Shown: positions 1 through 64,000 of the stretch, one piece after another | How positions within the stretch are numbered: position 1 is the stretch's first letter | Layout of the letters: every line of letters begins with the position of its first letter | DNA from: Escherichia coli | GTDB lineage: Bacteria > Pseudomonadota > Gammaproteobacteria > Enterobacterales > Enterobacteriaceae | Assembly: GCF_003991155.1 (NCBI RefSeq) | Contig: NZ_CP031293.1 | Length of the DNA stretch: 64,000 nt | Reading direction: 5' to 3' (one strand) | Made by a program: the position numbers and the translations under genes | The notes under the pieces: model-generated | The model's input: the letters and a program-made list of their open reading frames with translations, nothing else | What the model was told of the DNA's origin: nothing | The model's database searches: none

Positions 1-94
1 TGCCTTGCTCGATATAGCGATCCGCTTCGCGGCGTGAGCAAATTCCGCTTTCGCTGATGTATTTATTTAAACGGACTGATGAGTCGGGCAGCAT
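1..94 (-). CDS. rluF: 23S rRNA pseudouridine synthase RluF, N-terminal ~31 codons only (gene continues beyond window start)
   Basis: Reverse complement of 1-94 reads [31 protein letters not shown], matching the RluF N-terminus; absent from ORF track because truncated. Confidence 0.75.
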
Positions 95-441
95 AAATTC
101 TCCTGTAAAACGCGGAATATACCGTACCTCTTAGCGGGGAAAAACAGGGTTATGCGGCAACGTCGAAATTAAATGTGATCTGCCACGCCTTTTATCACAA
201 AAGTGTCTCCGGAAGTACGATGCAAATTTGCCTGGCAAAATAAGGATAATCAACATATTACGAATCGCTGCACACCTGTGCTGATGACTACTACGCAGAG
301 AAACAAATGTGCAAGAGAAAGCGCTATTTCTCCCCATGCAAAGAGTGAAAAATCGCTTTGAAAGGCCATCATGATGGGGTTATATCAGATCAAGCGGTGA
401 GAAAGCGTATTTGCACAAATGTGCAGAACCAGGAGGCGGCA

Positions 442-1389
442 ATGGAAAACAGTGACGATATCCGTTTGATTGTGAAGATTGCCCAACTCTATTACGAACA
501 GGATATGACGCAGGCGCAAATCGCGTGCGAACTGGGTATTTACCGCACCACCATCAGCCGCTTGCTTAAACGAGGCCGCGATCAGGGAATTGTCACCATC
601 GCCATCAACTATGACTACAACGAAAATCTCTGGCTGGAGCAGCAACTGAAGCAAAAGTTTGGCCTGAAAGACGTTGTGGTGGTGTCGGGAAATGATGAGG
701 ATGAAGAGACTCAACTGGCGATGATGGGGTTACACGGCGCGCAACTGCTGGATCGCTTGCTGGAGCCTGGCGATATTGTCGGTTTTTCCTGGGGTCGCGC
801 GGTGAGCGCACTGGTTGAAAACTTGCCGCAGGCGGGGCAATCGCGGCAGTTAATCTGCATACCAATTATTGGCGGCCCGTCCGGTAAACTCGAAAGCCGC
901 TATCATGTAAACACATTAACCTACAGCGCGGCAGCGAAGTTGAAAGGGGAATCGCATCTCGCGGATTTTCCGGCTCTACTGGATAACCCCTTAATTCGTA
1001 ATGGGATCATGCAGTCTCAGCACTTTAAAACCATCTCTGCCTACTGGGATAATCTGGATGTCGCCCTGGTGGGAATTGGCTCACCGGCCATTCGCGACGG
1101 CGCTAACTGGCATGCGTTTTATGGTGGTGAAGAGAGTGACGACCTGAATGCCCGCCAGGTTGCTGGCGATATTTGCTCGCGCTTTTTTGATATTCACGGC
1201 GCAATGGTTGAAACGAATATGAGCGAAAAAACACTCTCTATCGAAATGAATAAATTAAAGCAGGCACGATATTCCATTGGCATTGCCATGAGTGAAGAAA
1301 AATACAGCGGAATTGTTGGTGCACTGCGTGGAAAATATATTAATTGTCTGGTAACGAATAGCAGCACAGCTGAACTATTACTGAAATAA
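442..1389 (+). CDS. sorC: SorC-family transcriptional regulator of the L-sorbose operon
   Basis: ORF 358-1389; preferred start ATG 442 (MENSDDIRLIVKIAQ) preceded by AGGAGG; N-terminal HTH plus sugar-phosphate-binding domain; first gene of the sorCDFBAME order. Confidence 0.75.
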   Translation: MENSDDIRLIVKIAQLYYEQDMTQAQIACELGIYRTTISRLLKRGRDQGIVTIAINYDYNENLWLEQQLKQKFGLKDVVVVSGNDEDEETQLAMMGLHGAQLLDRLLEPGDIVGFSWGRAVSALVENLPQAGQSRQLICIPIIGGPSGKLESRYHVNTLTYSAAAKLKGESHLADFPALLDNPLIRNGIMQSQHFKTISAYWDNLDVALVGIGSPAIRDGANWHAFYGGEESDDLNARQVAGDICSRFFDIHGAMVETNMSEKTLSIEMNKLKQARYSIGIAMSEEKYSGIVGALRGKYINCLVTNSSTAELLLK

Positions 1390-1458
1390 AAATCTTCCCG
1401 ATGTTTACCGTAATAAAAATTACGGCGGGTCCCTATTATCTAAAATCAGGAGTCTGTT

Positions 1459-2265
1459 ATGCAAACGTGGTTAAATTTGCAGAATAAAATCATTATTGTC
1501 ACCGGTGGCGCATCCGGCATTGGTCTGGCGATTGTGGATGAATTATTAGCACAAGGCGCGAATGTACAGATGGTCGATATTCACGGTGGCGATGGACAAT
1601 ATGAAGGTCATAAAGGCTATCAGTTTTGGCCGACCGATATTTCCAGCGCCAAAGAGGTAAATCATACGGTAGCAGAAATTATCCAGCGTTTTGGTCGCAT
1701 CGACGGTCTGGTCAATAACGCCGGGGTCAATTTTCCGCGTCTGCTGGTCGATGAGAAAGCGCCTGCCGGGCAGTATGAACTCAACGAAGCGGCATTCGAA
1801 AAAATGGTCAATATCAACCAGAAAGGCGTTTTTCTGATGTCGCAGGCGGTGGCGCGACAGATGGTCAAACAACATGATGGCGTGATTGTGAATGTTTCCT
1901 CAGAAAGTGGGCTGGAAGGCTCAGAAGGCCAAAGCTGTTACGCCGCGACCAAAGCCGCGCTCAATAGCTTCACGCGCTCCTGGTCGAAAGAGCTGGGTAA
2001 GCACGGTATCCGTGTGGTCGGTATCGCGCCGGGGATTCTGGAAAAAACAGGACTGCGCACGCCGGAATATGAAGAAGCGCTGGCTTGGACGCGCAATATC
2101 ACCGTCGAGCAGCTGCGTGAAGGCTATACCAAAAACGCCATTCCTATTGGGCGCGCCGGAAGATTAGCAGAAGTGGCTGATTTTGTTTGTTATCTGCTGT
2201 CTGAACGCGCCAGCTATATCACCGGAGTAACCACTAACATTGCGGGCGGCAAAACGCGCGGCTAA
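1459..2265 (+). CDS. sorD: Short-chain dehydrogenase/reductase, D-glucitol-6-phosphate dehydrogenase SorD-like
   Basis: 268 aa; SDR glycine motif TGGASGIG near N-terminus; SD CAGGAG before ATG; position in sor operon. Confidence 0.75.
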   Translation: MQTWLNLQNKIIIVTGGASGIGLAIVDELLAQGANVQMVDIHGGDGQYEGHKGYQFWPTDISSAKEVNHTVAEIIQRFGRIDGLVNNAGVNFPRLLVDEKAPAGQYELNEAAFEKMVNINQKGVFLMSQAVARQMVKQHDGVIVNVSSESGLEGSEGQSCYAATKAALNSFTRSWSKELGKHGIRVVGIAPGILEKTGLRTPEYEEALAWTRNITVEQLREGYTKNAIPIGRAGRLAEVADFVCYLLSERASYITGVTTNIAGGKTRG

Positions 2266-2274
2266 GGAGGCTTT

Positions 2275-2682
2275 ATGGTCAATGCCATTTTTTGCGCCCA
2301 CGGCAAATTAGCCTGCGCCATGCTGGAATCGGTTCAGATGGTGTACGGCGATGCCAGGGTCGAGGCAGTTGAATTTGTGCCCGGCGAGAACGCCGGAGAC
2401 ATTGTGGCAAAGCTGGAGAAGTTAGTGAGCATTCACAATCATGACGAGTGGCTAATCGCCGTGGATTTACAGTGCGGCAGCCCGTGGAATGCGGCAGCGG
2501 TGCTTGCGATGCGCAATCCTCGTCTGCGGGTAATCAGCGGCCTTTCACTGCCGCTGGCGCTCGAACTGGTTGATAACCAGGACAGCATGAATGTTGATGA
2601 ACTGTGTGAACACCTGACGCAAATCGCAAAGCAATCCTGCGTCGTCTGGAGACAGGTGGCAACGGCAGAGGAGGATTTCTGA
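2275..2682 (+). CDS. sorF: PTS mannose-family EIIA component (sorbose-specific)
   Basis: 135 aa; EIIA-Man-like N-terminus (MVNAIFCAHGKLA); SD AAGGAGG; operon position. Confidence 0.8.
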   Translation: MVNAIFCAHGKLACAMLESVQMVYGDARVEAVEFVPGENAGDIVAKLEKLVSIHNHDEWLIAVDLQCGSPWNAAAVLAMRNPRLRVISGLSLPLALELVDNQDSMNVDELCEHLTQIAKQSCVVWRQVATAEEDF

Positions 2683-3176
2683 TGAACATTACGCTCGCCC
2701 GCATTGATGACCGCCTGATCCACGGTCAGGTCACTACCGTCTGGTCGAAAGTGGCTAACGCCCAGCGCATTATTATCTGCAATGACGAAGTTTATAACGA
2801 TGAAGTTCGCCGGACATTATTGCGTCAGGCTGCGCCACCGGGAATGAAGGTTAACGTGGTCAATATTGAAAAAGCCGTCGCGGTTTATCACAACCCGCAA
2901 TATCAGGACGAAACCGTTTTTTATCTTTTCACTCGCCCACAGGATGCCTTAGCGATGGTTCGCCAGGGGGTAAAAATAGGTACCCTGAATATTGGCGGTA
3001 TGGCCTGGCGTCCTGGTAAAAAACAGTTAACCAAAGCAGTTTCATTAGATGACGATGATATTAACGCATTTCATGAGTTAAATAATCTTGGCGTCATACT
3101 GGATTTACGCGTCGTAGCGTCAGATCCCTCAATCAATATTATCGACAAAATAAACGAACAGTTAATCGCAAATTAA
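2682..3176 (+). CDS. sorB: PTS mannose-family EIIB component (sorbose-specific)
   Basis: 164 aa; EIIB-Man motif RIDDRLIHGQV with phospho-His; start overlaps sorF stop (TGATG). Confidence 0.8.
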   Translation: MNITLARIDDRLIHGQVTTVWSKVANAQRIIICNDEVYNDEVRRTLLRQAAPPGMKVNVVNIEKAVAVYHNPQYQDETVFYLFTRPQDALAMVRQGVKIGTLNIGGMAWRPGKKQLTKAVSLDDDDINAFHELNNLGVILDLRVVASDPSINIIDKINEQLIAN

Positions 3177-3241
3177 ATAATAGCGCCTGTGTACATATGC
3201 TTTAACAGGCAGGGATGACGACACTTAAAAGGTGACAAATC

Positions 3242-4039
3242 ATGGAAATAAGTACCCTACAAATTATTGCTATATTTCTTTTTTCCTGTATTGCCGGAAT
3301 GGGCAGCGTGCTGGATGAATTTCAGACTCATCGTCCGTTAATTGCCTGTACGGTGATTGGTTTAATTCTCGGTGATTTAAAAACCGGAATTATGCTCGGT
3401 GGTACGCTGGAATTGATAGCTCTCGGCTGGATGAACGTCGGCGCGGCGCAATCTCCGGATTCTGCACTCGCCAGCATAATCTCCGCCATTCTGGTTATCG
3501 TTGGTCAGCAAAGCATCGCCACCGGAATCGCCATCGCGTTGCCTGTGGCTGCGGCAGGCCAGGTGCTAACGGTGTTTGCCCGTACCATCACCGTAGTGTT
3601 CCAGCACGCGGCGGATAAAGCAGCGGAAGAAGCACGGTTTCGCACTCTCGATATTCTGCATGTCTCCGCGCTTGGCGTGCAGGCACTGCGCGTTGCTATT
3701 CCGGCACTGATTGTCTCGCTGTTCGTCAGCGCCGATATGGTGAGCAATATGCTGAGCGCCATTCCCGAATTTGTGACCCGTGGACTGCAGATTGCTGGCG
3801 GTTTTATCGTGGTGGTCGGTTACGCCATGGTGCTTCGCATGATGGGCGTGAAATATTTGATGCCTTTCTTTTTCCTCGGTTTCCTCGCAGGTGGCTACCT
3901 CGATCTCAGTCTGCTGGCGTTCGGTGGCGTCGGCGTGATCATGGCCCTGCTCTACATCCAGTTAAATCCACAGTGGCGTAAAGCTGAACCACATCCCCAG
4001 ACCACCACTATCACCGCCCTTGACCAACTTGATGATTAA
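3242..4039 (+). CDS. sorA: PTS mannose-family EIIC membrane component (sorbose-specific)
   Basis: 265 aa, highly hydrophobic multi-TM protein; operon position. Confidence 0.8.
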   Translation: MEISTLQIIAIFLFSCIAGMGSVLDEFQTHRPLIACTVIGLILGDLKTGIMLGGTLELIALGWMNVGAAQSPDSALASIISAILVIVGQQSIATGIAIALPVAAAGQVLTVFARTITVVFQHAADKAAEEARFRTLDILHVSALGVQALRVAIPALIVSLFVSADMVSNMLSAIPEFVTRGLQIAGGFIVVVGYAMVLRMMGVKYLMPFFFLGFLAGGYLDLSLLAFGGVGVIMALLYIQLNPQWRKAEPHPQTTTITALDQLDD

Positions 4040-4049
4040 CGGAGCCATC

Positions 4050-4874
4050 ATGGAACAGAGAAAAATTACACGCAGCGATCTGGTGAGCATGTTTCTGCGC
4101 TCCAACCTGCAACAGGCATCCTTTAACTTTGAACGTATTCACGGGCTGGGTTTTTGCTACGACATGATCCCCGCCATCAAACGACTTTACCCATTAAAAG
4201 AGGATCAGGTTGCGGCGCTCAGGCGACACCTGGTGTTCTTCAATACCACGCCAGCCGTATGTGGCCCGGTCATCGGCGTCACTGCCGCCATGGAAGAGGC
4301 GCGAGCCAACGGCGCGGAAATTGATGACGGTACCATTAACGGCATCAAAGTAGGTCTGATGGGACCATTGGCAGGAGTTGGCGATCCACTGGTCTGGGGA
4401 ACGCTGCGCCCGATTACCGCCGCGCTCGGCGCATCTCTGGCACTTTCGGGCAACATTCTCGGCCCCCTGCTGTTCTTCTTTATTTTCAATGCAGTACGTC
4501 TGGCAATGAAATGGTATGGGCTGCAACTGGGCTTTCGTAAAGGGGTGAATATCGTCAGCGATATGGGCGGTAATTTGCTGCAAAAACTGACCGAAGGCGC
4601 GTCGATTCTCGGGCTGTTTGTAATGGGCGTACTGGTGACCAAATGGACATCGATCAACGTGCCGTTAGTGGTTTCACAAACGCCTGCCGCCGATGGTGCC
4701 ACCGTCACTATGACCGTACAGAACATTCTCGACCAGCTTTGCCCTGGATTGCTGGCGCTCGGTTTGACGCTGCTGATGGTACGTCTGCTCAACAAAAAAA
4801 TTAACCCGGTATGGCTGATTTTCGCCCTGTTTGGTTTAGGGATTATCGGTAATGCGCTGGGCTTCCTGTCCTGA
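4050..4874 (+). CDS. sorM: PTS mannose-family EIID membrane component (sorbose-specific)
   Basis: ORF 4020-4874; preferred start ATG 4050 (MEQRKITRSDL) after ACGGAG; EIID-like hydrophobic protein. Confidence 0.8.
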   Translation: MEQRKITRSDLVSMFLRSNLQQASFNFERIHGLGFCYDMIPAIKRLYPLKEDQVAALRRHLVFFNTTPAVCGPVIGVTAAMEEARANGAEIDDGTINGIKVGLMGPLAGVGDPLVWGTLRPITAALGASLALSGNILGPLLFFFIFNAVRLAMKWYGLQLGFRKGVNIVSDMGGNLLQKLTEGASILGLFVMGVLVTKWTSINVPLVVSQTPAADGATVTMTVQNILDQLCPGLLALGLTLLMVRLLNKKINPVWLIFALFGLGIIGNALGFLS

Positions 4875-4925
4875 TTCTTCGCCCCGGCGCAACCGTCGGG
4901 GCCATCGTTCAACATGAGGTGGTTT

Positions 4926-6155
4926 ATGAAAACAACAGCTCTGCGTCTTTATGGTAAACGTGATTTACGCCTGGAAACCTTTGACCTTCCTGAAATGCAG
5001 GAGGATGAAATCCTCGCAACGGTGGTCACTGACAGCCTGTGCCTCTCTTCCTGGAAAGAGGCCAATCTGGGGGAAAACCATAAAAAAGTACCCGACGATG
5101 TGGCGACCAATCCCATCATCATCGGCCACGAATTTTGCGGCGATATTCTGGCCGTGGGTAAAAAGTGGCAGCACAAATTCCAGCCGGGTCAGCGTTATGT
5201 GATTCAGGCCAACCTGCAACTCCCCGACCGCCCGGACTGCCCCGGCTACTCCTTCCCGTGGGTAGGCGGCGAAGCGACGCATGTGGTTATTCCCAACGAG
5301 GTCATGGAACAAGATTGCCTGCTGGCATACGACGGCGAAACCTATTTTGAAGGCTCGCTGGTTGAACCGCTTTCCTGCGTGATTGGCGCGTTCAACGCCA
5401 ACTATCATCTTCAGGAAGGTAGTTATAACCACACGATGGGGATTCGCCCGCAAGGGCGCACGCTGATCCTCGGCGGCACCGGACCAATGGGACTGTTGGC
5501 GATTGATTATGCGCTACATGGACCCGTTAACCCTTCGCTGCTCGTCATTACCGATACCGACAACGACAAATTGAGTTATGCGCGCAAGCACTATCCATCA
5601 GAACCGCAAACACTGATTCATTATCTCAATGCCACCGATGCAGCATTTGATACGTTAATGGCGCTGAGTGGCGGTCACGGCTTCGATGATATTTTCGTCT
5701 TTGTGCCTAATGAAGGACTGGTGACTCTCGCCTCTTCCTTGCTGGCGACAGATGGTTGCCTGAATTTCTTCGCCGGACCGCAGGATAAGCACTTCAGCGC
5801 GCCAATTAATTTCTACGATGTGCATTATGCATTTACCCACTACGTAGGCACGTCAGGCGGCAATACCGACGACATGCGCGCAGCGGTCAAATTGATTGAA
5901 GAGAAAAAAGTGCAGGCCGCAAAAGTGGTAACACATATTCTTGGGCTGAATGCCGCGGGCGAAACCACGCTTGAATTGCCTGCCGTCGGCGGCGGGAAAA
6001 AACTGGTGTATACCGGGAAATATCTGCCGCTGACATCACTCACGCAGATTCAGGATGAAGAACTGGCGGCGATTCTGGCGCGTCATCAGGGAGTCTGGTC
6101 CGGCGAGGCGGAGCAGTACCTGCTCGCCCATGCAGAGGCGATTTCCCATGATTAA
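4926..6155 (+). CDS. sorE: L-sorbose-1-phosphate reductase, Zn-dependent alcohol dehydrogenase (MDR) family
   Basis: ORF 4914-6155; preferred start ATG 4926 after GAGGTGG; MDR-type motifs (GHEFCG; GGTGPMG nucleotide-binding loop); last sor gene. Confidence 0.7.
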   Translation: MKTTALRLYGKRDLRLETFDLPEMQEDEILATVVTDSLCLSSWKEANLGENHKKVPDDVATNPIIIGHEFCGDILAVGKKWQHKFQPGQRYVIQANLQLPDRPDCPGYSFPWVGGEATHVVIPNEVMEQDCLLAYDGETYFEGSLVEPLSCVIGAFNANYHLQEGSYNHTMGIRPQGRTLILGGTGPMGLLAIDYALHGPVNPSLLVITDTDNDKLSYARKHYPSEPQTLIHYLNATDAAFDTLMALSGGHGFDDIFVFVPNEGLVTLASSLLATDGCLNFFAGPQDKHFSAPINFYDVHYAFTHYVGTSGGNTDDMRAAVKLIEEKKVQAAKVVTHILGLNAAGETTLELPAVGGGKKLVYTGKYLPLTSLTQIQDEELAAILARHQGVWSGEAEQYLLAHAEAISHD

Positions 6156-6960
6156 TCGCGATACTCAACTCTGCATGTCGCTGGCCGGCTGCCCCGGTAA
6201 CTTCGGCACGCGTTTTCACAATTATCTTTATGAAAAGCTGGGGCTGAATTTCATCTATAAAGCGTTCACCACCCAGGATATTGCAGCGGCGGTGAAAGGG
6301 GTTCGCGCGTTGGGTATTCGCGGTTGCGCTGTGTCGATGCCGTTTAAAGAAAGCTGCATGCCTTTTCTCGACGCGATCGATCCGTCGGCGAAGGTCATTG
6401 ATTCCGTGAATACCATCGTGAATGACGACGGCAGGCTGACCGGGTTTAACACCGACTATATCGCGGTGAAAAGCCTGATTACCCACCACCAGCTCAATAC
6501 CACCACGCGAGTGATGATTCGCGGCAGTGGCGGCATGGGCAAAGCGGTGATTGCCGCCTTTCGCGACGCGGGGTTTACGGATGTTATCATTGCCGCCCGC
6601 AACCGCGAGAGCGGCCCGGCGCTGGCGAAGCAGTATGGGTTTCAGTGGCAACCGCAGCCGGAAGGCATCGCCTGCGACATTCTGGTCAACGTGACGCCCG
6701 TTGGCATGAGCGGCGGTAAAGAGAGCCATGAGCTGGCCTTCAGCGAAGCGATGGTCTCAACGGCAAGCGTCGTTTTTGATGTCGTGGCCTTGCCGCCGGA
6801 AACGCCGCTCATTCGCCTGGCGCAACGGCTTGATAAGCAGACGATTAGCGGTGCGGAGGTGATTGCTTTACAGGCCGTCGAGCAGTTCGCAATGTATACC
6901 GGCGTACGGCCTGATGCGCAACTGATTGCTGAGGCGGCACAATTTGCACGAGAAGGATAA
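6148..6960 (+). CDS. Shikimate 5-dehydrogenase-like (AroE/YdiB family) NAD(P)-dependent dehydrogenase, function in this context unknown
   Basis: ORF 6055-6960; preferred start ATG 6148 overlapping sorE stop (ATGATTAA); AroE-like motifs SMPFK and NTDY, glycine-rich GSGGMGKA. Confidence 0.6.
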   Translation: MINRDTQLCMSLAGCPGNFGTRFHNYLYEKLGLNFIYKAFTTQDIAAAVKGVRALGIRGCAVSMPFKESCMPFLDAIDPSAKVIDSVNTIVNDDGRLTGFNTDYIAVKSLITHHQLNTTTRVMIRGSGGMGKAVIAAFRDAGFTDVIIAARNRESGPALAKQYGFQWQPQPEGIACDILVNVTPVGMSGGKESHELAFSEAMVSTASVVFDVVALPPETPLIRLAQRLDKQTISGAEVIALQAVEQFAMYTGVRPDAQLIAEAAQFAREG

Positions 6961-7082
6961 GAAACATCAGCGCCTTGTTTGCCACGCCAGAAGCAATGCG
7001 CAACATCGTGAGCCATGTCAGTAAGCGGTTAAAATCACAGTGGTAGCATGGCTCCCGTGATTTCTTACTAACCGGAGAAGTA

Positions 7083-7772
7083 ATGGAACTGCTTTTATTG
7101 AGTAACTCGACGCTGCCGGGTAAAGCCTGGCTGGAACACGCGCTGCCGCTGATTGCTGAACAGTTGCAGGGTCGCCGTTCAGCGGTATTTATTCCTTTCG
7201 CTGGCGTAACGCAGACCTGGGATGATTACACAGCGAAAACGGCTGCGGTTCTCGCTCCGCTGGGTGTTTCTGTCACCGGTATTCATAGCGTTGTCGATCC
7301 CGTTGCCGCGATTGAAAATGCTGAGATCGTGATTGTCGGCGGCGGGAATACTTTCCAGTTGCTGAAACAGTGCCGCGAGCGCGGGCTGCTGGCACCAATT
7401 ACTGACGTGGTGAAACGTGGCGCGCTGTATATTGGCTGGAGCGCAGGCGCTAACCTTGCTTGCCCAACCATTCGTACCACCAACGATATGCCGATTGTCG
7501 ATCCGCAAGGTTTCGATGCGCTGAATCTGTTCCCGTTGCAAATCAACCCGCACTTCACCAACGCGCTGCCGGAAGGCCATAAAGGTGAAACGCGTGAGCA
7601 GCGTATTCGCGAACTGCTGGTCGTCGCGCCAGAACTCACAATTATTGGTCTACCGGAAGGTAACTGGATCACGGTGAGTAAAGGTCACGCTACGCTGGGT
7701 GGCCCGAACACCACTTATGTGTTTAAGGCTGGTGAAGAAGCGGTGCCGCTGGAAGCGGGTCACCGTTTTTAA
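7083..7772 (+). CDS. pepE: Peptidase E (alpha-aspartyl dipeptidase)
   Basis: 229 aa; [14 protein letters not shown]-terminus; SD GGAGAAG; conserved position next to yjbB. Confidence 0.9.
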
Positions 7773-7777
7773 GTGAA

Positions 7778-7852
7778 TTGCCGGATGCATAATCCGGCAT
7801 CTTGTTCATCGTGCCTGATGCGACGCTTTACGCGTCTTATCAGGCCTACAGG
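7778..7852. repeat. REP (repetitive extragenic palindromic) elements
   Basis: gccggatgcataatccggc and gcctgatgcgacgc...atcaggcctaca palindromic units between convergent pepE and yjbB. Confidence 0.7.
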
Positions 7853-7861
7853 GTCACGGTA

Positions 7862-9493
7862 TTAATACTCGTCCCGTCCTTCGTCTTCATCCGGCTGTTC
7901 CAGCACACTGTAAGCCACCGAACAAAACAGCGAGTTCAGACGCTGCATATCTCCCAGTAAGCCTAAATGTAGCGAACTGGTTTCAATGCTTTGCACGTTT
8001 TGCTGATGCAGGCGATCGACGTGAGCATGGGAATAACGGCGATTAAGAATGCGAAAGCGATGCTTGCTGCGGCGCAAACGACGGGCGCTGGTAACATCGC
8101 CAGAGAAGAAAACCGACATTGCCAGTTTTAAATTACTGAGCAATTGCTCATAGAGCGCATCCAGTTCCTTCAAGCCATCAAGCGAAAATGCCCGCCGTGC
8201 TGCCAGCGATTTATCGGCAATTTCGCTCCCCATGCGCTCGACGATATCGGAGGCCTGTTCAAGGTTGAGCGACATTTCGATGATCTCCGCCCAGCGGCGC
8301 GACTCTTCCTCCGCCAGCTCTTCTTTTGGCATCCGCGCCAGATACAGCTTAATGGCGGTATAGAGAACGTTGATATCATCTGCCAGCTTACGCAGCTCTT
8401 TCTCCTGCCGTGGCTCGCCGTGCATCACTTTATTCAGCCCTTCCATCATCTGTTCCATGGCGTCGCCAATGCGCAGGGTTTCGCGCGCGGCGTTCGCCAG
8501 AGCAAGCGTGGGCGTATCCAGCGCGCTGACATCCAGATGTTTGGGTCGTAGCTGGGTATCCAGTTCCGGTTCATCGCGAATAATCGTTTTGCAAAACCGT
8601 GCCATCGGGTCAACAAATGGCAGCATGACCAGGCAGCGTACAAGGTTGTAGAAGACGTGGAAATAGATCACCAGTTCCGCTTTTGGCAGTGGCAACTTCC
8701 CCATTGTCTCTGCCAGCAAATGGACAAACGGCAGGATAATCAGGCTACCCACCAGCTTAAACAGCAGGCTACCCAGCGCGACACGGCGGGCTGCGGCATT
8801 GGCGGCACTGTTGTTGAGCATCGCCAGCAGACCGGAACCGAGGTTAGCACCAATCACCAGACAGAGCGCCACGGGGAAGGAGATAATGCCTGCGGCGGTC
8901 AGAGTCGCGGTCAGCAGTACAGCAGCAAGGCTGGAGTAGCTGATAATGGCGAACATCGCGCCAATCAGCGCATCCAGCAGAATATCGCCGGTCAGCGAGG
9001 CAAAGATCACCTGAACGCCGTTTGCCTGGGTGATCGGCGTTACGGCCTGCACAATCAACTCCAGCGCCAGCAAAATCAGCCCAAGACCAATACCGACGCG
9101 GCCCAGTTGCCCGGCGCGTGACTGTTTGCGTCCGAGGAAAAAAATCACGCCGATAAAAATAAGTAACGGTGACAGCCAGGATAAGTCGAAGGTGAGAATA
9201 CGCGCCATTAGCGCCGTCCCGACATCTGCACCCAGCACAATCACCAGAGCCGGTGCGAGGGCTACCAGATCCTGAGCGACAAACGAGGTCACCAGCATGG
9301 TGGTGGCATTACTGCTCTGCACCAGTGCGGTAACGCCTATCCCCGCGCAAAAGGCGAGCGGCTTCTTTTCGACGCTTCGGCTAAGAACAGTACGCAGACG
9401 CGCGCCGAAGACGCGCATTACGCCGGTTCGAACAATATGAGTCCCCCAGACCAGCAGGGCGACGGCAGAAAGCAGGTGAAGCAAAGTTAGCAC
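7862..9493 (-). CDS. yjbB: Na+/phosphate symporter-like inner membrane protein (PhoU-domain containing)
   Basis: 543 aa; GTG start with GGAGAA upstream; multi-TM N-terminal half plus charged PhoU-like C-terminal half. Confidence 0.85.
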   Translation of the reverse strand: MLTLLHLLSAVALLVWGTHIVRTGVMRVFGARLRTVLSRSVEKKPLAFCAGIGVTALVQSSNATTMLVTSFVAQDLVALAPALVIVLGADVGTALMARILTFDLSWLSPLLIFIGVIFFLGRKQSRAGQLGRVGIGLGLILLALELIVQAVTPITQANGVQVIFASLTGDILLDALIGAMFAIISYSSLAAVLLTATLTAAGIISFPVALCLVIGANLGSGLLAMLNNSAANAAARRVALGSLLFKLVGSLIILPFVHLLAETMGKLPLPKAELVIYFHVFYNLVRCLVMLPFVDPMARFCKTIIRDEPELDTQLRPKHLDVSALDTPTLALANAARETLRIGDAMEQMMEGLNKVMHGEPRQEKELRKLADDINVLYTAIKLYLARMPKEELAEEESRRWAEIIEMSLNLEQASDIVERMGSEIADKSLAARRAFSLDGLKELDALYEQLLSNLKLAMSVFFSGDVTSARRLRRSKHRFRILNRRYSHAHVDRLHQQNVQSIETSSLHLGLLGDMQRLNSLFCSVAYSVLEQPDEDEGRDEY

Positions 9494-9663
9494 GGAATCA
9501 GGTTCTCCTTTTTGTTATGCATTTTCCTGTTAAGATTTTTCTAATCACGTTATTTTTATCCAGGCATTTCTCTTGTATGTACTTTCAGTATAAGAGATTT
9601 ATACAAGAAAGCATTTAAAAAGGCATTTATATAAAAATCCACCTGTATCTGTTGCTATTTCTG

Positions 9664-10113
9664 TCACACTTTCCCCTGTCGTTTACACCAGATAATCGTT
9701 GTCACTTTTGTGACCTCTGAGAAGATAAACAACGAAATATTTAAGACCAGATCCTGTGAATGAAAATAATTAAGTAACAACGGTATTACGGAGATTGAAC
9801 AGCTTACGGTAGCAAAACGCATAAACTCCTGAATCGCCAAAAAAGAGAAACTAAATAATTCTTGTCTTAAAAAACATTGCGCAGAAAAGAATAAAGAGAA
9901 CAATAATACTATTTGTAGCGTAACAGTGGCGACTGCATAAGCGTAAAAACCGCCTTCAACACCGATATCCTTAAGTAAAGAAAGTGAATGAACGATATCG
10001 GAATAAAAAGGGATACGACCATTACCAAGCGAGTAGAACAAATATGTGGCTATCGCGATAACATCCATGACACCCCAAAAAAGAAGAATGTATTTTTTAT
10101 ATTGACGTTGCAT
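9664..10113 (-). CDS. Small hydrophobic membrane protein, unknown function (accessory)
   Basis: 149 aa; ATG start with AAAGGA upstream; about 4 predicted TM segments; AT-rich codon usage unlike flanking core genes. Confidence 0.4.
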   Translation of the reverse strand: MQRQYKKYILLFWGVMDVIAIATYLFYSLGNGRIPFYSDIVHSLSLLKDIGVEGGFYAYAVATVTLQIVLLFSLFFSAQCFLRQELFSFSFLAIQEFMRFATVSCSISVIPLLLNYFHSQDLVLNISLFIFSEVTKVTTIIWCKRQGKV

Positions 10114-10155
10114 AAAGTAAATCCTTTTTACGAAAACAAATATTACCAGGAATTA

Positions 10156-10476
10156 TTATAATTGCGGGCGTTTTTGGATTAACACTCCACCCGTATTTTT
10201 AAAAATCCTGTCAGCCATACCTTCACTAAACAAGACATCGATACGCCCTTTACTTTTATCGTGATACAGAATACTGCATGAGATACACCTTATACCCTCT
10301 TTGGATTTACGAAAATCTAACCAAAAACGACCATCATAAAAGACCCACTCCACACCTGTTTTTATATTAATTATCCAATCATTATAACCTGTTGGTTTTT
10401 TTCCTAATAGTTCAGTAACTTCGGACTCTGAACATCCTTCGAAAGCAAAAAAATCTATTTCATCGATTTTTATCAT
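10156..10476 (-). CDS. Small soluble protein, unknown function (accessory)
   Basis: ORF 10156-10482 opens on TTG; preferred ATG at 10476 (MIKIDEIDFF); Trp/Phe-rich; AT-rich; no strong SD. Confidence 0.35.
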   Translation of the reverse strand: MIKIDEIDFFAFEGCSESEVTELLGKKPTGYNDWIINIKTGVEWVFYDGRFWLDFRKSKEGIRCISCSILYHDKSKGRIDVLFSEGMADRIFKNTGGVLIQKRPQL

Positions 10477-10502
10477 GTTCAATAATCCATTATTTATGAC
10501 AT

Positions 10503-10530
10503 TAAAAACCGGGGCAAATACCCCGGTGTT
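10503..10530 (-). terminator. Rho-independent terminator of metH
   Basis: Minus-strand hairpin CCGGGGTATTTGCCCCGG followed by TTTTTAATG immediately after metH stop. Confidence 0.7.
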
Positions 10531-10535
10531 ATCAC

Positions 10536-14219
<3,684 letters not shown>

Positions 14220-14382
14220 ACTTGCTCCCGACACGCTCAACCCAGATTTAATAAAAATTCAACAAACCATACTGGCATAAACGCATCTGTGGTAAAAGCA
14301 ACCACTACCCAACATGAGATTTGTTCAACATTAACTCATCGGATCAGTTCAGCAACTATTGCATTAGCTAACAATAAAAATG

Positions 14383-14400
14383 AAAATGATTTCCACGATA
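14383..14400 (+). promoter_or_regulatory. Candidate IclR autoregulatory operator in iclR promoter
   Basis: gaaaatgatttccacg resembles the IclR box; located about 20-35 nt upstream of iclR ATG. Confidence 0.4.
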
Positions 14401-14418
14401 CAGAAAAAGGAGACTGTC

Positions 14419-15243
14419 ATGGTCGCACCCATTCCCGCGAAACGCGGCAGAAAACCCGCCGTTGCCACCGCACCAGCGACTGGGCAGGTTCAGTCTTTAA
14501 CGCGTGGCCTGAAATTACTGGAGTGGATTGCCGAATCCAATGGCAGTGTGGCACTCACGGAGCTGGCGCAACAAGCTGGGTTACCCAATTCCACGACCCA
14601 CCGCCTGCTAACCACGATGCAACAGCAGGGTTTCGTGCGTCAGGTTGGCGAACTGGGACACTGGGCAATCGGCGCACATGCCTTTATGGTCGGCAGCAGC
14701 TTTCTCCAGAGCCGTAATTTGTTAGCAATTGTTCACCCTATCCTGCGCAATCTAATGGAAGAGTCTGGCGAAACGGTCAATATGGCGGTGCTTGATCAAA
14801 GCGATCATGAAGCGATTATTATCGACCAGGTACAGTGTACCCACCTGATGCGAATGTCCGCGCCTATCGGCGGTAAATTACCTATGCACGCTTCCGGTGC
14901 GGGTAAAGCCTTTTTAGCCCAACTGAGCGAAGAACAGGTGACGAAGCTGCTGCACCGCAAAGGGTTACATGCCTATACCCACGCAACGCTGGTGTCTCCT
15001 GTGCATTTAAAAGAAGATCTCGCCCAAACGCGCAAACGGGGTTATTCATTTGACGATGAGGAACATGCGCTGGGGCTACGTTGCCTTGCAGCGTGTATTT
15101 TCGATGAGCACCGTGAACCGTTTGCCGCAATTTCTATTTCCGGACCGATTTCACGTATTACCGATGACCGCGTGACCGAGTTTGGCGCGATGGTGATTAA
15201 AGCGGCGAAGGAAGTGACGCTGGCGTACGGTGGAATGCGCTGA
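14419..15243 (+). CDS. iclR: Glyoxylate-bypass repressor IclR
   Basis: ORF 14380-15243; start ATG 14419 (MVAPIPAKRGRKPA) after AAGGAG; 274 aa. Confidence 0.9.
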   Translation: MVAPIPAKRGRKPAVATAPATGQVQSLTRGLKLLEWIAESNGSVALTELAQQAGLPNSTTHRLLTTMQQQGFVRQVGELGHWAIGAHAFMVGSSFLQSRNLLAIVHPILRNLMEESGETVNMAVLDQSDHEAIIIDQVQCTHLMRMSAPIGGKLPMHASGAGKAFLAQLSEEQVTKLLHRKGLHAYTHATLVSPVHLKEDLAQTRKRGYSFDDEEHALGLRCLAACIFDEHREPFAAISISGPISRITDDRVTEFGAMVIKAAKEVTLAYGGMR

Positions 15244-15259
15244 CTTTTTCGCCTCTGAT

Positions 15260-16984
<1,725 letters not shown>

Positions 16985-16989
16985 TTAGC

Positions 16990-17165
16990 GCCCTCATCAG
17001 GAGCAGAGAATTGCCGGATGCGGCGTAAACGCCTTATCCAGCCTACGTTCGGCAACGGTTGTAGGCATGATAAGACGCGCAAGCGTCGCATCAGGCATCG
17101 TGCACCGATTGCCGGATGCGGCGTAAATGCCTTATCCGGCCTACAGTCAGCAACGTTTGTAGGTT
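16990..17165. repeat. BIME/REP cluster between aceA and aceK
   Basis: Two copies of gccggatgcggcgtaaacgccttatccggcctac-type palindromic units. Confidence 0.75.
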
Positions 17166-17167
17166 GC

Positions 17168-18472
17168 TTAGAACTGCGATTCTTCAGTGGAGCCAGTCAG
17201 TGCGGTAACCGACGACGTGCCGCCCTGAATAATGGTCGTCACTTTATCGAAGTAACCTGTACCCACTTCCTGCTGGTGAGATACGAAGGTATAGCCATCT
17301 TTCGCGGCGGCAAATTCCGGCTGCTGCACTTTCTCAACATAGTGCTTCATACCCTCGCCCTGGGCATAGGCGTTTGCCAGGTCAAACATGTTGAACCACA
17401 TGCTGTGGATACCTGCCAGGGTGATGAACTGGAACTTGTAGCCCATATCCGACAGCTGCTGCTGGAAGCTGGCAATAGTTTTGTCGTCGAGGTTTTTCTG
17501 CCAGTTGAACGACGGCGAGCAGTTATAAGCCAGCAGTTTGCCCGGATATTTCGCGTGGATGGCTTGTGCAAAGCGACGTGCCAGTTCCAGATCCGGCGTG
17601 GAGGTTTCACACCATACCAGGTCAGCATATGGCGCATACGCCAGGCCACGGCTGATTGCTTGTTCAATACCTGCATGAGTACGGAAGAAGCCTTCGCTGG
17701 TACGCTCGCCGGTAATAAATTCGCTGTCATATGGGTCGCAATCGGAGGTAATCAGATCCGCCGCATCGGCATCGGTACGAGCAACCAGCAGGGTTGGAAC
17801 GCCCGTCACGTCAGCTGCCAGACGCGCCGCGACCAGTTTCTGAATAGCTTCCTGAGTTGGCACTAAAACTTTGCCGCCCATGTGACCGCATTTCTTCACT
17901 GATGCCAGCTGATCTTCGAAGTGAACTGCCGCTGCACCGGCTTCAATCATCGCTTTCATCAGTTCAAAGGCATTCAGGACACCGCCAAAACCGGCTTCCG
18001 CATCGGCAACGATCGGCAGGAAGTAATCGACATAGCGCGGATCGCCCGGCTCAATGCCTGCGGACCATTGGATCTGATCCGCACGGCGGAAGGTGTTGTT
18101 GATCCGCTCCACCACAGCTGGCACCGAGTTTGCCGGATAGAGCGACTGATCCGGATACATGCTGGCCGCCAGGTTAGCGTCCGCCGCTACCTGCCATCCC
18201 GACAGATAGACTGCTTCAATACCCGCTTTCGCCTGTTGCAGCGCCTGACCGCCAGTCAGTGCACCGAGGCTGTTGATGTAGCCTTTTTTCGACTCGCCGT
18301 GCAGCAGACGCCACATTTTCGCCGCACCCAGTTGCGCCAGCGTGCATTCAGGATTGACTGAACCGCGTAATTTCACCACATCTTCCGCGTTGTACGGGCG
18401 AGTAATGCCTTCCCAACGCGGTTGAGTCCACTCTTTCTGTAATTCTTCAATTTGTTGTGTACGGGTTTTCAT
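17168..18472 (-). CDS. aceA: Isocitrate lyase
   Basis: ORF 17168-18487; start ATG 18472 ([15 protein letters not shown]), 434 aa. Confidence 0.95.
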
Positions 18473-18501
18473 GTGCAGATGCTCCATAGTTATGTGGTGG
18501 T

Positions 18502-20103
18502 TTACGCTAACAGGCGGTAGCCTGGCAGGGTCAGGAAATCAATTAACTCATCGGAAGTGGTGATCTGTTCCATCAAACGTGCGGCATCGTCAAAACGCCC
18601 CTGGGAGAAACGTTCTTCGCCCAGTTCGCTGGCAATGACTTTCATCTCTTCGCCCAGCATCTGGCGGAACAAGGCTTTGGTCACCGGTTTGCCATTGCTC
18701 AACGTTTTTTGATGATGGATCCACTGCCAGATTGAGGTACGGGAAATTTCAGCCGTCGCCGCATCTTCCATCAGGCCATAAATCGGCACACAGCCGTTGC
18801 CAGAGATCCACGCTTCGATGTACTGCACAGCCACGCGAATGTTGGCGCGCATACCTTCTTCGGTGCGTTCACCATCACAAGGTGCCAGCAGCTGATCGGC
18901 AGTAATCGGCGCGTCTTGTTCGCGCATCACTTCAAGCTGATTTTTACGGGAGCCGAGAATGTCGTTGAATACCGCCATTGCCGTATCCGCAAGGCCTGGG
19001 TGGGCAATCCATGTGCCATCGTGACCGTTATTAGCTTCCAGCGATTTATCCGCTTTTACTTTGTTGAGCACCTGGTTATTGCGCTCTTCATCTTTGCTCG
19101 GAATAAATGCCGCCATACCGCCCATCGCAAAAGCACCGCGTTTATGGCAGGTTTTAATCAACAGGCGTGAGTAAGCATTCAGGAAGGGTTTATCCATCTT
19201 CACTGCCTGTCTATCTGGCAGGACGCGATCGGGATAGTTTTTCAACGTTTTGATATAACTGAAGATGTAATCCCAACGACCGCAGTTCAGACCAACAATA
19301 TGGTCACGCAGCGCGTGAAGGATTTCGTCCATCTGGAACACGGCGGGCAGCGTTTCAATCAGCAACGTCGCCTTGATGGTGCCGCGCGGCAGATTAAAGC
19401 GATCTTCTGCATAGCTGAAGACTTCGCTCCACCAGGCCGCTTCCTGCCAGGACTGGGTTTTCGGCAGATAGAAATAGGGACCGCTGCCCTTTGCCAACAG
19501 TGCCTGATAGTTGTGGAAGAAATAGAGCGCAAAATCAAACAGGCTACCGGGGATTGCCTCACCACGCCAGGTGACATGTTTTTCCGGCAAGTGCAGACCA
19601 CGTACCCGACAAATCAACACCGCTGGATTGGGCTTGAGCTGATAAATTTTGCCTGCTTCATTGGTATAGCTGATGGTGCCGTTAACCGCATCGCGCAGGT
19701 TAATTTGCCCGTCGATCACTTTGTTCCAGTCCGGGGCCAGTGAATCTTCGAAATCGGCCATAAAGACTTTCACATTGGCGTTGAGCGCGTTGATCACCAT
19801 CTTGCGCTCAACCGGGCCAGTTATCTCGACTCGACGATCTTGTAAGTCCGCGGGAATACCACGAATTTTCCAGTCAGCATCACGAATGGAAGCTGTTTCC
19901 GAAATAAAATCAGGCAACGTTCCGTTATCGATATCCTGCTGCTGCTGAATGCGCGCTGCCAGAAGTTTATTGCGTTGTGGCGTAAAATGCGTCACCAGCT
20001 CAGTCAGAAATTCTACCGCTTCGGCAGTAAGAATTTGCTTCTCCTGCTCGCCATACGGCCTTATGAAAGCCAGTTCATCGGTTGTTGTTGCCTGTTCAGT
20101 CAT
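18502..20103 (-). CDS. aceB: Malate synthase A
   Basis: ORF 18502-20121; start ATG 20103 ([13 protein letters not shown]), 533 aa. Confidence 0.95.
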
Positions 20104-20184
20104 CGTGCAGCTCCTCGTCATGGATCCGAAAACTTCCCCACTGTGAACGAAGGATCGTTGTGCGCTTTTCGTTCAGCACAACTA

Positions 20185-20240
20185 AGACTACTCATTTAAA
20201 ATGCAAAATCAAAAACAATTTCCATTTTAATTAAAAATAC
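20185..20240 (-). promoter_or_regulatory. aceBAK promoter region with IclR operator
   Basis: Minus strand reads AAATGGAAATTGTTTTTGATTTTGCATTTTAAATGAGTAG upstream of aceB, the IclR-bound region of the aceB promoter as I recall it. Confidence 0.6.
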
Positions 20241-20299
20241 TTGATAACTTATTGATAACAATATGAATAAATTTTATTCACCTACTGAGGTGCGTTTCG

Positions 20300-20335
20300 G
20301 AAATAAAAAAGGCACCCGAAGGTGCCTGAGGTAAG
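20300..20335 (-). terminator. Rho-independent terminator of metA
   Basis: Minus-strand hairpin GGCACCTTCGGGTGCC followed by TTTTTTTATTT. Confidence 0.7.
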
Positions 20336-20371
20336 GTGCTGAATCGCTTAACGATCGACTATCACAGAAGA

Positions 20372-21301
20372 TTAATCCAGCGTTGGATTCATGTGCCGTA
20401 GATCGTATGGCGTGATCTGGTAGACGTAATAGTTGAGCCAGTTGGTAAACAGCAAATTACCGTGACTACGCCAGCTCGCTCGCGGTTTGTTTTGCGGATC
20501 ATTGTGCGGGAAATAGTTATACGGTACTTCCGGGTCTAGTCCGGCTTCCACATCGCGGAAATATTCCTGCGCCAGCGTTTGCGCATCATATTCGGGATGG
20601 CCCGTCACAAAGGCAATGCGCTTATCTTTGCTGGCAAACAGATATGCATCCCCTTCTTCCGTCTCTGCCAGAATTTCCAGATCGGTGTAATCACGAATCA
20701 ACGCTGCCGGAAAGTCAGCATAGCGCGAATGCGGTGCCAGGAATGAATCATCAAAGCCACGCGTCAGAAGCGCATGAGGATGGAGAATATGATGCTCGTA
20801 AACGCCAGAGAGTTTGTCGGTGCGAGTTTGCTTAGGAATGCCGTAGAGGATATTTAGCGCGGCCTGTACCGCCCAGCAGACAAACAGCGTCGAGGTGACG
20901 TGATCTTTCGACCACTCCAGCACCTGTTTGATCTGCGGCCAGTAAGCGACATCATTAAACTCCACCAGGCCCAGCGGCGCGCCGGTAACTATCAGACCGT
21001 CAAAGTTTTGTTCCTGAATATCTTCAAAGTTACAGTAGAAGTTATTCAGATGCTCTGCGGGCGTGTTGCGCGATTCACGGGAATCAATGCGCAACAGCTG
21101 AATATCGACCTGCAAAGGTGAGTTTGAAAGCAGGCGCAGAAACTGATTTTCAGTTTCGATCTTCTTCGGCATCAGGTTAAGGATAAGTACCTTTAGCGGA
21201 CGAATTTCCTGACCAGACGCACGAGAAGTTGTCATCACAAAGACGTTTTCTTCACGCAAGAAATTGACGGCGGGTAGCTCGTCCGGCACACGAATCGGCA
21301 T
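20372..21301 (-). CDS. metA: Homoserine O-succinyltransferase
   Basis: 309 aa; [24 protein letters not shown]-terminus. Confidence 0.95.
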
Positions 21302-21457
21302 AACCTGATTACCTCACTACATACGCTTATACGTTTAGACATCCAGATAGCTGAAGATAACCAGAAAATTTGCCAATGTCGAGTCTGCATGTTGAAGGTG
21401 AGAAAGTTTCAAGGAAAAGGCTACGTTAGAATATAAGAATGACGAAAAGGAGAGAAA

Positions 21458-21901
21458 ATGGTTATTAGTATTCGCCGCTCACGGCATGAGGAAGGGGAGG
21501 AACTCGTTGCGATTTGGTGTCGTTCTGTCGATGCCACTCACGATTTTTTATCAGCAGAGTATCGGGCCGAGCTGGAGGAGCTAGTTCGTTCCTTCTTGCC
21601 GGAAGCGCCGTTGTGGGTCGCGGTTAATGAGCGGGATCGGCTGGTTGGGTTTATGTTGTTAAGTGGGCAGCATATGGATGCGCTTTTTGTCGATCCTGAT
21701 GCGCGCGGTTGTGGCGTGGGCCGGATGCTGGTGGAACATGCGCTCTCGATGGCACCGGAACTGACAACCAATGTTAATGAGCAAAATAAGCAGGCTGTTG
21801 GGTTCTATAAGAAGATGGGTTTTAAGGTTACGGGACGCTCTGAGGTGGACGATTTGGGGAAACCGTATCCATTGCTGAATCTGGCATATGTGGGGGAATA
21901 A
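21458..21901 (+). CDS. yjaB: GNAT-family N-acetyltransferase
   Basis: 147 aa; GNAT acetyl-CoA motif region (ARGCGVGRMLVEHA); position between metA and rrnE. Confidence 0.8.
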   Translation: MVISIRRSRHEEGEELVAIWCRSVDATHDFLSAEYRAELEELVRSFLPEAPLWVAVNERDRLVGFMLLSGQHMDALFVDPDARGCGVGRMLVEHALSMAPELTTNVNEQNKQAVGFYKKMGFKVTGRSEVDDLGKPYPLLNLAYVGE

Positions 21902-21979
21902 GCTGCCCCCTATCGTGCTATCGTGCCTGCGTAAGCTGGAGCAGACGCGCCAGCGTCGCAGCCGGCCGTTTTCTGCACC

Positions 21980-22012
21980 AGCGCAAAAAGGCCATCCTGA
22001 CGGATGGCCTTC
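21980..22012 (-). terminator. rrn operon terminator (T1-like)
   Basis: Minus-strand hairpin AGGCCATCCGTCAGGATGGCCT followed by TTTTTGCG just downstream of the 5S gene. Confidence 0.7.
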
Positions 22013-22023
22013 TGCTAAATTTG

Positions 22024-22143
22024 ATGCCTGGCAGTTCCCTACTCTCGCATGGGGAGACCCCACACTACCATCGGCGCTACGGCGTTTCACTTCTGAGTTC
22101 GGCATGGGGTCAGGTGGGACCACCGCGCTAAGGCCGCCAGGCA
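22024..22143 (-). rRNA. rrfE: 5S ribosomal RNA
   Basis: Reverse complement matches the E. coli 5S sequence (UGCCUGGCGGCC...GGGAACUGCCAGGCAU) with one difference near position 13 (U instead of G). Confidence 0.95.
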
Positions 22144-22235
22144 AATTCTGTTTATCAGACCGCTTCTGCGTTCTGATTTAATCTGTATCAGGCTGAAAAT
22201 CTTCTCTCAATCCGCCAAAACACCTTCGGCGTTGT

Positions 22236-25142
<2,907 letters not shown>

Positions 25143-25325
25143 CACAACCCGAAGATGTTTCACTTCAGAGTTGCGAAAATTTGAGAGACTCACGAACAAC
25201 TTTCGTTGTTCAGTGTTTCAATTTTCAGCTTGATCCAGATTTTTAAAGAGCAAATATCTCAAACATCACCCGAAGATGAGTTTTGAGATATTAAGGCAGG
25301 TGACTTTCACTCACAAACCAGCAAG

Positions 25326-25401
25326 TGGCGTCCCCTAGGGGATTCGAACCCCTGTTACCGCCGTGAAAGGGCGGTGTCCTGGGCCTCTAGACGAAGGGGA
25401 C
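25326..25401 (-). tRNA. gltV: tRNA-Glu (UUC) in rRNA spacer
   Basis: Reverse complement is GTCCCCTTCGTCTAGAGGCCCAGGACACCGCCCTTTCACGGCGGTAACAGGGGTTCGAATCCCCTAGGGGACGCCA. Confidence 0.95.
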
Positions 25402-25486
25402 GTATCAGTCTGCTTCGCAAGACGCCTTGCTTTTCACTTTCTATCAGACAATCTGTGTGAGCACTGCAAAGTACGCTTCTTTAAGG

Positions 25487-27028
<1,542 letters not shown>

Positions 27029-27184
27029 AAAAGTTTGATGCTCAAAGAATTAAACTTCGTAATGAATTACGTGTTCACTCTTGAGACTTGGTATTCATTT
27101 TTCGTCTTGCGACGTTAAGAATCCGTATCTTCGAGTGCCCACACAGATTGTCTGATAAATTGTTAAAGAGCAGTTGCGACGCGG

Positions 27185-27240
27185 CTTTCAGCTCACTGTC
27201 GCGAGGTGGCGTATATTACGCTTTCCTCTTTCAGAGTCAA
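27185..27240 (-). promoter_or_regulatory. rrn P2 promoter
   Basis: Minus strand TTGACT-N17-TAATAT followed by GC-rich discriminator. Confidence 0.7.
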
Positions 27241-27299
27241 CCCTGAATTTCAGGATTTTTCTCTTCAACCGAACCGGCTGTTTGTGTGAAGTGATTCAC

Positions 27300-27345
27300 A
27301 TCCGCCGTGTCGATGGAGGCGCATTATAGGGAGTTCTCCGCAGGC
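27300..27345 (-). promoter_or_regulatory. rrn P1 promoter
   Basis: Minus strand TTGCGG...CTCCCTATAATGCGCCTCC; upstream AT-rich UP/FIS region extends to about 27480. Confidence 0.7.
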
Positions 27346-27521
27346 CGCAATAGAAAAATTGCAGAAAAATGACTGACTGCTGCATTCCCCAGCAAAACCC
27401 CGCTTTATACCTTTTTACGCACAGAGTTATCCACAATCATCAATGTAATTTCTGTATTTTTCCCACGGTAAACACTGTCAAAATTGTGATCACCATTGAA
27501 AGAGAAAAATTCGCGAGCGTT

Positions 27522-27537
27522 GCGCAAACGTTTTCGT
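27522..27537 (+). promoter_or_regulatory. PurR operator (pur box) of purHD
   Basis: GCGCAAACGTTTTCGT matches the PurR box consensus ACGCAAACGTTTTCNT; about 110 nt upstream of purH. Confidence 0.7.
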
Positions 27538-27644
27538 TACAATGCGGGCGAAAAATAAGGATGCCCCGTTAGGGGCGTTAGCTGAGTTTTTCGCGAAAAA
27601 TTCAGCTAACGCTCTCTGTAATAGTCAAATCCAGGGGATTTACC

Positions 27645-29234
27645 ATGCAACAACGTCGTCCAGTCCGCCGCGCTCTGCTCAGTGTTTCTGACAAAGCCGG
27701 TATCGTCGAATTCGCCCAGGCACTTTCCGCACGCGGTGTGGAGCTGCTGTCTACAGGGGGCACAGCCCGTCTGTTAGCAGAAAAAGGTCTGCCGGTAACC
27801 GAAGTTTCCGATTACACCGGTTTCCCGGAGATGATGGATGGACGCGTGAAGACCCTGCATCCGAAAGTACATGGTGGCATTCTGGGCCGTCGCGGCCAGG
27901 ACGATGCCATTATGGAAGAACATCAGATCCAGCCTATCGATATGGTGGTTGTTAATCTGTATCCGTTCGCCCAGACCGTTGCTCGTGAAGGCTGCTCGCT
28001 GGAAGATGCGGTTGAGAACATCGATATCGGCGGCCCGACGATGGTGCGCTCTGCCGCCAAGAACCATAAAGATGTCGCCATCGTGGTGAAGAGCAGCGAC
28101 TACGACGCCATTATTAAAGAGATAGATGCCAATGAAGGCTCCCTGACTCTGGAAACTCGCTTTGACCTTGCCATCAAAGCCTTCGAACACACCGCCGCCT
28201 ACGACAGCATGATTGCCAACTACTTCGGCAGCATGGTTCCGGCTTACCACGGTGAAAGCAAAGAAGCCGCCGGTCGCTTCCCACGCACGCTGAACCTGAA
28301 CTTCATTAAGAGGCAGGATATGCGTTACGGCGAGAACAGCCACCAGCAGGCTGCCTTCTATATAGAAGAGAATGTCAAAGAAGCCTCCGTTGCTACCGCA
28401 ACCCAGGTTCAGGGTAAAGCCCTCTCTTATAACAACATCGCCGATACCGATGCGGCGCTGGAGTGCGTGAAAGAGTTCGCCGAGCCGGCATGTGTGATTG
28501 TGAAGCACGCCAACCCTTGCGGCGTGGCTATCGGCAATTCCATTCTTGATGCTTACGATCGCGCGTACAAAACCGACCCGACCTCCGCATTCGGCGGCAT
28601 TATCGCCTTTAACCGCGAGCTGGATGCGGAAACCGCGCAGGCCATCATTTCTCGTCAGTTTGTTGAAGTGATTATTGCGCCGTCCGCCAGCGAAGAAGCC
28701 CTGAAAATCACCGCCGCCAAACAGAACGTACGCGTCCTGACCTGCGGTCAGTGGGGCGAGCGTGTTCCGGGTCTTGATTTCAAACGCGTGAACGGCGGTC
28801 TGCTGGTTCAGGATCGCGATCTGGGAATGGTCGGTGCGGAAGAACTGCGCGTCGTCACCAAACGCCAGCCGAGCGAACAGGAACTGCGTGATGCGCTGTT
28901 CTGCTGGAAGGTGGCGAAGTTCGTGAAATCCAACGCCATCGTCTATGCCAAAAACAATATGACCATCGGCATTGGCGCGGGCCAGATGAGCCGCGTGTAC
29001 TCCGCGAAAATCGCCGGTATTAAAGCGGCCGATGAAGGTCTGGAAGTGAAAGGTTCCTCGATGGCTTCTGACGCGTTCTTCCCGTTCCGCGACGGTATTG
29101 ATGCCGCCGCCGCTGCGGGCGTGACCTGCGTAATCCAGCCTGGCGGTTCTATCCGTGATGACGAAGTGATTGCCGCCGCCGACGAGCACGGTATTGCAAT
29201 GCTCTTCACCGACATGCGCCACTTCCGCCATTAA
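27645..29234 (+). CDS. purH: Bifunctional AICAR transformylase / IMP cyclohydrolase
   Basis: 529 aa; [25 protein letters not shown]-terminus. Confidence 0.95.
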
Positions 29235-29245
29235 TGGAGCAATAG

Positions 29246-30535
29246 ATGAAAGTATTAGTGATCGGTAATGGCGGGCGCGAGCACGCGCTGGCCTGGAAAG
29301 CGGCGCAGTCGCCGCTGGTTGAAACTGTTTTTGTTGCTCCGGGTAACGCAGGCACTGCGCTGGAACCTGCACTGCAAAACGTCGATATCGGCGTAACCGA
29401 TATCCCGGCGCTGCTGGATTTCGCACAAAACGAAAAGGTAGATCTAACCATCGTCGGCCCGGAAGCGCCGCTGGTGAAAGGCGTGGTTGACACCTTCCGC
29501 GCCGCCGGGCTGAAAATCTTCGGCCCAACCGCAGGTGCGGCCCAACTGGAAGGCTCAAAAGCGTTTACCAAAGATTTCCTGGCCCGCCATAAGATCCCTA
29601 CGGCGGAATACCAGAACTTCACCGAGGTAGAACCTGCGCTGGCGTATCTGCGTGAGAAAGGCGCGCCAATCGTCATTAAAGCTGACGGTCTGGCTGCCGG
29701 GAAAGGCGTTATCGTGGCGATGACGCAGGAAGAAGCGGAAGCGGCTGTTCACGATATGCTGGCGGGCAACGCTTTTGGCGACGCGGGGCATCGCATCGTT
29801 ATCGAAGAGTTCCTCGACGGCGAAGAAGCGAGCTTTATCGTGATGGTGGACGGTGAGCATGTGCTGCCGATGGCCACCAGCCAGGATCACAAACGCGTAG
29901 GCGATAAAGATACCGGGCCGAACACCGGCGGGATGGGCGCTTACTCCCCTGCGCCAGTAGTGACCGATGAGGTTCATCAGCGCACGATGGAACGAATCAT
30001 CTGGCCAACCGTGAAAGGCATGGCGGCAGAAGGCAACACCTACACTGGTTTTCTCTACGCGGGCCTGATGATCGACAAACAGGGCAATCCGAAGGTTATT
30101 GAATTTAACTGCCGCTTTGGCGATCCAGAAACCCAACCGATTATGCTGCGCATGAAGTCCGATCTGGTTGAACTCTGCCTGGCAGCCTGTGAAGGCAAGC
30201 TGGACGAGAAAACGTCCGAGTGGGATGAACGCGCTTCTCTCGGCGTGGTGATGGCTGCGGGTGGATATCCGGGCGATTACCGCACCGGCGATGTGATCCA
30301 CGGCCTGCCGCTGGAAGAAGTGTCTGACGGCAAAGTGTTCCACGCGGGCACGAAACTGGCGGATGACGAGCAGGTAGTGACCAGCGGCGGGCGCGTACTG
30401 TGCGTCACCGCGCTGGGTCATACCGTGGCAGAAGCGCAGAAACGCGCTTATGCCTTAATGACCGATATCCATTGGGACGACTGCTTCTGCCGGAAAGATA
30501 TCGGCTGGCGCGCTATCGAACGCGAGCAGAACTAA
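29246..30535 (+). CDS. purD: Phosphoribosylamine-glycine ligase
   Basis: 429 aa; ATP-grasp; MKVLVIGNGGREHALAWK N-terminus. Confidence 0.95.
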   Translation: MKVLVIGNGGREHALAWKAAQSPLVETVFVAPGNAGTALEPALQNVDIGVTDIPALLDFAQNEKVDLTIVGPEAPLVKGVVDTFRAAGLKIFGPTAGAAQLEGSKAFTKDFLARHKIPTAEYQNFTEVEPALAYLREKGAPIVIKADGLAAGKGVIVAMTQEEAEAAVHDMLAGNAFGDAGHRIVIEEFLDGEEASFIVMVDGEHVLPMATSQDHKRVGDKDTGPNTGGMGAYSPAPVVTDEVHQRTMERIIWPTVKGMAAEGNTYTGFLYAGLMIDKQGNPKVIEFNCRFGDPETQPIMLRMKSDLVELCLAACEGKLDEKTSEWDERASLGVVMAAGGYPGDYRTGDVIHGLPLEEVSDGKVFHAGTKLADDEQVVTSGGRVLCVTALGHTVAEAQKRAYALMTDIHWDDCFCRKDIGWRAIEREQN

Positions 30536-31857
30536 CGCGACAGTTTTGCCAAGAGCGTTTTGCGCGTGATCCCTAACTGACGGGCGGCTTCGGTTTTGTT
30601 GCCGCCCGTTTTCTCCAGTGCCGCAAGAATCACCTCTTTTTCGACTTCCACCAGCGGCTGAATATCCTGACTTTGTACCAGCGGGATCGGCGTACTCGCA
30701 ATCGCCAGCGGCAGCTCGCGTTCGGAAATATATTCCCCGGTCAGCAGCACCACCGCCCGTTCCACCGCGTTTTCCAGTTCACGAATATTTCCCGGCCAGT
30801 CGTAGTGAATCAGCAGATCCATCGCCTGGGGCGTAAAACCTTTTACCGCCTTGCGATTACGCTCGGCAAAGCGCTGAAGAAAATGGTTTGCCAGCAGAGG
30901 AATATCTTCCCGCCGCTGACGCAGCGACGGAACTTCAATCGCCACCACGTTCAGGCGATAGTAGAGATCCTGGCGAAAACGCCCGGCATTCACCTCTGCG
31001 GCAAGATCGCGATGAGTCGCCGCAATCAGCCGGACATCAACCGAGATGGTCTGGTTGCTGCCGACACGCTGAACTTCGCGCTCCTGAATCGCACGCAGCA
31101 GACGAACCTGCATCATCGGCGAGATATCGCCAATTTCATCGAGAAACAGCGTGCCGCCGTCCGCCTCAACAAAGCGCCCTTCCCGCCGTTTGTCGGCTCC
31201 GGTAAACGCCCCTTTTTCGTGACCGAACAATTCAGATTCCAGCAAGGATTCGTTGAGTGCCGCACAGTTGAGCGTTACCAGTGGTTTTTCACTCCGTGCG
31301 CTACTGGCGTGAATCGCCCTGGCGACCAGCTCTTTACCGGTGCCGGAATCGCCGTGGATCAGCACTGTGGCTTCCGATGGCGCGACGAGGGCGATTTCAC
31401 TGAGCAGGTGTTGCATCGCCGGGCTTTTACCGACCATACCGAACTGGCTGGCAGACACCGCAGGCGTTTCAGCGTCAATACTGTGCGTATGCGCGAGCGC
31501 CTTTTCCAGCGTCGCCTGCAGGTTATCGAAATCCAGCGGCTTGATGAGATAATCCAGCGCCCCGGTTTTCAACGCCTCTACCGCCGTCTCGACGCTGGAG
31601 TACGCGGTCATAATCAGTACCGGAATTGCCGGATTTAACGCTTTGATCTCTTTGAGCGTGGCGATGCCGTCCATCTCTGCCATTCGCACATCGCAAAGCA
31701 CAAGATCAAAAACCTGTTCCCGCACCTGCTCCAGCGCCTGTCGCCCGCTGTTCGCCAGCGCGACGTTATAGCCCCAGCCGCGCAGCAAAGCCTGCAAAAT
31801 AGTGCAGTGGCTAATGTCATCATCCACCACCAGAATATCGATATTATCGTGCGTCAT
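30532..31857 (-). CDS. zraR: Sigma54-dependent two-component response regulator ZraR (HydG)
   Basis: 441 aa; receiver domain, AAA+ sigma54-activator motifs (GESGTGKE, GAFTGA) and C-terminal HTH. Confidence 0.9.
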
Positions 31858-33230
31858 CCTTGTGGGTCCTTACGCGTAATATTGACCGGAAGCCAGAGGG
31901 TGAACGTTGCGCCTTTTCCCTCCTGGCTTGCGACCTGAATTGTACCACCGTGTTGTTCAACAATATTATGCACGACCGCCAGCCCCAGTCCGGTGCCTTC
32001 GGCTTTGGTGGTGAAGTACGGGGTGAAGATGGCTTCAAGCTGATCTGCCGCAATTCCCTTACCGCTGTCGGTAACGCTGATTTTCACACCCGTGCCGCTT
32101 TCGCTGGCCGTCACGCTAATCACGCCATGCTGACCAATCGCCTGAATAGCATTGAGATAGAGATTCAACAGGACCTGAGTCAGCCTGTCCGGATCGGCCT
32201 GAATTTCCGGTAATGTGTCGTTGGCGGTAAAGCGTAACTGGATCTCCCGGCTGTTTGCATCCTGGCTTACCAGCTGTAATGAGTGGTTAATCAGCGTGTT
32301 GAGATCCACCGCCTGCAAAGCCAGATGCGTTGGCTTAACCAGTTCCAGCAACTCGCTTACCACGCGGTTTAAACGGTCGGCTTCTTTCGCCATCACCTGC
32401 GCCAATTGATGCGCTTCTCCCCCTGCTGGCGCGCGTTCGGCAAAGTATTTCGCCAGTCCTTTAATCGAGGAAAGTGGGTTACGGATTTCGTGGGCAACGC
32501 CTGCCGCAAGATGCCCCAGCGCCACCAGCTTCTCTTTGCGCTTCATTTCATCTTGTAGAAGCTGGCGCGAGCGCAGATAGCGGCGATACCAGAAGAATGA
32601 CAATACGCTTGCCAGCAAGACCGTCGCCAGGGCGAAGAGGATAATCAGGGTGTTTCTCTGCTCACGATCTTCGGCACTCACAATATTACTGGCGTCGAAA
32701 GCGATGAAAATTGCTTGTGGTGTTGCGGCATACTGCTGCATATGGCGCATCCGGTGCATTCCAGCAGCAAACATCGGTTGAAACTGGCGATAAATTTCCA
32801 GAACAGGCTCGCCGTCTGCGCTATCGATCCGCCGCCACGCTTCTTCATCTCCAGGATGTAACTGCTGCATTTCCTGCGGGGAATAAAGCTGTTTTCCCAC
32901 CATGCCGGAGTTGCTATGCATCACGATTGTTCCTTGTTCATCCGTGACCGCAAACCAACGTACTCCAGGCTGCCCGGCCATTTCTTCCAGTAAGGCCTGC
33001 TGCTGCGCATGATGCATGCGCATCCCCATGCCGACGCGCGAGCCGGATTCAAGAGCGCGAATAAGTACACTGCCTTTTTCCAGCAGCGTTTGTCTGGCGG
33101 CGGCAGTCTCGCGCCCATAATCGCGAATCACCGTCACCGCAAACAACCCTACCAGCCCAACAATGACCACGGGGAGGATCGCGCTTAACCATTTAGCTAA
33201 GGAGTCTTTAGAACGTTGCATAAAACGCAT
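31854..33230 (-). CDS. zraS: Sensor histidine kinase ZraS (HydH)
   Basis: 458 aa; two TM segments, H-box HEIRNPL, HATPase_c G-boxes; stop overlaps zraR start. Confidence 0.9.
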   Translation of the reverse strand: MRFMQRSKDSLAKWLSAILPVVIVGLVGLFAVTVIRDYGRETAAARQTLLEKGSVLIRALESGSRVGMGMRMHHAQQQALLEEMAGQPGVRWFAVTDEQGTIVMHSNSGMVGKQLYSPQEMQQLHPGDEEAWRRIDSADGEPVLEIYRQFQPMFAAGMHRMRHMQQYAATPQAIFIAFDASNIVSAEDREQRNTLIILFALATVLLASVLSFFWYRRYLRSRQLLQDEMKRKEKLVALGHLAAGVAHEIRNPLSSIKGLAKYFAERAPAGGEAHQLAQVMAKEADRLNRVVSELLELVKPTHLALQAVDLNTLINHSLQLVSQDANSREIQLRFTANDTLPEIQADPDRLTQVLLNLYLNAIQAIGQHGVISVTASESGTGVKISVTDSGKGIAADQLEAIFTPYFTTKAEGTGLGLAVVHNIVEQHGGTIQVASQEGKGATFTLWLPVNITRKDPQG

Positions 33231-33258
33231 CTTCTTTGCCTGCTCATCCCTTTCTGAC

Positions 33259-33274
33259 AGCAGAAATCATGCCA
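33259..33274 (-). promoter_or_regulatory. Candidate sigma54 (-24/-12) promoter of zraSR
   Basis: Minus strand TGGCAT-N5-CTGCT upstream of zraS. Confidence 0.45.
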
Positions 33275-33413
33275 TCTTTTATCAGCGCTTACCCTGCGCT
33301 GTAACACAAAGGCTTAAGTTTCAATGAGTAAAAATGACTCGCTACCCGCAGCAGGCGAGTCATTTTTACTCGTTTATCATGCCAGATTACCCGTCATATC
33401 AGCGTTTCATCGT

Positions 33414-33430
33414 TGGCACGGAAGATGCAA
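33414..33430 (+). promoter_or_regulatory. Sigma54 (-24/-12) promoter of zraP
   Basis: TGGCAC-GGAAG-ATGCA upstream of zraP, divergent from zraSR. Confidence 0.6.
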
Positions 33431-33464
33431 TACCCGAAGTAAGACAACCACTGGAGGATTAACC

Positions 33465-33890
33465 ATGAAACGGAACACGAAAATTGCCCTGGTAATGATG
33501 GCGCTTTCAGCAATGGCGATGGGATCGACATCTGCATTTGCTCACGGCGGACACGGTATGTGGCAGCAAAATGCCGCGCCTTTGACCAGCGAACAACAGA
33601 CAGCGTGGCAGAAAATCCATAATGACTTTTACGCTCAAAGCAGCGCACTGCAACAGCAACTGGTGACGAAGCGTTATGAATACAATGCCCTGTTAGCCGC
33701 GAACCCACCGGATAGCAGCAAAATTAACGCGGTCGCCAAAGAGATGGAGAATTTGCGTCAGTCGTTAGATGAGTTACGGGTGAAACGAGATATTGCGATG
33801 GCTGAAGCGGGTATTCCGCGCGGTACCGGAATGGGCATGGGTTACGGTGGTTGCGATGGTGGCGGTCATATGGGTATGGGCCACTGGTAA
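33465..33890 (+). CDS. zraP: Periplasmic zinc-associated stress protein ZraP
   Basis: ORF 33324-33890; start ATG 33465 (MKRNTKIALVMMALSAMAMG signal peptide) after GGAGGA; Gly/Met/His-rich C-terminus. Confidence 0.85.
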   Translation: MKRNTKIALVMMALSAMAMGSTSAFAHGGHGMWQQNAAPLTSEQQTAWQKIHNDFYAQSSALQQQLVTKRYEYNALLAANPPDSSKINAVAKEMENLRQSLDELRVKRDIAMAEAGIPRGTGMGMGYGGCDGGGHMGMGHW

Positions 33891-33891
33891 A

Positions 33892-34593
33892 TCAGAACGT
33901 TTTCTCGTTGGGTTGCCAGCGACAGAAATCAGAGTTTGCCACCAACAGTAATTGCGAACCTTCGGGCGCTTCCAGCCATGCCACGCTGACATCAACAGAA
34001 GAGCGGCTCTGGCGGCGCTCGATATGCGCTATCGCCTGCGAATCTAAATCAGGTTTAATGGTTTGCCCTTCGCAGGTGGTCACGGTCTGTTCCATCGCAT
34101 GCCAGCGCCCCTGGCGCAGCACGACTCTCCCCTGACGTAAGGCATCGCTAATCTGGCGGATCTGATCAGCACGATAACGGTATAAATCGATTTGGTCGTT
34201 AGAAAGCTGCTGCTTTTCCCCATCGGATTCACGTTGCATAAAGCTCAGATCGCCGCGATCGTCAAAACGCGCGCGAATGTTCACCGGCGGTTTGCTGTAA
34301 ACATTGATATTGATGAGCGTGAGGTTATCGCCCTGCCAGCGATACTCTCGCGTGGTGGTATCGCCACTGCGCCACGGGCTAAACACGGCAAGCAGATGCA
34401 CATTATCGCCGCTGTCTTTTCGCCAGATGCGTACCGCGCCCTGGTCTTCAGCAAATCCACTGGCGGTAAAGGGAGGAAGTGAAGAGTTGTGACTACAGGC
34501 AGTGAGAAACAGAACGCCTGCCAGCATCAATGATCGACGCCAGAAAGACAAAAGGGGTGAAACCACCCCTTCGTTAAAACTGTTCACTGCCAC
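33892..34593 (-). CDS. yjaH: Conserved putative lipoprotein (start uncertain, probably internal to this ORF)
   Basis: 233-aa ORF; lipobox-like LFLTAC after hydrophobic stretch; hupA terminator hairpin lies in the ORF 5' end, suggesting real start near 34527-34566. Confidence 0.6.
   Translation of the reverse strand: MAVNSFNEGVVSPLLSFWRRSLMLAGVLFLTACSHNSSLPPFTASGFAEDQGAVRIWRKDSGDNVHLLAVFSPWRSGDTTTREYRWQGDNLTLININVYSKPPVNIRARFDDRGDLSFMQRESDGEKQQLSNDQIDLYRYRADQIRQISDALRQGRVVLRQGRWHAMEQTVTTCEGQTIKPDLDSQAIAHIERRQSRSSVDVSVAWLEAPEGSQLLLVANSDFCRWQPNEKTF
34551..34585 (-). terminator. Rho-independent terminator of hupA
   Basis: Minus-strand hairpin GGGGTGGTTTCACCCC followed by TTTTGTCTTTCT. Confidence 0.65.
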
Positions 34594-34599
34594 GCAATC

Positions 34600-34872
34600 T
34601 TACTTAACTGCGTCTTTCAGTGCCTTGCCAGAAACAAATGCCGGTACGTTAGCAGCGGCAATTTTGATTTCTTTACCGGTCTGCGGGTTGCGGCCAGTAC
34701 GCTCAGCGCGGTGGTTCACTTTGAAGGTACCGAAACCAACCAGTTGTACAGCATCGCCTTCTTTCAGAGACTCAGTAATTGCAGCCAGAGTGGACTCCAG
34801 AGCAGCTTTAGCCTGGGTTTTGGACAGTTCTGCTTTCTCTGCAATTACATCAATCAGTTGAGTCTTGTTCAT
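34600..34872 (-). CDS. hupA: DNA-binding protein HU-alpha
   Basis: 90 aa; [26 protein letters not shown]...[31 protein letters not shown]. Confidence 0.95.
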
Positions 34873-35058
34873 AAGTTATCCTTACAATGTGTTTATCGCT
34901 TGCTAAGCATCGAGTGCGACGGAAATGCCAGAATAGCACTCTCCTGCATACACGCACCGATAGCCACTTTTTTTCGCCCCCCAAATGTAGACCAGACGGG
35001 GGGCGAAAGGGAAGACTCCAGGTACGACAAATCAGGCGTTAAATCACGTTTTCTGGTC

Positions 35059-35649
35059 TTATTGCTGAAAAATTATACCAATATTGCTCTCACCCGCCTC
35101 ACGCAGGTCTGCCCTAAGGCCTTTTATCAGCTCGATATCGCGTTCTTCGCACTCAGCTAAAAGTCGGAATATTTCCCACTGAATGTCCCATTCTTGCTCT
35201 ACAGCTGGGTTTTCTTTGAGCTCTTCATCGCTCATTTCGCGACCAGCCTGAGTCATTTCCAGCATCGCAACGGTCGTGATGGAGGTCTTACTCACTTCCA
35301 CCGCGTGTTCGAGCGTTTCACCACTCAAACGCGAATGGACCAGTTCACTTAACGCCACGCATGCATCGATTGCCGGATAAACGCCGTACAGATCGAAATC
35401 ATCGGCTGAAGGAATCGCTTCTTCAAATTTCTCCAGTTGGCTGTCGAAATTTACTTTTGCGTCTTTGACGGTCAGCGTTTCCCAGATGAGATCGAGAATG
35501 CGGCGGTAAATCTGCCCATCACCAAAACCAGTTTGCTGACAGAATACGGCGTAATTAGGGTACATGCGTTCGCATAAGCAGGCCATAAAAGTGACGTGCT
35601 GCCAGCTTTCCAGGCGCTCCAGACGCAGATGAATTGGGTTTTGTAACAT
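35059..35649 (-). CDS. yjaG: Conserved protein of unknown function (DUF416-like)
   Basis: 196 aa; conserved position between nfi and hupA. Confidence 0.75.
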   Translation of the reverse strand: MLQNPIHLRLERLESWQHVTFMACLCERMYPNYAVFCQQTGFGDGQIYRRILDLIWETLTVKDAKVNFDSQLEKFEEAIPSADDFDLYGVYPAIDACVALSELVHSRLSGETLEHAVEVSKTSITTVAMLEMTQAGREMSDEELKENPAVEQEWDIQWEIFRLLAECEERDIELIKGLRADLREAGESNIGIIFQQ

Positions 35650-35691
35650 GTTGAGTTCTCAAATACGGAAATTATCCGCAGTTTACCTGAA

Positions 35692-36363
35692 TTAGGGCTG
35701 ATTTGCTGTATAGCGCACGAACGCCGGACGTTCCGAGGCCACCGCGTCCGCCCAGCGCGTTGGCTCCGGCAGACGATAGCCTTTCATGCAGCGTTGTACC
35801 CACGCCAGCGCGCTGTCCACGCTAACCCGATGGCCGGTAGCGATAAACAATGGGTTACAGCGCGCTTTGCTGCGCCAGACCCAGGCCAGCTGCTCGCCTT
35901 TATCCATCAGTGGGGCCAGCGCGCCCGGTTCGCTGGAGAGCGGTTCGAATTTACCGCAGAGCCGTTTTTTCGCCACGCCTATCGTTGGCACATCCACCAA
36001 TAAGCCAAAATGGCTGGCGACACCAAGACGGCGAGGATGCGAGATCCCGTGACCATCGACAAACACTAAATCCGGCTTTTGTGACAGCATCTCCCACGCT
36101 GCCAGCAGCGCAGGATATTCGCGGAAGGAGAGAAAACCTGGAATATAAGGCATGGTGGTGGCGATGCGGGCCACTTTATACTCCACCAGCTCAAGCGAGG
36201 GGTATTTCAGCAGCACCATCGCCGCTCGCGTCACTTCTCCGCCCTGCTCAAATCCGACATCGGCTCCGGCGATCAGATCCGGTGGATCTTTATCGAGTCG
36301 ATCCTCGCGGATCACAGAAGAAGCCAGTTCGATTTGTTGAGCGCGTAATGACGCGAGATCCAT
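35692..36363 (-). CDS. nfi: Endonuclease V
   Basis: 223 aa; conserved position downstream of hemE. Confidence 0.85.
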
Positions 36364-36372
36364 AATCGCTCC

Positions 36373-37437
36373 TTAGCGGTGATACTGTTCAGACAAGCGA
36401 TGCACTGCCTCCACAAACACGCCAGCATGTTCTGGCGGCACATCCTGATGAATGCCGTGACCAAGGTTAAAGACATGACCTTCGCCGTGACCGAAACCGG
36501 CAAGTATAGTCGCAACTTCTTCTTCAATGCGGGCAGGCGGTGCGTACAGCATCGACGGATCCATATTACCCTGCAACGCGACTTTATTGCCCACGCGGCG
36601 GCGCGCATCGGCGATGTCCGTTGTCCAGTCGAGGCCCAGCGCATCGCAACCGGTTTCTGCCATCGCTTCCAGCCACTGTCCGCCACCTTTGGTAAACAGC
36701 GTGACCGGTACGCGGCGACCGTCGTTTTCACGCAGTAAACCATCAACAATTTTATGCATGTAATAGAGCGAGAACTGTTGATAATCGCGCCCGGTAAGCA
36801 CGCCGCCCCAGGTGTCGAAAATCATCACTGCCTGAGCACCGGCTTTAATCTGCGCATTCAGATACAAAGTGACGCTTTTCGCCAGTTTATCGAGTAGCGC
36901 GTGCAGCGCCTGCGGATCGGCATACATCATTTTTTTGATCACGGTGAAGGCTTTGCTGCTGCCGCCTTCCACCATGTAGGTCGCCAGCGTCCACGGGCTG
37001 CCAGAAAAACCAATCAGCGGCACTTCGCCTTTCAGTTCGCGACGAATGGTACGCACCGCGTTCATCACGTAACCCAGCTCATCTTCCGGGTCCGGAATTG
37101 GCAGTTTATCGACGTCGGCTTTGCAGGTGACTGGCGAGGTAAAACGCGGACCTTCTCCGGCTTCAAAATAGAGCCCTAACCCCATCGCGTCCGGCACGGT
37201 GAGGATATCGGAAAAGAGGATCGCCGCATCCAGCGGGTAGCGACGCAGCGGTTGCAAAGTCACTTCGCACGCCAGCTCGGCGTTTTTGCACAGCGACATA
37301 AAATCGCCCGCCTGGGCGCGCGTGGCTTTATATTCCGGTAGATAGCGACCCGCCTGGCGCATCATCCATACTGGAGTGACATCAACGGGCTGGCGCAGCA
37401 GCGCCCGCAGATAACGATCGTTTTTAAGTTCGGTCAT
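36373..37437 (-). CDS. hemE: Uroporphyrinogen decarboxylase
   Basis: 354 aa; [37 protein letters not shown]-terminus. Confidence 0.95.
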
Positions 37438-37476
37438 TTTGGCTGTTCCTTAGTGCGTCAGGCGGTCAGTGTATCA

Positions 37477-38250
37477 TCACTCATACTCTGCCCGACACAT
37501 CGCCACTGTATCTTCTATCAGACGGCGCGCTACGGTGCCGGGCGGCGGGAGTAACGGCAAATCGTCATAGCGATACCAGTTCGCCTCAAGCAATTCTTTC
37601 GGGTCGATCACGATCTCGCCGCTGTCATATTCCGCCATAAACGCGGTCATTAAAGACTGAGGAAACGGCCACGGCTGGGAAGTCACGTAACGCAAGTTTT
37701 TAACTTTAATTCCGCTCTCTTCCATCACTTCCCGCGCGACAGCCTGCTCGAGGGTTTCGCCCACTTCGACGAATCCGGCAAGTACCGTATGGACACCGTT
37801 ACGATGGCTGGTATGCTGGGCGAGGAGGATCGAATCATCGCGACGGATGGCAACAATAATGCAGGGGGCGATTTGCGGGTAGTAACGCTCACGGCAATGG
37901 CTGCACAGCATCGCCCATTCGGTTTTACTTGGATACATTTCATGCCCGCAGTAACCACAGTATTTATGCGATCGGTAAAACTCTGCCAGTTGTACGCCTC
38001 GTCCGGCCAGTTGAAACAGCCCAACATCGAGATCAATGACCTGACGTACCGACCCCATATCGTGACGCCGCTGCTGTTGTACTAACCAAACAGGTTCCCC
38101 CTGCCATTCGCCGATTTGTAGTGCGCGCTGACCCACAAGATCGAAATTTGCCGCTTCGCCATATGGCAATTCTCCCTTCGGCAACCATAATTTTTGTTCA
38201 TGGCTGACGACCCACCAGCCGTGATCTAATTTTTCAATTATACGATCCAT
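37477..38250 (-). CDS. nudC: NADH pyrophosphatase (Nudix hydrolase)
   Basis: 257 aa; zinc-ribbon cysteines (CGYCGH...CSHC) and Nudix box. Confidence 0.9.
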
Positions 38251-38344
38251 AGCTCTTGCACTACCTTTGCATCACTGGCATGTTTAACATGGTTTTTACA
38301 TTTCTCACTGAGCAGTTTTTGAATACAAACTTGCGGAGTCAATC

Positions 38345-38821
38345 ATGCTTAACCAGCTCGATAACCTGACGGAGCGCGTCAGAGGAAGTAACAAACTGGT
38401 TGATCGCTGGCTACATGTACGTAAGCATCTGCTCGTGGCTTACTACAATCTGGTTGGCATTAAGCCTGGCAAAGAATCGTACATGAGGCTAAACGAAAAA
38501 GCCCTTGATGATTTTTGTCAGAGCCTGGTCGATTACTTGTCTGCCGGACATTTCAGTATTTATGAGCGCATTCTTCATAAACTGGAAGGCAATGGGCAAC
38601 TCGCACGCGCCGCGAAGATTTGGCCACAACTCGAAGCCAATACCCAACAGATTATGGATTACTACGATTCCAGCCTGGAAACCGCTATCGATCATGATAA
38701 TTACCTTGAGTTTCAACAGGTTTTATCTGACATCGGCGAGGCGCTGGAAGCGCGCTTTGTGCTGGAAGATAAGCTGATTCTGCTGGTGCTTGACGCCGCC
38801 CGCGTCAAACATCCTGCTTGA
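38345..38821 (+). CDS. rsd: Regulator of sigma D (anti-sigma70 factor)
   Basis: 158 aa; MLNQLDNLTERVRGSNKLVDRWL N-terminus. Confidence 0.9.
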   Translation: MLNQLDNLTERVRGSNKLVDRWLHVRKHLLVAYYNLVGIKPGKESYMRLNEKALDDFCQSLVDYLSAGHFSIYERILHKLEGNGQLARAAKIWPQLEANTQQIMDYYDSSLETAIDHDNYLEFQQVLSDIGEALEARFVLEDKLILLVLDAARVKHPA

Positions 38822-38859
38822 GTTCTGCGCTGTTAACGCGTAATTTACATTCAACGCCC

Positions 38860-39050
38860 CGTTTGTGGGGCTAATTTCTTGTCGGAGTGCCTTAACTGGC
38901 TGAGACCGTTTATTCGGGATCCGCGGAACCTGATCAGGCTAATACCTGCGAAGGGAACAAGAGTTAATCTGCTATCGCATCGCCTTTGCGGCGATCGTCT
39001 CTTGCTTCATCCGTCGTCTGACAAGCCACGTCCTTAACTTTTTGGAATGA
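38860..39050 (+). promoter_or_regulatory. TPP riboswitch (THI element) in thiC leader
   Basis: Conserved THI-box elements CTGAGA and AACCTGATCAGGCTAATACCTGCGAAGGGAAC about 100-180 nt upstream of thiC ATG. Confidence 0.85.
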
Positions 39051-40948
<1,898 letters not shown>

Positions 40949-40949
<1 letters not shown>

Positions 40950-41584
40950 TGTATCAGCCTGAGTTTCCTCCTGTACCCTTTCGTTTAGGACTGTACCCGG
41001 TGGTTGACAGCGTACAGTGGATCGAACGTCTGTTGGATGCAGGCGTACGTACTCTCCAGCTACGCATCAAAGATCGGCGCGATGAAGAGGTAGAAGCCGA
41101 TGTGGTGGCGGCAATTGCGCTGGGCCGCCGATATAACGCACGGCTGTTTATCAACGATTACTGGCGGCTGGCGATTAAGCATCAGGCATATGGCGTCCAT
41201 CTGGGACAGGAAGATTTGCAAGCCACCGATCTCGACGCTATCCGTACAGCGGGCCTGCGGCTGGGCGTTTCGACTCATGATGATATGGAAATCGACGTCG
41301 CGCTGGCGGCACGTCCTTCTTATATCGCGCTGGGACATGTGTTTCCGACACAAACCAAACAGATGCCTTCCGCACCGCAGGGGCTGGAACAGCTGGCACG
41401 GCATGTTGAGCGCCTGGTGGATTATCCCACCGTGGCGATTGGCGGTATCAGTCTGCCGCGCGCGCCTGCGGTGATAGCAACGGGTGTCGGCAGTATCGCC
41501 GTCGTCAGCGCCATTACTCAAGCCGCAGACTGGCGTTTGGCAACGGCACAGTTGCTGGAAATTGCAGGAGCTGGCGATGAATGA
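40949..41584 (+). CDS. thiE: Thiamine-phosphate synthase
   Basis: ORF 40946-41584; ATG 40949 ([20 protein letters not shown]), overlaps thiC stop. Confidence 0.9.
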
Positions 41585-42332
41585 CCGTGACTTTATGCGT
41601 TATAGCCGCCAAATCCTGCTCGACGATATCGCTCTGGACGGGCAGCAAAAACTGCTCGACAGCCAGGTGCTGATTATTGGTCTTGGCGGGCTGGGTACAC
41701 CTGCTGCGCTATACCTGGCGGGGGCTGGCGTCGGGACGCTGGTACTGGCAGATGACGACGATGTGCATTTAAGCAATCTGCAACGACAAATCCTCTTTAC
41801 CACTGAAGATATCGATCGCCCGAAATCACAGGTCAGCCAACAGCGACTGACACAGTTGAATCCCGACATTCAACTGATGGCATTACAACAACGATTAACG
41901 GGTGAGACGTTAAAAGATGCGGTTGCACAAGCCGATGTGGTGCTCGACTGTACTGACAATATGGCGACTCGCCAGGAGATTAATGCCACCTGCGTGGCAC
42001 TCAACACGCCGCTTATCACCGCCAGCGCGGTCGGATTTGGCGGTCAGTTGATGGTACTGACGCCGCCCTGGGAGCAGGGGTGTTACCGCTGCCTGTGGCC
42101 AGATAACCAGGAGCCAGAACGCAACTGCCGCACGGCGGGCGTGGTTGGCCCGGTGGTCGGGGTTATGGGCACTTTACAGGCACTGGAAGCGATTAAGTTA
42201 TTAAGCGGTATAGAGACGCCTGCGGGAGAACTCCGACTGTTCGACGGTAAATCGAGCCAGTGGCGCAGCCTGGCTTTGCGCCGCGCCAGCGGTTGCCCGG
42301 TATGTGGAGGATGCAATGCAGATCCTGTTTAA
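41577..42332 (+). CDS. thiF: ThiS adenylyltransferase (E1-like)
   Basis: ORF 41484-42332; start ATG 41577 ([15 protein letters not shown]) overlapping thiE stop; 251 aa. Confidence 0.9.
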
Positions 42333-42516
42333 CGATCAACCGATGCAGTGTGTCGCCGGACTAACTGTTCACGAACTGCTGGAGCAACTCGATCAACAAC
42401 AAGCAGGTGCGGCACTGGCGATTAATCAGCAAATCGTCCCGCGGGAACAATGGGCGCAACATATCGTGCAGGATGGCGACCAGATCCTGCTTTTTCAGGT
42501 TATTGCAGGGGGTTGA
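42316..42516 (+). CDS. thiS: Sulfur carrier protein ThiS
   Basis: 66 aa; MQILFNDQ...QVIAGG with C-terminal Gly-Gly. Confidence 0.9.
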
Positions 42517-42517
42517 G

Positions 42518-43288
42518 ATGTTACGTATTGCGGACAAAACGTTTGATTCACATCTGTTTACCGGCACAGGGAAATTCGCCTCTTCACAACTGATGATGGA
42601 GGCGATCCGCGCTTCCGGCAGCCAGCTGGTGACACTGGCGATGAAACGCGTCAACTTGCGCCAGCACAACGACGCTATCCTCGAACCGCTTATCGCGGCG
42701 GGTGTGACCCTGCTGCCAAATACATCCGGGGCGAAAACAGCGGAAGAAGCCATTTTCGCTGCCCATCTGGCTCGTGAAGCGTTAGGCACAAACTGGCTAA
42801 AATTAGAGATTCACCCTGACGCCCGCTGGCTGTTGCCCGATCCCATCGAAACCCTGAAAGCTGCCGAAACGCTGGTACAACAGGGATTTGTCGTGCTGCC
42901 TTACTGCGGGGCCGATCCGGTATTGTGTAAACGTATGGAAGAAGTCGGCTGTGCAGCGGTGATGCCGCTCGGCGCGCCGATTGGCTCGAATCAGGGACTG
43001 GAAACCCGTGCCATGCTGGAGATTATTATCCAGCAAGCCACGGTTCCGGTGGTTGTCGATGCTGGCATCGGCGTTCCCAGCCATGCCGCGCAGGCGCTGG
43101 AAATGGGGGCCGACGCGGTGTTAGTGAATACGGCGATTGCCGTCGCGGACGATCCCGTCAACATGGCGAAGGCATTTCGTCTGGCAGTAGAAGCAGGCCT
43201 GCTGGCACGTCAGTCCGGACCGGGCAGCCGCAGTCATTTTGCTCATGCCACCAGCCCGCTGACCGGATTTCTGGAGGCATCTGCATGA
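42518..43288 (+). CDS. thiG: Thiazole synthase
   Basis: ORF 42407-43288; start ATG 42518 ([20 protein letters not shown]); 256 aa. Confidence 0.9.
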
Positions 43289-44418
43289 AAACCTTCAGCG
43301 ATCGCTGGCGACAACTGGACTGGGACGACATCCGCCTGCGTATCAACGGCAAAACGGCTGCTGACGTAGAGCGGGCGCTAAATGCCTCGCAACTCACCCG
43401 CGACGACATGATGGCATTGCTATCACCCGCCGCCAGTGGCTATCTGGAACCACTGGCCCAGCGAGCGCAGCGTCTGACCCGTCAGCGATTTGGCAACACA
43501 GTTAGTTTCTACGTCCCGCTTTATCTTTCCAATCTTTGCGCTAACGACTGCACGTACTGCGGATTTTCCATGAGCAATCGCATCAAGCGCAAAACACTGG
43601 ATGAAGCGGATATTGCCAGGGAAAGCGCCGCTATACGGGAGATGGGCTTTGAACATCTGCTTTTAGTCACTGGTGAACATCAGGCGAAAGTGGGGATGGA
43701 TTACTTTCGTCGTCATCTCCCTGCCCTGCGTGAACAGTTCTCTTCACTACAGATGGAAGTGCAACCGCTGGCGGAGGCGGAATATGCCGAGCTAAAACAG
43801 CTGGGTCTCGATGGCGTGATGGTTTATCAGGAGACATATCACGAGGCGACTTATGCCCGCCATCATCTGAAAGGCAAAAAACAGGACTTCTTCTGGCGGC
43901 TGGAAACGCCGGATCGGCTGGGCCGTGCGGGGATTGATAAGATAGGCCTCGGCGCGCTAATTGGCCTTTCCGACAGCTGGCGCGTTGACTGCTATATGGT
44001 TGCAGAACATTTGCTATGGCTGCAACAGCATTACTGGCAAAGCCGCTACTCTGTCTCCTTCCCACGCCTGCGTCCATGTACTGGCGGCATTGAGCCTGCG
44101 TCGATTATGGATGAACGCCAGTTAGTGCAAACCATCTGCGCCTTCCGGCTGCTTGCACCGGAGATTGAACTGTCACTCTCCACGCGGGAATCACCGTGGT
44201 TTCGCGATCGCGTGATTCCGCTGGCAATTAATAACGTCAGCGCTTTTTCGAAAACGCAGCCAGGTGGCTATGCCGACAATCACCCCGAGCTGGAACAGTT
44301 CTCACCACACGACGATCGCAGGCCGGAAGCGGTTGCTGCCGCGTTAACCGCTCAGGGTTTGCAGCCGGTATGGAAAGACTGGGACAGCTATCTGGGACGC
44401 GCCTCGCAAAGGCCATGA
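43285..44418 (+). CDS. thiH: 2-iminoacetate synthase (radical SAM tyrosine lyase)
   Basis: 377 aa; radical-SAM CNDCTYC motif; start overlaps thiG stop (ATGA). Confidence 0.9.
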
Positions 44419-44530
44419 GACAGAATGTAAGAACGTAAATTTATTCCGAGCCGCTACGGAAGATGAAAAACGCAAGGTTGTTGAAAGCGTTGTGTTTTTT
44501 TATGGTAGTGCCGTCAGCAGGAATGTTGTC

Positions 44531-44571
44531 CAGGGCGAAAAGCTTCTTCCTCGTTTCGCCCTGCCTTTCTT
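44531..44571 (+). terminator. Candidate terminator of thi operon
   Basis: Hairpin CAGGGCGAAA...TTTCGCCCTG followed by CCTTTCTT. Confidence 0.45.
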
Positions 44572-44735
44572 AAAATAACGTCTCAGTACGCTATTTCATG
44601 ATTGCCCGCAAAAATATTCATTAATATTTCTATTGTTTTAACAAAGAAGGCACAAGGCTTTAATTGCAAAGCAAGATCGCCGTCAAAACAAGAGTGTGCA
44701 ATAACCGGTTATAATAATTCCACCCTCACCAAAAT

Positions 44736-45386
44736 ATGGTCCAGAACATCATGTCAGCTTACCTAAAAAAAGCGTTATCGATTCATAGTGATGAATTTCG
44801 CCCATACGGAAACGTAATTTCTGCAATAAATGTAGATTCATTGCTTAAATACCTTAAAGAGGAAATTTCTGTACCTGAGGATCAGGTGGCATATGTCAGA
44901 AGCGATGAGCGCTTAAAGCAATACCCCGCCGTGAGCGACATTCAGCGCCAAATCTACGGTGGAATGCCCGTTCAGGCTGGGTACGTTTGTGGGGTAAATA
45001 CCACCCAGGATGGCTTTGAATATCACCAGGGAAGTGAAGTCATTATCGCCGCCAGCGATTTTTTCCTGTTTTTAGGTAAACGAGAGTTGATGCAGGGTGA
45101 CACGTTTAATGGTGAACGTGCAGAGCCGTTTTTCATTCCGGCAAAATCGGTGATTGAACTTTATAGCACAACGCTACATTACTGCCCTATGAGTATCAAT
45201 GCACAACCTTTTAGTGCAGCGATTATTCTTCTTGATGGAACTAATGAAGATATTGATGGCAAGAATAAACCAACAATATTAAGCAAGCGAAATACCTGGT
45301 TTATCGCCCATGAAAGTTTCACTGAGCATCCTTGCCCATTATTAAAAGGGCCGCATCTTTGCGTGAATGATATTATTCATGGGTGA
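44736..45386 (+). CDS. Cupin-fold protein of unknown function (accessory)
   Basis: 216 aa; cupin-like motifs (G..EYHQGSEV..., ...TTLHYCP...); AT-rich; alternative start ATG 44751 (MSAYLKK); no strong SD. Confidence 0.45.
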   Translation: MVQNIMSAYLKKALSIHSDEFRPYGNVISAINVDSLLKYLKEEISVPEDQVAYVRSDERLKQYPAVSDIQRQIYGGMPVQAGYVCGVNTTQDGFEYHQGSEVIIAASDFFLFLGKRELMQGDTFNGERAEPFFIPAKSVIELYSTTLHYCPMSINAQPFSAAIILLDGTNEDIDGKNKPTILSKRNTWFIAHESFTEHPCPLLKGPHLCVNDIIHG

Positions 45387-45390
45387 AAAT

Positions 45391-45410
45391 GGCGAAGATT
45401 TCTCTTCGCC
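45391..45410. terminator. Bidirectional hairpin terminator between convergent genes
   Basis: GGCGAAGA-tttc-TCTTCGCC perfect stem with T-rich flanks on both strands, between stops at 45386 and 45417. Confidence 0.5.
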
Positions 45411-45416
45411 TGTTCT

Positions 45417-48071
45417 TTACCCGGCAATTACCGCCACGCTGTCTTTTGTTCGCACGCGTGGTGGCATGGTCAGACCGCAGCGATCCCACTCATTCCCCTG
45501 CCATGCACTCGCAAAATAATAATGATTCGCTGCCGATGGGTAGACCACGACCGCCAGTTCATTACGCTTTTTTAGTAAAGACTGTGGCAAGGTGAAACGA
45601 TATTCCGGCCAGCCCTTTTCGGCAATTAACGTATCGTTAAGCCAGATAGCAACGCTTCCCTGCACTTGCGGTAAATAAAGCTCAATATCGTCGGTAATCG
45701 TCTCCAGCGCAAAGCGTAACTGATAATGTCCCGGACCACACCACGTCTCCATCCCCTGCTGCTCCCACCCTTTTGTTACCTCAACGGGTCGGGAAACGTT
45801 ATCAACCAGCAGTTGCCAGTGCTTATCCAGCACCACCTCGTGGCGACTTTCCACTACCTGCAATGAAAAGCAACGGGCCTGCCAGGGCTCGATTTGTAGC
45901 GGATAACTTCCCGTGAGATGCTCTTCCAGCACTGAAACCTCTCCCGTTGCAAGATGCCACTCCGACAACTGCCCACTGAGGCCCGGAAAATGTAGCCAGC
46001 CGTAGAGCGGGGTATCTCCGTCGTTAAATACGCTGACGTAACGCGATGTTTCATCCTGGGTAATTCGCGTCCAGACGGCAGTTTTCCGGGAGGGATAGTC
46101 AACAAAGGGGTGATCGTTTTTCAGCGTGTCGGCTAACGTGCTGCACTGCGGTTGCGCCTCAATCAGTTTTTGCAGCCTTTCGGTGAGAGAACGATCTTCA
46201 CCTTTTTCCTCGCTATATGCCGCAAGCTCGCCGGCGATCAGAAGCTGGCCACCAGCGGCGACAAAGTGCTCCAGTTGGCTCAGCGTGGCGGCTGATTTCA
46301 CCACCTTAACGTCCGCTAACAGAAGCGCAGGGAAATTCATGCCGTTAATGCGCGTTCCATCAGCCTGGAGCAAATTCTCTTCATCAATAAAGAAATATTC
46401 AAATCCCTGAGCGCTGAGTTGTTTTGCCCAATATTCGCCTGACTGCCCTTCGTTGCCATCCACGCCACAGTGCCAGAAAGTCCGTTTGGGATAGAGTACG
46501 CCAACATCAACGTACGGCTCTCCCTGCTCAAGAAATTCGGCAAGGCGACCAGATTCCTGAGCAAACCCAGCGTGGAAGGCGTACCAGGGCTGGAAGTTAA
46601 CGCCCGGCGCAAAATCAAAACGCGGGTTACTTAATACGTCGTCATTTGCCTCGCCATCCGTCAGCCAGAACGCGTGCATCAAAAATTGCCGCGCACCGAG
46701 GAGGTGATGGCGCAATGCCTGCAACCGGATGTCATGCAGTGAAATTTCCCACTGCCCGGCAGCAAAATGTGTGCATGGCTTCACCCGCGCATAATATTGC
46801 TCAACAATGCACCCTTTACGCCCATGAGCGCGCGCCACAGAGTCGCCAACCTTCGCCGCCATCTGCGGCTCGCTATTTCGCGAATCGACAGCCGTAATAT
46901 CCCGCCAGCCATCGAGAGCAAAGTAATCCATAGCAAAATTACACCGGTTATCTTCGGTGATGATTTTACTGGCGAAATTCCAGCTACTAACGTGACCTAA
47001 TACTTCATGACCACTTAGCTGTATTCCCCGCTGGTGCGCCCATTCTGACAACGTACCAAAAAAGGCCTGCATCGCCTGGCTGGAATAACAGGAAAGCAGC
47101 TCACAGCGCCGACGTGCGGTACGACTGCCAATGTCCATAACTAACGACATCAGGTTTTCTGCCAGGCAGTAAGGTGCCTGTTGCAATGCATCAACAAACC
47201 TTTTTTCATACATTAAGGAGGATTTGACCGCGCCAGTATGTTCATTCCATTGCCAGAAACAGGCGTGTGGCTGGTCGAAAAAGAGATACGCCACCGTCTT
47301 ACCAAAATGATCGCCAAAAGCGCGGGCGTAAGGTTCATAGCCGACACGAATAAAATTTTCTGCCGCTTCGGGCATCAGGTAATTAATCATCCGTGAGGTC
47401 AAGCAACGCGCCGCGGCAAAGAGCGTCACTACCGTTTCCGCACCCCAGGGCAGGTCGCTTCCCGTAAAGGTGACCTCAAATTCCTCTGTGGTTGCTTTGG
47501 TGATGCGGGCCAATGAAGAAACATCAACAATTTCATCTGCATTGCACTCCCCTGATGAAGAGGTGGCATACGCTGCGACAATTTCCCATTCATCCCACGC
47601 CGGTTTACCGCCAGCAAAAATCCACTCCATTCCACACTGCTGTAGCGCCTGCGCATCCGCAGAGCGGATCCCGGAAAGGTGACATGTCAGTACATCTGCA
47701 GACCGGCTGGACTGGCTCCAGAAAAGATGGCGCTCACGCAGCTCATCTCTCCCTTCAACGGTCCTTCCCCCGGCGTGCCCGGAAAGCCAGTTGTAATCAT
47801 CGTAGATGCCCATCATCAGCCCAATATTGGCAGCTTTATCAGCCGTGTAGCGACAGGCTGCCAGCCACTCCTCACTGAGATAACTCTCCAGCGGAAGACT
47901 CAGACGTGCGGCTATCTGAAATGAACCATACCCTCCCGCCTGCAGTTGCCTCAGTTGGCTGTCGATCTGCTTTTTGTCCGGAATGGTATGCCAGAACCAG
48001 TAGGTTGCAGGCAGGTGCCATACATCAGGATTTTTAAAGTTTTGGCGTGCCTGTGCTAACGAATCATTCAT
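45417..48071 (-). CDS. Large cytoplasmic hydrolase-like enzyme, probable glycoside hydrolase with C-terminal beta-sandwich; family unassigned (accessory)
   Basis: ORF 45417-48104; preferred start ATG 48071 (MNDSLAQARQNF) preceded by AAGGGGGA and overlapping upstream permease stop; 884 aa; no signal peptide; aromatic-rich N-terminal region. Confidence 0.55.
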   Translation of the reverse strand: MNDSLAQARQNFKNPDVWHLPATYWFWHTIPDKKQIDSQLRQLQAGGYGSFQIAARLSLPLESYLSEEWLAACRYTADKAANIGLMMGIYDDYNWLSGHAGGRTVEGRDELRERHLFWSQSSRSADVLTCHLSGIRSADAQALQQCGMEWIFAGGKPAWDEWEIVAAYATSSSGECNADEIVDVSSLARITKATTEEFEVTFTGSDLPWGAETVVTLFAAARCLTSRMINYLMPEAAENFIRVGYEPYARAFGDHFGKTVAYLFFDQPHACFWQWNEHTGAVKSSLMYEKRFVDALQQAPYCLAENLMSLVMDIGSRTARRRCELLSCYSSQAMQAFFGTLSEWAHQRGIQLSGHEVLGHVSSWNFASKIITEDNRCNFAMDYFALDGWRDITAVDSRNSEPQMAAKVGDSVARAHGRKGCIVEQYYARVKPCTHFAAGQWEISLHDIRLQALRHHLLGARQFLMHAFWLTDGEANDDVLSNPRFDFAPGVNFQPWYAFHAGFAQESGRLAEFLEQGEPYVDVGVLYPKRTFWHCGVDGNEGQSGEYWAKQLSAQGFEYFFIDEENLLQADGTRINGMNFPALLLADVKVVKSAATLSQLEHFVAAGGQLLIAGELAAYSEEKGEDRSLTERLQKLIEAQPQCSTLADTLKNDHPFVDYPSRKTAVWTRITQDETSRYVSVFNDGDTPLYGWLHFPGLSGQLSEWHLATGEVSVLEEHLTGSYPLQIEPWQARCFSLQVVESRHEVVLDKHWQLLVDNVSRPVEVTKGWEQQGMETWCGPGHYQLRFALETITDDIELYLPQVQGSVAIWLNDTLIAEKGWPEYRFTLPQSLLKKRNELAVVVYPSAANHYYFASAWQGNEWDRCGLTMPPRVRTKDSVAVIAG

Positions 48072-49563
48072 GGCTTTCCCCCTTCTTAATCGGCGGAACA
48101 TCACAATGACAAATGTATGTCAAAATGGCATACAGCGCCGCGCCCACCAGCATCGCCACCACTACGCCAATATTTGCTGTCGCAAACACGCTGGTTTTGG
48201 TTTCTGCCGTCAGTAAGAAGCCGACCAGGTGAGCAATCCACGGATCGCCTGAGGTGATGGTTCCCATGCCGATAACCGATGCAACAAACAGCGATAATAA
48301 TGCCGTCCAGCGACCGTTACGCCCGCCAAGCCCCGCGGGCTGCGCCATATCAGTGTTCCAGTGCAAGCGTTTTTGCCGGGCAAAGTCGACAAGCTGGATT
48401 GCGCCCATCGATCCCAATACGACGGATACCGTTGCCAGAAAAGACTGAAAGGTTGCGAGGAACGAGTCAGAAACAAACAATAAGTAGAAGGCACCGAATG
48501 CGATAATGACCGCATTGATAGCAGTGGTGGTTGAACGACTGGCTGGAACGCCCATTGCCAGCAATGCGAGGCCTGAGCTGTAAACACCTGTAATGGCTGC
48601 CGCCAGCAGGGAGATGATGATCACGATTGAAAACGGCACATAGAACCAAAACGGCAGGAACGAGGTTAAGGCCGCAATCGGTTCGGACGCTGCTGCTCCG
48701 CTCAGTTCCGGGTTACTGTCGGCCAGCAGGGCACCTAAAATCAGCAGGATGGAAACCGGAAGCGAAATCCCAAGCGACGTCCAGAAAATCACTTTCCCGG
48801 CAGCGGTTTTGCGCGGCAGGTAACGGGCGAAATCACCGCCATAGTTGAGAAAGCCCAGCCCAACCATCGTCATTGCCATCACCATGCCGCCGATAAACGT
48901 TAAAAATCCGGCATCGGGAGCAGCACCCGCCTGCGACCAGTGAATATGTGGCAGGATCAGGATAATAAAGATGATGCTCATTCCGCCCGTTAACCATGCA
49001 ATATACTTTTCTACCTTCATGATGAGCTGGTGGCCGTAGATGGCAACGGACATAGTCAATACTAAGGTCACCACGAACCAGCCCAACAGGCACCCTAAGG
49101 TAGGGTGACCGTTTTCTGCTGCAAATACGGTTGGCCATAACCGGGCAAAGAGGGCGGCGCCAGTGGTCGAGGACAACGTAATAATGGTGATTTTCCAGCC
49201 CATATTGGAAATATAGGCAAATAAAGTGGGGATCTTATTCCCATGATAACCAAAGGCAAATCGGGTCTGCGTTAAGGTAGGCAGCCCGGTGCGTGGCCCA
49301 CCAACGGCCAGAACCCCCACCAGCGTGCTGGATAAAAAATAGCCCACGACACCGGCAACAATCGCCTGCCAGAGGCTTAACCCCAGTGAGTAAACATAAA
49401 TCCCATAGGTAATACCGAGGATGGATACATTCCATGAAAACCAGATCGGGAAAAGTCCGGCAGGCGAACCATAACGTTCGTTATCACTAACCGGGTTTAC
49501 CCCATTGGTTTCCACCTTCATCGTACCTGAAACATCAGATGGGTTCTGGGCTTGGCTCGTCAT
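48064..49563 (-). CDS. NCS1-type (nucleobase/nucleoside/vitamin cation symporter-like) permease (accessory)
   Basis: ORF 48064-49755; preferred start ATG 49563 (MTSQAQNPSD) preceded by GAGAGGA; 499 aa, about 12 TM; N-terminal P..ER...F..WFS.N motif resembling NCS1 family. Confidence 0.55.
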   Translation of the reverse strand: MTSQAQNPSDVSGTMKVETNGVNPVSDNERYGSPAGLFPIWFSWNVSILGITYGIYVYSLGLSLWQAIVAGVVGYFLSSTLVGVLAVGGPRTGLPTLTQTRFAFGYHGNKIPTLFAYISNMGWKITIITLSSTTGAALFARLWPTVFAAENGHPTLGCLLGWFVVTLVLTMSVAIYGHQLIMKVEKYIAWLTGGMSIIFIILILPHIHWSQAGAAPDAGFLTFIGGMVMAMTMVGLGFLNYGGDFARYLPRKTAAGKVIFWTSLGISLPVSILLILGALLADSNPELSGAAASEPIAALTSFLPFWFYVPFSIVIIISLLAAAITGVYSSGLALLAMGVPASRSTTTAINAVIIAFGAFYLLFVSDSFLATFQSFLATVSVVLGSMGAIQLVDFARQKRLHWNTDMAQPAGLGGRNGRWTALLSLFVASVIGMGTITSGDPWIAHLVGFLLTAETKTSVFATANIGVVVAMLVGAALYAILTYICHCDVPPIKKGESHE

Positions 49564-49564
49564 T

Positions 49565-50782
49565 TTATTTCCTCTCATATTGAGCAAGACGTGATAGTAC
49601 GGCTTCATACTCAGGCATGTTCGATGCGCCTTCCCGCTCGACCGCCAGAGAAGCAAACGCAGAGGCAAATTTTGCTGCACTGAGCAACGGCTGGCCCTGC
49701 GCAATCGCCGCAGCAAACGCACCGTTAAACGCATCCCCCGCACCGGTGGTGTCAATACTTACTGCTTTTAACGCTGGAATATGGGTAAATTGTTCACCGT
49801 CATAAATCAGCGCCCCTTGAGAACCCATCGTAATAATGATGTTTTTTGCCCCCAGGGATTTTATGGTTTGCGCCGCTTCTTTCGCACTCTCGATATCATT
49901 AATCTCGACACCGGACATCAGCGACGCTTCTGTTTCATTCGGTGTCAGATAATCAACATATTGCAGGCATTCTTTTGCCTGGTCAGAATAAGGGGCTGGG
50001 TTAAGGATAGTTTTCACGCCCGACCGATGTGCCATATTTAGTGCCAGCGTGGTTGCTTCAAAGTTATTTTCCAACTGTGTCAAAAATATTTTGGCGTCCG
50101 TCAACTCACCCGCAATACTGGCAACTTCCGCTTCAGTGATATATTGATTGGCGCCAGAATAAATCGCGATCTTGTTTTCACCAGCAGGCTCCGAAACATA
50201 TATTATGGCGCTTCCTGTTTTATGCTCTTCGTCCTGGTAGAGGGTAAAGCTGCGGATATCGGATGAAGAGAGATGATCATGCGCCATCTGGCCGAAATGG
50301 TCGTTGCCAACTTTGCCGACGAAGTGTACCTGGACGGGACATTTGCTGGCTGCCATCGCCTGGTTTGCGCCCTTGCCGCCAGGTCCAATGATGGTATTGC
50401 TGGCAAGAATTGATTCGCCGCTTTTAGGGAAGCGATCAACTTTGGCAATAATATCGACATTAAAAGATCCTAATATACAAACTTTGCTTATCATTATTTT
50501 CCCTTTTTTGTTTGTCATCGAGTTTTTTCGCCAGTTGACCTGATTGAGGAACTTTTCAATAGAGGTACCAACGTTATTAACGGGCTGAGAATGGAAAATC
50601 CGACGCAATATTATTGCTCCGCCGTGACAACGCTCAACACCCCCTTGCTCCGCTAATAAATTTAAATCATTACGGATCGTTTCTTTACTGACAGAGAATA
50701 AGATGGCGAGTTGATTAACCGTAGCCCGCTCATGTTTATTCAAATATGCCAATATTTGACGTTGTCTTTCTTTCCCAAACAT
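49565..50782 (-). CDS. Fusion protein: N-terminal DeoR-type HTH domain + PfkB-family ribokinase-like sugar kinase (accessory)
   Basis: 405 aa; N-terminal RQILAYLNKHERATVNQLAILFSVSKETIRNDL (DeoR HTH); kinase motifs GPGGKGANQA, NPAP, TPNETEA and DTTGAGDAFNGA collinear with RbsK; SD GAGGTGA before ATG 50782. Confidence 0.7.
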   Translation of the reverse strand: MFGKERQRQILAYLNKHERATVNQLAILFSVSKETIRNDLNLLAEQGGVERCHGGAIILRRIFHSQPVNNVGTSIEKFLNQVNWRKNSMTNKKGKIMISKVCILGSFNVDIIAKVDRFPKSGESILASNTIIGPGGKGANQAMAASKCPVQVHFVGKVGNDHFGQMAHDHLSSSDIRSFTLYQDEEHKTGSAIIYVSEPAGENKIAIYSGANQYITEAEVASIAGELTDAKIFLTQLENNFEATTLALNMAHRSGVKTILNPAPYSDQAKECLQYVDYLTPNETEASLMSGVEINDIESAKEAAQTIKSLGAKNIIITMGSQGALIYDGEQFTHIPALKAVSIDTTGAGDAFNGAFAAAIAQGQPLLSAAKFASAFASLAVEREGASNMPEYEAVLSRLAQYERK

Positions 50783-50985
50783 GATTTCACCTCACGTAAC
50801 ATTTATATCTTTTGTAATTTTCTGATTCCATGAATCCTTTCACACTACCATCACGAAAACAAAAACAAACGGGAATTTTTGGAGGAAAGGTTTTTTTATT
50901 CAATGGGATAGTGAGAGGGGAATGTTGTTTTGAAAAAACACTCCCGAAAAATGCGTGGGAAAGCGCTTTCAATCGTAAACGGAAT

Positions 50986-51020
50986 GCAAAAAAAAGCCAG
51001 TCAGTGTGACCTGACTGGCT
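50986..51020 (-). terminator. Rho-independent terminator of rpoC
   Basis: Minus-strand hairpin GCCAGTCAGGTCACACTGACTGGC followed by TTTTTTTT. Confidence 0.8.
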
Positions 51021-51039
51021 TATTTCTTAAGAAGAGCGA

Positions 51040-54000
51040 TTACTCGTTATCAGAACCGCCCAGACCTGCGTTCAGCAGTTCTGCCAGGCTGGCAGATGCG
51101 TCTTCTGCAGTCACCTGCGGTGCAGCCGGAGCTTCACCCGCAGCACGGCGACGCATACGATCCTGGTGGTACGCGTAACCGGTACCTGCCGGGATCAGAC
51201 GACCCACGATAACGTTCTCTTTCAGGCCGCGCAGTTCGTCGCGTTTGCCCGCAACGGCTGCTTCGGTCAGCACGCGAGTGGTCTCCTGGAACGATGCCGC
51301 GGAGATGAAGGACTCGGTTGCCAGAGACGCTTTGGTGATACCCAGCAGATCGCGGGAGTAAGTTGCACCCACTTTGCCGTTCGCTTCCAGTTCGCGGTTT
51401 GCGATCTTGACGCGAGAGTATTCAACCTGTTCACCTTCCAGGAAGTCGGAGCTGCCCGCGTTAACGATGGTAGCTTTACGCAGCATCTGACGAACGATAA
51501 CTTCGATGTGTTTATCGTTAATCTTAACGCCCTGCAGACGGTATACGTCCTGTACTTCGTTAACGATGTAACGAGTCACAGCATGAACACCACGCAGACG
51601 CAGAATGTCGTGCGGCGCTTCCGGACCGTCGGAAATTACGTCACCACGTTCTACACGTTCACCTTCGAACACGTTGAGTTGACGCCATTTCGGAATCATC
51701 TCTTCGTACGGATCGCTACCGTCTACCGGGGTGATAACCAGACGACGTTTACCTTTGGTTTCTTTACCGAAGGAAACGATACCGCTGATTTCAGCCAGGA
51801 TTGCCGGCTCTTTCGGACGACGTGCTTCGAACAGGTCCGCAACGCGCGGCAGACCACCGGTGATGTCCTTGGTACCGCCGGATTCCTGCGGAATACGCGC
51901 CAGGGTGTCACCAGAGCTGATCTGTACGCCATCTTCCAGCTGAACAATCGCTTTACCCGGCAGGAAGTACTGCGCAGGCATATCGGTACCCGGGATCAGA
52001 ACATCGTTACCCTGAGCATCAACGATTTTCAGCGCCGGACGCAGATCTTTACCACCTGCGGTACGTTCTGCGGAATCCAGAACCACCAGCGAAGACAGAC
52101 CGGTCAATTCGTCGGTCTGACGAGTAATGGTCTGGCCGTCGATCATGTCAGTAAAGCGTACAAAACCGCTTACTTCGGTGATAACCGGCATGGTGTGCGG
52201 GTCCCAGTTTGCAACGGTTTCGCCGCCAGCAACCTGTTCGCCATCGCCTTTCGCCAGTACCGCACCGTAAGGTACTTTGTAGCTTTCTTTGGTACGACCG
52301 AATTCGTCGATCAGTTTCAGTTCGGTGTTACGGGAAGTGATAACCAGTTTACCGCTGGAGTTCACAACCGACTTCACGTTGCTGAGCTTGATGCTACCTT
52401 TGTTTTTCACCTGGATGCTGGATTCAGCAGCCGCACGAGATGCCGCACCACCGATGTGGAACGTACGCATGGTCAGCTGTGTACCCGGTTCACCGATGGA
52501 CTGTGCCGCGATAACACCGATTGCTTCACCTTTGTTGATGAGGTGGCCACGCGCCAGGTCACGACCGTAGCAGTGCGCACATACACCAAAGTCGGTGTCA
52601 CAAGATACAACAGAACGTACTTTAACCGCGTCGACAGAGTTCTCTTCCAGCAGGTCACACCACTGTTCGTGCAGCAGCGTGTTGCGCGGAACGAGGATAT
52701 CAGCAGTACCCGGCTTCAGAACGTCTTCAGCAGTTACACGACCCAATACGCGATCGCGCAGCGGCTCTTTAACGTCACCACCCTCGATAACCGGAGTCAT
52801 CATGATACCTTCATGGGTACCACAATCGTCTTCGGTAACCACCAGGTCCTGCGCCACGTCAACCAGACGACGAGTCAGGTAACCGGAGTTCGCAGTTTTC
52901 AGTGCGGTATCCGCCAGACCTTTACGAGCACCGTGGGTGGAGATGAAGTACTGGAGTACGTTCAGACCTTCACGGAAGTTCGCGGTGATTGGCGTTTCGA
53001 TGATGGAGCCATCCGGCTTCGCCATCAGACCACGCATACCAGCAAGCTGACGAATCTGTGCCGCAGAACCACGCGCACCGGAGTCGGCCATCATGTAGAT
53101 GCTGTTGAAGGAAACCTGCTTCTCTTCCTGACCGTCACGGTTAATAACGGTTTCAGTTTGCAGGTTATCCATCATCGCTTTGGATACACGATCGTTCGCC
53201 GCAGCCCAGATATCGATAACTTTGTTGTAGCGTTCGCCCGCAGTTACCAGACCAGACTGGAACTGCTCCTGAATTTCAGCAACTTCTGCTTCTGCCTCGG
53301 AGATGATTTCGTGTTTCTTCTCCGGGATGACCATGTCATCGATACCAACAGATGCACCAGAACGCGCTGCATAGGCGAAGCCGGTGTACATGATCTGGTC
53401 CGCAAAAATAACGGTCGGTTTCAGACCGAGAATGCGGTAGCAGGTGTTCAGCATTTTGGAGATTGCTTTCTTACCCAGCGCCTGGTTGACGATGGAGTAA
53501 GGCAGACCTTTCGGTACAATCATCCACAGAATGGCACGGCCAACGGTCGTATCTTTCAGGCTGGTTTTCGCTACTAATTCACCGTTAGCATCTTTTTCAT
53601 ACTCGGTGATACGCACTTTAACGCGCGCATGCAGAGAAGCCAGACCAGAGCGATACAGACGTTCTGCTTCTTTCGGGCCAGTCAGCACCATGCCTTCGCC
53701 TTTGGCGTTAACACAGTCGCGGGTCATGTAGTACAGACCCAGTACAACGTCCTGAGACGGAACGATGATTGGTTCGCCGTTCGCCGGGGACAGGATGTTG
53801 TTGGTAGACATCATCAGCGCACGCGCTTCCAGCTGGGCTTCCAGCGTCAGCGGTACGTGAACAGCCATCTGGTCACCATCGAAGTCGGCGTTATATGCCG
53901 CACAAACCAGCGGGTGCAGCTGGATAGCTTTACCTTCGATCAGTACCGGTTCAAATGCCTGGATACCCAGACGGTGCAGAGTCGGTGCACGGTTCAGCAG

Positions 54001-55263
54001 TACCGGGTGTTCGCGGATAACTTCGTCCAGGATATCCCAAACGACAGCTTCTTCGCGCTCAACCATTTTCTTCGCAGCTTTAATGGTGGTAGCAAGACCA
54101 CGCAGTTCCAGCTTGCCGTAGATGAACGGTTTGAACAGTTCCAGTGCCATTTTCTTCGGCAGACCGCACTGATGCAGACGCAGGTATGGACCTACGGTGA
54201 TTACAGAACGACCGGAGTAGTCAACACGCTTACCGAGCAGGTTCTGACGGAAACGACCCTGTTTACCTTTGATCATGTCGGCCAAAGATTTCAGAGGACG
54301 CTTGTTAGAACCAGTGATCGCACGACCGCGACGACCGTTATCCAGCAGGGCGTCTACCGCTTCCTGCAGCATACGTTTTTCGTTACGTACGATGATATCT
54401 GGCGCAGCCAGATCCAGCAGACGTTTCAGACGGTTGTTACGGTTAATGACGCGACGATACAGATCGTTCAGGTCAGAAGTCGCGAAACGACCACCATCCA
54501 GCGGAACCAGCGGACGCAGATCTGGCGGCAGTACCGGCAGAACGGTCAGGATCATCCACTCTGGTTTGTTACCAGACTGAACGAACGCTTCCAGCAGTTT
54601 GATACGCTTGGTCAGCTTTTTACGCTTGGTTTCGGAGTTGGTTTCGTTCAGCTCTTCACGCAGCTGTTCGCACTCTTGCTCCAGATCCATGCTCTTCAGC
54701 AGGGCCTGGATTGCTTCCGCACCCATCTTCGCGTCGAATTCGTCACCGAACTCTTCCAGCGCGTCCAGATACTGCTCTTCAGTCAGGATCTGCTGACGCT
54801 CCAGGTTGGTCATACCGCCTTCGATAACCACATAGGATTCGAAGTACAGTACGCGTTCGATATCGCGCAGCGGCATATCGAGCAGCAGGCCGATACGGGA
54901 CGGCAGCGATTTCAGGAACCAGATGTGCGCAGTCGGGGAAGCCAGTTCGATGTGGCCCATACGCTCACGGCGTACTTTAGTCTGGGTCACTTCAACACCG
55001 CACTTCTCACAGATGACGCCACGGTGTTTCAGGCGCTTGTACTTACCGCACAGGCACTCGTAATCTTTTACCGGCCCAAAGATACGGGCGCAGAAAAGGC
55101 CGTCACGTTCTGGTTTGAACGTACGGTAGTTGATGGTTTCCGGCTTTTTAACTTCACCGAAAGACCATGAACGGATCATGTCTGGCGAAGCCAGAGCAAT
55201 TTTGATCGCATCAAACTCTTCGGTTTTAGTCTGCGCTTTCAGAAACTTTAATAAATCTTTCAC
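51040..55263 (-). CDS. rpoC: DNA-directed RNA polymerase subunit beta'
   Basis: 1407 aa; [64 protein letters not shown]. Confidence 0.98.
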
Positions 55264-55339
55264 GGATTTGCTCCCGTCGGAGTTAGCACAATCCGCTGCC
55301 GGGTTTTACCCCGACAGCAGTGACCTGTTTGAGCGAGAA

Positions 55340-58300
55340 TTACTCGTCTTCCAGTTCGATGTTGATACCCAGCGAACGAATCTCTTTCAACAATACGTTG
55401 AAGGATTCTGGCATGCCCGGCTCCATCTGATGGTTGCCGTCCACGATGTTTTTATACATCTTAGTACGACCGTTCACGTCATCAGACTTAACGGTGAGCA
55501 TTTCCTGCAGGGTGTATGCTGCGCCGTATGCTTCCAGCGCCCACACTTCCATCTCCCCGAAACGCTGACCACCGAACTGTGCCTTACCACCCAGCGGCTG
55601 CTGAGTAACCAGGCTGTAAGAACCGGTGGAACGCGCGTGCATCTTGTCGTCGACCAGGTGGTTCAGTTTCAGCATGTACATGTAACCAACGGTTACCGGA
55701 CGCTCGAACTGTTCACCAGTGCGGCCGTCGTACAGGCGGATCTGACCAGAAGTCGGCAGGTCGCCAAGTTTCAGCAGCTCTTTAATTTCTGCTTCTTTCG
55801 CACCGTCGAAGACCGGCGTTGCGATTGGCATACCTTTGCGCAGGTTTTCAGCCAGACGCATAACTTCTTCATCGCTGAAGGTACTCAGGTCAACTTTCTG
55901 ACGAACGTCAGCGCCCAGATCGTACGCACGCTGGATGAATTCGCGCAGTTTCGCGACTTCTTGCTGCTGTTTCAGCATGGCGTTGATCTTGTCGCCGATA
56001 CCTTTCGCAGCCATACCCAGGTGGGTTTCGAGGATCTGACCAATGTTCATACGAGACGGTACGCCCAGCGGGTTCAGTACGATGTCTACCGGCGTACCGT
56101 TTTCATCGTAAGGCATATCTTCGATCGGGTTGATCTTAGAAATTACACCCTTGTTACCATGACGACCTGCCATCTTGTCACCAGGCTGGATACGGCGTTT
56201 AACCGCCAGATATACCTTAACAATCTTCAGCACGCCCGGTGCCAGATCGTCGCCCTGGGTGATTTTGCGGCGTTTCGCTTCGAGTTTCTTCTCGAACTCG
56301 TGTTTCAGTTCGTCATACTGCTCAGCCAGCTGTTCCAGCTGATTTTGTTTCTCTTCGTCGGTCAGGCCCAGCTCCAGCCAGCGATCGCGCGGCAGTTTGT
56401 CGAGCTTCTCAGCTTCAACGCCACCGGCTACCAGCACAGCACGGATACGGCTGAACAGACCCGCTTCGAGGATTTGCAGTTCTTCAGACAGGTCTTTCTT
56501 CGCCTGTTTGAGCTGCATTTCTTCGATTTCCAGCGCACGTTTGTCTTTTTCTACGCCATCGCGAGTAAAGACCTGAACGTCGATAACCGTACCGGATACA
56601 CCGTTTGGTACGCGCAGAGAAGAGTCTTTAACGTCAGACGCTTTCTCACCGAAGATCGCACGCAGCAGTTTTTCTTCTGGGGTCAGCTGAGTTTCACCTT
56701 TCGGCGTTACCTTACCAACCAGAATGTCGCCACCGGTCACTTCCGCACCAATGTAAACGATACCGGATTCATCCAGTTTGGAGAGAGCAGCTTCACCCAC
56801 GTTCGGGATGTCAGCGGTGATCTCTTCCGGCCCCAGCTTGGTATCACGGGACACACACGCCAGTTCCTGAATATGGATGGTGGTGAAACGGTCTTCCTGA
56901 ACAACACGCTCGGATACGAGGATGGAGTCTTCGAAGTTGTAACCATTCCACGGCATGAACGCTACGCGCATGTTCTGACCAAGCGCCAGTTCACCGAGGT
57001 CGGTGGACGGACCGTCTGCCAGCACGTCGCCACGTTCTACCGGTTCACCCAGAGACACACACGGCATCTGGTTGATACAGGTGTTCTGGTTAGAACGGGT
57101 GTACTTGGTCAGGTTGTAGATGTCGATACCTGCTTCACCCGGATACATCTCGTCTTCGTTAACTTTGATAACGATACGGGAAGCATCCACGTACTGAACG
57201 ACACCACCACGTTTAGCAACCGCAGTTACACCGGAGTCAACGGCAACAGCACGTTCCATACCCGTACCAACCAGCGGCTTATCAGCACGCAGAGTCGGAA
57301 CGGCCTGACGTTGCATGTTCGCCCCCATCAATGCACGGTTGGCGTCATCGTGTTCCAGGAACGGGATCAGGGACGCACCGACGGATACCACCTGCTGGGT
57401 GGATACGTCCATGTAGTCAACCTGGTCACGGCTGAACAAGCTGGATTCGCCTTTGCTACGGCAAGTTACCAGGTCTTCTACGAAGTGGCCTTCTTCATCC
57501 AGGTTGGAGTTCGCCTGGGCGATAACGTAGTTGCCTTCTTCGATAGCAGACAGGTAGTGAATTTCGTCAGTTACAACACCGTCGGTCACTTTACGATACG
57601 GAGTCTCAAGGAAGCCGTATTCGTTAGTCTGCGCGTATACAGACAGGGAGTTGATCAGACCGATGTTCGGACCTTCAGGGGTTTCGATTGGACATACGCG
57701 ACCGTAGTGAGTCGGGTGTACGTCTCGAACTTCGAAGCCTGCACGTTCACGGGTCAGACCACCCGGGCCGAGTGCGGAGATACGACGTTTGTGCGTAATC
57801 TCAGACAGCGGGTTGTTCTGGTCCATAAACTGAGACAGCTGGCTGGAACCGAAGAACTCTTTCACTGCTGCGGAAATCGGCTTGGCGTTGATCATATCCT
57901 GAGGCATCAGGGTATCCAGATCGCCCAGAGACAAACGCTCTTTCACCGCACGCTCTACACGTACCAGGCCAACGCGGAACTGGTTTTCCGCCATTTCGCC
58001 AACGGAACGGATACGACGGTTGCCGAGGTGGTCGATATCATCGACTTCGCCTTTACCGTTACGGATATCGATGAGCTTTTTCATAACATCAATGATGTCG
58101 TCTTTGCTCAGGATACCGGAACCTTCGATTTCTTCGCGCAGCAGAGAACGGTTGAACTTCATACGACCAACCGCAGACAGGTCATAGCGGTCTTCGGAGA
58201 AGAACAGGTTCTCGAACAGGCTTTCAGCTGCTTCACGAGTCGGCGGCTCGCCAGGGCGCATCATGCGGTAGATTTCTACCAGTGCGCTCAGACGGTCGTT

Positions 58301-59368
58301 AGTTGGGTCGACACGTAAGGTTTCAGAGATATATGGGCCGTGATCCAGATCGTTGGTGAACAGCGTTTCGATACGCTTGTGACCAGACTGGCTCAGCTTA
58401 GCCAGCAGATCCAGGCTCAGCTCCATGTTCGCAGCACAGATCAGCTCGCCGGTAGACTCATCAATATAGTCTTTAGCAACCACTTTACCTGCGATGTACT
58501 CAACCGGGACTTCGATCAGTTTGACGTCGTCTTTTTCCAGCTGGCGAATGTGGCGCGCAGTGATACGGCGGCCTTTTTCTACGTACACTTTACCGTTAGC
58601 TTCGATGTCAAAAGATGCGGTTTCACCACGCAGGCGTTCCGGCACCAGTTCCATCTGCAGCTTGTTATCACGGATTTCAAAGATAACTTTTTCAAAGAAC
58701 AGGTCGAGGATCTGCTCTGTGGTGTAGTTCAGGGCGCGCAGAATGATGGTCGCAGGCAGTTTACGGCGACGGTCGATACGTACGAACAGGTTGTCCTTCG
58801 GATCGAATTCGAAGTCCAGCCAGGAACCACGGTAAGGGATGATGCGCGCGTTATACAGCACTTTACCCGAAGAGTGGGTTTTACCTTTGTCGGAGTCAAA
58901 GAAGACGCCCGGACTACGGTGCAGCTGGGAAACGATAACACGCTCAGTACCGTTGATAACAAAGGTACCGTTGTCTGTCATGAGCGGAATTTCGCCCATG
59001 TAGACTTCTTGTTCTTTAATGTCTTTTACGGTGCCTTCCGGCGCTTCGCGCTCATAGATCACCAGACGCAGTTTAACGCGCAGCGGTGCGGAATAGGTCA
59101 CGCCACGGATTTGACATTCCTGGACGTCAAACACCGGTTCGCCAAGGCGGTAGCTGACGTATTGCAGCTCGGAATTACCGCTGTAGCTCTGAATCGGGAA
59201 TACGGAACGGAAAGCAGCTTCCAGACCATACTGCCCTTCAGGATCTTGCTCGATAAATTTCTGAAACGAGTCAAGCTGGATAGAAAGGAGATAAGGTACA
59301 TCCAGAACTTGTGGACGTTTACCAAAATCCTTACGAATACGTTTTTTCTCGGTATAGGAGTAAACCAT
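55340..59368 (-). CDS. rpoB: DNA-directed RNA polymerase subunit beta
   Basis: ORF 55340-59401; start ATG 59368 ([20 protein letters not shown]), 1342 aa. Confidence 0.98.
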
Positions 59369-59687
59369 AGGGTTCCTCAGCTCGCTGACAAGTCGACCCA
59401 TCTGTCCATTGAGCGGACAGTTTGTGCAACACTATTTTGTTGACCGGAAAATGGAACACTTTCCGCAATGCCTGTTGCTATCACGCTTAAACCATTTCAT
59501 TGCGATTTACACAGAACGGACGTCCTGTCGCAGTATATTAAGTCGTCGATAGAAACAAGCATTGAAAGGCACAGCAGTAGTCAAACAGTGTGAAACGCTA
59601 CTGGCGCCTTACAGCGCAAAAAGGCTGGTGACTAAAAAGTCACCAGCCATCAGCCTGATTTCTCAGGCTGCAACCGGAAGGGTTGGC

Positions 59688-60053
<366 letters not shown>

Positions 60054-60119
60054 TTAAATTGTTCCTGAATATCAGAATAAGTTTATACGTAAGCGAATGC
60101 GTTAAAAAGATAACTGCGA

Positions 60120-60617
60120 TTAAGCAGCTTCTTTCGCATCGCGTACAGCAGCCAGAGTACGAACCAGTTTGCCAGCCGAAGCTTCTTTCATGGTTGCCAT
60201 CAGGCGTGCAATTGCTTCTTCGTAGGTCGGCAGAGTTGCCAGGCGGTCGATCTGAGACGCCGGGATCAGCTCACCTTCAAAGGCAGCGGCTTTGACCTCA
60301 AATTTTGCATTCGCTTTCGCGAACTCTTTGAACAGACGAGCAGCAGCGCCCGGGTGTTCCATAGAGTATGCAATCAGGGTCGGACCAACAAACGCGTCTT
60401 TCAGGCACTCGAACGGAGTACCTTCAACAGCACGGCGCAGCAGGGTGTTACGAACAACACGCATGTATACGCCAGCTTCGCGACCTGCTTTACGCAGTTC
60501 AGTCATTTTATCTACAGTTACGCCACGGGAATCCGCAACTACTGCAGACAGCGCGCCTTTGGCTACTTCGCTGACTTCAGCAACAATCGCTTGTTTGTCT
60601 TGAAGATTTAAAGCCAT
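60120..60617 (-). CDS. rplJ: 50S ribosomal protein L10
   Basis: 165 aa; [64 protein letters not shown]. Confidence 0.98.
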
Positions 60618-60908
60618 TAGCTTTGCTCCTGGATGTTTGCCAGAGAAAATCTCTGGAACTCACTTCACTCCTCCAAACGGAGAGAGCGTCTTAATTACGG
60701 TGAGCAGAAACAAGCCAGAATATAAAAGAATAATCTTAGCGTTCTGTCACCGTCTACGCAGGGGATTAAGTTTCTTGCGAAACTCCTGCGGTCTTCGACG
60801 GAGGCCTGGATAGGCCAGGCTCCAACGAACAAATCTTTTTAGCTGCTAACTTTCGTTAGCATACGTGGGGGTAAGATTGTAGACAAAATCACCGCCCACG
60901 TAAAGGCA
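60618..60908 (-). promoter_or_regulatory. rplJL leader (L10(L12)4 autoregulatory leader, promoter PL10)
   Basis: Long untranslated region between rplA stop and rplJ start, position-conserved leader of the L10 operon. Confidence 0.6.
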
Positions 60909-62121
<1,213 letters not shown>

Positions 62122-62168
62122 CCATAAAAACAAAAGGCGCGAAATTGTATTCCAATCTCGCGCCTTGT
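62122..62168 (-). terminator. Rho-independent terminator downstream of nusG
   Basis: Minus-strand hairpin AAGGCGCGAGATTGGAATACAATTTCGCGCCTT followed by TTGTTTTTAT. Confidence 0.7.
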
Positions 62169-62203
62169 GCAACGATTAAATCGCCGCTTTTTTGATCGCT
62201 GGG

Positions 62204-62749
62204 TTAGGCTTTTTCAACCTGGCTGAAGTCCAGCTCTACCGGGGTCGCACGACCGAAGATAGAAACAGACACTTTCAGACGAGATTTCTCGTAATCCACT
62301 TCTTCAACAACACCGTTGAAGTCAGCGAACGGACCATCATTAACACGGACCATTTCACCCGGTTCAAACAGCGTTTTCGGACGCGGCTTATCACCAACCT
62401 GCTGCAGGCGGTTCATAATCGCATCGACTTCTTTATCGCTGATTGGTGCAGGACGATCGGAAGTACCGCCGATGAAGCCCATCACACGCGGTACGCTGCG
62501 CACCAGGTGCCAGCTCGCGTCGTTCATCACCATCTGAACGAGGACGTAGCCAGGGAAGAATTTACGTTCGCTTTTGCGACGCTGACCGCCACGGATTTCA
62601 ACCACTTCTTCGGTTGGTACCATGACTTCACCAAACAAATCTTCCATGTTGTGTAATTTGATATGCTCACGCAGCGACGTTGCTACGCGGCCTTCAAAAC
62701 CGGAAAACGCCTGAACGACGTACCAGCGCTTTTTAGGAGCTTCAGACAT
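62204..62749 (-). CDS. nusG: Transcription termination/antitermination factor NusG
   Basis: 181 aa; [73 protein letters not shown]. Confidence 0.98.
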
Positions 62750-62750
62750 C

Positions 62751-63134
62751 TCAGAACCTCAGGCCAGTGATAAAGGATACCAGGCGAACCAGAATACCAT
62801 CCAGTCCCCACAGGATCAGTGACATTACTGCGGTAACCGCAGCCACAATCAGCGTGGTGTGCAATGTTTCCTGGCGAGTCGGCCAAATGACCTTACGGAC
62901 TTCGGTACGCGCTTCACGGGCAAAAGCAACGGTAGCTTTACCTTTTGTCGTTAACAGCGCGACACCACCCGCTGCAGCAATCAGAATTACTACGGCCAGC
63001 GCACGCAGCGGCAGCATAATGTCGCGATAAAGATAGTTGCCGACAATCGCCACCAGGAGCAATGCCACCACAACGACCCACTTCATCGCTTCCAGGCCGC
63101 GCCCGCTTCCTTGAGCTTCGGTATTCGCACTCAT
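62751..63134 (-). CDS. secE: Protein translocase subunit SecE
   Basis: 127 aa; three TM segments; stop adjacent to nusG start. Confidence 0.95.
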
Positions 63135-63363
63135 AAACCAACCTGTCAGAAGTTTTCTACAAACATTTTCACCCCGCGATCGCGAGGCAAACCAAATCGA
63201 AACGCGTATTAGCTTTTCGGATTATACGCCCTCAACAGAGCCTGTCTCAGCAATGATTATGACAAAGAAAATCACTGATGAGCCAGGTTCTGGTACGAAA
63301 GCGTGCAAAAAGGGCATCAAATGATGCCCTTTTAGTGCGCATTGCGTCAAATGTTATCGGCAA

Positions 63364-64000
<637 letters not shown>

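Follow-up and report, generated by a model that had tools for sequence, protein, structure and literature searches.

The 5S rRNA gene at positions 22024-22143 of the window (i.e., the entire 64,000-nucleotide stretch of Escherichia coli DNA under analysis) encodes U at RNA position 13, where all 5S copies of K-12 encode G. We hold it very probable that this is a functional rrnE 5S gene with a common allele, and that the G/U difference is an effectively neutral polymorphism spread by gene conversion, descent, and recombination. Nucleotide 13 is an unpaired and exposed base of the loop A three-way junction, and in this explanation its identity would be unconstrained. The G/U difference would be an effectively neutral standing polymorphism: within a genome, gene conversion (concerted evolution) would have carried U13 from one to another of the seven rrn operons, and descent and recombination would have carried it between strains. 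The U13 allele is known biology and represents no new feature.

The rrnE operon and its 5S gene

A direct read of the minus strand across 22024-22143 gave UGCCUGGCGGCCUUAGCGCGGUGG... / UGCCUGGCGGCCUUAGCGCGG..., and these coordinates correspond to the exact extent of the mature 120-nt 5S rRNA. RNA position n is found at window coordinate 22144-n; position 13 therefore falls at 22131, with T on the minus strand and A on the plus strand. The features of the operon and its immediate surroundings are as follows, with the basis for each in parentheses.

21458-21901, plus strand: yjaB, convergent with rrnE (annotation of NZ_CP029747.1 mapped onto the window; K-12 synteny)
21985-22011, minus strand: intrinsic terminator hairpin, AAGGCCAUCC-GUCA-GGAUGGCCUU plus a U run, directly 3' of the 5S gene (folding)
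22024-22143, minus strand: rrfE, mature 5S rRNA gene of 120 nt, C12 U13 allele (Rfam RF00001; identity to annotated rrf genes; alignment with the eight K-12 copies)
22131, minus strand: 5S rRNA position 13, U here and G in all K-12 copies (sequence read; loop A, unpaired segment 12-15)
22144-22235, minus strand: 23S-5S spacer (sequence comparison with K-12)
22236-25141, minus strand: rrlE, 23S rRNA (Rfam RF02541, 2863 bits; annotated in a near-identical strain)
25326-25401, minus strand: gltV, tRNA-Glu(UUC), in the 16S-23S spacer (ARAGORN and Rfam tRNA)
25487-27028, minus strand: rrsE, 16S rRNA (Rfam RF00177, 1576 bits)

Several independent properties identify the gene as a 5S rRNA gene. Its score with the Rfam covariance model RF00001 is 93.2 bits over 22026-22141 (gathering score, 38), and the match is complete, encompassing model positions 1-120. 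Every helix is present in the consensus alignment, including helix I and the two arms (helices II-III and IV-V) that meet it at the three-way junction of loop A. Moreover, the gene lies at the 3' end of an rRNA operon, with 16S, tRNA-Glu, 23S, and 5S collinear on the minus strand and followed by the terminator hairpin. The operon has the order rrsE-gltV-rrlE-rrfE with tRNA-Glu as its only spacer tRNA, with purD-purH upstream and yjaB-metA-aceBAK downstream. Since yjaB on one side and purH on the other constitute the K-12 rrnE context, we assign the operon as rrnE and the 5S gene as rrfE.

Immediately past the 5S gene, the 46 nt at 21978-22023 (hairpin included) fold with an energy of -23.8 kcal/mol (z = -4.7), and none of 200 shuffled sequences was as stable. 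A consensus terminator scan downstream of the 5S gene yielded no site, although direct folding gives a strong hairpin and U run; the scan probably missed it because an A/U extension of the stem uses up part of the U run, and its negative outcome is therefore ascribed to the tool. On the other side of the gene, the 23S-5S spacer has an A run just 5' of the 5S gene (22144-22183) that is one A shorter than that of K-12, i.e., GAUAAACAG versus GAUAAAACAG in K-12 (GATAAACAGAATT versus GATAAAACAGAATT). This short A-run spacer form is also found in rrnB of strain 2016C-3878.

Elsewhere in the window, Rfam matches above the gathering score were also detected for (i) naRNA4, a REP-derived nucleoid-associated RNA, at 17064-17141, (ii) StyR-44 at 25149-25248, in the 16S-23S spacer between tRNA-Glu and the 23S gene, (iii) a TPP riboswitch at 38873-38973, upstream of thiC, and (iv) P26 at 59622-59683, between tuf and secE according to strain annotation mapped onto the window. 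In addition, the rpoC-thiH interval at about 44,750-50,780 (mapped from strain annotation 41413-47444) contains genes for a ribokinase-like protein, a member of the purine-cytosine permease family, a large hypothetical protein, and a DUF4867 protein. We take these genes to be absent from the K-12 gene order, and they may constitute a small variable island.

Distribution of U13 among copies, operons, and genomes

The earlier note had described a U in place of G near position 13, and alignment of the window copy with all eight rrf genes of K-12 MG1655 bears this out: U13 is the sole difference from the C12 G13 copies rrfC, rrfD, rrfG, and rrfH. G13 occurs in all eight MG1655 copies and U13 in none, which accounts for the sequence that the earlier note expected. 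Position 12 is itself polymorphic in K-12, with C12 in rrfC, rrfD, rrfG, and rrfH, and A12 in rrfE, rrfB, rrfA, and rrfF. Across the alignment, the eight K-12 copies vary at positions 3, 12, 92, and 117, a count matching the four variable positions published for K-12 5S genes (PMC6312700). With respect to rrfF, the second 5S gene of rrnD, the combination of C3U, G117A, and A12 is found in K-12 and 2016C-3878 alike; C3U/G117A is a compensatory change, in which the helix I pair 3-117 is kept and converted from C-G to U-A.

Strain 2016C-3878 (NZ_CP029747.1) differs from the window at only 4 of 64,000 bases (18390, 22820, 26218, and 43805), and all seven of its rrn operons were located along the record annotation. 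The earlier note had proposed aligning the gene with the other rrf copies of its genome; in this near-identical strain, six of eight copies (rrfE, rrfB, rrfC, rrfD, rrfG, and rrfH) proved identical to the window copy. The two others are rrfA, which is C12 G13, and rrfF, which is U3 A12 G13 A117, i.e., the same divergent copy as K-12 rrfF. Within this one genome, the spacer between 23S and a U13 5S gene is of at least three different types, with the operons lacking the short-form spacer carrying at least three further and largely unrelated spacer sequences. Two of the four differences between the window and 2016C-3878 lie within rRNA genes (22820 in 23S and 26218 in 16S), and possibly reflect recent conversion from another operon.

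To count alleles in E. coli as a whole, we used 5,426 complete genomes and 40-mers of 5S positions 1-40. Megablast needs an exact 28-nt word, and every 28-mer within such a 40-mer spans position 13, so that each query matches only copies with the same base. The U13 40-mer had 18,890 hits, distributed over 4,173 genomes, the G13 40-mer (for which C12 and A12 copies both count) had 24,197 hits in 5,369 genomes, and the full 5S gene had 43,429 hits in 5,425 genomes. U13 is thus present in about 43.5% of 5S copies and is carried by 77% of genomes; in the genomes that carry it, the median U13 copy number is 5 (range 1-10). In 60 evenly sampled U13 carrier records, 1 to 8 U13 copies were present, with 6-8 copies in 33 of the 60; K-12 derivatives have 8-9 G13 copies each. 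Many independent complete assemblies moreover contain the whole 120-nt allele of the window at 100% identity, as annotated rrf genes. Both in its appreciable frequency and in its presence as several copies per genome, U13 is a common allele, in line with the earlier note. At positions 12-13, E. coli has three common alleles, namely C-U (as in the window), C-G, and A-G.

The surroundings of rrfE differ between strains. The window interval between yjaB and rrfE (21902-22023) is about 120 bp in length, lacks yjaA, and has a terminator hairpin of its own as well as a REP-like element, versus about 520 bp with yjaA and a different terminator for the rrfE-yjaB interval of K-12. Presence or absence of yjaA is a marker in Clermont phylotyping. 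To relate allele to flank, a four-piece query (both alleles and both flank types) was run against 60 sampled records, of which 35 could be classified; in the other 25, neither flank piece matched. Among the 35 classified records, the yjaA-type (K-12-type) flank accompanied U13 in 12 and G13 in 16, the window-type flank accompanied U13 in 3, and a variant flank with a longer (425-nt) span accompanied G13 in 4. U13 is therefore common at rrnE in this sample (60 records, as distinct from a census), on yjaA-containing and yjaA-lacking flanks alike.

A chimeric query, in which 5S positions 1-40 were joined to the terminator-proximal flank, returned 2,046 U13 and 1,530 G13 genomes; these counts were rejected as rrnE frequencies because the flank has a paralog 3' of rrnG, with a 33-mer in common, such that rrnE and rrnG are mixed. 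This paralogy extends over the window rrfE 3' flank at 21850-22023. The terminator hairpin of the rrnG flank is identical to that of the window in 2016C-3878 and slightly diverged in K-12, and in both strains the rrnG flank also contains a REP-like element along with a segment of about 50 nt that matches the yjaB 3' end. The shared flank suggests that rrnE and rrnG took part in an old duplication or exchange reaching beyond the 5S gene, and the arrangement without yjaA may be the ancestral one.

Experiments have measured gene conversion between the rrn operons of E. coli (PMC8022953), and the location of U13 behind differing spacers and beside differing flanks is the mosaic that would be expected from such a process. 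Gene conversion would thus account for the spread of the allele between operons.

Position 13 in the 5S structure and across Enterobacterales

Positions 12-15 constitute the multiloop segment (loop A) that leads from helix I to helix II in the Rfam consensus structure. Scoring with the Rfam 5S covariance model, which had also been suggested in the earlier note, revealed no penalty for U13, with 93.2 bits for the window allele, 92.8 bits for the K-12 C12 G13 allele, and 90.4 bits for the A12 G13 allele (rrfB). On the comparative secondary structure, all three alleles have the same energy (-42.6 kcal/mol), and their ensemble energies are spread over 0.5 kcal/mol or less; the energy argument uses the comparative structure only, since minimum-free-energy folding of single sequences does not yield the native fold for any of the three. 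In living MG1655 cells, G13 and G41 were the two 5S guanines most strongly modified by glyoxal (PMC5733565). Such reactivity in vivo indicates that nucleotide 13 has its Watson-Crick face free within the ribosome.

Variation between species was surveyed via a pattern scan with one genome per species, in which positions 4-11 and 14-47 were fixed and positions 12-13 left open. The resulting sample is arbitrary, with at least 129 matches in at least 120 loci from roughly 45 Enterobacterales species. Eight kinds of dinucleotide were present at positions 12-13 among the matches listed, namely UG (37), AC (29), UU (27), AA (14), GA (13), CG (6), AG (2), and GG (1); the C-U dinucleotide was not seen among the matches listed for this non-Escherichia sample. 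In the 109 full-length copies among the matches listed, position 13 displayed all four bases and an entropy of 1.90 bits, followed by position 12 with 1.61 bits and the next-highest position with 0.88 bits, a comparison that applies to positions 1-3, 12-13, and 48-120, the pattern having fixed the rest. Several species were also heterogeneous at positions 12-13 within a single genome (among the matches listed). Positions 12-13 are thus the hypervariable spot of 5S rRNA among the positions left open by the pattern.

Loop position, glyoxal reactivity, and entropy together describe a nucleotide that is unpaired, without base-specific constraint, and free to vary between species. It is from this variability and structure that we infer the neutrality of the G/U difference.

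The scan also uncovered at least six 5S-pattern matches within about 4 kb of a Kosakonia cowanii contig (NZ_JAROAU010000005.1, 225,128-229,043), which are due either to an unusual clustering of 5S copies or to an artefact of assembly.

Alternative explanations and relation to known 5S genes

A single-base departure from the textbook K-12 sequence could in principle arise from a sequencing or assembly error, or be a private and recent mutation of one isolate. However, many independent complete genomes contain a perfect copy of the 120-nt allele, U13 itself was counted 18,890 times across 4,173 genomes, and six of eight 5S copies carry it in a strain only 4 of 64,000 bases removed from the window, leaving this explanation with practically no probability. 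The single-base difference is likewise all that would speak for a decaying or non-functional 5S gene, a reading to which we attach next to no credence: the gene matches the full-length model with a score above those of the K-12 copies, its remaining 119 positions are those of K-12 rrfC, rrfD, rrfG, and rrfH, and the rrnE operon around it is intact, the 16S and 23S matches being full-length and the terminator strong. Population counts and model scores thus exclude sequencing error, private mutation, and gene decay alike.

A functional difference between U13 and G13 5S rRNA, giving rise to heterogeneous or specialised ribosomes with the polymorphism maintained by selection, is another proposal. 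Both alleles are at intermediate frequency and many genomes possess both; in addition, phenotypic effects have been reported for endogenous 16S variation in rrnH (PMC6312700), and loop A is a site of polyamine cross-linking (PMC1976436). In analogy to what is reported of rrsH 16S variation, it is conceivable, if very improbable, that G13 and U13 (and C12 and A12) are non-equivalent, exerting subtle effects on junction geometry, polyamine binding, or 5S assembly, such that the mix of alleles would tune the ribosomes of a strain. Against a functional difference, the site is unpaired and chemically accessible in vivo, and is the most variable position across related species (among the matches listed), where all four bases are found. 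Furthermore, the number of U13 copies per genome ranges from 0 to 10 with no fixed ratio, and K-12 grows normally without U13 while other strains have 7 or 8 U13 copies. We thus consider selection for functionally distinct 5S alleles to be very unlikely, and favour an effectively neutral polymorphism. Allele frequency, multi-copy presence in a near-identical genome, location in loop A, and covariance score all agree with the view of the earlier note that this is ordinary allelic variation.

In work by Brownlee, Sanger and Barrell (1967-68, strain MRE600) and by Jarry and Rosset (1971-73), G/U heterogeneity at position 13 of E. coli 5S rRNA was reportedly detected by RNA fingerprinting and put to use in mapping 5S cistrons. 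Presumably, this would be the same polymorphism as that represented by U13 in the window; 5S rRNA is not discussed in the MRE600 genome paper. The belief voiced in the earlier note, that heterogeneity at this position was already known, is supported by the population data and the four variable positions of K-12 5S genes (PMC6312700).

Ultimately, the sequence treated as the textbook E. coli 5S rRNA is merely the K-12 allele. With nearly half of sequenced E. coli 5S copies being U13, annotation and quality-control pipelines should not flag this base. Two mildly useful by-products of our analysis are a quantification of loop A hypervariability of 5S rRNA in Enterobacterales, and an illustration of concerted evolution, with one 5S allele occurring behind different spacers and beside different flanks.

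Relative to known 5S genes, the window copy is closest in K-12 to rrfC, rrfD, rrfG, and rrfH (C12 G13), with which it is equal at 119 of 120 positions and has the same length, structure, and position in the operon, the one contrast being G13 there and U13 here. Its positional ortholog is K-12 rrfE (A12 G13), which likewise belongs to rrnE, in the purH-yjaB interval and with tRNA-Glu in the spacer. Compared with this ortholog, the window copy has two adjacent changes (A12 to C and G13 to U), a point that the earlier note did not remark upon; the K-12 rrfE-yjaB interval further differs in containing yjaA and another terminator, both of which the window lacks. Outside K-12, U13 is present in 7 copies in records of O157:H7 as well as in those of Nissle 1917. 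For Nissle 1917, the U13 match covers 5S positions 1-40 only, whereas O157:H7 strain PV15-279 contains the complete 120-nt allele of the window at 100% identity, with no difference in 5S sequence.

Follow-up and report, generated by a model that had tools for sequence, protein, structure and literature searches.

Genes at the thiH-rpoC site

The window is a 64,000-nucleotide stretch of Escherichia coli DNA. Between the 3' ends of thiH (44418, plus strand) and rpoC (51040, minus strand), it contains four intact genes that K-12-type E. coli does not have. The gene calls are those of the RefSeq annotation of the 100%-identical strain 2016C-3878. A preliminary description had placed accessory genes between thiH and rpoC, and BLASTN against other E. 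coli loci refined their extent to a strain-specific segment of 6460 bp (44577-51036). The comparison loci were of the yjaZ type (L012), the empty type (L013), and the PTS type (L014). Similarity ends at 44575/6 and returns at 51037. The strain-specific DNA begins at 44577 because the 157 bp 3' of thiH are common to all E. coli. The segment stands in place of yjaZ or of the 80-bp spacer of other E. coli.

Three of the genes form one translationally coupled minus-strand operon. It encodes a DeoR-HTH/ribokinase fusion of 405 aa (49565-50782), an NCS1 permease of 499 aa (48064-49563), and a glycoside-hydrolase-like protein of 884 aa (45417-48071). One base lies between the kinase TAA (49567-49565) and the permease ATG (49563). 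The permease TGA (48066-48064) and the hydrolase ATG (48071) overlap by 8 nt in ATGAATGA, with AAGGGGGA directly upstream. Both junctions are as first described.

The fourth gene encodes a DUF4867 cupin of 211 aa (44751-45386, plus strand) and is convergent with the operon. An ATG at 44736 would give the 216-aa version reported earlier. As also reported, a hairpin separates the cupin gene from the operon. It lies at 45391-45410 with an 8-bp perfect stem and a 4-nt loop (GGCGAAGA-TTTC-TCTTCGCC) and is likely a bidirectional terminator. On the rpoC side, a terminator scan located a hairpin with an 11-bp stem and a T-run at 50994-51021. This rpoC terminator is intact, as stated in the preliminary description, though its sequence is Salmonella-type and not K-12-type in a comparison with K-12-type and Salmonella loci.

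Distribution and history

Among 5426 complete E. coli genomes, 49 carry the block, and all copies are at least 99.9% identical. The window and 44 of the 49 carriers have all four ORFs intact. In the other five, IAI39 and CE10 among them, the locus is one base shorter. The shorter locus splits the permease gene in IAI39, and the locus is therefore dispensable. K-12-type genomes contain yjaZ alone or nothing at this site, which bears out the earlier statement that the K-12 interval is without these genes. The same genes occupy the rpoC-thiH site of Escherichia whittamii and another Escherichia sp., and also that of Salmonella, Superficieibacter, and a further enteric. Compared with E. whittamii, the divergence of the block within Escherichia equals that of thiG/thiH. 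The dN/dS values of the four genes are 0.03 to 0.19 against both Salmonella and E. whittamii, and all four are under purifying selection.

The block looks like an old enterobacterial locus that was lost from most E. coli, rather than a mobile island. The preliminary description had left two origins open. Loss in the K-12 lineage fits better because the same site is occupied in other enterics and the divergence is like that of thiG/thiH; a lineage-specific acquisition fits less well. A mobile genomic island was rejected on the filling of the site in several enteric genera, the flank-like divergence, and the lack of mobility genes. No mobility function was found among the four ORFs, in agreement with the earlier report of no integrase, transposase, or flanking direct repeats. 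The sole sequence shared by the edges, an 8-bp TTTCTTAA close to each boundary, appears by eye to be at chance level.

Kinase-regulator and upstream block

The first gene of the operon encodes a fusion of PF08220 and PF00294. The DeoR-type HTH covers approximately residues 1 to 75 (nt 50558-50782) and resembles the HTH of GlpR, AgaR, and SrlR. The ribokinase domain covers approximately residues 98 to 405 (nt 49565-50491). The protein scores 313.5 bits against the ribokinase equivalog TIGR02152 (cut-off, 299.65) and 277.8 against a second ribokinase model, NF008353, which is below its cut-off of 341. It aligns over its full length with the solved ribokinases 4X8F and 1RKD and retains NxD, GGKGANQA, QLE, and GAGDxFNG. 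In the alignment, GSFNVD, GGKGANQA, QLE, and GAGDAFNG are at corresponding positions of the 1RKD-group and 4X8F chains. The fusion protein contains the ribose-binding and catalytic motifs of ribokinase, for which we take the E. coli RbsK residues to be N14/D16, G41-N46, E143, and D255. Unlike a canonical DeoR regulator, it retains only the HTH and has PfkB in place of the DeoR C-terminal sugar-phosphate sensor domain (PF00455). HTH-PfkB fusions are widespread in Enterobacterales.

A block upstream of this gene (50821-50880, minus strand) is a candidate promoter/operator. It contains the palindrome GATTC-ATG-GAATC (50836-50824) and AAAATTCCCGTTTGTTTTTGTTTT. The block is nearly invariant across E. 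coli, E. whittamii, Salmonella, and a more distant enteric (L009/L010), and the intergenic sequence around it diverges in the same comparison.

NCS1 permease

The permease matches TIGR00800 over residues 20 to 433 (E = 2e-25) with 89 bits against a subfamily cut-off of 353. Pfam PF02133 matches the Salmonella orthologue and other orthologues. These matches point to a member of the NCS1 superfamily, at the superfamily level only. RefSeq names it "purine-cytosine permease family protein" or "cytosine permease"; the name carries little weight because of the 89-bit score against the 353-bit cut-off. Its counterparts in Streptomyces, Bifidobacterium, and Succinatimonas still share 61 to 73% identity with it. 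The dN/dS of its gene is 0.03 to 0.05.

Glycoside-hydrolase-like protein

The 884-aa protein belongs to a small uncharacterised family that is remotely related to the GH106 rhamnosidases. It has no NCBIfam match, and we found no characterised member of the family. Pfam GH106 (PF17132) matches it with an i-Evalue of 0.027 over residues 30 to 131 only, so that the sequence model does not place it in GH106. Of 45 family members, only 3 have an E value of 0.001 or less against PF17132; for true GH106-type relatives, the values are 3e-29 and 4e-12. In UniProt, relatives carry the label "alpha-L-rhamnosidase-like."

The AlphaFold2 model has a pLDDT of 91. Foldseek against the PDB returned the GH106 rhamnosidases of Novosphingobium sp. 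PP1Y (6Q2F; E = 2.3e-40) and Bacteroides thetaiotaomicron (BT_0986, 5MQM/5MWK; E = 7.9e-36 for 5MQM) as the nearest solved folds, with a TM score of about 0.5 and 13% identity. The family profile also matches 6Q2F (E = 5e-24). The model has the GH106 fold and multidomain architecture, with a predicted TIM-barrel catalytic domain, an alpha/beta domain, and C-terminal beta-sandwich/galactose-binding-like domains. It is about 150 to 250 residues shorter than the GH106 enzymes.

Core barrel residues are also shared. D91, D266, H355, E424, H466, and D486 are common to 16 GH106-type relatives. About a dozen family-invariant residues are not found in these relatives, among them E113, W150, W159, W162, E356, W364, D374, R376, D396, and D410, and their absence there indicates a different substrate pocket. 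Residues 2 to 13 are predicted to be helical and not a signal peptide, and the protein is probably cytoplasmic. The dN/dS of its gene is 0.09 to 0.12.

DUF4867 cupin

The cupin matches Pfam PF16161 (E = 7e-54) and PDB 9GYY (E = 7.5e-34). Residues E90, H92, E96, and H143 align with the four metal ligands of 9GYY, all of which are conserved (SqvB Glu97, His99, Glu103, and His150; PMC11968277). The cupin thus has both the DUF4867 family model and the Glu/His/Glu/His metal site. It is not YjaZ/HtrC, a possibility raised earlier for the 216-aa ORF (best BLASTP E = 3.1). It shares its Pfam family and metal ligands with SftX and SqvB of the sulfoquinovose pathways, but the window locus contains no sulfoglycolysis genes. 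The dN/dS of the cupin gene is 0.17 to 0.19.

The preliminary description had placed the cupin gene in one island with the operon. The cupin is outside the conserved module, adjoins the operon in Escherichia and Salmonella only, and is a lineage-specific add-on. It may fill the role of sugar ring or anomer isomerase that an RbsD/FucU-type protein would hold in actinobacterial versions of the cluster. In the study of the DUF4867 proteins of the sulfoquinovose pathways, no mutarotase activity was detected (PMC11968277).

Gene neighbourhoods of the hydrolase family

We compared 57 loci from several phyla that contain the hydrolase gene. Its neighbours encode an NCS1 permease (42 loci, directly upstream), LacI (27 loci), a ribokinase-like kinase (23 loci), an RbsD/FucU-like protein (14 loci), and an isochorismatase-family amidohydrolase (13 loci). 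By Pfam annotation, the order in Microbispora is PfkB-NCS1-GH-RbsD_FucU, and one metagenome-assembled genome (MAG) has an RbsABC-type transporter with PfkB-GH. The kinases of the actinobacterial and Bacillota clusters are 24 to 33% identical to the E. coli kinase, and their best match is still the ribokinase model. This is consistent with separate recruitment of the kinase in different lineages. For the RbsD/FucU-like proteins, the FucU model outscores the RbsD model, and both are below the cut-off. In profile searches, the isochorismatase-family proteins match nicotinamidases no better than they match generic cysteine hydrolases, and they are not clear nicotinamidases. The 57 neighbourhoods contain no rhamnose-catabolic genes and no recurring gene for nucleobase catabolism or salvage.

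Some homologues are embedded in clusters like the nic cluster of Pseudomonas putida (nicAB, nicC, nicX, nicD, nicF, and nicE). In six Rhizobium loci, the hydrolase gene is 3' of a nicA/nicB-like gene pair, and in one of these (L060) the hydrolase and nicB-like ORFs overlap by 4 nt. Neighbouring Rhizobium genes encode NicC (5EOW, E = 2e-178), maleate isomerase (4FQ7, E = 3e-111), and a NicF-like protein. An Amycolatopsis MAG has the order nicX (7CN3, E = 4e-92), nicE, NCS1, GH. The NicC, NicE, and NicX assignments are confident. The Amycolatopsis NCS1 protein and the E. coli permease have 67% identity, a link that points to a single transported substrate for the nic-linked and the ribokinase-linked loci. 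The Rhizobium transporter has a PotD-type binding protein, a cation-binding type that would suit a pyridinium riboside. The Rhizobium enzymes retain 62 to 67 of 70 family-invariant residues, including nearly all of the acidic ones. The loci that supply the ribose evidence are not those that supply the nicotinate evidence; the two sets have an isochorismatase-family subgroup in common, and the bridge between them is mainly the conserved permease. The E. coli locus has no nic genes, and the classical nic cluster has no glycoside hydrolase.

Proposed function

From the gene content, coupling, protein families, conservation, and neighbourhoods, we infer the biochemical steps and the substrate. A riboside would enter through the NCS1 permease. 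The cytoplasmic 884-aa enzyme would cut the ribosyl bond, and the ribokinase part of the fusion protein would convert the released ribose to ribose-5-phosphate. The fused HTH would control the operon from the conserved upstream block, with the kinase domain as its sensor. The freed base would go to NAD salvage in E. coli or to nicotinate degradation in soil bacteria. Import, cleavage, phosphorylation, and regulation had been guessed at in the preliminary description; comparative genomics agrees with that guess and sharpens it, still by inference. Searches of NCBIfam, Pfam, the PDB, and a collection of papers returned no characterised pathway with these genes, and that description had likewise named none.

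Riboside import, hydrolysis, and a ribose kinase are probable. The identification of the substrate as a pyridine riboside (nicotinamide riboside [NR] and/or nicotinic acid riboside) is more tentative. For the operon as a whole, we consider the case about evenly balanced that it serves the utilisation or salvage of a small riboside, most likely a pyridine riboside. E. coli already has PnuC/NadR for NR, which weighs against a pyridine riboside. To our knowledge, the only known GH106-type enzymes are O-glycosidases (alpha-L-rhamnosidases), which weighs against riboside cleavage. The rare block would comprise an importer, a large uncharacterised enzyme predicted to cleave sugars, and a self-regulating ribose kinase. 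Judging from related gene clusters, its substrates would be vitamin-B3 ribosides.

It is unlikely that the substrate is a nucleobase glycoside or one of the conventional purine or pyrimidine nucleosides. The permease would import it, the large enzyme would be a nucleosidase, and the ribokinase would recover the ribose. The NCS1 family and the RefSeq name of the permease agree with this, and any riboside fits the ribokinase and the RbsD/FucU-like neighbours. The name weighs little at 89 against 353 bits, however, and the neighbourhoods show no recurring gene for nucleobase catabolism or salvage. This reading would also leave unexplained why homologues lie within nic clusters in two phyla and why a PotD-type binding protein is present.

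It is quite improbable that the 884-aa protein is an alpha-L-rhamnosidase or other O-glycosidase that degrades a small O-glycoside of plant type, with a kinase that acts on a different sugar or is mainly a regulator. Its nearest folds, the core residues shared with proteins that pass PF17132, and the UniProt label agree with such an enzyme. The identity to solved GH106 proteins is just 13%, the Pfam match is not significant, and the ten listed invariant residues point to a different pocket. Ribokinase-like kinases recur in the 57 neighbourhoods, rhamnose-catabolic genes are absent from all of them, and an NCS1 importer would be unusual for a sugar glycoside.

A decaying remnant without a current role, kept by chance in one lineage, would fit the rarity of the block, its loss from most lineages, and the split gene in IAI39 among five shortened carriers, but it is very improbable given the intact ORFs in the window and 44 carriers, the low dN/dS, and the conserved candidate regulatory block.

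Comparison with known systems

In contrast to the GH106 systems, the 884-aa protein is accompanied by an NCS1 importer and a ribokinase and not by polysaccharide-utilisation or rhamnose genes. The psuK/psuG/psuT operon (yeiC/yeiN/yeiM) of E. coli K-12 combines a transporter, an unusual enzyme that cleaves a ribosyl bond, and a PfkB-family kinase. The uncharacterised yegTUV operon of K-12 has the same logic. The window operon shares this logic, but its hydrolase fold and transporter family are different. The psu kinase acts on the nucleoside before cleavage, whereas the window protein joins a canonical ribokinase to an HTH of its own.

In the portions of the literature available to us, the NR-cleaving enzymes are of other families (the nucleoside hydrolase Urh1 and BST1), and both convert NR to nicotinamide and ribose. 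The proposed substrate of the window operon is the same as that of PnuC/NadR, Nrt1/Urh1/Pnp1, and BST1, but GH106-like enzymes and ribokinases are absent from all of these systems. With PnuC/NadR, the riboside is phosphorylated, whereas the window system would cleave it. NR is handled by PnuC/NadR in enterobacteria, by Nrt1 with Urh1/Pnp1 in yeast, and by BST1 in mammals. The yeast importer Nrt1 is an NCS1 protein, the family of the window permease. NadR, like the window fusion, joins an HTH to enzyme domains, which in NadR handle a riboside.

Locus layout

The locus in the window is real, intact, selectively maintained, and rare in E. coli. Strain 2016C-3878 is 100% identical to the window over 7.5 kb around it, and the window is E. 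coli. It is flanked by the end of thiH (44418, plus strand) and the end of rpoC (51040, minus strand), and the RefSeq annotation places four genes between them. The minus strand encodes a "ribokinase" of 405 aa (49565-50782), a "purine-cytosine permease family protein" of 499 aa (48064-49563), and a "hypothetical protein" of 884 aa (45417-48071), here the putative hydrolase. The plus strand encodes a DUF4867 family protein of 211 aa (44751-45386), a cupin that is convergent with the other three genes. The sequence observations of the preliminary description were confirmed. The kinase TAA is one base from the permease ATG. An overlap of 8 nt (ATGAATGA) joins the end of the permease gene to the start of the hydrolase gene, with AAGGGGGA 5' of it. 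A hairpin with a perfect 8-bp stem (45391-45410) lies between the convergent genes. No mobility gene had been seen, and none of the four gene products has a mobility function. It had been left open that the cupin might be the YjaZ orthologue; comparison of the two sequences rejected this.

Distribution and history

In BLASTN comparisons with other E. coli versions of the locus, similarity ends at 44575/6 and restarts at 51037. This places the strain-specific DNA at 44577-51036 (6460 bp). Of 5426 complete E. coli genomes, 49 carry this segment; in each it is chromosomal and ≥99.9% identical. The carriers include IAI39 and CE10, which we take to be phylogroup F reference strains. Five of the 49 are one base shorter (IAI39 and hits H74-H76 and H78, with CE10 among these four). 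The NCS1 permease gene of IAI39 (L075:3788-5287) is split into two ORFs, and in the other four the annotation gives two permease fragments. In all five, the permease is probably nonfunctional, whereas the genes for the kinase and the hydrolase remain intact.

In E. coli, the gap between rpoC and thiH is found in at least four forms: empty, or with yjaZ, the putative riboside operon, or a PTS block. The PTS block of E. coli F637 (L014:12571-18098) encodes PTS IIA, IIB, and IIC, a 6-phospho-beta-glucosidase (GH4), a GntR regulator, and a SIS protein. The GH4 gene of F637 contains an internal stop. In an enteric metagenome contig (L009:10885-16458), the three-gene operon, with no cupin gene, adjoins the PTS block between rpoC and thiH, which suggests that the ancestral locus was larger.

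All four genes occupy the equivalent site in Salmonella enterica, Escherichia whittamii, and another Escherichia species. The large protein of S. enterica shares 89% amino acid identity with the 884-aa protein. Superficieibacter electus has the three-gene operon without the cupin, adjoining the thi genes. Against E. whittamii, dS was 0.23-0.27 for the island genes, close to that of thiG and thiH (0.31-0.32). Against Salmonella, it was 0.42-0.65, between rpoC (0.27) and thiG/thiH (1.1-2.6). The dN/dS ratio was 0.03-0.19 for all four genes in these two comparisons. The rpoC terminator of the carriers (50994-51021; AAGCCAGTCAG...CTGACTGGCTTTTTTTT) resembles that of Salmonella. It differs from the K-12-type terminator (AAAAACCCGCTTCGGCGGGTTTTTTT), which is present in both yjaZ-type and empty-type E. 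coli loci. An origin of the empty locus by deletion between two copies of TTTCTTAA was rejected because the empty and yjaZ types have this other terminator.

Judged from these sequence comparisons, the segment is an old locus of enterobacteria that most E. coli have lost or replaced, and not a recently acquired mobile island. Since dS is somewhat low, it is still conceivable that Escherichia and Salmonella exchanged the locus after they diverged. Whatever the substrate, the old-locus reading makes it a clean case of an enterobacterial catabolic locus kept in one small, closely related group of E. coli.

Putative glycoside hydrolase

The 884-aa protein had no match in NCBIfam, and Pfam returned only a subthreshold GH106 fragment. 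A PDB search with the single sequence gave no match. Its relatives in UniProt and AFDB all carry generic names, none of them specific. An AlphaFold2 model built from a 45-sequence alignment had a pLDDT of 91. The nearest solved folds were two GH106 rhamnosidases (E values of 2e-40 and 8e-36; 13% identity), followed by GH42-type enzymes. The family profile retrieved the same GH106 entries from the PDB. Residues 2-13 are predicted to be helical and not a signal peptide, and the enzyme is taken to be cytoplasmic on this basis.

An exhaustive search of 1.84 billion representatives found only about 45 full-length close relatives and 91 sequences at an E value of ≤1e-30. Beyond these lies a halo of proteins of roughly 1000 aa with 25-30% identity. 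The two halo proteins that were sampled had a significant Pfam GH106 match. The 884-aa protein and the halo have D91, D266, H355, E424, H466, and D486 in common. About a dozen family-invariant residues, including several acidic residues and tryptophans, have no counterpart in the halo. The protein is related to GH106, but it was not filed there because it fails the sequence model, has distinct invariant residues, and occurs in a wholly different genomic context.

Permease and cupin

The permease is a member of the NCS1 superfamily, of undefined subfamily. In the comparison loci, the NCS1 gene lies directly upstream of the hydrolase gene and often overlaps it. The permeases are 61-73% identical to that of E. 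coli even where the hydrolases are only 35-47% identical. The NCS1 permease is the tightest partner of the hydrolase, and its higher conservation speaks for transport of a single, strictly defined substrate.

The cupin clearly belongs to DUF4867 and has the metal site of SqvB, a DUF4867 protein of sulfoquinovose pathways. The sole study of DUF4867 proposed a role as a sugar mutarotase or ring isomerase and detected no such activity (PMC11968277).

Fused regulator and kinase

Residues 1-75 of the kinase are a DeoR-type HTH, and the DeoR sensor domain is absent. The kinase part (residues ~98-405) scored 313.5 bits against the NCBIfam ribokinase equivalog (cutoff, 299.65). It aligns end to end with solved ribokinases and retains the ribose-binding and catalytic motifs. 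The fusion is common in Enterobacterales in other gene contexts, at about 60% identity and full coverage.

Among the enterics compared, from E. coli to a distant one, a block of 60 bp (50821-50880) has hardly changed, unlike the flanking intergenic DNA. It contains the palindrome GATTC-ATG-GAATC (50836-50824). The block is a candidate operator for the fused HTH, for which the kinase domain would act as the sensor. A consensus scan for a sigma-70 promoter upstream of the kinase gave no good match in the 50821-50880 region. A CRP site in the block was considered and dropped because its half-sites (CGTGA-N6-TGTGA), compared by eye, are direct rather than inverted.

Salmonella bongori (L072:7001-13904) encodes a paralogous fusion with 64% identity. 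The operon that it heads also encodes a sugar ABC transporter and a protein of the ADP-ribosylglycohydrolase family; this is another uncharacterized cluster of a ribosyl-bond hydrolase and a ribokinase. Genes of the ADP-ribosylglycohydrolase type also lie beside the 884-aa homologue in three Bacillota loci (L030, L034, and L053). In Dickeya (L073:7001-10968) and Rahnella (L074:7001-11238), a fusion of ~60% identity is followed by DHDPS-family, DUF386, and MFS genes. Given these neighbors, the fused regulator-kinase is reused in at least three catabolic contexts in Enterobacterales. Mycetocola lacteus has one 652-aa ORF (L038:2596-4554) with a ribokinase domain at residues 364-650. In other Actinomycetes, the position of the ~360 residues ahead of it is taken by a separate LacI gene. 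The ORF could represent a regulator-ribokinase fusion of independent origin, or it could be an ORF-calling artifact.

Gene neighborhoods

A scan with one genome per species gave 57 loci, which span Enterobacterales, Succinivibrionaceae, Bifidobacterium, many Actinomycetes, Bacillota, Chloroflexi, and Alphaproteobacteria. Neighbors were counted by tblastn within 8 kb, and gene calling in high-GC loci used a GC3 filter. An NCS1 permease was present at 42 of the 57 loci, a LacI regulator at 27, and a ribokinase-like kinase at 23. RbsD/FucU-like proteins were present at 14 loci and isochorismatase-family hydrolases at 13. Less frequent were NicB-like proteins (6 loci), ADP-ribosylglycohydrolase-like proteins (5 loci), PotD-type binding proteins (5 loci), and DUF4867 (2 loci, Escherichia only). 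Contexts in Pfam-annotated contigs agree with this picture, and in one MAG an RbsABC-type transporter is coupled with PfkB and the hydrolase.

Kinases outside the enterics share only 24-33% identity with the kinase domain of E. coli. All of them match the ribokinase model best, which supports ribose as the product. The sequences are consistent with separate recruitment of kinases in different lineages.

Association with nicotinate degradation genes

At six Rhizobium loci, the hydrolase gene follows a 2Fe-2S/molybdopterin-cytochrome c gene pair with NicA/NicB architecture. The hydrolase and nicB-like ORFs overlap by 4 nt in one of them (L060). The pair is accompanied by NicC (5EOW; E value, 2e-178), the maleate isomerase NicE (4FQ7; 3e-111), an alpha/beta hydrolase, and a NicF-like amidohydrolase (3OT4/3UAO; 2e-37). 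The Rhizobium enzymes keep 62-67 of 70 invariant residues. The receptor of the Rhizobium ABC transporter is of the cation-binding PotD type.

One Amycolatopsis MAG encodes, in this order, nicX (7CN3; E value, 4e-92), nicE, NCS1, and the hydrolase, with a divergent NicC-like gene. Two ORFs beyond the latter resemble molybdenum-hydroxylase subunits by an N-terminal motif alone. The NCS1 protein of this MAG shares 67% identity with that of E. coli, which links the nic-associated with the ribokinase-associated loci.

A distinct isochorismatase-family subgroup is common to the Rhizobium and Bacillota clusters. The neighboring proteins of this family match nicotinamidase profiles no better than those of generic cysteine hydrolases.

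A second large hydrolase-like gene follows the 884-aa homologue in Rhizobium (L060:10647-12863, with equivalents in L047, L048, L049, L052, L056, and L063). Its ~740-aa product is weakly similar to GH63, glucosylglycerate hydrolase, and trehalase-type (alpha/alpha)6 enzymes. With this gene beside the nic genes, the Rhizobium substrate could carry a further sugar.

Proposed substrate

Ribose, a nicotinate-type ring, and a small cationic molecule that an NCS1 protein can transport together point to nicotinamide riboside (NR) or nicotinate riboside (NaR) as the substrate. NR and NaR, which occur in milk and in the gut, are taken as supplements to boost NAD. Their conversion by gut microbes is established, and the responsible enzymes are only partly identified.

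Taken jointly, the genes allow a reading that is possible rather than probable. The 884-aa protein would be the founding member of a new glycoside hydrolase family that branched off from the GH106 fold and acts on pyridinium ribosides (NR and NaR), cleaving their N-ribosyl bond. The enzyme and its dedicated NCS1 importer, which is unusually conserved, would constitute a previously unrecognized route by which bacteria consume or salvage these NAD precursors. Gut bacteria (some strains of E. coli and Salmonella, Bifidobacterium, and Succinivibrionaceae) would possess this route, as would soil bacteria, in which it would feed the nic pathway. In this scheme, DUF4867 would take the place of RbsD/FucU as an isomerase of the ribose ring or anomer.

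Literature searches gave no characterized member of the 884-aa family, and the sole relevant paper among their results was the DUF4867 structure paper. Across the papers and databases searched, no entry was found that characterizes a family member, its NCS1 partner, or the HTH-ribokinase fusion. The NR-cleaving enzymes that these searches retrieved are all from other families. The locus shares the operon logic of sugar-glycoside utilization operons in general. With psuKGT and yegTUV, it shares the combination of transporter, ribosyl hydrolase, and PfkB kinase. If the substrate is correct, bacterial NR and NaR breakdown can be assigned to an enzyme family and a transporter. The locus would also extend the rhamnosidase-type fold to a ribosyl, possibly N-glycosidic, substrate, give DUF4867 a testable role, and characterize a widespread HTH-ribokinase fusion.

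Other loci in the window

The far left of the window (about 440-6960) encodes an L-sorbose-type PTS operon with sorE, mannose-family PTS IIA-IID, an SDR oxidoreductase, and a sugar-binding regulator. This is presumably another accessory sugar locus absent from K-12. Between the rrnE 5S rRNA gene and yjaB (about 21900-22030), the RefSeq annotation of the identical strain has no yjaA. This gene is one of the Clermont phylotyping markers, and its absence would fit a non-A, non-B2 background.

Follow-up and report, generated by a model that had tools for sequence, protein, structure and literature searches.

The window analysed here (64,000 nucleotides of Escherichia coli DNA) contains, at the thiH-rpoC junction, a cassette of 6.46 kb (positions 44576-51036) that, by genome comparison, is swapped for the 1.0-kb yjaZ-sroH segment present at this place in K-12. 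The complete cassette is found in 49 of 5,426 complete genomes. It comprises the genes of a DeoR-HTH::ribokinase fusion, an NCS1 permease and an 884-aa protein, and a convergent gene for a DUF4867 cupin. In the upstream region of the operon (50783-51036, minus strand) an AT-rich leader/promoter region of ~210 bp comes after the rpoC terminator hairpin (50994-51021). The gene of the DeoR-HTH::PfkB fusion (49565-50782, minus strand, 405 aa), whose kinase domain is ribokinase-like by TIGR02152 and by motifs, is separated by 1 nt from the transporter gene (48064-49563, minus strand, 499 aa; NCS1, purine-cytosine permease type, by profile match), and the stop of the latter overlaps the start of the gene for the 884-aa protein by 8 nt (ATGAATGA). 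This spacing bears out the coupling to a permease and a ribokinase proposed in the preliminary description of the locus. NCS1 carriers transport small nucleobase-like solutes. For this permease the profile search gives a generic NCS1 assignment and no solved relative is detectable by sequence search, so no substrate can be deduced from it. The DUF4867 cupin gene (44751-45386, plus strand; annotation and PMC11968277) is found in the cassette versions of Escherichia only. A GC-rich, terminator-like hairpin (45391-45410, sequence inspection) separates it from the convergent gene of the 884-aa protein.

The putative GH106-like glycosidase gene occupies positions 45417-48071 of the minus strand (stop codon included), from the ATG at 48071 to the stop codon at 45417-45419, for a product of 884 amino acids (WP_001000014.1; the RefSeq label of the CDS with the same coordinates is 'hypothetical protein'). 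A strong Shine-Dalgarno sequence (AAGGGGGA) is located 5' of the ATG. The protein has 439 homologues, with 89% identity in Salmonella and 35-47% in Actinobacteria and Bacillota, and the full-length gene occurs in hundreds of genomes; this is a real gene, a chance ORF being excluded by the homologues. The three peptides quoted in the preliminary description are present, at residues 14-28 (NPDVWHLPATYWFWH), 91-99 (DDYNWLSGH) and about 808-829 (AIWLNDTLIAEKGWPEYRFTLP). The absence of a signal peptide and of transmembrane segments, also stated there, agrees with the polar N-terminus and with a highest Kyte-Doolittle 19-residue mean of 1.19, and the protein is, as judged from its sequence, cytoplasmic.

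Fold and relation to GH106

The AlphaFold model of the 884-aa protein is compact (pLDDT 91.4), and a fold search with it returns GH clan-A-type barrels only, the closest folds being GH106 structures. Residues 1 to about 515 (46527-48071, minus strand) form the predicted (beta/alpha)8 catalytic barrel, delimited by model secondary structure, the GH106 N-terminal match and hhalign; the model places a beta subdomain, inserted within the barrel, at residues about 114-223 of this minus-strand gene. The PATYWFWH and YDDYNW motifs of the barrel domain are common to GH106. Residues about 520-645 (46137-46514, minus strand) make up an alpha/beta domain of the GH42-trimerisation type (model and fold search), and Pfam Glyco_hydro_42M matches the GH106 outgroup over the equivalent stretch. 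This is followed by a beta-sandwich domain at residues about 655-760 (45792-46109, minus strand; model and alignment to GH106 structures) and by a C-terminal galactose-binding-like beta-sandwich of the GH2_N type at residues about 765-884 (45420-45779, minus strand), for which the profile search gives matches to GH2 sugar-binding domains. In this order, the four domains reproduce the GH106 body plan. A catalytic domain of the glycoside-hydrolase type at the N-terminus and a beta-sandwich at the C-terminus had both been expected by eye, and both are seen in the model, which is of a hydrolase-like fold.

Searches with the single sequence (Pfam, NCBIfam, and PDB by sequence) give sub-threshold GH106 hints or nothing. 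The protein matches PF17132 (Glyco_hydro_106) with an E value of 0.026 (13.4 bits, residues 19-120 only) and the NCBIfam alpha-L-rhamnosidase model with 12 bits (cut-off 1300), and only 3 of the 48 clade members reach E <= 1e-3 against PF17132. Since these searches stay below threshold, profiles are needed for placement. The family profile matches the solved GH106 structure 6q2f with an E value of 6e-24, and hhalign of the family against 25 Pfam-positive GH106 proteins gives a probability of 100 and an E value of 2e-108 over 814 columns (20% identity). In the family-profile search full-length members score 626-1285 bits; a gap follows, and GH106 proper is found at ~315 bits. By profiles and model, the 884-aa protein clearly belongs to a deep branch related to GH106, with the predicted alpha-L-rhamnosidase fold and a Ram106B-type active site, and its sequence family is a separate clade, sister to CAZy family GH106. 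In the preliminary description the protein could not be placed by eye in a specific GH family; this agrees with its scores against the Pfam and NCBIfam thresholds, whereas profiles and model place it among GH106 relatives. No Pfam, NCBIfam or fold match to IUNH N-ribohydrolases or ADP-ribosylglycohydrolases was obtained. All database names seen within the clade are 'hypothetical' or generic, and literature searches found no study of the family; as no clade member is characterised, it is a reasonable place for new enzymology.

Predicted active site

The solved GH106 proteins BT0986 (5MQM/5MWK) and RHA-P (6Q2F) share with the 884-aa protein the multi-domain architecture, the (beta/alpha)8 barrel and the N-terminal xWFW and YDE/DxNW motifs, and the base Glu and the first metal Asp align. 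The identity is 13-17%, however, and the E. coli protein is ~200 residues shorter, lacks a signal peptide, and is encoded beside a permease and a ribokinase and not in a pectin/rhamnose utilisation locus.

The predicted active-site codons lie within 46800-47276 (minus strand), located by mapping on BT0986 and by invariance in the family. The residue correspondences come from two chained sequence alignments, not from structural superposition, and the roles of the BT0986 residues are taken from PMC6828813. D266 (47274-47276), H355 (47007-47009) and D396 (46884-46886), all on the minus strand like the other codons, are predicted metal ligands and align with D458, E538 and E561 of BT0986, respectively; in BT0986, E538 and E561 bind Ca2+. 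E424 (46800-46802) aligns with E593 and is the predicted catalytic base, which would activate water as a general base. Q267 (47271-47273) aligns with S459. The general acid Glu of GH106 (E461 of BT0986) is absent on this alignment, and its position is taken by a histidine, H269 (47265-47267). E424, D266, H355 and D396 are invariant in 48/48 family members, and H269, which follows the metal-binding Asp by three positions, is kept in 47 of these sequences. In total, ~60 positions do not vary from phylum to phylum, and these include the base and metal ligands assigned by alignment.

A close parallel is the Ram106B subgroup (Thermotoga, Caldicellulosiruptor, Thermoclostridium), in which E538 is likewise replaced by His and E561 by Asp, and which keeps the base and is without the acid Glu corresponding to E461 of BT0986 (PMC6828813). 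Ram106B enzymes need a divalent metal, with preference for Co2+ or Ni2+, and pNP-alpha-L-rhamnoside is the sole pNP substrate cleaved among those tested (PMC6828813). Given that a Ram106B-type centre is kept on alignment, we infer a single-displacement (inverting), metal-dependent hydrolysis. The two are nevertheless distinct: Ram106B reads D-E, and the Pfam-positive outgroup A2 has a matching Asp-Glu motif (DEPG), whereas the family of the 884-aa protein reads D-Q-P-H, with a profile identity of ~20%. With His at the acid position and Gln, not Ser or Glu, next to the metal Asp, the mechanism may differ from that of GH106.

Gene neighbourhood and the probable sugar released

The conservation of the neighbourhood was followed in 56 loci from species-representative genomes; neighbour counts were seeded by tblastn, and longest-ORF calling gave spurious antisense ORFs on high-GC loci. 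In 41 of the 56 loci the next gene upstream, on the same strand, encodes an NCS1 protein. A PfkB gene is found within 5 kb in 23/56 (~60% of the loci are without a nearby kinase gene) and a LacI-type regulator gene in 27/56; in 15/56 a gene of the RbsD/FucU family is the immediate neighbour (14 downstream, 1 upstream). The synteny spans Gammaproteobacteria, Actinobacteria and Bacillota. The LacI regulators match RbsR or CytR best, below the cut-offs, with RbsR as the best match in Bifidobacterium.

The E. coli fusion protein scores 313.5 bits against TIGR02152 (cut-off 299.65), nearly all of its best matches among solved structures are ribokinases, and it retains the motifs for ribose binding and catalysis. 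The kinases of Bifidobacterium and Streptomyces also have ribokinase as the best match (248 and 231 bits, respectively). RikA of Salmonella (STM3547), likewise a DeoR-HTH::PfkB fusion, is a proven ribokinase (PMC13432705). It has 404 aa against 405 aa here, with an N-terminal DeoR HTH (PMC13432705) and the ribokinase signature common to both, and its M90 compares with internal Met89/97 in the E. coli kinase. Its gene neighbours are those of an amidotransferase-like protein, a DMT transporter and a phosphotriesterase, without an NCS1 and a GH106-like gene; the RikA/STM3547 locus can therefore be ruled out as the present cassette.

Because the glycosidase gene adjoins, in three phyla, that of a nucleobase-type permease and in many cases that of a ribose kinase, the protein probably frees ribose, and the sugar split off is most likely D-ribose. 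The riboside or nucleoside substrates suggested in the preliminary description fit this conserved neighbourhood and are retained as putative. The RbsD/FucU-family neighbour gives 97-120 bits with the FucU model but 34 bits with the RbsD model, so that an L-fucose-like or D-arabinose-like sugar is also conceivable.

The neighbours in Bacillota and Rhizobium may indicate a pathway more complex than a glycoside yielding ribose and an aglycone. In Bacillota the operon order is GntR-NCS1-glycosidase-isochorismatase-ADP_ribosyl_GH-PfkB, with a PfkB kinase that is weakly ribokinase-like (112 bits). In Rhizobium the neighbours are quite different: a Mo-hydroxylase, a PotD-type ABC transporter and, in translational coupling downstream, an MGH1/GH63-like enzyme as a second glycosidase. 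These operons are what favours an enzyme that strips a sugar other than ribose from glycosylated ribosides or disaccharide nucleosides, leaving the riboside core to the PfkB protein, acting as a riboside kinase, and to the ADP-ribosylglycohydrolase where present; the cleavage of pyranosides and not furanosides by GH106 enzymes (PMC6828813) points the same way. Such a trimming role is possible, if unlikely. The modules of Enterobacteria and Actinobacteria have one hydrolase and a kinase with the full ribokinase signature, the RbsD/FucU partner family acts on free sugars, and the neighbour clusters of the 56 loci contain, in these two groups, no enzyme able to split a residual riboside.

The isochorismatase-like neighbours, amidase-like in Bacillota, have residues consistent with an Asp-Lys-Cys triad. 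The Mo-hydroxylase::cytochrome c of Rhizobium presumably resembles the nicotinate hydroxylase NicB. The isochorismatase-family, Mo-hydroxylase::cytochrome c and PotD neighbours might suggest that the substrate is the riboside of nicotinamide or nicotinate, but this is unsupported and must be regarded as speculation; in the isochorismatase-like neighbours the nicotinamidase-type metal motif is not seen and no NCBIfam nicotinamidase model matched.

An alpha-L-rhamnosidase or another 6-deoxy-L-hexosidase (e.g. an L-fucosidase) acting on small imported rhamnosides or fucosides is distinctly unlikely. It would agree with GH106 alpha-L-rhamnosidases as the closest families and structures, with the base and metal site that appear conserved on alignment, and with the similarity of the small downstream actinobacterial protein to the L-fucose mutarotase FucU. 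On the other hand, rhamnose and fucose catabolic genes (isomerase, FGGY kinase, aldolase) are not recurrent among the neighbour clusters, where the recurrent partners are ribokinase-like PfkB proteins, RbsR/CytR-like LacI regulators and NCS1 permeases. The large score gap between the clade and GH106, the different residue at the acid position and the lack of a significant Pfam GH106 match are further arguments against it. The L-rhamnosides of GH106 do not match the genomic context, and the assignment falls short of a well-characterised family with known substrate.

It is very improbable that the protein takes part in the degradation of polysaccharide-derived oligosaccharides, as BT0986 does on rhamnogalacturonan-II, with an incidental link to the permease and kinase. 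The characterised GH106 members do act on complex glycans (PMC6828813), and CUT1-type sugar ABC transporters replace NCS1 at a few loci, but the protein is predicted to be cytoplasmic, the NCS1 gene holds its upstream place across three phyla, and the annotation of the E. coli cassette includes no further glycan-degrading genes. That the protein lacks catalytic activity and serves in binding or regulation, or that the gene is decaying, might be suggested by the missing classical acid residue, but it is hardly credible in view of the cross-phylum invariance that includes the aligned base and metal ligands, the full-length gene in hundreds of genomes and the confident, compact model.

Proposed pathway and its significance

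The preferred reading is that of a metal-dependent cytoplasmic exo-glycosidase that would release ribose from an imported small glycoside as part of a three-gene catabolic module; we give the whole scheme a probability of about 0.5. The NCS1 permease would import a small glycoside whose aglycone resembles a nucleobase or is N-heterocyclic, and the glycosidase, as the middle step, would cleave the sugar from it in the cytoplasm, with D266, H355 and D396 predicted to hold a divalent metal that binds the cis-diol of the sugar. The ring or anomeric form of the freed sugar would be converted by the RbsD/FucU-type enzyme in Actinobacteria, while the DUF4867 cupin may do this in Escherichia, and the ribokinase would give ribose 5-phosphate as the last step.

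IUNH enzymes activate water with Ca2+ bound to the cis-diol of ribose. The IUNH/Rih and PsuK/PsuG systems serve the same purpose as the proposed module, yielding ribose or ribose 5-phosphate from imported ribosides beside a PfkB kinase and a transporter, but in fold and family they are unrelated to the 884-aa protein. In its composition the module resembles the Bacteroides Rus systems, which combine ribokinase genes and a transporter with variable hydrolases, including unassigned GHs and ADP-ribosylglycohydrolases, proposed to free ribose from ribose-containing nutrients (bioRxiv 10.1101/574913). RusGH shows weak, cation-dependent activity on pNP-ribofuranoside (bioRxiv 10.1101/574913). Rus uptake is of the SusC/D type, in contrast to the NCS1 uptake and cytoplasmic hydrolysis predicted here, and RusGH (BT2807), compared by description only, is a 539-aa surface lipoprotein of unlike architecture; homology is not indicated, and it is kept as a functional analogue.

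Against ribose as the product speaks that GH106 enzymes act on pyranosides and that natural ribopyranosides are rare. More tentatively, a GH106-fold enzyme may have been recruited for a riboside outside the range of ordinary nucleoside hydrolases, perhaps a ribopyranoside or else an N-heterocycle carrying ribose in an unusual N- or O-linkage; this would make the enzyme the founder of a new family or subfamily and of a new pathway.

If the proposed scheme is correct, a fold known to date only from alpha-L-rhamnosidases would acquire a further activity, probably with a CAZy family or subfamily of its own, and NCS1 'nucleobase' permeases could then feed a cytoplasmic glycosidase. The presence of a variable cassette between rpoC and thiH in Enterobacteriaceae would be explained, and DUF4867 would acquire a role open to test, the isomerisation of pentose rings or anomers. 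NCS1 import, GH106-like hydrolysis, ring conversion by RbsD/FucU or DUF4867 and phosphorylation by ribokinase would form a pathway of gut and soil bacteria in at least three phyla, through which E. coli, Salmonella and Bifidobacterium, together with Succinivibrionaceae, Streptomyces and acidophilic Bacillota, would use a small riboside or N-heterocyclic glycoside as a nutrient.

The 884-residue protein beside family GH106

Translation of 45417-48071 on the plus strand is stop-ridden, and the reverse strand gives a single open protein of 884 residues containing all three peptides quoted in the preliminary description; the reading frame is thus real and its coordinates stand, with the strand corrected to minus. 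The mechanical ORF list contains a slightly longer, GTG-initiated variant (895 aa). The ATG at 48071 follows AAGGGGGA and, in ATGAATGA, overlaps the upstream gene's stop; the RefSeq entry (WP_001000014.1, "hypothetical protein") has the 884-aa form. With a polar N-terminus and a 19-residue hydropathy mean of at most 1.19, the protein has no signal peptide or membrane segment, as the cytoplasmic location proposed earlier implied.

In single-sequence searches, the sole Pfam match is Glyco_hydro_106 (E 0.026, residues 19-120), the NCBIfam alpha-L-rhamnosidase model scores 12 bits (cut-off 1300), and no match was obtained in the PDB. The 90%-clustered protein database contains 439 homologues, with identities of 89% in Salmonella, 66-68% in other Enterobacteria, and 35-47% in Streptomyces, Bifidobacterium, other Actinobacteria and Bacillota. 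In the database they go by "hypothetical protein" or by generic labels such as "glycoside hydrolase family 2" and "carbohydrate-binding protein". A 48-sequence alignment of the family (A1), used as a search profile, matches the solved GH106 enzymes RHA-P (6q2f, E 6e-24) and BT0986 (5mqm/5mwk, E 5e-16) through the start of the N-terminal barrel and the C-terminal domains. When 1.84 billion representative proteins were searched exhaustively with the profile, ~44 full-length clusters reached 626-1285 bits; after a sharp break, the next full-length proteins (~1,000 aa) score about 315 bits or lower. Twenty-five proteins from below the break were aligned as an outgroup (A2). All 25 match Pfam GH106, and their profile matches 6q2f with E 6e-79. 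The A1 and A2 profiles match each other with probability 100 and E 2e-108 (814 aligned columns, 20% identity), and just 3 of the 48 A1 members reach E <= 1e-3 against Pfam GH106.

The score break, the profile match and the low Pfam rate together indicate, at the sequence level, that the protein falls in a clade of its own, a deep-branching sister to GH106, with homology to that family across the whole length yet outside its current models. The glycoside hydrolase fold called in the preliminary description agrees with this profile homology, and the statement that the family could not be placed no longer holds. For the clade itself, no solved structure was found in the PDB by sequence or by A1 profile, and no published study in the literature searched.

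Six shorter relatives (P0049, P0054, P0061, P0062, P0074 and P0109; 608-793 aa) cover 60-71% of the query with a higher identity of 47-50%. In Bifidobacterium pullorum (locus L064) the match is a short fragment alone, with an ADP-ribosylglycohydrolase-like gene just upstream. Truncation, rearrangement or domain shuffling may account for these versions.

The predicted active site

BT0986 uses E593 as base and E461 as acid and binds Ca2+ through D458, S459, E538 and E561; in the "Ram106B" subgroup, Asp-Glu replaces D458-S459, and E538 and E561 have become His and Asp, respectively (PMC6828813). The residues were mapped by chaining the A2-to-BT0986 HMMER alignment with the A1/A2 hhalign alignment. 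The Ca2+ ligands D458, S459, E538 and E561 fall on D266, Q267, H355 (in SGHEV) and D396 (in TAVDS) of the 884-aa protein, the base on E424 (in CIVEQY), and the acid on H269 (in FFDQPH). D266, H355, D396 and E424 are invariant in A1 (48/48), and Q267 and H269 are kept in 47/48; all codons were verified. The clade thus appears to retain the general base and a Ram106B-type metal site, whereas at the place of the acid it differs from classical GH106 by a D-Q-P-H signature. The protein is predicted to be a metal-dependent inverting glycosidase; that it is an inactive protein is a rival explanation.

The cassette and its neighbours

The window belongs to the E. coli chromosome, in which, with respect to K-12, 44576-51036 (6.46 kb) stands in place of the 1.0-kb yjaZ-sroH segment. 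The swap removes yjaZ and part of sroH. K-12 homology ends 157 bp past thiH and restarts 3 bp past the rpoC stop; the terminator of rpoC, too, is therefore cassette-borne here. Among 5,426 complete genomes of E. coli, 49 have this four-gene cassette between thiH and rpoC in full. The rpoC terminator hairpin (50994-51021) and then an AT-rich leader of ~210 bp come ahead of three minus-strand genes: a DeoR-HTH::PfkB protein annotated as ribokinase (49565-50782, 405 aa), an NCS1 "purine-cytosine permease family" protein (48064-49563) and the glycosidase. One 8-nt overlap and one 1-nt gap separate them, which supports the proposed operon with permease and ribokinase. A GC-rich hairpin (45391-45410) lies between the convergent ends of the glycosidase gene and the plus-strand DUF4867 gene (44751-45386).

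Three long plus-strand ORFs of the mechanical list (51166-53577, 53629-55170 and 55130-58318; 803, 513 and 1,062 aa) are antisense to long minus-strand ORFs, one of them rpoC (51040-55263). Most likely these are no true genes but antisense frames poor in stops, as is usual opposite highly expressed genes.

Very distant bacteria share the arrangement. Single-locus look-ups gave PfkB - LacI - NCS1 - glycosidase in Bifidobacterium and Streptomyces, NCS1 - glycosidase in Propionimicrobium, GntR - NCS1 - glycosidase - isochorismatase - ADP_ribosyl_GH - PfkB in Sulfobacillus, and rpoC - DeoR::PfkB - NCS1 - glycosidase, without DUF4867, in an enterobacterial metagenome contig. The latter and Superficieibacter, which also has no DUF4867, carry the cassette at the same rpoC-thiH site. 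One genome from each of 100,044 species was scanned, giving 57 loci, and neighbours were counted by tblastn on the 56 holding the gene. NCS1 is immediately upstream on the same strand in 41/56, PfkB lies within 5 kb in 23, and a LacI-type regulator is found in 27. An RbsD/FucU-family gene is immediately adjacent in 15 loci, all actinobacterial (14 downstream, 1 upstream). Isochorismatase-like genes occur in 10 (immediately adjacent in 5), ADP-ribosylglycohydrolase genes in 6 and PotD-type ABC transporters in 7. Other importers are found in the 14 loci without NCS1, namely PotD-type (Rhizobium, a Chloroflexi genome) or CUT1-type sugar ABC transporters (Rhodoglobus, a Bifidobacteriaceae genome) in its place.

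Tandem NCS1 pairs immediately precede the glycosidase in three Mycetocola loci (L033, L049, L059) and one of Succinivibrionaceae (L019), in each at about 6700-9960. In the Rhizobium loci without NCS1 (L042 of Rhizobium lusitanum, 5991-19605; L043, L044, L047, L051, L055, L058), the glycosidase gene has 4-nt overlaps with an upstream 1,312-aa Mo-hydroxylase::cytochrome c and a downstream MGH1/GH63-like glycosidase; in some, a PotD-type ABC transporter and an isochorismatase-like amidase come next. This version looks like a fuller pathway, in which the aglycone is also degraded. The Bacillota loci (L009 of Sulfobacillus, 604-8462; L028, L048, L022, L029) have the order (GntR)-NCS1-glycosidase-isochorismatase-ADP_ribosyl_GH-PfkB, and their kinase is weakly ribokinase-like (112 bits). 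Two uncharacterised enterobacterial clusters, yegTUV and STM4065-4067, show a similar combination of permease, PfkB and ADP-ribosylglycohydrolase.

The E. coli kinase scores above the ribokinase equivalog cut-off (313.5 versus 299.65 bits), its closest relatives of solved structure are nearly all ribokinases, and it keeps the NxD, GGKGANQ, E and GAGD motifs. The Bifidobacterium and Streptomyces kinases also match ribokinase best (248 and 231 bits; next family <100 bits), and the regulators best match RbsR in Bifidobacterium, and CytR and RbsR in Streptomyces. Salmonella RikA (STM3547), identical in DeoR-HTH::PfkB architecture although different in gene context, was recently proven to be a ribokinase, and this 404-aa protein is made from internal Met90 under laboratory conditions (PMC13432705). 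By analogy, the cassette gene, whose product has internal Met89 and Met97, may yield a long regulator-kinase and a short kinase-only form.

Only in Escherichia (the window, L010, L011) does the DUF4867 cupin gene lie convergent and just beyond the glycosidase 3' end. In 14 actinobacterial loci the same slot is occupied by an RbsD/FucU-family mutarotase/pyranase (e.g. L036, 11718-12164; L030, 12700-13143), which looks like non-orthologous replacement. This fits a published proposal, as yet unproven, that DUF4867 proteins isomerise sugars between ring or anomeric forms (PMC11968277). The E. coli protein keeps the H/E/H metal ligands known from SqvB (9GYY).

Proposed pathway and substrate

We propose that the NCS1 carrier would import a small glycoside, which the cytoplasmic GH106-like enzyme would hydrolyse. 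The freed sugar, most probably D-ribose, would be turned into a kinase-competent form by the RbsD/FucU-type enzyme, where present, and then phosphorylated by the kinase. The riboside link suggested in the preliminary description is retained as likely, given the ribokinase-like kinases, the RbsR/CytR-like regulators and the conserved neighbourhood. The tight pyranase/mutarotase linkage is a hint that a pyranose may be released first. Three features make a nucleobase-like or other N-heterocyclic aglycone probable: the NCS1 carrier; amidases of the isochorismatase family, which occur in Bacillota, Streptomyces and Rhizobium; and the Rhizobium Mo-hydroxylase::cytochrome c with a 2Fe-2S subunit fused into the same operon.

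Beta-D-ribopyranose (1C4 chair) is the 4-epimer of alpha-L-lyxopyranose, itself the 5-demethyl analogue of alpha-L-rhamnose, and in nucleoside hydrolases, as in GH106, a Ca2+ ion is chelated by the sugar cis-diol. Given this kinship and common chemistry, a rhamnosidase-type site could plausibly have been adapted to a riboside. In function, the Bacteroides Rus system offers the nearest analogy, since there ribokinases are joined with variable, partly unassigned hydrolases (bioRxiv 10.1101/574913). RusGH is a 539-aa lipoprotein with an architecture unlike that of the 884-aa protein.

A rival reading, suggested by the Bacillota and Rhizobium operon variants, is a trimming glycosidase that takes a different sugar off a glycosylated riboside. 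A second rival is an ordinary rhamnosidase or fucosidase, in line with the GH106 kinship and the small neighbour protein's FucU-like score; the gene context contradicts it, and no recurring rhamnose or fucose catabolic genes are found among the neighbour clusters. A hydrolase of glycan fragments is a further rival. With riboside hydrolysis as the preferred reading, what we regard as new is a glycosidase related to GH106 but predicted to differ in specificity, in a conserved context of small-molecule catabolism.

Follow-up and report, generated by a model that had tools for sequence, protein, structure and literature searches.

An NCS1-family permease encoded with a ribokinase and a glycosidase-like protein in a rare Escherichia coli operon: a candidate riboside importer

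The analyzed window, a 64,000-nucleotide stretch of the Escherichia coli contig NZ_CP031293.1 (RefSeq assembly GCF_003991155.1), carries an accessory segment between thiH and rpoC (Table 1). In BLASTN comparisons, homology to strain K-12 stops at window position 44575 and restarts at 51037; K-12 carries yjaZ and sroH in between. The segment encodes a fusion of a DeoR-type HTH domain with a ribokinase, a permease, and an 884-aa GH106-like protein, in this order and in the same direction, as well as a DUF4867 protein. A single nucleotide separates the stop codon of the kinase gene from the ATG of the permease gene. A GAGG Shine-Dalgarno sequence lies ahead of this ATG, and the permease gene overlaps the downstream glycosidase gene by 8 nt (ATGAATGA). 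The start of the 884-aa protein was set at the ATG at 48071, with the mechanical ORF reaching a GTG at 48104.

Table 1. Features of the thiH-rpoC segment (window coordinates)
Feature	Position	Strand	Basis
Whole 6.46-kb accessory segment replacing K-12 yjaZ-sroH	44576..51036	.	BLASTN against K-12
DUF4867 cupin protein, 211 aa	44751..45386	+	Convergent with operon; Pfam PF16161, E 6.6e-54
Hairpin between convergent DUF4867 and glycosidase genes	45391..45410	.	8-bp stem, 5 GC pairs
884-aa cytoplasmic glycoside-hydrolase-like protein (predicted), third gene of operon	45417..48071	-	GH106-like TIM barrel and beta-sandwich domains
NCS1-family permease, 499 aa	48064..49563	-	ORF/translation, Pfam, AF2 model, PDB fold matches, RefSeq
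DeoR-type HTH (~residues 1-75) and ribokinase domain (99-399), 405 aa, first gene of operon	49565..50782	-	NCBIfam, Pfam, alignment
Promoter/operator region of kinase-permease-glycosidase operon (inferred)	50783..50993	-	211-nt non-coding, rpoC terminator to kinase ATG
Intrinsic-terminator hairpin downstream of rpoC	50994..51021	-	11-bp stem, 6 GC pairs, then TTTTTTGCAT

The putative promoter region is ∼78% identical to its Salmonella counterpart and contains a CRP-like site, TGTGAaaggatTCAtg (8/10), at 50844-50829; a scan of this region for sigma-70 promoters revealed no strong consensus. The hairpin on the rpoC side lies within island-specific sequence, as the homology to K-12 stops 3 nt past the rpoC stop codon, and this strong terminator is predicted to insulate the operon from rpoBC read-through. 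At the other end, the 30-nt gap between the stop codons of the DUF4867 and glycosidase genes accommodates the second hairpin, a possible bidirectional terminator.

The segment is found, with at least 99.9% identity, in 49 of the 5426 complete E. coli genomes (<1%), and versions of the operon occupy the same site in some Salmonella, E. whittamii, and Superficieibacter. Strain IAI39 has a W209* nonsense mutation in the permease gene, and in four other genomes (CE10 and three more) this gene is annotated as split into two CDSs. Split genes and such rarity indicate that selection for the island in E. coli is weak and could be taken to mean that it is a decaying remnant that has no function there today. 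This is very unlikely, given that all four island genes are intact in the window and have coupled start/stop junctions and that the permease is annotated as a single, unsplit gene (99.9 to 100% identity) in the remaining 44 genomes. Furthermore, the orthologues from E. whittamii are full-length uninterrupted matches with 88 to 98% protein identity, and the Salmonella orthologue of the 884-aa protein (89% identity) is likewise uninterrupted.

The permease ORF, for which the earlier note had named no strand, is on the minus strand; it starts with the ATG at 49563 and ends with the stop codon at 48064-48066 (499 codons). The RefSeq entry at identical coordinates is WP_000203761.1, “purine-cytosine permease family protein,” and the cluster of exactly this protein has 245 member sequences. 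Its description in that note as an NCS1-type protein with about 12 transmembrane segments is borne out by the match to the Pfam profile PF02133 (Transp_cyt_pur; E = 3.3e-27, residues 24-399) and by the AlphaFold2 model (pLDDT 81.3), which has 12 membrane helices, with TM1 (34-45/48-58) and TM6 (220-234/239-246) broken. In a PDB fold search, the top matches of this model were CodB (7qoa) and Mhp1 (2jln, 4d1a, and 2x79), the sole NCS1 transporters found among solved structures; a PDB search with the sequence profile of the permease subfamily found neither CodB nor Mhp1. The elements of the N-terminal motif given in the note (P..ER...F..WFS.N) are all present, but their spacing was wrong: the segment P24-VSDN-E29R30-YGSPAGL-F38-PI-W41F42S43-W-N45 corresponds to P-x4-ER-x7-F-x2-WFS-x-N. 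Residues R30, F38, W41, F42, W44, and N45 are invariant in at least 76 of the 77 orthologues. The ORF encodes a real and intact NCS1-family membrane permease, probably an importer, far beyond chance. Neither membership in a non-NCS1 family nor close orthology to a characterized cytosine or allantoin permease was found: in BLASTP comparisons, CodB was 33% identical over only 63 aa and AllW 22% identical over 124 aa. The identity of the permease as the HMP transporter CytX was rejected as well (40.8 bits against a model cut-off of 309.85).

The thiH gene ends at 44418, 3,646 bp from the permease gene, in agreement with the ∼3.6 kb noticed earlier. Some members of the NCS1 family, such as Thi7 and CytX, carry thiamine or HMP, and the permease could be imagined to import thiamine, HMP, or another compound of this pathway, e.g., aminoimidazole riboside (AIRs), in functional connection with thiCEFSGH. 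Such a role, which the earlier note had raised as a speculation, is exceedingly improbable. The score against the CytX model is far below the cut-off, and the permease is under the control of its own operon, as had been proposed: it is encoded on the strand opposite to thiCEFSGH, with tight gene junctions, its own putative promoter region, and terminators, including the one toward rpoC. The only TPP riboswitch in the scanned 38-52 kb part of the window (38873-38973) precedes thiC, on the strand opposite to the permease, which places the permease outside its control, again as suggested. The permease adjoins thiH because, at the thiH-rpoC junction, the 6.5-kb segment stands in place of yjaZ-sroH, so this proximity is positional only. 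Among the 80 species-level loci described below, only two, both from Escherichia, have thiH at a distance of up to 4 kb from the permease (the Superficieibacter thiH is ∼6 kb past the operon), and thi neighbors are confined to the versions from Escherichia, Salmonella, and Superficieibacter; elsewhere, ribosyl-bond-cleaving enzymes and PfkB kinases are the conserved neighbors. Finally, K43 and E143 of the adjoining kinase are expected to leave no room for a substrate that bears a base, such as AIRs. An incidental contribution is conceivable: according to PMC3161100 (citing Dougherty and Downs 2003), the PfkB kinase of the Salmonella STM4065-4066-4067 operon phosphorylates AIRs, thereby meeting the thiamine requirement, so a riboside importer could incidentally feed thiamine synthesis.

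The gene neighborhoods were surveyed in 80 species-level loci whose permeases are 58 to 99% identical to the E. coli protein. In 32 of them, a homologue of the 884-aa protein is encoded no more than 4 kb away from the permease, mostly directly downstream. PfkB genes were identified in 15 of these GH-linked loci, and in two actinobacterial loci that were read with Pfam, genes for a PfkB kinase and a LacI-type regulator precede the permease gene. In 29 loci (type B), an ADP-ribosylglycohydrolase (ARH; PF03747, E = 9e-57) and a PfkB kinase are encoded directly upstream. In nine loci (type C), the gene 22 nt upstream encodes a purine nucleoside phosphorylase of the DeoD type (292 bits with TIGR00107, cut-off 232), and a YeiL-like regulator is encoded as well. 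Of the other 10 loci, about half are on truncated contigs, and four or five are full-length and have no such neighbor. PfkB and NCS1 moieties also occur fused in one natural protein (P0115, PfkB::NCS1, 814 aa). One orthologous transporter is accompanied by any of three non-homologous enzymes that cleave glycosidic bonds, namely, a member of a ribosyl-bond hydrolase family, a nucleoside phosphorylase, or a glycosidase of unassigned specificity. This pattern points to a glycoside as the substrate of the permease, and the adjoining kinases point to ribose. The GH-linked and ARH-linked permeases differ in 16 positions that are fixed within each group; at 14 of these, the E. coli-type permease matches the phosphorylase-linked ones. 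Paralogues of the GH- and ARH-linked types, 59 to 63% identical, co-occur in Succinatimonas hippei (L026 and L064) and in bin E22 (L025 and L087), so the three contexts need not share one substrate.

The alternative that the permease imports a nucleobase (purine or cytosine), with the kinase and the glycosidase serving an unrelated sugar pathway, would agree with the PF02133 family label (“permease for cytosine/purines, uracil, thiamine, allantoin”), with the PGAP names (“purine-cytosine permease family protein” or “cytosine permease”), and with the nearest solved fold being that of the cytosine transporter CodB; next to the phosphorylase of type C loci, a base importer could serve base salvage. 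However, the sequence match to CodB covers only the short stretch mentioned above, and no codA-like deaminase or other base-metabolizing gene is adjacent. Import of a base also leaves unexplained the translational coupling of the permease to the kinase and glycosidase, the cleaving enzymes and PfkB kinases in 70 of the 80 species, and the PfkB::permease fusion, while the sugar would need an entry route, and the E. coli island has no other transporter. On balance, a nucleobase importer appears unlikely.

The island kinase scores 313.5 bits with the NCBIfam ribokinase model TIGR02152, narrowly above the cut-off of 299.65, and 277.8 with the enterobacterial RbsK model, below the cut-off of 341. 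It is 35% identical to K-12 RbsK, and its best sequence matches in the PDB (E ∼1e-54) are ribokinases without exception. In the alignment, it retains all the ribose-contacting residues listed for RbsK (PMC9604405), namely, N14, D16, G41, G42, K43, N46, E143, and D255; every one of them, including K43 and E143, is likewise retained in the kinases from Streptomyces and Bifidobacterium. Judging from their sequences, these type A kinases (E. coli island, Streptomyces, and Bifidobacterium) look like true ribokinases. Given that K43 and E143 occupy the space that a nucleobase would need (PMC7797080), the kinase should act on free ribose, i.e., after hydrolysis. The N terminus matches DeoR-type repressors (GlpR, AgaR, and SrlR), and the Salmonella orthologue has the HTH_DeoR and PfkB domains on record in Pfam.

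The structural model of the 884-aa protein is of high confidence (pLDDT 89.9) and most similar to GH106, GH42, and GH5 glycosidases; the nearest relatives are alpha-L-rhamnosidases, with 13 to 17% identity. Invariant carboxylates are present in it, and inspection by eye revealed no signal-peptide-like N terminus; as modeled, it looks like a cytoplasmic glycosidase. It belongs to a compact family of its own, with 91 representatives (E below 1e-30) among 1.84 billion. To our knowledge, no TIM-barrel glycoside hydrolase cleaves N-ribosides or ribofuranosides, which, together with the rhamnosidase-like relatives, means that the sugar could be other than ribose. The permease would then import a glycoside or sugar conjugate, e.g., a rhamnoside-like one or another conjugate of a heterocycle with a sugar, and the “ribokinase” would act on a different furanose or pentose. 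The functions of the closest folds (GH106 alpha-L-rhamnosidases, GH42 galactosidases/arabinopyranosidases, and GH5 mannosidases) and the kinase score barely over the ribokinase cut-off fit this possibility. So does the DUF4867 neighbor, which is part of the inserted segment in Escherichia and Salmonella only (L007-L009, L013, and L014) and absent from other loci: members of this metal-binding cupin family, whose activity as a sugar mutarotase or ring isomerase has only been proposed, mostly adjoin aldose/ketose isomerases and FGGY kinases (PMC11968277). A non-ribose sugar is nonetheless doubtful in view of the complete set of ribose contacts in the island kinase and its actinobacterial counterparts and of the strong PDB matches, every one a ribokinase. 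In addition, the other partners of the orthologous permeases, the DeoD-type phosphorylase and ADP-ribosylglycohydrolase, belong to ribosyl-specific families, and the island lacks genes for the catabolism of rhamnose or other hexoses.

It is reasonably likely that the permease is the importer part of a small operon for the breakdown of a nucleoside-like glycoside that contains ribose (“riboside”). Our best guess at the substrate, from the neighboring enzymes and the kinase residues, is a nucleoside-related compound, as the earlier note had allowed. The following direction of transport, sequence of steps, and mode of regulation are inferred. The riboside would be imported by the NCS1 permease through cation symport, and its glycosidic bond would be cut by the cytoplasmic GH106-like protein, releasing free D-ribose and the aglycone. 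The ribokinase domain would convert ribose to ribose-5-phosphate, which could enter the pentose phosphate pathway, and the fused DeoR-type HTH domain probably represses the operon until the substrate or product appears. No gene for aglycone catabolism is found in the island; housekeeping salvage presumably takes care of the aglycone as a common base. The system is an uncharacterized, rare three-gene operon of E. coli.

CodB and Mhp1, carriers of cytosine and hydantoin, respectively, share with the permease the PF02133 domain and the LeuT-type fold of 12 TM helices, of which TM1 and TM6 are broken, and in its fold search their E-values were better than those of other LeuT-fold families by four orders of magnitude. 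However, they are only 15 to 18% identical to it in structural alignments and carry a free base or hydantoin, whereas the predicted substrate here is a riboside; their gene context differs too, as the permease locus has neither codA nor a hydantoinase gene. Precedents for this substrate class within NCS1 are the yeast carriers Fui1 (uridine) and Nrt1 (nicotinamide riboside), which differ in being eukaryotic Fur-type proteins encoded outside operons with catabolic enzymes. Compared to the GH106 alpha-L-rhamnosidases (BT_0986, 5mqm; Novosphingobium, 6q2f), which are secreted or periplasmic, the 884-aa protein is ∼150 residues shorter, predicted to be cytoplasmic, and encoded with a ribokinase, not with rhamnose genes.

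The logic is the same in E. coli xapAB (xanthosine phosphorylase and permease), to which the type C loci are directly analogous, and in psuKG-psuT (pseudouridine kinase/glycosidase and transporter), which also includes a PfkB kinase: in both, the gene for a dedicated nucleoside transporter is co-transcribed with that for an enzyme that breaks the ribosyl bond. Unlike the NCS1 permease, their transporters are of the MFS or CNT type, and their cleaving enzymes are a phosphorylase and a PsuG-type glycosidase, in contrast to the GH106-like TIM-barrel protein of the window. Type B loci share the module of GntR, ARH, PfkB, and transporter with yegTUV and Salmonella STM4065-4067; the functions of STM4065 and STM4067 are predicted ones. 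For yegTUV, PMC10819704 gives YegT as a nucleoside:H+ symporter and YegU as an ADP-ribosylglycohydrolase, both by prediction, and lists YegV as a putative sugar kinase. YegT, unlike the permease, is an MFS transporter, and whereas yegTUV-like systems combine an ARH with a K43C-type kinase, the island has a GH106-like enzyme and what looks like a kinase of the true ribokinase type.

The gene that the earlier note proposed for the permease is an intact open reading frame, and it lies on the minus strand, with the ATG at 49563, the stop codon at 48064-48066, and a product of 499 aa. RefSeq has the same coordinates under the label “purine-cytosine permease family protein.” When extended mechanically, the frame reaches a TTG at 49755 (563 aa), an artifact, given that this version runs into the end of the kinase gene and has no counterpart in any ortholog. 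The permease gene belongs to a tightly packed operon: there is a 1-nt gap between the kinase stop codon and the permease ATG, a GAGG Shine-Dalgarno sequence is located upstream of this ATG, and the permease stop codon overlaps the start of the gene for the 884-aa protein (ATGAATGA). An extension of the latter frame to the GTG at 48104 (895 aa versus 884 aa) is an artifact as well. The rpoC terminator within the window is a hairpin with an 11-bp stem and a T-run, and a single TPP riboswitch occurs between 38 and 52 kb, upstream of thiC and on the strand opposite to the permease. The 1-nt gap, the overlap, the rpoC terminator, and this lone TPP element bear out the earlier proposal that the permease gene is under the control of its own operon and not of the thiC riboswitch. 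No strong match to a sigma-70 promoter was found in the 211-nt region upstream of the kinase gene. A CRP-like half-palindrome, TGTGAaaggatTCAtg, which agrees with the consensus at 8 of 10 positions, is located 62 nt upstream of the kinase ATG, and the operon may be subject to catabolite control through this site.

Features of the island and its flanks in the window
Feature	Position	Strand	Remark
thiCEFSGH	39054-44418	+	flank of island
Island	44576-51036		6.46 kb
DUF4867 cupin	44751-45386	+	convergent with operon
884-aa protein	45417-48071	-	operon gene 3
NCS1 permease	48064-49563	-	operon gene 2
HTH(DeoR)::ribokinase	49565-50782	-	operon gene 1
CRP-like half-palindrome	50844-50829	-
rpoC terminator hairpin	51021-50994
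rpoC, rpoB	from 51040	-	flank of island

The permease is a member of the NCS1 superfamily, as its profile match, fold, and nearest structures all indicate. The Pfam model PF02133 (Transp_cyt_pur) matches it with an E value of 3.3e-27 (95.8 bits, model positions 1 to 375 of 440). The AlphaFold2 model built from 23 orthologs (pLDDT 81.3) contains 12 long membrane helices, with TM1 interrupted at residues 45/48 and TM6 at 234/239, which is typical of the LeuT/NCS1 fold; the helices were counted in this model, as the Kyte-Doolittle window was too noisy (18 overlapping peaks). The closest folds in the PDB are CodB and Mhp1 (E of ∼1e-10), the sole NCS1 transporters among the fold matches, which are ahead of other LeuT-fold families by about 4 orders of magnitude. 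This relationship was recovered by fold comparison only: sequence searches of the PDB with the permease alone and with the 23-sequence profile gave no matches even at E values of up to 10. The assignment to NCS1-type proteins with roughly 12 TM segments thus stands, and so do the elements of the N-terminal motif described earlier, all found in the permease and invariant throughout the subfamily. The spacing given for that motif was wrong, the actual one being P-x4-ER-x7-F-x2-WFS-x-N.

Within the superfamily, the permease, judged by its sequence, fits no curated subfamily and has no ortholog among the characterized NCS1 proteins compared. It scores below the cutoffs of both TIGR00800, the NCBIfam ncs1 subfamily model (89.4 bits, cutoff 353.1), and TIGR02358, which describes CytX, the putative HMP transporter (40.8 bits, cutoff 309.85). 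Similarity to E. coli CodB (33% identity) extends over only 63 aa and that to the allantoin transporter AllW (22%) over only 124 aa. Orthology to either protein was rejected because of this short, partial similarity and because the neighbors are a ribokinase fusion and a glycosidase, not codA or the all regulon. Neither of the two findings that the earlier note had named as refuting its proposal, membership in a non-NCS1 family and orthology to CodB or AllW, was obtained. The RefSeq names “cytosine permease” and “purine-cytosine permease” are probably misleading.

Two signature peptides of the subfamily were used to search 100,044 species, each represented by one genome; this returned 80 loci, whose permeases are 58 to 99% identical to the E. 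coli protein. The subfamily is tightly conserved across Proteobacteria and Actinobacteria, with 135 alignment columns, including the TM1, TM6, and TM8 motifs, invariant in at least 76 of 77 permeases. Because ORF calls in high-GC actinobacterial loci included spurious antisense ORFs (cluster 4 and others), neighbors were typed and counted by tblastn within 4 kb of the permease gene. In 70 of the 80 loci, this interval contains a gene for a GH106-like enzyme, an ADP-ribosylglycohydrolase (ARH), or a DeoD-type phosphorylase, and in 46 loci, the permease is accompanied by a PfkB (ribokinase-family) kinase.

In type A loci (32), found in Escherichia, Streptomyces, Amycolatopsis, Mycetocola, Aeromicrobium, Bifidobacterium, and some Succinivibrionaceae, a homolog of the 884-aa protein is encoded mostly directly downstream of the permease, and a PfkB gene is found in 15 of the 32; in those Streptomyces and Bifidobacterium loci that were read with Pfam, PfkB and LacI genes are located upstream. 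In type B loci (29), from Sutterella, Parasutterella, Succinivibrionaceae, and Anaerobiospirillum, genes for an ARH (PF03747, E value of 9e-57) and then a PfkB kinase directly precede the permease gene, and several loci include a GntR regulator. The complete, conserved GntR/ARH/PfkB/NCS1 module is common among gut Sutterella and related bacteria (loci L032, L036, L039, L041, L047, L058, L059, L064, L070, and others). In the 9 type C loci, from Cedecea, Ewingella, Enterobacter sp. Ag1, Klebsiella sp., Erwinia sp., Vibrio xiamenensis, and Celerinatantimonas, a DeoD-type purine nucleoside phosphorylase (TIGR00107, 292 versus 232) is encoded 22 nt upstream, together with a divergent YeiL-like regulator. 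The remaining 10 loci contain none of the three enzymes; about half of these are truncated contigs. The neighbors of the partnerless permeases of Rhodococcus and Kibdelosporangium, which by eye resemble a glycerophosphodiesterase, a Ser/Thr kinase, and a 6-phosphogluconolactonase, gave no functional hint. Four Streptomyces loci (L067, L071, L084, and L091) have, ∼2 to 4 kb upstream of the permease, look-alikes of a terpene synthase and an S-adenosylmethionine (SAM)-dependent methyltransferase (by eye, a 2-methylisoborneol-type pair), which are probably unrelated to the permease cassette.

The types also differ in their permeases. Sixteen positions are invariant within type A and within type B but carry different residues in the two; type C permeases match type A at 14 of these. 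Residues 116, 119, 245, and 323 are among those in which types A and B diverge. Some genomes encode both type A and type B permeases, 59 to 63% identical to each other, and different types may thus have different substrates. Two or three paralogs per genome were seen at L027 and L044 and in the sets L026/L064, L025/L087/L029, L035/L086, and L037/L088, arranged as tandem copies preceding the glycosidase gene or dispersed over loci with other partner enzymes.

The kinase encoded by the first gene of the operon appears to be a ribokinase. It scores above the cutoff of the ribokinase equivalog model TIGR02152 (313.5 bits, cutoff 299.65) and below that of the enterobacterial RbsK model NF008353 (277.8, cutoff 341), is 35% identical to K-12 RbsK, and has strong PDB sequence matches exclusively among ribokinases. 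All ribose-contacting residues of RbsK, as listed in PMC9604405, are retained: N14, D16, G41/42, K43, N46, E143, and D255. In nucleoside kinases, the room filled by K43 and E143 is taken by the nucleobase (PMC7797080), and the island kinase should therefore act on free ribose. The kinases of type B loci have Phe, Val, or Leu in place of N14 and Cys in place of K43. These changes open the base-excluding pocket of RbsK, so the substrate of type B kinases may be the intact riboside, phosphorylated ahead of the step carried out by the ARH-like enzyme, by analogy with the psuK/psuG logic. The same substitutions, including K43C, are seen in P0115, a natural PfkB::NCS1 fusion protein from metagenomes (locus L010, 396-2840; locus L011, 519-2963) with the kinase N-terminal to the permease. 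The presence of such a kinase and the permease on one polypeptide suggests that, in that lineage, the imported compound is itself the kinase substrate.

The link to thiamine suggested in the earlier note was not borne out. A thiamine or HMP transporter was rejected on the grounds that the CytX score is far below the cutoff, the island has no TPP riboswitch, the permease gene is on the strand opposite to thiCEFSGH, and thi genes adjoin it only in these enterobacteria (thiH is within 4 kb of the permease in just two of the 80 loci, both from Escherichia). A riboside importer could be connected to thiamine metabolism in just one way, through a kinase acting on aminoimidazole riboside, the compound phosphorylated, according to PMC3161100, by the kinase of the Salmonella STM4065-4067 operon. 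The K43/E143 ribokinase of the island argues against such a connection here. A thiamine-related substrate is extremely unlikely. The proximity of the permease to the thiamine operon is a positional coincidence.

The 884-aa protein had no significant Pfam match, the best being PF17132 (GH106) at an E value of 0.026 over the N-terminal 100 residues only, and no match in the PDB sequence search. Its structural model (pLDDT 89.9) is a TIM-barrel glycosidase that shares the fold and domain architecture of the solved GH106 enzymes, with invariant carboxylates, including E356 and E424, at the ends of the barrel strands. No signal peptide was seen by eye. The family is compact, with 91 representatives at E values below 1e-30 in 1.84 billion clusters; beyond it lie ∼1,200 remoter relatives, probably GH106-like proteins. 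No TIM-barrel glycoside hydrolase is known to act on ribosides. The DUF4867 protein is a metal-binding cupin. The only studied members of this family, SftX/SqvB, were inactive in mutarotase assays; the family has been suggested to act as a sugar ring isomerase or mutarotase (PMC11968277).

Given that one orthologous transporter adjoins three unrelated enzymes in different lineages, as well as ribokinase-family kinases, the most economical reading is that the permease imports a ribose-containing, nucleoside-like glycoside, which these gene neighborhoods make rather probable. Two of the three enzymes, the phosphorylase and the ARH-like protein, come from families that cleave ribosyl bonds, and the third resembles a glycosidase. 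In the E. coli operon, the imported riboside would be hydrolyzed by the GH106-like enzyme and the released ribose phosphorylated by the kinase, whose HTH domain would serve as the operon repressor. The island encodes no function for catabolism of the aglycone. The agreement of type C with type A permeases at 14 of 16 positions modestly favors a substrate that could also be cleaved by a DeoD-type enzyme, i.e., a purine-type N-riboside. Two other kinds of substrate, a free base and a glycoside of a sugar other than ribose, are both unlikely, and about equally so. Riboside import can be extended into a broader, tentative scheme, in which this NCS1 subfamily would be an importer dedicated to a single riboside, which may be a purine-type nucleoside or one modified in another way and which different lineages dismantle by three nonhomologous routes: phosphorolysis by a DeoD paralog, 5′-phosphorylation followed by the ARH-like enzyme, and direct hydrolysis by the 884-aa protein. 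The latter would then found a new GH family as the first TIM-barrel, GH106-like cytoplasmic ribosidase, and the HTH::ribokinase would be a one-protein sensor-enzyme.

Compared with K-12, the island takes the place of the 1.0-kb yjaZ-sroH segment (NC_000913.3, 4189577-4190578). K-12 homology stops 157 nt past thiH and restarts 3 nt past the rpoC stop codon, and the two segments are mutually exclusive at this junction. Island-bearing strains lack yjaZ and the SroH small RNA, and their rpoC terminator is not homologous to that of K-12. The operon is present in 49 of 5,426 complete E. coli genomes, always on the chromosome, at one site, and with at least 99.9% identity. Equivalent segments occupy the rpoC-thiH site in some Salmonella enterica, Escherichia whittamii, and a cryptic Escherichia clade; the Superficieibacter segment lacks DUF4867. 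Nucleotide identity to the Salmonella copy is 85 to 90% for the island versus 78 to 85% for the flanking thi genes, i.e., similar or higher, and the E. whittamii island likewise tracks its flanks. A mobile-element origin was not supported, as no integrase or transposase was found among ORFs of at least 150 aa, no flanking repeats were noticed, and divergence follows the flanks. These comparisons make the island look like a long-standing allelic alternative to yjaZ-sroH, as opposed to a mobile insertion of recent date. The low GC content of the DUF4867 (42%; GC3, 39%) and kinase (46%) genes, compared with 52.5% in the permease and glycosidase genes and 54 to 56% in the flanking core genes, suggests a mosaic origin.

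The permease gene is disrupted or annotated as split in a few strains. In E. coli IAI39 (locus L098, NC_011750.1), the permease is inactivated by a change of codon 209 from TGG to TGA (W209*), and the rest of the island is intact; the permease is annotated as two coding sequences in this genome and in CE10, AR_0013, N32, and OZ546943. That the island is a nonfunctional remnant in E. coli is very unlikely; in the window, the permease reading frame is intact.

No characterization of the permease subfamily, the family of the 884-aa protein, or the island was found in the literature. If confirmed, riboside import would extend NCS1 by a bacterial type of riboside transporter. It could also help to assign a function to the long-unexplained, yegTUV-like modules of ARH, PfkB kinase, and transporter, and ribose from a nucleoside-like compound would constitute a nutrient niche for asaccharolytic gut bacteria, such as Sutterella, and for a minority lineage of E. 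coli and Salmonella. In addition, a confidently modeled glycosidase family is linked here to a conserved NCS1 subfamily whose neighborhoods point to ribosides. Pairing of the transporter gene with genes for a candidate ribosyl-bond-cleaving enzyme, a PfkB kinase, or both, in predicted co-transcription, recurs across taxa, and the gene junctions in the window are coupled. By analogy, the island operon would operate as do xapAB and psuKG-T, in which nucleoside enzymes are linked to a transporter. It appears to be an uncharacterized version of such transporter-linked operons for riboside catabolism, one in which the partner glycosidase is unusual. Its type B relatives mirror the architecture of E. 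coli yegTUV-yegW (PMC10819704) and the Salmonella STM4065-4067 operon.

Follow-up and report, generated by a model that had tools for sequence, protein, structure and literature searches.

A DeoR-type helix-turn-helix–ribokinase fusion as a candidate bifunctional kinase and autoregulator of an Escherichia coli island operon

The first gene of a three-gene operon on an Escherichia coli island encodes a DeoR-type helix-turn-helix (HTH) domain joined to a ribokinase-like enzyme. We assign a probability of roughly 60% to the reading that the product is both a kinase for a released pentose and, through HTH contacts with tandem repeats, the autoregulator of the operon. Specifically, the C-terminal kinase would phosphorylate a pentose, most likely D-ribose, freed by the transporter and glycosidase of the island. 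The N-terminal winged HTH, carried on a flexible linker of about 36 residues, would bind tandem repeats with the consensus AyTTCCGTTT that precede a class II CRP site directly in the promoter of the fusion gene itself, and binding would autoregulate the three-gene operon. In this arrangement, the kinase domain would stand in for the usual DeoR sensor domain. Here, "the window" means the entire stretch of DNA that was analyzed, 64,000 nucleotides of contig NZ_CP031293.1 (assembly GCF_003991155.1). Table 1 lists its relevant features.

Table 1. Features of the fusion gene, its promoter region, and its operon, by position in the window
Feature	Position	Strand	Remarks
Intrinsic rpoC terminator	50994..51021	-	shields the operon of the island against rpoBC read-through
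Distal exact copy of TTCCGTTT	50977..50984	-	lies 110 bp farther upstream than the proximal repeat, just past the rpoC terminator
Candidate operator, two tandem 10-bp direct repeats ATTCCCGTTT GTTTTTGTTT	50857..50876	-	about -81..-62 from the predicted start
CRP-like site TGTGAAAGGATTCATG	50829..50844	-	TGTGA-N6-TCACA with 2 mismatches; same position in 9/9 loci
-10 hexamer TATAAA, predicted	50802..50807	-	TAnnnT exactly 21 nt past the CRP-like 16-mer in 9/9 loci
Shine–Dalgarno sequence GAGGTG for M1	50788..50793	-	duplex -7.0 kcal/mol
Fusion gene	49565..50782	-	DeoR-type winged HTH, ~36-residue linker, ribokinase-clade PfkB kinase
DeoR-type winged HTH, residues 1-59	50606..50782	-	Pfam HTH_DeoR PF08220 match 6-59, E 2e-17
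Linker, residues 60-96	50495..50605	-	variable, predicted flexible; one short helix 74-85
Internal initiation-like signal	50492..50505	-	AAGGG 50505..50501, 6 nt, in-frame ATG of M97 50494..50492
PfkB kinase domain, residues 100-389	49616..50485	-	Pfam PF00294, E 8e-72
Catalytic Asp350	49735..49733	-	anion hole G347-A348-G349-D350; NXXE = N282-E285
NCS1 (purine-cytosine permease family) transporter, 499 aa	48064..49563	-	second gene; overlaps the start of the third
884-aa protein, predicted glycoside hydrolase, distantly GH106-like	45417..48071	-	third gene; no Pfam domain
DUF4867 gene (sugar isomerase family)	44751..45386	+	convergent to the cassette

Two domains joined by a variable linker

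The open reading frame begins with ATG and specifies 405 amino acids (43.8 kDa). RefSeq annotates it as a single 405-aa coding sequence, rbsK, with the product WP_000467087.1. From the letters of the DNA, the initial annotation proposed a DeoR-like winged HTH at about residues 1–55 followed by a complete RbsK-like kinase with both PfkB signatures, and called for a domain architecture search. That search agrees with the proposal: HTH_DeoR matches residues 6–59 and PfkB residues 100–389, with the signatures GGKGANQA at 135–142 and DTTGAGDAF at 344–352. The N-terminal region also matches the GlpR, AgaR, and SrlR models. The fusion protein has no Pfam match to the DeoRC effector/oligomerization domain (PF00455), whose place is taken by PfkB, and is thus a carrier of the DeoR HTH and not a canonical DeoR-family member. 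Nor does it have a Pfam match to the ROK domain (PF00480), its enzyme/sensor domain being PfkB.

AF2 models the protein as two confident domains, the HTH (pLDDT 78–95) and the kinase (>90 throughout), connected by a low-confidence linker (<50 for residues 61–96). The linker had been placed at about 50560–50620; the domain boundaries move it to about 50495..50605. Because it is predicted to be disordered, the linker offers no obvious allosteric route from the kinase to the HTH.

Selection on the HTH and a second translation start

Mean pairwise identity is 62% in the HTH and 67% in the kinase, compared with 33% in the linker. Synonymous sites are close to saturation, and the dN/dS ratio is 0.045–0.055 for the HTH versus 0.041–0.050 for the kinase. 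Judged by these codon comparisons, purifying selection constrains the HTH as strongly as it does the kinase, which is a new observation.

The initial annotation counted one Shine–Dalgarno (SD) sequence, which was wrong: a second SD-like sequence, AAGGG, and an in-frame ATG, that of M97, lie four codons ahead of the kinase domain. Initiation at M97 would yield a kinase-only product of 309 aa (32.8 kDa), the length of E. coli RbsK. A similar signal (AAGG followed by G or A, or AAGGC, then 6–7 nt and ATG) is present in 9/9 loci read. Its predicted anti-SD duplex is -5.3 to -7.8 kcal/mol in eight of the nine, and other ATGs of the coding sequences average -1.2 to -2.8. The SD of M1 is stronger than the internal SD in 8/9 loci. 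The internal Met is found in 86 of 120 close homologues and absent from the other 34, of which 25 have Thr. Since it is missing in many homologues, among them about half of the distant fusions, including orf408 of Salmonella, the internal Met is a clade-specific feature and not a rule of the family. Probably the gene yields two products, the full-length regulator-kinase in small amounts and, in larger amounts, a form that starts at M97 and comprises the kinase alone.

Could the short form be the only functional one? The upstream 96 codons would then be the idle relic of an ancestral deoR-type regulator gene that became fused in frame, and they would be translated scarcely if at all. The internal SD and ATG in all nine loci and the RbsK length of the short product speak for this possibility, as does the homologue RikA (STM3547) of Salmonella Typhimurium LT2, for which ribokinase activity has been demonstrated (McCormick, Jabbar & Escalante-Semerena, Mol Microbiol 2026, PMC13432705). 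Expressed from its native translation signals, RikA appears mainly as a kinase of ~35 kDa that starts at Met90 and lacks the HTH, and residues 90–404 support growth on ribose (PMC13432705). The authors, who assayed kinase activity, consider that the protein actually produced probably lacks the N-terminal extension (PMC13432705). RikA was insoluble. The RikA result implies that the full-length form may be rare or conditional. However, the ~35-kDa band could also arise by cleavage in the disordered linker. Moreover, a relic would have decayed, so an HTH dN/dS of about 0.05, kinase-like and measured with synonymous sites near saturation, argues that these codons are not one. The stronger SD at M1, the 34 of 120 close homologues and many distant fusions (orf408 included) that have no internal Met, and the conserved operator-like element that accompanies the gene likewise run counter to a kinase-only protein. 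We consider that reading unlikely.

A conserved promoter with a candidate operator

The promoter region of the fusion gene has a consistent layout: a 20-nt tandem repeat, a 12-bp spacer, a CRP-like 16-mer, 21 nt, and TAnnnT. The midpoint of the CRP-like site falls near -41.5 relative to the predicted start of transcription, a class II geometry. No -35/-10 pair was detected here by a strict sigma-70 scan, a result compatible with an activator-dependent class II promoter but not counted as positive evidence for one. The layout is kept in 9/9 loci representing three cassette types, although these are not nine independent observations, because promoter regions share ancestry within a cassette type. 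The Salmonella gene orf408 has it too, as ACTTCCGGTT, 12 nt, TGTGATTGAATTCACC, 21 nt, and TACAAT, and its CRP-like site carries one mismatch where that of the window carries two.

Position weight matrices (PWMs) for the operator were built leaving one cassette type out, such that each locus was scored with a matrix from the other types only. In the window, the upstream site ranks top of 127,962 positions, with 22.8 bits versus 15.2 for the runner-up, and it is the sole match in the window to a degenerate form of the repeat pattern. The upstream site ranks first among 30,000–128,000 positions in 8/9 loci. In the remaining locus, Dickeya, it ranks second, behind another site of that intergenic region. 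The distal copy in the window may be an auxiliary operator. Dickeya has an exact distal copy beside a perfect CRP site, and Superficieibacter has a copy with 1 mismatch. The upstream region of a Citrobacter member heading a nucleoside cassette contains no repeat motif, which limits the operator model to the clade of the window protein and orf408.

Comparison of these upstream regions indicates that the gene keeps its repeat/CRP-like/-10 promoter from one unrelated cassette to the next, a finding that is new here. An operator-like repeat that accompanies the gene is what a self-regulating HTH-kinase predicts. The repeats could instead be bound by another factor, or be a UP-like T-rich element, with the HTH of an otherwise bifunctional protein acting elsewhere or non-specifically. 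Indeed, they are T-rich, they lie where the alpha-CTD or other activators touch class II CRP promoters, and the Citrobacter member does without them. Yet the CCG core and the 10-bp register are kept from Aeromonas to Salmonella, the repeat is the top-scoring site in 13–64 kb of flanking DNA, and the fused HTH is the sole regulator that always accompanies the repeats. We hold this alternative to be quite improbable.

An intact kinase

The fusion protein scores 313.5 bits against the NCBIfam ribokinase model TIGR02152, above the cut-off of 299.65, and 277.8 against the stricter model NF008353, below its cut-off of 341. A PDB sequence search returned bacterial ribokinases as the closest solved structures (~1e-54). 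Loss of key kinase residues had been raised as a concern in the initial annotation, and none is seen: all 12 RbsK residues compared (N14, D16, G41, G42, K43, N46, E143, N187, E190, A253, G254, and D255) are kept in the fusion protein, and they are invariant or at least 90% conserved among close homologues. The ribose contacts N14, D16, G42, K43, N46, and E143 of RbsK correspond to N108, D110, G136, K137, N140, and E238, every one identical. D110, G136, and K137 are invariant in a 31-sequence alignment, in which N140 and E238 are at least 90% conserved; N108 is invariant only in a 15-sequence alignment. By these residues, the kinase is intact and not a decayed pseudo-kinase. It is predicted to be catalytically competent and of the ribokinase type, with D-ribose the most likely sugar. 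The score below the NF008353 cut-off, the DUF4867 isomerase, and the GH106-like enzyme of the island leave other sugars possible.

A dedicated regulator in which PfkB is a catalytically dead sugar sensor, akin to the ROK-family repressors, is a very unlikely reading, and we reject it. The family can drift in that direction: some distant fusions lack the NXXE motif or a GAGD glycine (P0126, PNAHAAS; P0133, FNVSQAS and GAYD; P0147, IGQSEAE and GAND; P0152, GMMD). The window protein and its close relatives, by contrast, keep every catalytic and ribose-contact residue checked. The protein scores above the equivalog cut-off of TIGR02152, no further kinase is encoded in the cassettes, and the homologue RikA is an active ribokinase (PMC13432705).

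A genuine fusion at the head of varied cassettes

The HTH–kinase fusion is a genuine conserved open reading frame and no sequencing artefact. The initial annotation argued for a real fusion from the continuous 405-aa frame but worried about a frameshift; the first judgment holds, and the single-CDS annotation and the data below remove the worry. Across all complete E. coli genomes among the matches listed, the 3.1-kb fusion locus shows 100% identity, and the island is present in 49 of 5,426 E. coli genomes (~1%); strain 2016C-3878 is one example of a carrier. A census of the PF08220 plus PF00294 architecture at about 400 aa, also proposed in the initial annotation, gives >100 protein clusters. 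Fusions of this length are spread over Enterobacterales, Vibrionales, Aeromonas, and Shewanella. These conserved fusions reach down to 36% identity across many genera. A profile search of genome contigs with the N-terminal alignment returned, among the matches listed, nearly all plain ribokinases and two fusions, and it is not usable as a species census. That a frameshift merged separate regulator and kinase genes is next to impossible, and we reject it: Pectobacteriaceae bacterium C52 is annotated with a split pair, a 138-aa DeoR protein and a 292-aa ribokinase, but independent complete E. coli genomes among those listed share the identical sequence, and one reading frame is kept in >100 clusters of several orders.

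The fusion gene is the first of its operon, as had been surmised, with the rpoC terminator upstream and the permease gene directly downstream, where a single base separates the TAA stop from the permease ATG (TAAAATG). The fusion gene leads in every locus read. At least five different transporter/hydrolase cassettes follow it, and in none of these loci does the cassette include a further regulator gene. Type A cassettes encode an NCS1 transporter and a GH106-like protein, with or without DUF4867; in Serratia fonticola, the DUF4867 gene is oriented the same way as the cassette. Type B cassettes encode an ABC transporter and an ADP-ribosylglycohydrolase, and type C cassettes DHDPS, DUF386, and MFS proteins. 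The Citrobacter cassette consists of Tsx, a nucleoside hydrolase, and a CNT transporter, and that of SPI-2 orf408 of a GATase1-like protein, an alpha/beta hydrolase, and an amino-acid permease.

How the protein might regulate

Repressors of the DeoR family govern operons for sugar catabolism, commonly through tandem or direct-repeat operators. For the bifunctional kinase/autoregulator, we infer that the HTH binds the repeats and that occupancy of the kinase by ribose or nucleotide modulates this binding. The direction of control may be argued either way: DeoR-family precedent would favor repression relieved by sugar, but co-activation would fit the position of the site upstream of CRP just as well.

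The kinase RbsK is a dimer. In a more elaborate version of the bifunctional reading, which we regard as rather doubtful, the isoforms themselves make the switch. Because ribokinases are dimeric, short subunits would pair with long ones. Such mixed dimers, with one HTH each, would be unable to fill the tandem repeats, and operator occupancy would follow the isoform ratio together with ribose-induced lid closure. The promoter, operator, CRP site, and fusion gene would behave as a portable unit, a "regulated kinase head" recruited by at least five unrelated transporter/hydrolase cassettes. These cassettes plausibly release the same pentose, and induction would thus follow the common product and not each substrate.

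The RefSeq names "ribokinase" and "PfkB family carbohydrate kinase" hide a probable transcription factor. The family heads several uncharacterized nutrient islands, among them an island within Salmonella SPI-2 and another carried by ~1% of E. coli. With a concrete candidate operator, a model of the promoter, and a predicted internal start, the regulatory question that the RikA paper leaves becomes directly testable. If the bifunctional reading is true, a PfkB kinase joins BirA, NadR, and PutA among the few active enzymes that also act as DNA-binding regulators, and one control module common to unrelated riboside-type cassettes is explained. If the HTH is not made, the gene is a third ribokinase paralogue with a conserved, idle 5' extension, which would be puzzling because selection acts on those codons.

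Comparison with known systems

The HTH_DeoR–PfkB architecture is not new, as the DeoR-type N-terminus of RikA has already been noted; RikA combines a DeoR domain (2–57) with PfkB, and its D343 is essential (PMC13432705). A literature search for HTH/DeoR fusions to PfkB or ribokinase returned nothing relevant apart from that paper. Like the window protein, RikA is encoded by the first gene of a small transporter/hydrolase cluster, and in both proteins the internal Met aligns with the start of RbsK. By the published residue numbering, Met90/Met97, the first signature (128/135), and Asp343/Asp350 differ by a constant 7-residue offset. The neighbors differ: STM3548 (GATase-like), STM3549 (DMT transporter), and STM3550 (phosphotriesterase-like) for RikA, and the NCS1 permease, GH106-like, and DUF4867 proteins in the window. 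The window protein is a paralogue of RikA, not an orthologue. PDB entry 2gk3 (residues 11–253 shown) is probably STM3548.

The SPI-2 gene orf408 (STM1382, next to ttrA) encodes a 408-aa HTH_DeoR–PfkB protein and is the first of orf408-orf245-orf32-orf48; the gene downstream is STM1381, solved as PDB 3soz. It appears in gene lists only and is otherwise uncharacterized. Its cluster is ~44% identical to the window protein and lacks an internal Met ahead of the kinase domain. Among the proteins read, orf408 is likely the closest relative of RikA.

E. coli RbsK (PDB 1RKD/1GQT) has the same fold and mechanism as the fusion kinase, with 36% identity over 295 aligned residues. RbsK, however, has no DNA-binding domain, and its regulator RbsR is a separate LacI-type protein encoded last in the operon, whereas the fusion is encoded first. 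The repressors GlpR, AgaR, SrlR, and DeoR share the N-terminal HTH_DeoR with the fusion, in which a complete enzyme takes the place of their DeoRC domain (PF00455). In E. coli K-12, YeiI independently combines a winged HTH (HTH_24, 1–48) with PfkB (58–348); its HTH belongs to another family, its PfkB to a pseudouridine-kinase-like clade, and it is only 21% identical. Finally, the ROK repressors NagC and Mlc, BirA, NadR, and the archaeal RbkR also couple a winged HTH to an enzyme or an enzyme-derived ligand domain. The ROK fold is ASKHA, BirA is a biotin ligase, and NadR is an NMNAT/RNK. The likeness of the fusion to ROK proteins, BirA, NadR, and RbkR is one of functional analogy only.

A DeoR-type HTH joined to a ribokinase

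The fusion sits in the Escherichia coli chromosome in the interval between rpoC and thiH. The initial annotation proposed a DeoR-type helix-turn-helix (HTH) continuous with a ribokinase, and this observation is confirmed: a single 405-aa frame lies at exactly the position proposed, Pfam assigns HTH_DeoR and PfkB to it, and both quoted PfkB signatures, GGKGANQA and DTTGAGDAF, are present. The strand, left unstated, is minus, and the linker had been placed slightly off. The protein passes the NCBIfam bacterial ribokinase equivalog TIGR02152 (313.5 bits; cut-off 299.65) and scores below the stricter NCBIfam model NF008353 (277.8 versus a cut-off of 341). The NCBIfam models for GlpR, AgaR, and SrlR match its first 60-75 residues, and its top solved relatives are the Vibrio cholerae and E. 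coli ribokinases (~1e-54).

Coordinates of the features discussed, in the window unless another locus is named
Feature	Coordinates	Strand	Remarks
Distal TTCCGTTT	50984..50977	minus	
Tandem repeats	50876..50857	minus	candidate operator
CRP-like site	50844..50829	minus	
TATAAA	50807..50802	minus	predicted -10
SD GAGGTG	50793..50788	minus	
Fusion ORF	50782..49565	minus	ATG start, 405 aa
HTH_DeoR	residues 6-59		Pfam, E 2e-17
PfkB	residues 100-389		Pfam, E 8e-72
M97, in-frame ATG	50494..50492	minus	four codons before kinase domain; AAGGG at 6-nt spacing
884-aa gene	45417..48071	minus	annotated "hypothetical protein"
DUF4867 gene	44751..45386	plus	convergent with operon
Island	about 44419..51039		~6.6 kb
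orf408 upstream region	L014 5903..6000		Salmonella SPI-2
Distal copy, Dickeya	L003 7821..7840		
DUF4867 gene, Serratia fonticola	L011 12440..13033		
yeiI, E. coli K-12	L012 5701..6789		"putative sugar kinase"
Citrobacter cassette headed by the fusion	L013 6001..10194		

Of the rival explanations, the serious one is that the protein is a kinase only, with an idle N-terminal extension. That proposal is opposed chiefly by selection on the HTH codons, for which dN/dS (Nei-Gojobori) is 0.045-0.055, alongside 0.041-0.050 for the kinase codons. The linker is less conserved (mean identity 33%, versus 62% for the HTH and 67% for the kinase). AlphaFold2, supplied with a 31-sequence alignment, models the wHTH at pLDDT 78-95 and the kinase at above 90; residues 61-96, which join them, are of low confidence and contain one short helix.

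A candidate internal start

The initial annotation counted one SD, but a second SD-like sequence, AAGGG, precedes the in-frame ATG at M97. At this position, AAGG[GA] (AAGGC in Aeromonas), a gap of 6-7 nt, and ATG occur in 9/9 loci within an otherwise variable linker. The anti-SD duplex at the internal ATG reaches -5.3 to -7.8 kcal/mol in eight of the nine; annotated starts give -6.9 to -8.3 kcal/mol, and the remaining ATGs of the coding sequences average -1.2 to -2.8. The predicted product, 309 aa and 32.8 kDa, is identical in length to RbsK. Among 120 close homologues, the position holds Met in 86, Thr in 25, and Val in 6, and roughly half of the distant fusions, the Salmonella SPI-2 fusion orf408 among them, lack the Met. 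Thus, the internal Met is a feature of a clade rather than a rule of the family. Taken with data on the Salmonella ribokinase homologue RikA, the internal start suggests that most molecules of the window protein lack the HTH.

A candidate operator and a CRP-dependent promoter model

Nine of nine loci of cassette types A-C share an upstream layout in the same register. Specifically, from 5' to 3', two tandem 10-bp direct repeats (AyTTCCGTTT, then ryTTyyGTTT) are followed by a 12-bp spacer, a CRP-like 16-mer (TGTGA-N6-TCAnn, two mismatches to consensus), exactly 21 nt, and a TAnnnT hexamer. With the predicted transcription start placed by the usual 7-nt gap after the hexamer, the CRP-like site is centered at -41.5, a class II geometry, and the repeats fall at -81..-62. 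A position matrix, built for each locus from the other two cassette types only, ranks the upstream site first of 30,000-128,000 positions in 8/9 loci; the window site reaches 22.8 bits, versus 15.2 for the runner-up. In Dickeya, the site comes second to another copy 84 bp farther upstream in the same intergenic region. The degenerate repeat pattern has one match in the 64-kb window, a count that is weak by itself because 23 of 100 shuffles also yield at least one.

Upstream of orf408, whose cluster is ~44% identical to the window protein, the layout reads ACTTCCGGTT, 12 nt, TGTGATTGAATTCACC, 21 nt, TACAAT, and this site is the top match in its own locus. The layout was not found upstream of the Citrobacter nucleoside-cassette fusion. 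Because promoters of the same type share ancestry, the nine loci amount to a phylogenetic footprint rather than to nine independent observations. The persistence of the layout across orders, despite saturated synonymous sites, argues for function.

Immediately past the rpoC terminator, 110 bp upstream of the proximal repeats, the window contains a further exact TTCCGTTT. Counterparts exist in Superficieibacter and in Dickeya, where a perfect CRP site, TGTGATGGCTTTCACA, follows. The distal copy could serve as an auxiliary operator or for DNA looping.

Alternatively, the conserved repeats could be bound by another factor; no further regulator gene was found inside any cassette read. The most economical reading of the sequences is that the window protein is a bifunctional kinase and autoregulator, since the fused HTH is the sole regulator always present with the repeats and is strongly selected, and the cassettes carry no other.

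State of the kinase

Alignment to E. coli RbsK (sequence verified against PDB 1GQT) gives 36% identity over 295 residues. RbsK N14, D16, G41, G42, K43, N46, E143, N187, and E190 are all kept (window N108, D110, G135-K137, N140, E238, N282, E285), as are T223, G225, G228, A253, G254, and D255 (window T318, G320, G323, A348-D350). The initial annotation allowed for a PfkB domain that had lost key residues and acts as a pseudo-kinase sensor; the window protein retains every catalytic and ribose-contact residue of RbsK that was compared, which opposes that alternative.

Some distant fusions (P0126, P0133, P0147, P0152, and others) have lost NXXE or a glycine of the GAGD anion hole and retain the HTH and the catalytic Asp. 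Dedicated sensors may thus exist within the family, and these members may be drifting toward noncatalytic roles like those of ROK repressors.

Spread of the fusion

That the fusion is a frameshift artefact, a caveat of the initial annotation, is countered by its RefSeq annotation as a single CDS (rbsK, WP_000467087.1), by the 100% identity of the surrounding 3.1-kb stretch in all complete E. coli genomes listed, and by fusions elsewhere. Specifically, a search of 5.8 billion proteins returns more than 100 clusters of ~400 aa with PF08220 and PF00294, from Superficieibacter, Salmonella, Serratia, Rahnella, Pectobacterium, Dickeya, Erwinia, Brenneria, Aeromonas, and others. The best 150 matches in a library clustered at 50% identity include about 20 full-length fusions, with identity down to 36%; unfused ribokinases are mixed in from about the 15th and then make up the remainder. 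Named carriers include Enterobacter/Kluyvera, Shewanella, Photobacterium damselae, Vibrio nigripulchritudo, Aeromonas jandaei, Morganella, Citrobacter, Izhakiella, and one Martelella. Databases label the fusions "ribokinase," "PfkB family carbohydrate kinase," or "DeoR family transcriptional regulator."

At least 80% of the 3.1-kb stretch is covered in 49/5,426 genomes, and the flanking DUF4867 gene is found in an equal number, 49. The island comprising DUF4867 and the three-gene operon likewise occupies the thiH-rpoC interval in 49/5,426 complete E. coli genomes, and the operon is also found at the corresponding site, directly downstream of rpoC, in Superficieibacter electus. In Pectobacteriaceae bacterium C52 (cluster of P0123), the fusion is annotated as two proteins, a 138-aa DeoR regulator (P0449) and a 292-aa ribokinase (P0450), either a frameshift pseudogene or a natural split.

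One head, different cassettes

As initially proposed, the fusion is first in its operon, followed by an NCS1 permease (junction TAAAATG) and an 884-aa protein (8-nt overlap). The rho-independent rpoC terminator bounds the operon upstream, and the convergent DUF4867 gene bounds it downstream. No Pfam domain was found in the 884-aa protein, which belongs to a widespread, uncharacterized, mostly actinobacterial family (Streptomyces, Bifidobacterium, other Actinobacteria) with some Firmicutes members. Its profile matches the GH106 rhamnosidases 6q2f and 5mqm/5mwk (BT_0986), and its AF2 model (pLDDT 89) lies nearest to GH106 alpha-L-rhamnosidases (6q2f, BT_0986), then GH42. The protein probably represents a new family or subfamily of glycoside hydrolases.

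The DUF4867 gene belongs to the family of sulfoquinovose isomerases that serve the Firmicutes sulfo-transaldolase (sulfo-TAL) pathway (PMC11968277, PMC7491151). In Serratia fonticola, the gene is co-directional and last in the cassette; judged from gene order, it is parted from the E. coli operon by a local inversion. With this gene present, the sugar handled by the cassette may require aldose-ketose isomerization.

A relative of the fusion heads the cassette at every locus read, and the genes behind it differ.

Genes downstream of the fusion, by cassette
Cassette	Downstream genes	Carriers
Type A	NCS1 permease + ~890-aa GH106-like protein (+ DUF4867)	E. coli, Superficieibacter (also adjoining rpoC), Serratia fonticola
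Type B	ABC transporter + ADP-ribosylglycohydrolase-family protein	S. enterica, S. bongori
Type C	DHDPS-family lyase + DUF386 + MFS transporter	Dickeya, Pectobacterium, Rahnella, Aeromonas
Untyped	Tsx + inosine-uridine nucleoside hydrolase + CNT transporter	Citrobacter
Untyped	GATase1-like + alpha/beta hydrolase + amino-acid permease (SPI-2 orf408-orf245-orf32-orf48)	Salmonella

What all of these cassettes share is the HTH-kinase. The Citrobacter fusion, more distant at 41% identity, heads a textbook nucleoside-scavenging cassette, the clearest tie of the family to ribose release; given this cassette, we infer ribose as the obvious shared product. Type C (L002/L003, L006-L008) is the commonest and is found chiefly in plant-associated Enterobacterales. 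It would fit a pathway in which a 2-keto-3-deoxy sugar acid is cleaved to pyruvate and a pentose, the pentose then being trapped by the kinase.

Proposed mechanism

The initial interpretation is partly supported; the coupling of DNA binding to substrate or ATP occupancy that it proposes is hypothetical. In a bifunctional kinase and autoregulator, the kinase domain would take the position of the sensor domain of DeoR proteins. RbsK closes a lid on ribose and binds ATP cooperatively, and by analogy these properties would offer a plausible ligand switch. DeoR-family precedent is repression, and control could follow it; the position of the repeats, just ahead of a class II CRP site, would also be compatible with co-activation or, alternatively, CytR-like anti-activation. 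We speculate that mixed long and short dimers could tune operator occupancy.

Comparison with known fusions

E. coli K-12 YeiI carries a wHTH (HTH_24, residues 1-48) ahead of PfkB, and its gene adjoins nupX and rihB. YeiI is a second, independent wHTH-PfkB fusion in E. coli, with HTH_24 where the window protein has a DeoR-type HTH; it seems unstudied as a regulator. In Salmonella SPI-2, the HTH_DeoR-PfkB fusion orf408 (STM1382) adjoins ttrA, and the structure of downstream orf245 (STM1381) is solved (3soz).

RikA (STM3547) of Salmonella was characterized by McCormick, Jabbar and Escalante-Semerena (Mol Microbiol, June 2026; PMC13432705). [quoted passage not shown] The native ribosome-binding region yields only ~35-kDa RikA, consistent with a start at Met90, residues 90-404 suffice for growth on ribose, and the authors leave a full-length isoform under other conditions possible (PMC13432705). 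On the gel, we note, internal initiation and cleavage in a disordered linker look alike. RikA Met90, signature 1 at 128, and D343 correspond to window M97, 135, and D350 at a constant 7-residue offset. The neighbors differ: RikA has a GATase-like protein, a DMT transporter, and a phosphotriesterase-like protein. PDB 2gk3, a close paralogue of orf245/STM1381 (PDB 3soz), is probably STM3548, RikA's neighbor. Given these paralogous neighbors and their difference from those of the window fusion, RikA probably has its closest relative in orf408 and is paralogous to the window protein.

The HTH-kinase architecture is thus already known, from the literature (RikA) and from annotation (orf408, RefSeq). 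To this, the present analysis adds the candidate operator, the CRP-dependent promoter model, evidence that the HTH is under selection, a survey of five types of cassette, and an independent line of support for the internal start.

Follow-up and report, generated by a model that had tools for sequence, protein, structure and literature searches.

Comparison of the DNA upstream of homologous genes indicates that positions 50795-50875 (- strand) of the window, meaning the whole 64,000-nucleotide stretch of Escherichia coli DNA that was analysed, are probably (a likelihood of about 0.6) a CRP-dependent sigma-70 promoter with an autoregulatory DeoR-type operator for a three-gene operon. The first gene of this operon encodes a DeoR-type helix-turn-helix (HTH) domain joined to a ribokinase. 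The combination of a specific regulator with CRP is ordinary for a catabolic operon. What is new is the fusion of a DeoR HTH to an active-looking ribokinase, together with a predicted operator, conserved and locked in position, that precedes a putative class II CRP site. A vague AT-rich repeat region is replaced by a precise and testable map of operator, CRP site, -10 box and start, and this map covers an operon present in about 1% of E. coli and in relatives among the plant- and gut-associated Enterobacterales.

Organization of the control region

The features of the region and its immediate surroundings, with the strand in brackets and positions relative to the predicted transcription start where given, are as follows.

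50783-50985: control region, between the rpoC terminator and the start codon of the first gene of the operon
50975-50985 (-): isolated distal unit resembling the repeats, ATTCCGTTTAC, lying 110 bp upstream of repeat unit 1
50866-50875 (-): direct-repeat unit 1, TTCCCGTTTG, about -80 to -71 (ungapped alignment of 10 lineages and PWM scans)
50856-50865 (-): direct-repeat unit 2, TTTTTGTTTT, about -70 to -61 (alignment and PWM)
50856-50870 (+): tract AAAACAAAAACAAAC; on the - strand, which is the sense strand for the fusion gene, its letters are GTTTGTTTTTGTTTT
50848-50855 (-): 8-nt spacer CGTGATGG, -60 to -53, fixed in length and free in sequence
50826-50847 (-): CRP-like 22-mer TAGTGTGAAAGGATTCATGGAA, with TGTGA at 50840-50844 and TCATG at 50829-50833
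50802-50807 (-): candidate -10 hexamer TATAAA, -12 to -7, 18 nt after the CRP-like 22-mer
about 50795, +/- 2 nt (-): predicted transcription start, 7 nt downstream of the -10 hexamer
50790-50793 (-): Shine-Dalgarno sequence GAGG, 7 nt before the ATG, kept in both type A alignments
50782 (-): ATG of the fusion gene
49565-50782 (-): HTH_DeoR::PfkB (ribokinase) fusion gene, 405 aa, first gene of the operon and presumed source of the trans-acting factor for the repeats
50787-50972 (-): ORF of 61 codons with a TTG start
50830-51009 (+): ORF of 59 aa

The original prediction described an AT-rich region, and the G+C content is indeed 36%, as against 52.5% across the window. It also described a tract of short repeats. 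The tract is present at 50856-50870, although the repeating unit that emerges from the comparison is 10 bp long (TTCCCGTTTG followed by TTTTTGTTTT) and not the 5-6-nt AAAAC. Taken alone, the 15-mer AAAACAAAAACAAAC is not beyond chance: with up to two mismatches it had one match in the window, as against 0.25 expected, and at least one match was obtained in 23 of 100 shuffles. Repeat-finding in the window sequence did not return the tract as a repeat family, yielding trivial 8-9-nt pairs and the terminator only, because the 10-bp units are too imperfect inside one sequence. It is only the cross-species conservation, set out below, that gives the tract its significance.

Of the two -10-like elements proposed earlier, TATAAA is found at 50802-50807 (- strand), while TAAAAT is missing from both strands of the region, the nearest sequence being AAAAAT at 50875-50880 (- strand). 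A consensus promoter scan of the region found no - strand (activator-independent) promoter, and there is no good -35 element; TATAAA was missed because the scan accepts only hexamers with T as their sixth base and asks for a reasonable -35. The predicted start implies a 5' UTR of 12-14 nt here and of 12-17 nt in the other lineages. With a distance of only about 13 nt between this start and the ATG, almost the whole of the 200 bp would be untranscribed promoter or spacer DNA, so that the region is predicted to be mostly promoter rather than leader. The 61-aa ORF at 50787-50972, earlier considered more likely a non-coding leader, is indeed non-coding, its product not being conserved.

Between the repeats and the -10 box lies a CRP-like site that was absent from the earlier description. 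Its centre, between 50836 and 50837, falls at -41.5 from the predicted start and, as scored by consensus matching only, 8 of its 10 core positions agree with TGTGA-N6-TCACA. Class II CRP sites are usually centred at -41.5, and the alpha-CTD of RNA polymerase contacts DNA 18-19 bp away from the middle of the CRP site (PMC2859248). This contact would fall at about -63 to -58, overlapping the 3' end of repeat unit 2.

Conservation of the layout across three operon types

The loci used for comparison were obtained through homologous proteins and the contigs encoding them; a peptide scan of genome contigs gave only Escherichia relatives and distant plain kinases. All E. coli carriers (49 of 49) are at least 99% identical, so that there is no variation among them to footprint. 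The fusion proteins of the compared loci are 58-81% identical and belong to three operon types. Type A was compared over the interval from rpoC to the start codon in E. coli, E. whittamii, Superficieibacter and a metagenome relative, with fusion proteins about 80% identical. In type B, from Salmonella, the fusion gene is accompanied by an ABC transporter and an ADP-ribosylglycohydrolase. Type C contains a DHDPS-like gene, DUF386 and an MFS transporter and is represented in Rahnella, Pectobacterium, Dickeya, Erwinia, Aeromonas and Citrobacter youngae. The fusion homologs heading types B and C are 58-65% identical and have the same layout upstream.

Alignment of the four type A intervals showed intergenic DNA that has diverged, with indels, except for the terminator stem, ATTCCCGTTTGTTTTTGTTTT, TGTGAAAGGATTCATGGAAT, ATATAA and the Shine-Dalgarno sequence. 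A common layout, consisting of two 10-bp direct repeats with the core YYGTTT, 8 nt, a CRP-like T..GA-N6-TCA, 18 nt and a TAnnnT -10 box, precedes the fusion gene in all 10 lineages and in three further metagenome variants, which retain the register. The approximately 80 nt from repeat unit 1 to the -10 box aligned across the 10 lineages with zero gaps, and neither spacer contains a conserved column. Examples of the repeats are CTTCCGTTTA followed by CTTCCGTTTC in Pectobacterium and TTCCCGTTTG followed by TTTTTGTTTT in E. coli. Within the 22-mer T4, G7, A8, T15, C16 and A17 are invariant in 10 of 10 lineages and the inner 6 nt vary. The -10 hexamer takes the forms TATAAA, TATAAC and TAATAT and, following the pattern TAnnCT, TATTCT, TAGGCT, TACTCT, TAGTCT and TAATCT; TA is invariant, and the hexamer stands exactly 18 nt past the 22-mer in all lineages. 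This constant distance would put the centre of the CRP-like site at -41.5 from the predicted start, the class II position. One exception to the register was found in the type A locus of Salmonella, which has 6 extra nt inside the tract (CCCGTTTGCTTTTGTTTTTGTTTTT) and an intact repeat pair shifted by half a helical turn from the CRP site. This indicates that strict spacing is not universal.

As a non-circular test, a position weight matrix (PWM) built from the six type C sites alone was applied to the window. The site described here ranked first of 127,958 positions, with 18.3 bits compared with 12.6 bits for the next (z = 5.2), and the same matrix also found the sites in Superficieibacter, Salmonella and the metagenome locus L012. 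In the opposite direction, a matrix from type A only found the in-register site in five of the seven type B and C loci; the best match in Rahnella was 6 nt out of register and the Dickeya site was not found. The PWM scan gave exactly one site per locus of about 13 kb, with no second copy of the element elsewhere in the window or in any locus.

The second-best match of the type C matrix in the window was ATTCCGTTTAC. This distal unit is present at -198 to -210 from the ATG in five of five type A lineages, 110-116 bp from unit 1, and is possibly an auxiliary half-operator.

The second conserved block is best read as a CRP site because only CRP-type half-site positions are common to all operon types. 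Two other identities for this block, a LacI-/GalR-type palindrome (TGAA-N4-TTCA) and an FNR site, were ruled out since T..GA-N6-TCA is all that the three operon types share.

A metagenome scan for further regulon sites with the repeat pattern TTYYGTTTRCTTCCGTTT gave at least 120 matches. Of the 120 listed, 115 were chance occurrences with neither a CRP-like site nor a fusion gene. The remaining five had an in-register CRP-like site; four of them preceded a fusion gene by about 95 nt, and the fifth was an Erwinia-like copy truncated ahead of that gene. The scan thus bears out the composite layout, but no extra regulon members were detected among the matches listed. The repeats are T-rich and of low complexity, and the repeat pattern alone is often matched by chance in metagenomes.

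The fusion protein and its operon

The 405-aa product of 49565-50782 bears out the prediction of a kinase-regulator fusion. Pfam HTH_DeoR (PF08220) matched residues 6-59 (E = 1.1e-17; 63.9 bits, cut-off 21) and PfkB matched residues 100-389 (E = 6.1e-72). The best NCBIfam matches of the N-terminal part were to GlpR, AgaR and SrlR. The DeoRC effector-binding and oligomerisation domain (PF00455) gave no match in the fusion protein, the corresponding part of which is occupied by PfkB. With DeoRC missing, the protein is a DeoR-type HTH carried on a different sensor or enzyme and not a canonical member of the DeoR family.

The kinase part passed the TIGR02152 ribokinase equivalog cut-off (313.5 bits, cut-off 299.65) and was below that of the enterobacterial RbsK model NF008353 (277.8, cut-off 341). 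The closest solved structures by sequence search were all ribokinases, and this search covered the kinase part only (residues about 97-402), no chain spanning the N-terminal HTH being found. Among 10 homologs, residues E34, T35, I36, R37, D39 and L40 of the recognition helix are invariant, as are N108, D110, G135, G136, K137, N140, N282, E285, G347, A348, G349 and D350. The latter set we take, from what is known of E. coli RbsK, to be the N-x-D, GG-K, NxxE and GAGD (catalytic Asp) motifs of ribokinases. The kinase domain therefore appears, as judged by its sequence, to be catalytically intact. Passing of the equivalog cut-off together with the invariant motifs makes it plausible that the fusion protein is both enzyme and sensor, and the replacement of DeoRC by a seemingly intact ribokinase suggests that the kinase domain is likely to be the sensor and ribose the likely signal.

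The gene for an NCS1 permease starts 1 nt after the fusion gene and is overlapped by 8 nt by a gene for an 884-aa protein; the three form a tight operon. The 884-aa protein had no Pfam, NCBIfam or PDB-sequence match and is called glycosidase-like here. All three operon types couple the fusion protein with a transporter and a cleavage enzyme. In the literature searched, no relevant paper turned up on a characterised fusion regulator of the DeoR-PfkB or ribokinase kind. HTH_DeoR::ribokinase proteins are annotated simply as 'ribokinase'.

Predicted regulation and alternative explanations

The two repeat units are probably, on the comparative evidence, a pair of operator half-sites for the HTH_DeoR::ribokinase protein. 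Such an autoregulatory DeoR-type operator had been proposed for this region, and the proposal gains comparative support from a conserved cis-element that accompanies the regulator-kinase gene in three operon types. DeoR-type regulators have been reported to use a pair of imperfect direct repeats that have a 10-11-bp period (PMC3870299). A cis-encoded HTH is the best reading of the repeats because DeoR-type regulators use repeats of this kind, because the element is tied to the fusion gene and not to the cargo genes, and because the recognition helix is invariant in all lineages. This assignment, made by co-occurrence and family analogy only, is probable. The comparison shows the elements, how they are conserved and that their register is constant, whereas the identity of the binding proteins, the direction of control, the effector and the start point of transcription are inferred.

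In the proposed mechanism, recruitment of RNA polymerase would depend on cAMP-CRP at the class II site (-41.5, over a poor -35). A dimer of the fusion protein would occupy both repeats head-to-tail through its DeoR-type winged helix-turn-helix and would repress by blocking CRP-dependent recruitment, an anti-activation with a CytR-like logic. Repression by blocking is the most likely outcome since the repeats abut or overlap the place upstream of the class II CRP site where the alpha-CTD would dock. Binding of its sugar substrate by the kinase domain, the substrate probably being D-ribose freed from an imported compound, would release the protein from the DNA. The operon would in this way be negatively autoregulated, substrate-induced and catabolite-controlled, and the strong terminator just upstream would insulate it from rpoBC read-through. 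Some features count against the model, namely the type A -10 box, which ends in A or C (TATAAA, TATAAC) and not in the usual T, the weak right half of the E. coli CRP site (TCATG) and the location of the repeats at -61 to -80, which is not the classic repressor position over the -35, the -10 or +1.

The repeats also lie near the position taken by class I activators (-71.5), and the fusion protein could for this reason be an activator. In such a scheme the protein, bound at a centre of about -70.5, would be a co-activator that works with CRP through the alpha-CTD in a class I/III-like manner; the model for this is FucR, a DeoR-family activator that works with CRP at the fuc promoters. The near-canonical class I position of the repeat centre, the poor -35 and imperfect -10 and the 8-nt spacer to the CRP site, fixed in 10 lineages, all favour co-activation, the fixed spacer suggesting a stereospecific arrangement of protein with protein or with the alpha-CTD. 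Most characterised members of the DeoR family, however, are repressors, and the type A locus of Salmonella accommodates a displacement of its intact repeat pair by 6 bp (half a turn), which fits more easily with steric blocking than with activation that depends on the face of the helix. We consider co-activation unlikely. A low probability is given to the view that the fusion protein has no role at the repeats, which would be a bent T-tract or UP-element-like sequence for the alpha-CTD or else the site of an unlinked regulator of the OmpR/PhoB type with 10-bp repeats. The E. coli sequence GTTTGTTTTTGTTTT is very T-rich and sits where the alpha-CTD binds at class II promoters, and GTTTAC, present in several type C sites, resembles what we take to be OmpR half-sites. 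The units of Pectobacterium and Erwinia (CTTCCGTTTR), however, have conserved C/G positions unlike the A/T-only UP elements, and the G of each GTTT is invariant. Also against this view are the pairing of the element with the fusion gene across three operon and genome contexts that are unrelated, and in Aeromonas, and the finding of a single copy in the window and in each locus.

Transcription of the type A operon could in principle begin further upstream, at a weak promoter composed of TTGAAT (50898-50903), a 17-nt spacer and AAAAAT (50875-50880). This would put the repeats at about -7 to +13 as a classic roadblock operator, followed by a leader of about 75 nt, which would make the earlier idea of a leader partly right. 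This promoter matches 8 of 12 positions of the sigma-70 consensus with a 17-bp spacer, and type A loci show partial conservation of TGAAT and of the AT that precedes CCCG. It nevertheless fell under the scan threshold, is not conserved in types B and C, where G+C-rich sequence precedes the repeats of Dickeya and Erwinia, and leaves the downstream CRP-like site and -10 box at their fixed spacing unexplained; the would-be leader also has no RNA structure signal. Both the upstream start and the roadblock operator that it entails are very improbable. The chance that the region works as an RNA (a riboswitch or attenuator leader) or encodes a small protein of 61 or 59 aa is close to nil. Both ORFs exist, and the sense-strand frame is open for 65-80 codons in four orthologous regions, but their products are conserved only at the DNA motifs, their lengths, starts and ends differ, the 61-aa ORF has no Shine-Dalgarno sequence, the antisense ORF has 63, 53, 39 and 26 codons in four lineages, and the indels in the alignment are not multiples of three. 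With respect to RNA, the best Rfam scores were 29 and 26 bits, as against gathering thresholds of 229 and 55, and were driven by the terminator, and the fold was no better than that of shuffled sequences (z = -0.74).

Relationship to known regulatory systems

The predicted repressor-operator pair has counterparts among the DeoR-type regulators RhaR (of Rhizobiales, Thermotogales and Chloroflexi) and AgaR, GlpR and SrlR of E. coli, which have tandem direct-repeat operators and, like the fusion protein, an N-terminal HTH_DeoR domain. The fusion gene also resembles the genes for DeoR-family sugar regulators in being the first of the operon that its product is predicted to control. The fusion protein differs from these regulators in having a complete ribokinase in place of the DeoRC sugar-phosphate sensor, and its predicted operator, YYGTTT-N4-YYGTTT, has a sequence of its own and lies upstream of the CRP site instead of over the -35, -10 or +1.

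The predicted promoter resembles class II CRP promoters (galP1, melR and the model CC(-41.5)) in having a site of the form TGTGA-N6-TCA, whose centre would fall at -41.5 when counted from the predicted start, a poor -35 and an expected alpha-CTD position just upstream (PMC2859248). It departs from them in a type A -10 box without the terminal T and in a specific site locked 8 bp upstream of the 22-mer. CytR, a LacI-family protein, exerts anti-activation with CRP at deoP2, cdd and udp, where it is flanked by two CRP dimers and depends on contact with CRP. By analogy, in both systems the regulator of a ribose or nucleoside operon would bind directly beside CRP and not over the core promoter, and the fixed spacing to the CRP site suggests an interplay with CRP or the alpha-CTD. 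Here there is one CRP site and an HTH of the DeoR type, and so the analogy is one of mechanism and not of membership. Trigger enzymes such as NadR (an HTH with NMN adenylyltransferase and ribosylnicotinamide kinase), BirA and PutA join a DNA-binding domain to an enzyme fold able to sense its substrate, as the fusion protein may do. The ROK repressors NagC and Mlc similarly have an N-terminal HTH and a sugar-kinase fold; in the fusion protein the fold is PfkB and seems, from the equivalog score and the retained GAGD and NxxE, to be catalytically intact.

It is possible, and we put this forward only tentatively, that HTH_DeoR::ribokinases are widespread and unrecognised enzyme-regulators of the Enterobacterales and Aeromonas, which, as catalytically active ribokinases, would bind their repeats 8 bp upstream of a class II CRP site and over the alpha-CTD position, switch the promoter in response to their own substrate through CRP-dependent recruitment (by anti-activation or co-activation) and be part of a portable control head, made up of regulator, operator, CRP site and -10 box, for at least three ribose-yielding modules, the E. 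coli copy having arrived with its own terminator. Many genes labelled only as 'ribokinase' may, on this suggestion, also encode transcription regulators, which bears on regulon annotation and on the sensing of ribose-releasing nutrients. The fixed spacing of predicted operator and CRP site would offer a simple natural system for the upstream modulation of a class II CRP promoter, for which the Salmonella allele is a natural +6-bp variant.

Genomic context and the upstream terminator

The operon and its control region are part of an accessory segment, a rare and probable sugar-utilisation island, whose boundaries were obtained by BLAST against K-12.

51040-55263 (-): rpoC; rpoBC are on the - strand of the window
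50986-51021 (-): intrinsic terminator, with a stem-loop at 50994-51021 (AAGCCAGTCAGG, loop, CTGACTGGCTT) and, next to it, 8 consecutive U at 50986-50993
44576-51036: accessory segment of 6.46 kb

Identity with K-12 stops at 51037, 3 nt past the rpoC stop codon, and resumes at 44575, 157 nt past thiH. The segment contains the terminator, the control region, the fusion gene, the genes for the NCS1 permease and the 884-aa protein and DUF4867, and stands in place of the K-12 rpoC terminator, yjaZ and sroH. Of 5426 complete E. coli genomes, 49 had the island allele and 5367 the K-12 allele. The same gene order follows directly after rpoC in Superficieibacter electus and lies between rpoC and thiH in some Salmonella enterica; the insert of about 320 bp in the Salmonella allele had no Rfam match and no match in E. 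coli.

The stem of the terminator has 11 pairs, six of them G-C, and a 6-nt loop (-22.7 kcal/mol, z = -5.57, by scan and fold), and is invariant in E. coli, E. whittamii, Superficieibacter, metagenome L012 and Salmonella, with a loop that differs. A strong intrinsic terminator is thus located just upstream of the control region, as had been described, although it belongs to the island and is not the K-12 rpoC terminator. K-12 homology ends before the hairpin, which indicates that the terminator was island-borne and now ends rpoBC. The K-12 rpoC-thiH interval (rpoC terminator, yjaZ/htrC and sroH) occupies the same slot, and both alleles have an intrinsic terminator right after rpoC, but the two are unrelated in sequence across the interval that begins 3 nt beyond the rpoC stop codon and extends 157 nt past thiH. 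Strains with the island lack yjaZ and sroH, and their essential rpoBC operon is closed by a foreign terminator.

Genomic setting of the operon

The operon of the HTH_DeoR::ribokinase fusion gene, an NCS1 permease gene and the gene for an 884-aa protein lies within a 6.46-kb island, the left junction of which falls exactly 3 nt past the rpoC stop codon.

Window 44576-51036: 6.46-kb island, in place of the K-12 rpoC terminator, yjaZ (htrC) and the sRNA gene sroH

Among 5426 complete E. coli genomes, the island was present in 49 and the K-12 allele in 5367. Some Salmonella enterica carry the same island between rpoC and thiH; in Superficieibacter the island's operon is situated after rpoC. Neither an integrase nor flanking repeats were seen, and it is therefore likely that the island is exchanged through homologous recombination in its flanks.

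Genes associated with the fusion gene

Window 45417-48071 (-): gene for the 884-aa protein, third in the operon
Window 44736-45386 (+): DUF4867 gene, on the thiH side of the island and convergent to the operon
L014-L019, about 6001-10250 in each: nan-like gene set with the fusion gene, in Rahnella, Pectobacterium, Dickeya, Erwinia, Aeromonas and C. youngae

Searches of Pfam, NCBIfam and PDB sequences returned no match for the 884-aa protein. Homologs (35-89 % identity) occur mostly in Actinobacteria, Bifidobacterium and Firmicutes and are mostly named 'hypothetical', 'glycoside hydrolase' or 'carbohydrate-binding', with a weak match to GH106 (PF17132) in a few. The protein is probably a glycosidase-like enzyme, so far uncharacterised, that frees ribose from the imported substrate. 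Published work has tied DUF4867 to sulfoquinovose catabolic gene clusters of Firmicutes. No repeat-operator site was found ahead of the DUF4867 gene, which is missing from the Superficieibacter locus and is thus probably not a member of the core module.

The commonest setting of the fusion gene is alongside a DHDPS/NanA-family lyase, DUF386 (YhcH-like) and an MFS transporter. The company of this nan-like set is a hint that the compound catabolised is a 3-deoxy-ulosonic acid, aldol cleavage of which would yield a pentose for the kinase.

Variation in the intergenic region

Window 50975-50985 (-): lone repeat-like unit, ATTCCGTTTAC, just past the terminator U-run
L023 2755-3075 (Salmonella enterica CP074650.1): ~320 bp of extra DNA directly after the terminator hairpin
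L023 3190-3225: 6-nt gain within the repeat tract of the Salmonella type A allele, reading GTTTGCTTTTGTTTTTGTTTTT

The lone unit is 110 bp upstream of the first repeat of the proposed operator and is identical to a Pectobacterium-type repeat unit. All five type A lineages (those with the island operon) have a comparable unit, at a distance of 110-116 bp upstream. The lone unit may act as an auxiliary operator in looping; alternatively, its resemblance to the repeats may be a coincidence with the T-run.

The ~320-bp insert, which had no match in Rfam or in E. coli genomes, brings the intergenic region of the Salmonella island copy to 582 bp. The 6-nt gain points to slippage within the T-rich repeat, and this allele provides a natural variant of the spacing between the operator and the CRP-like site.
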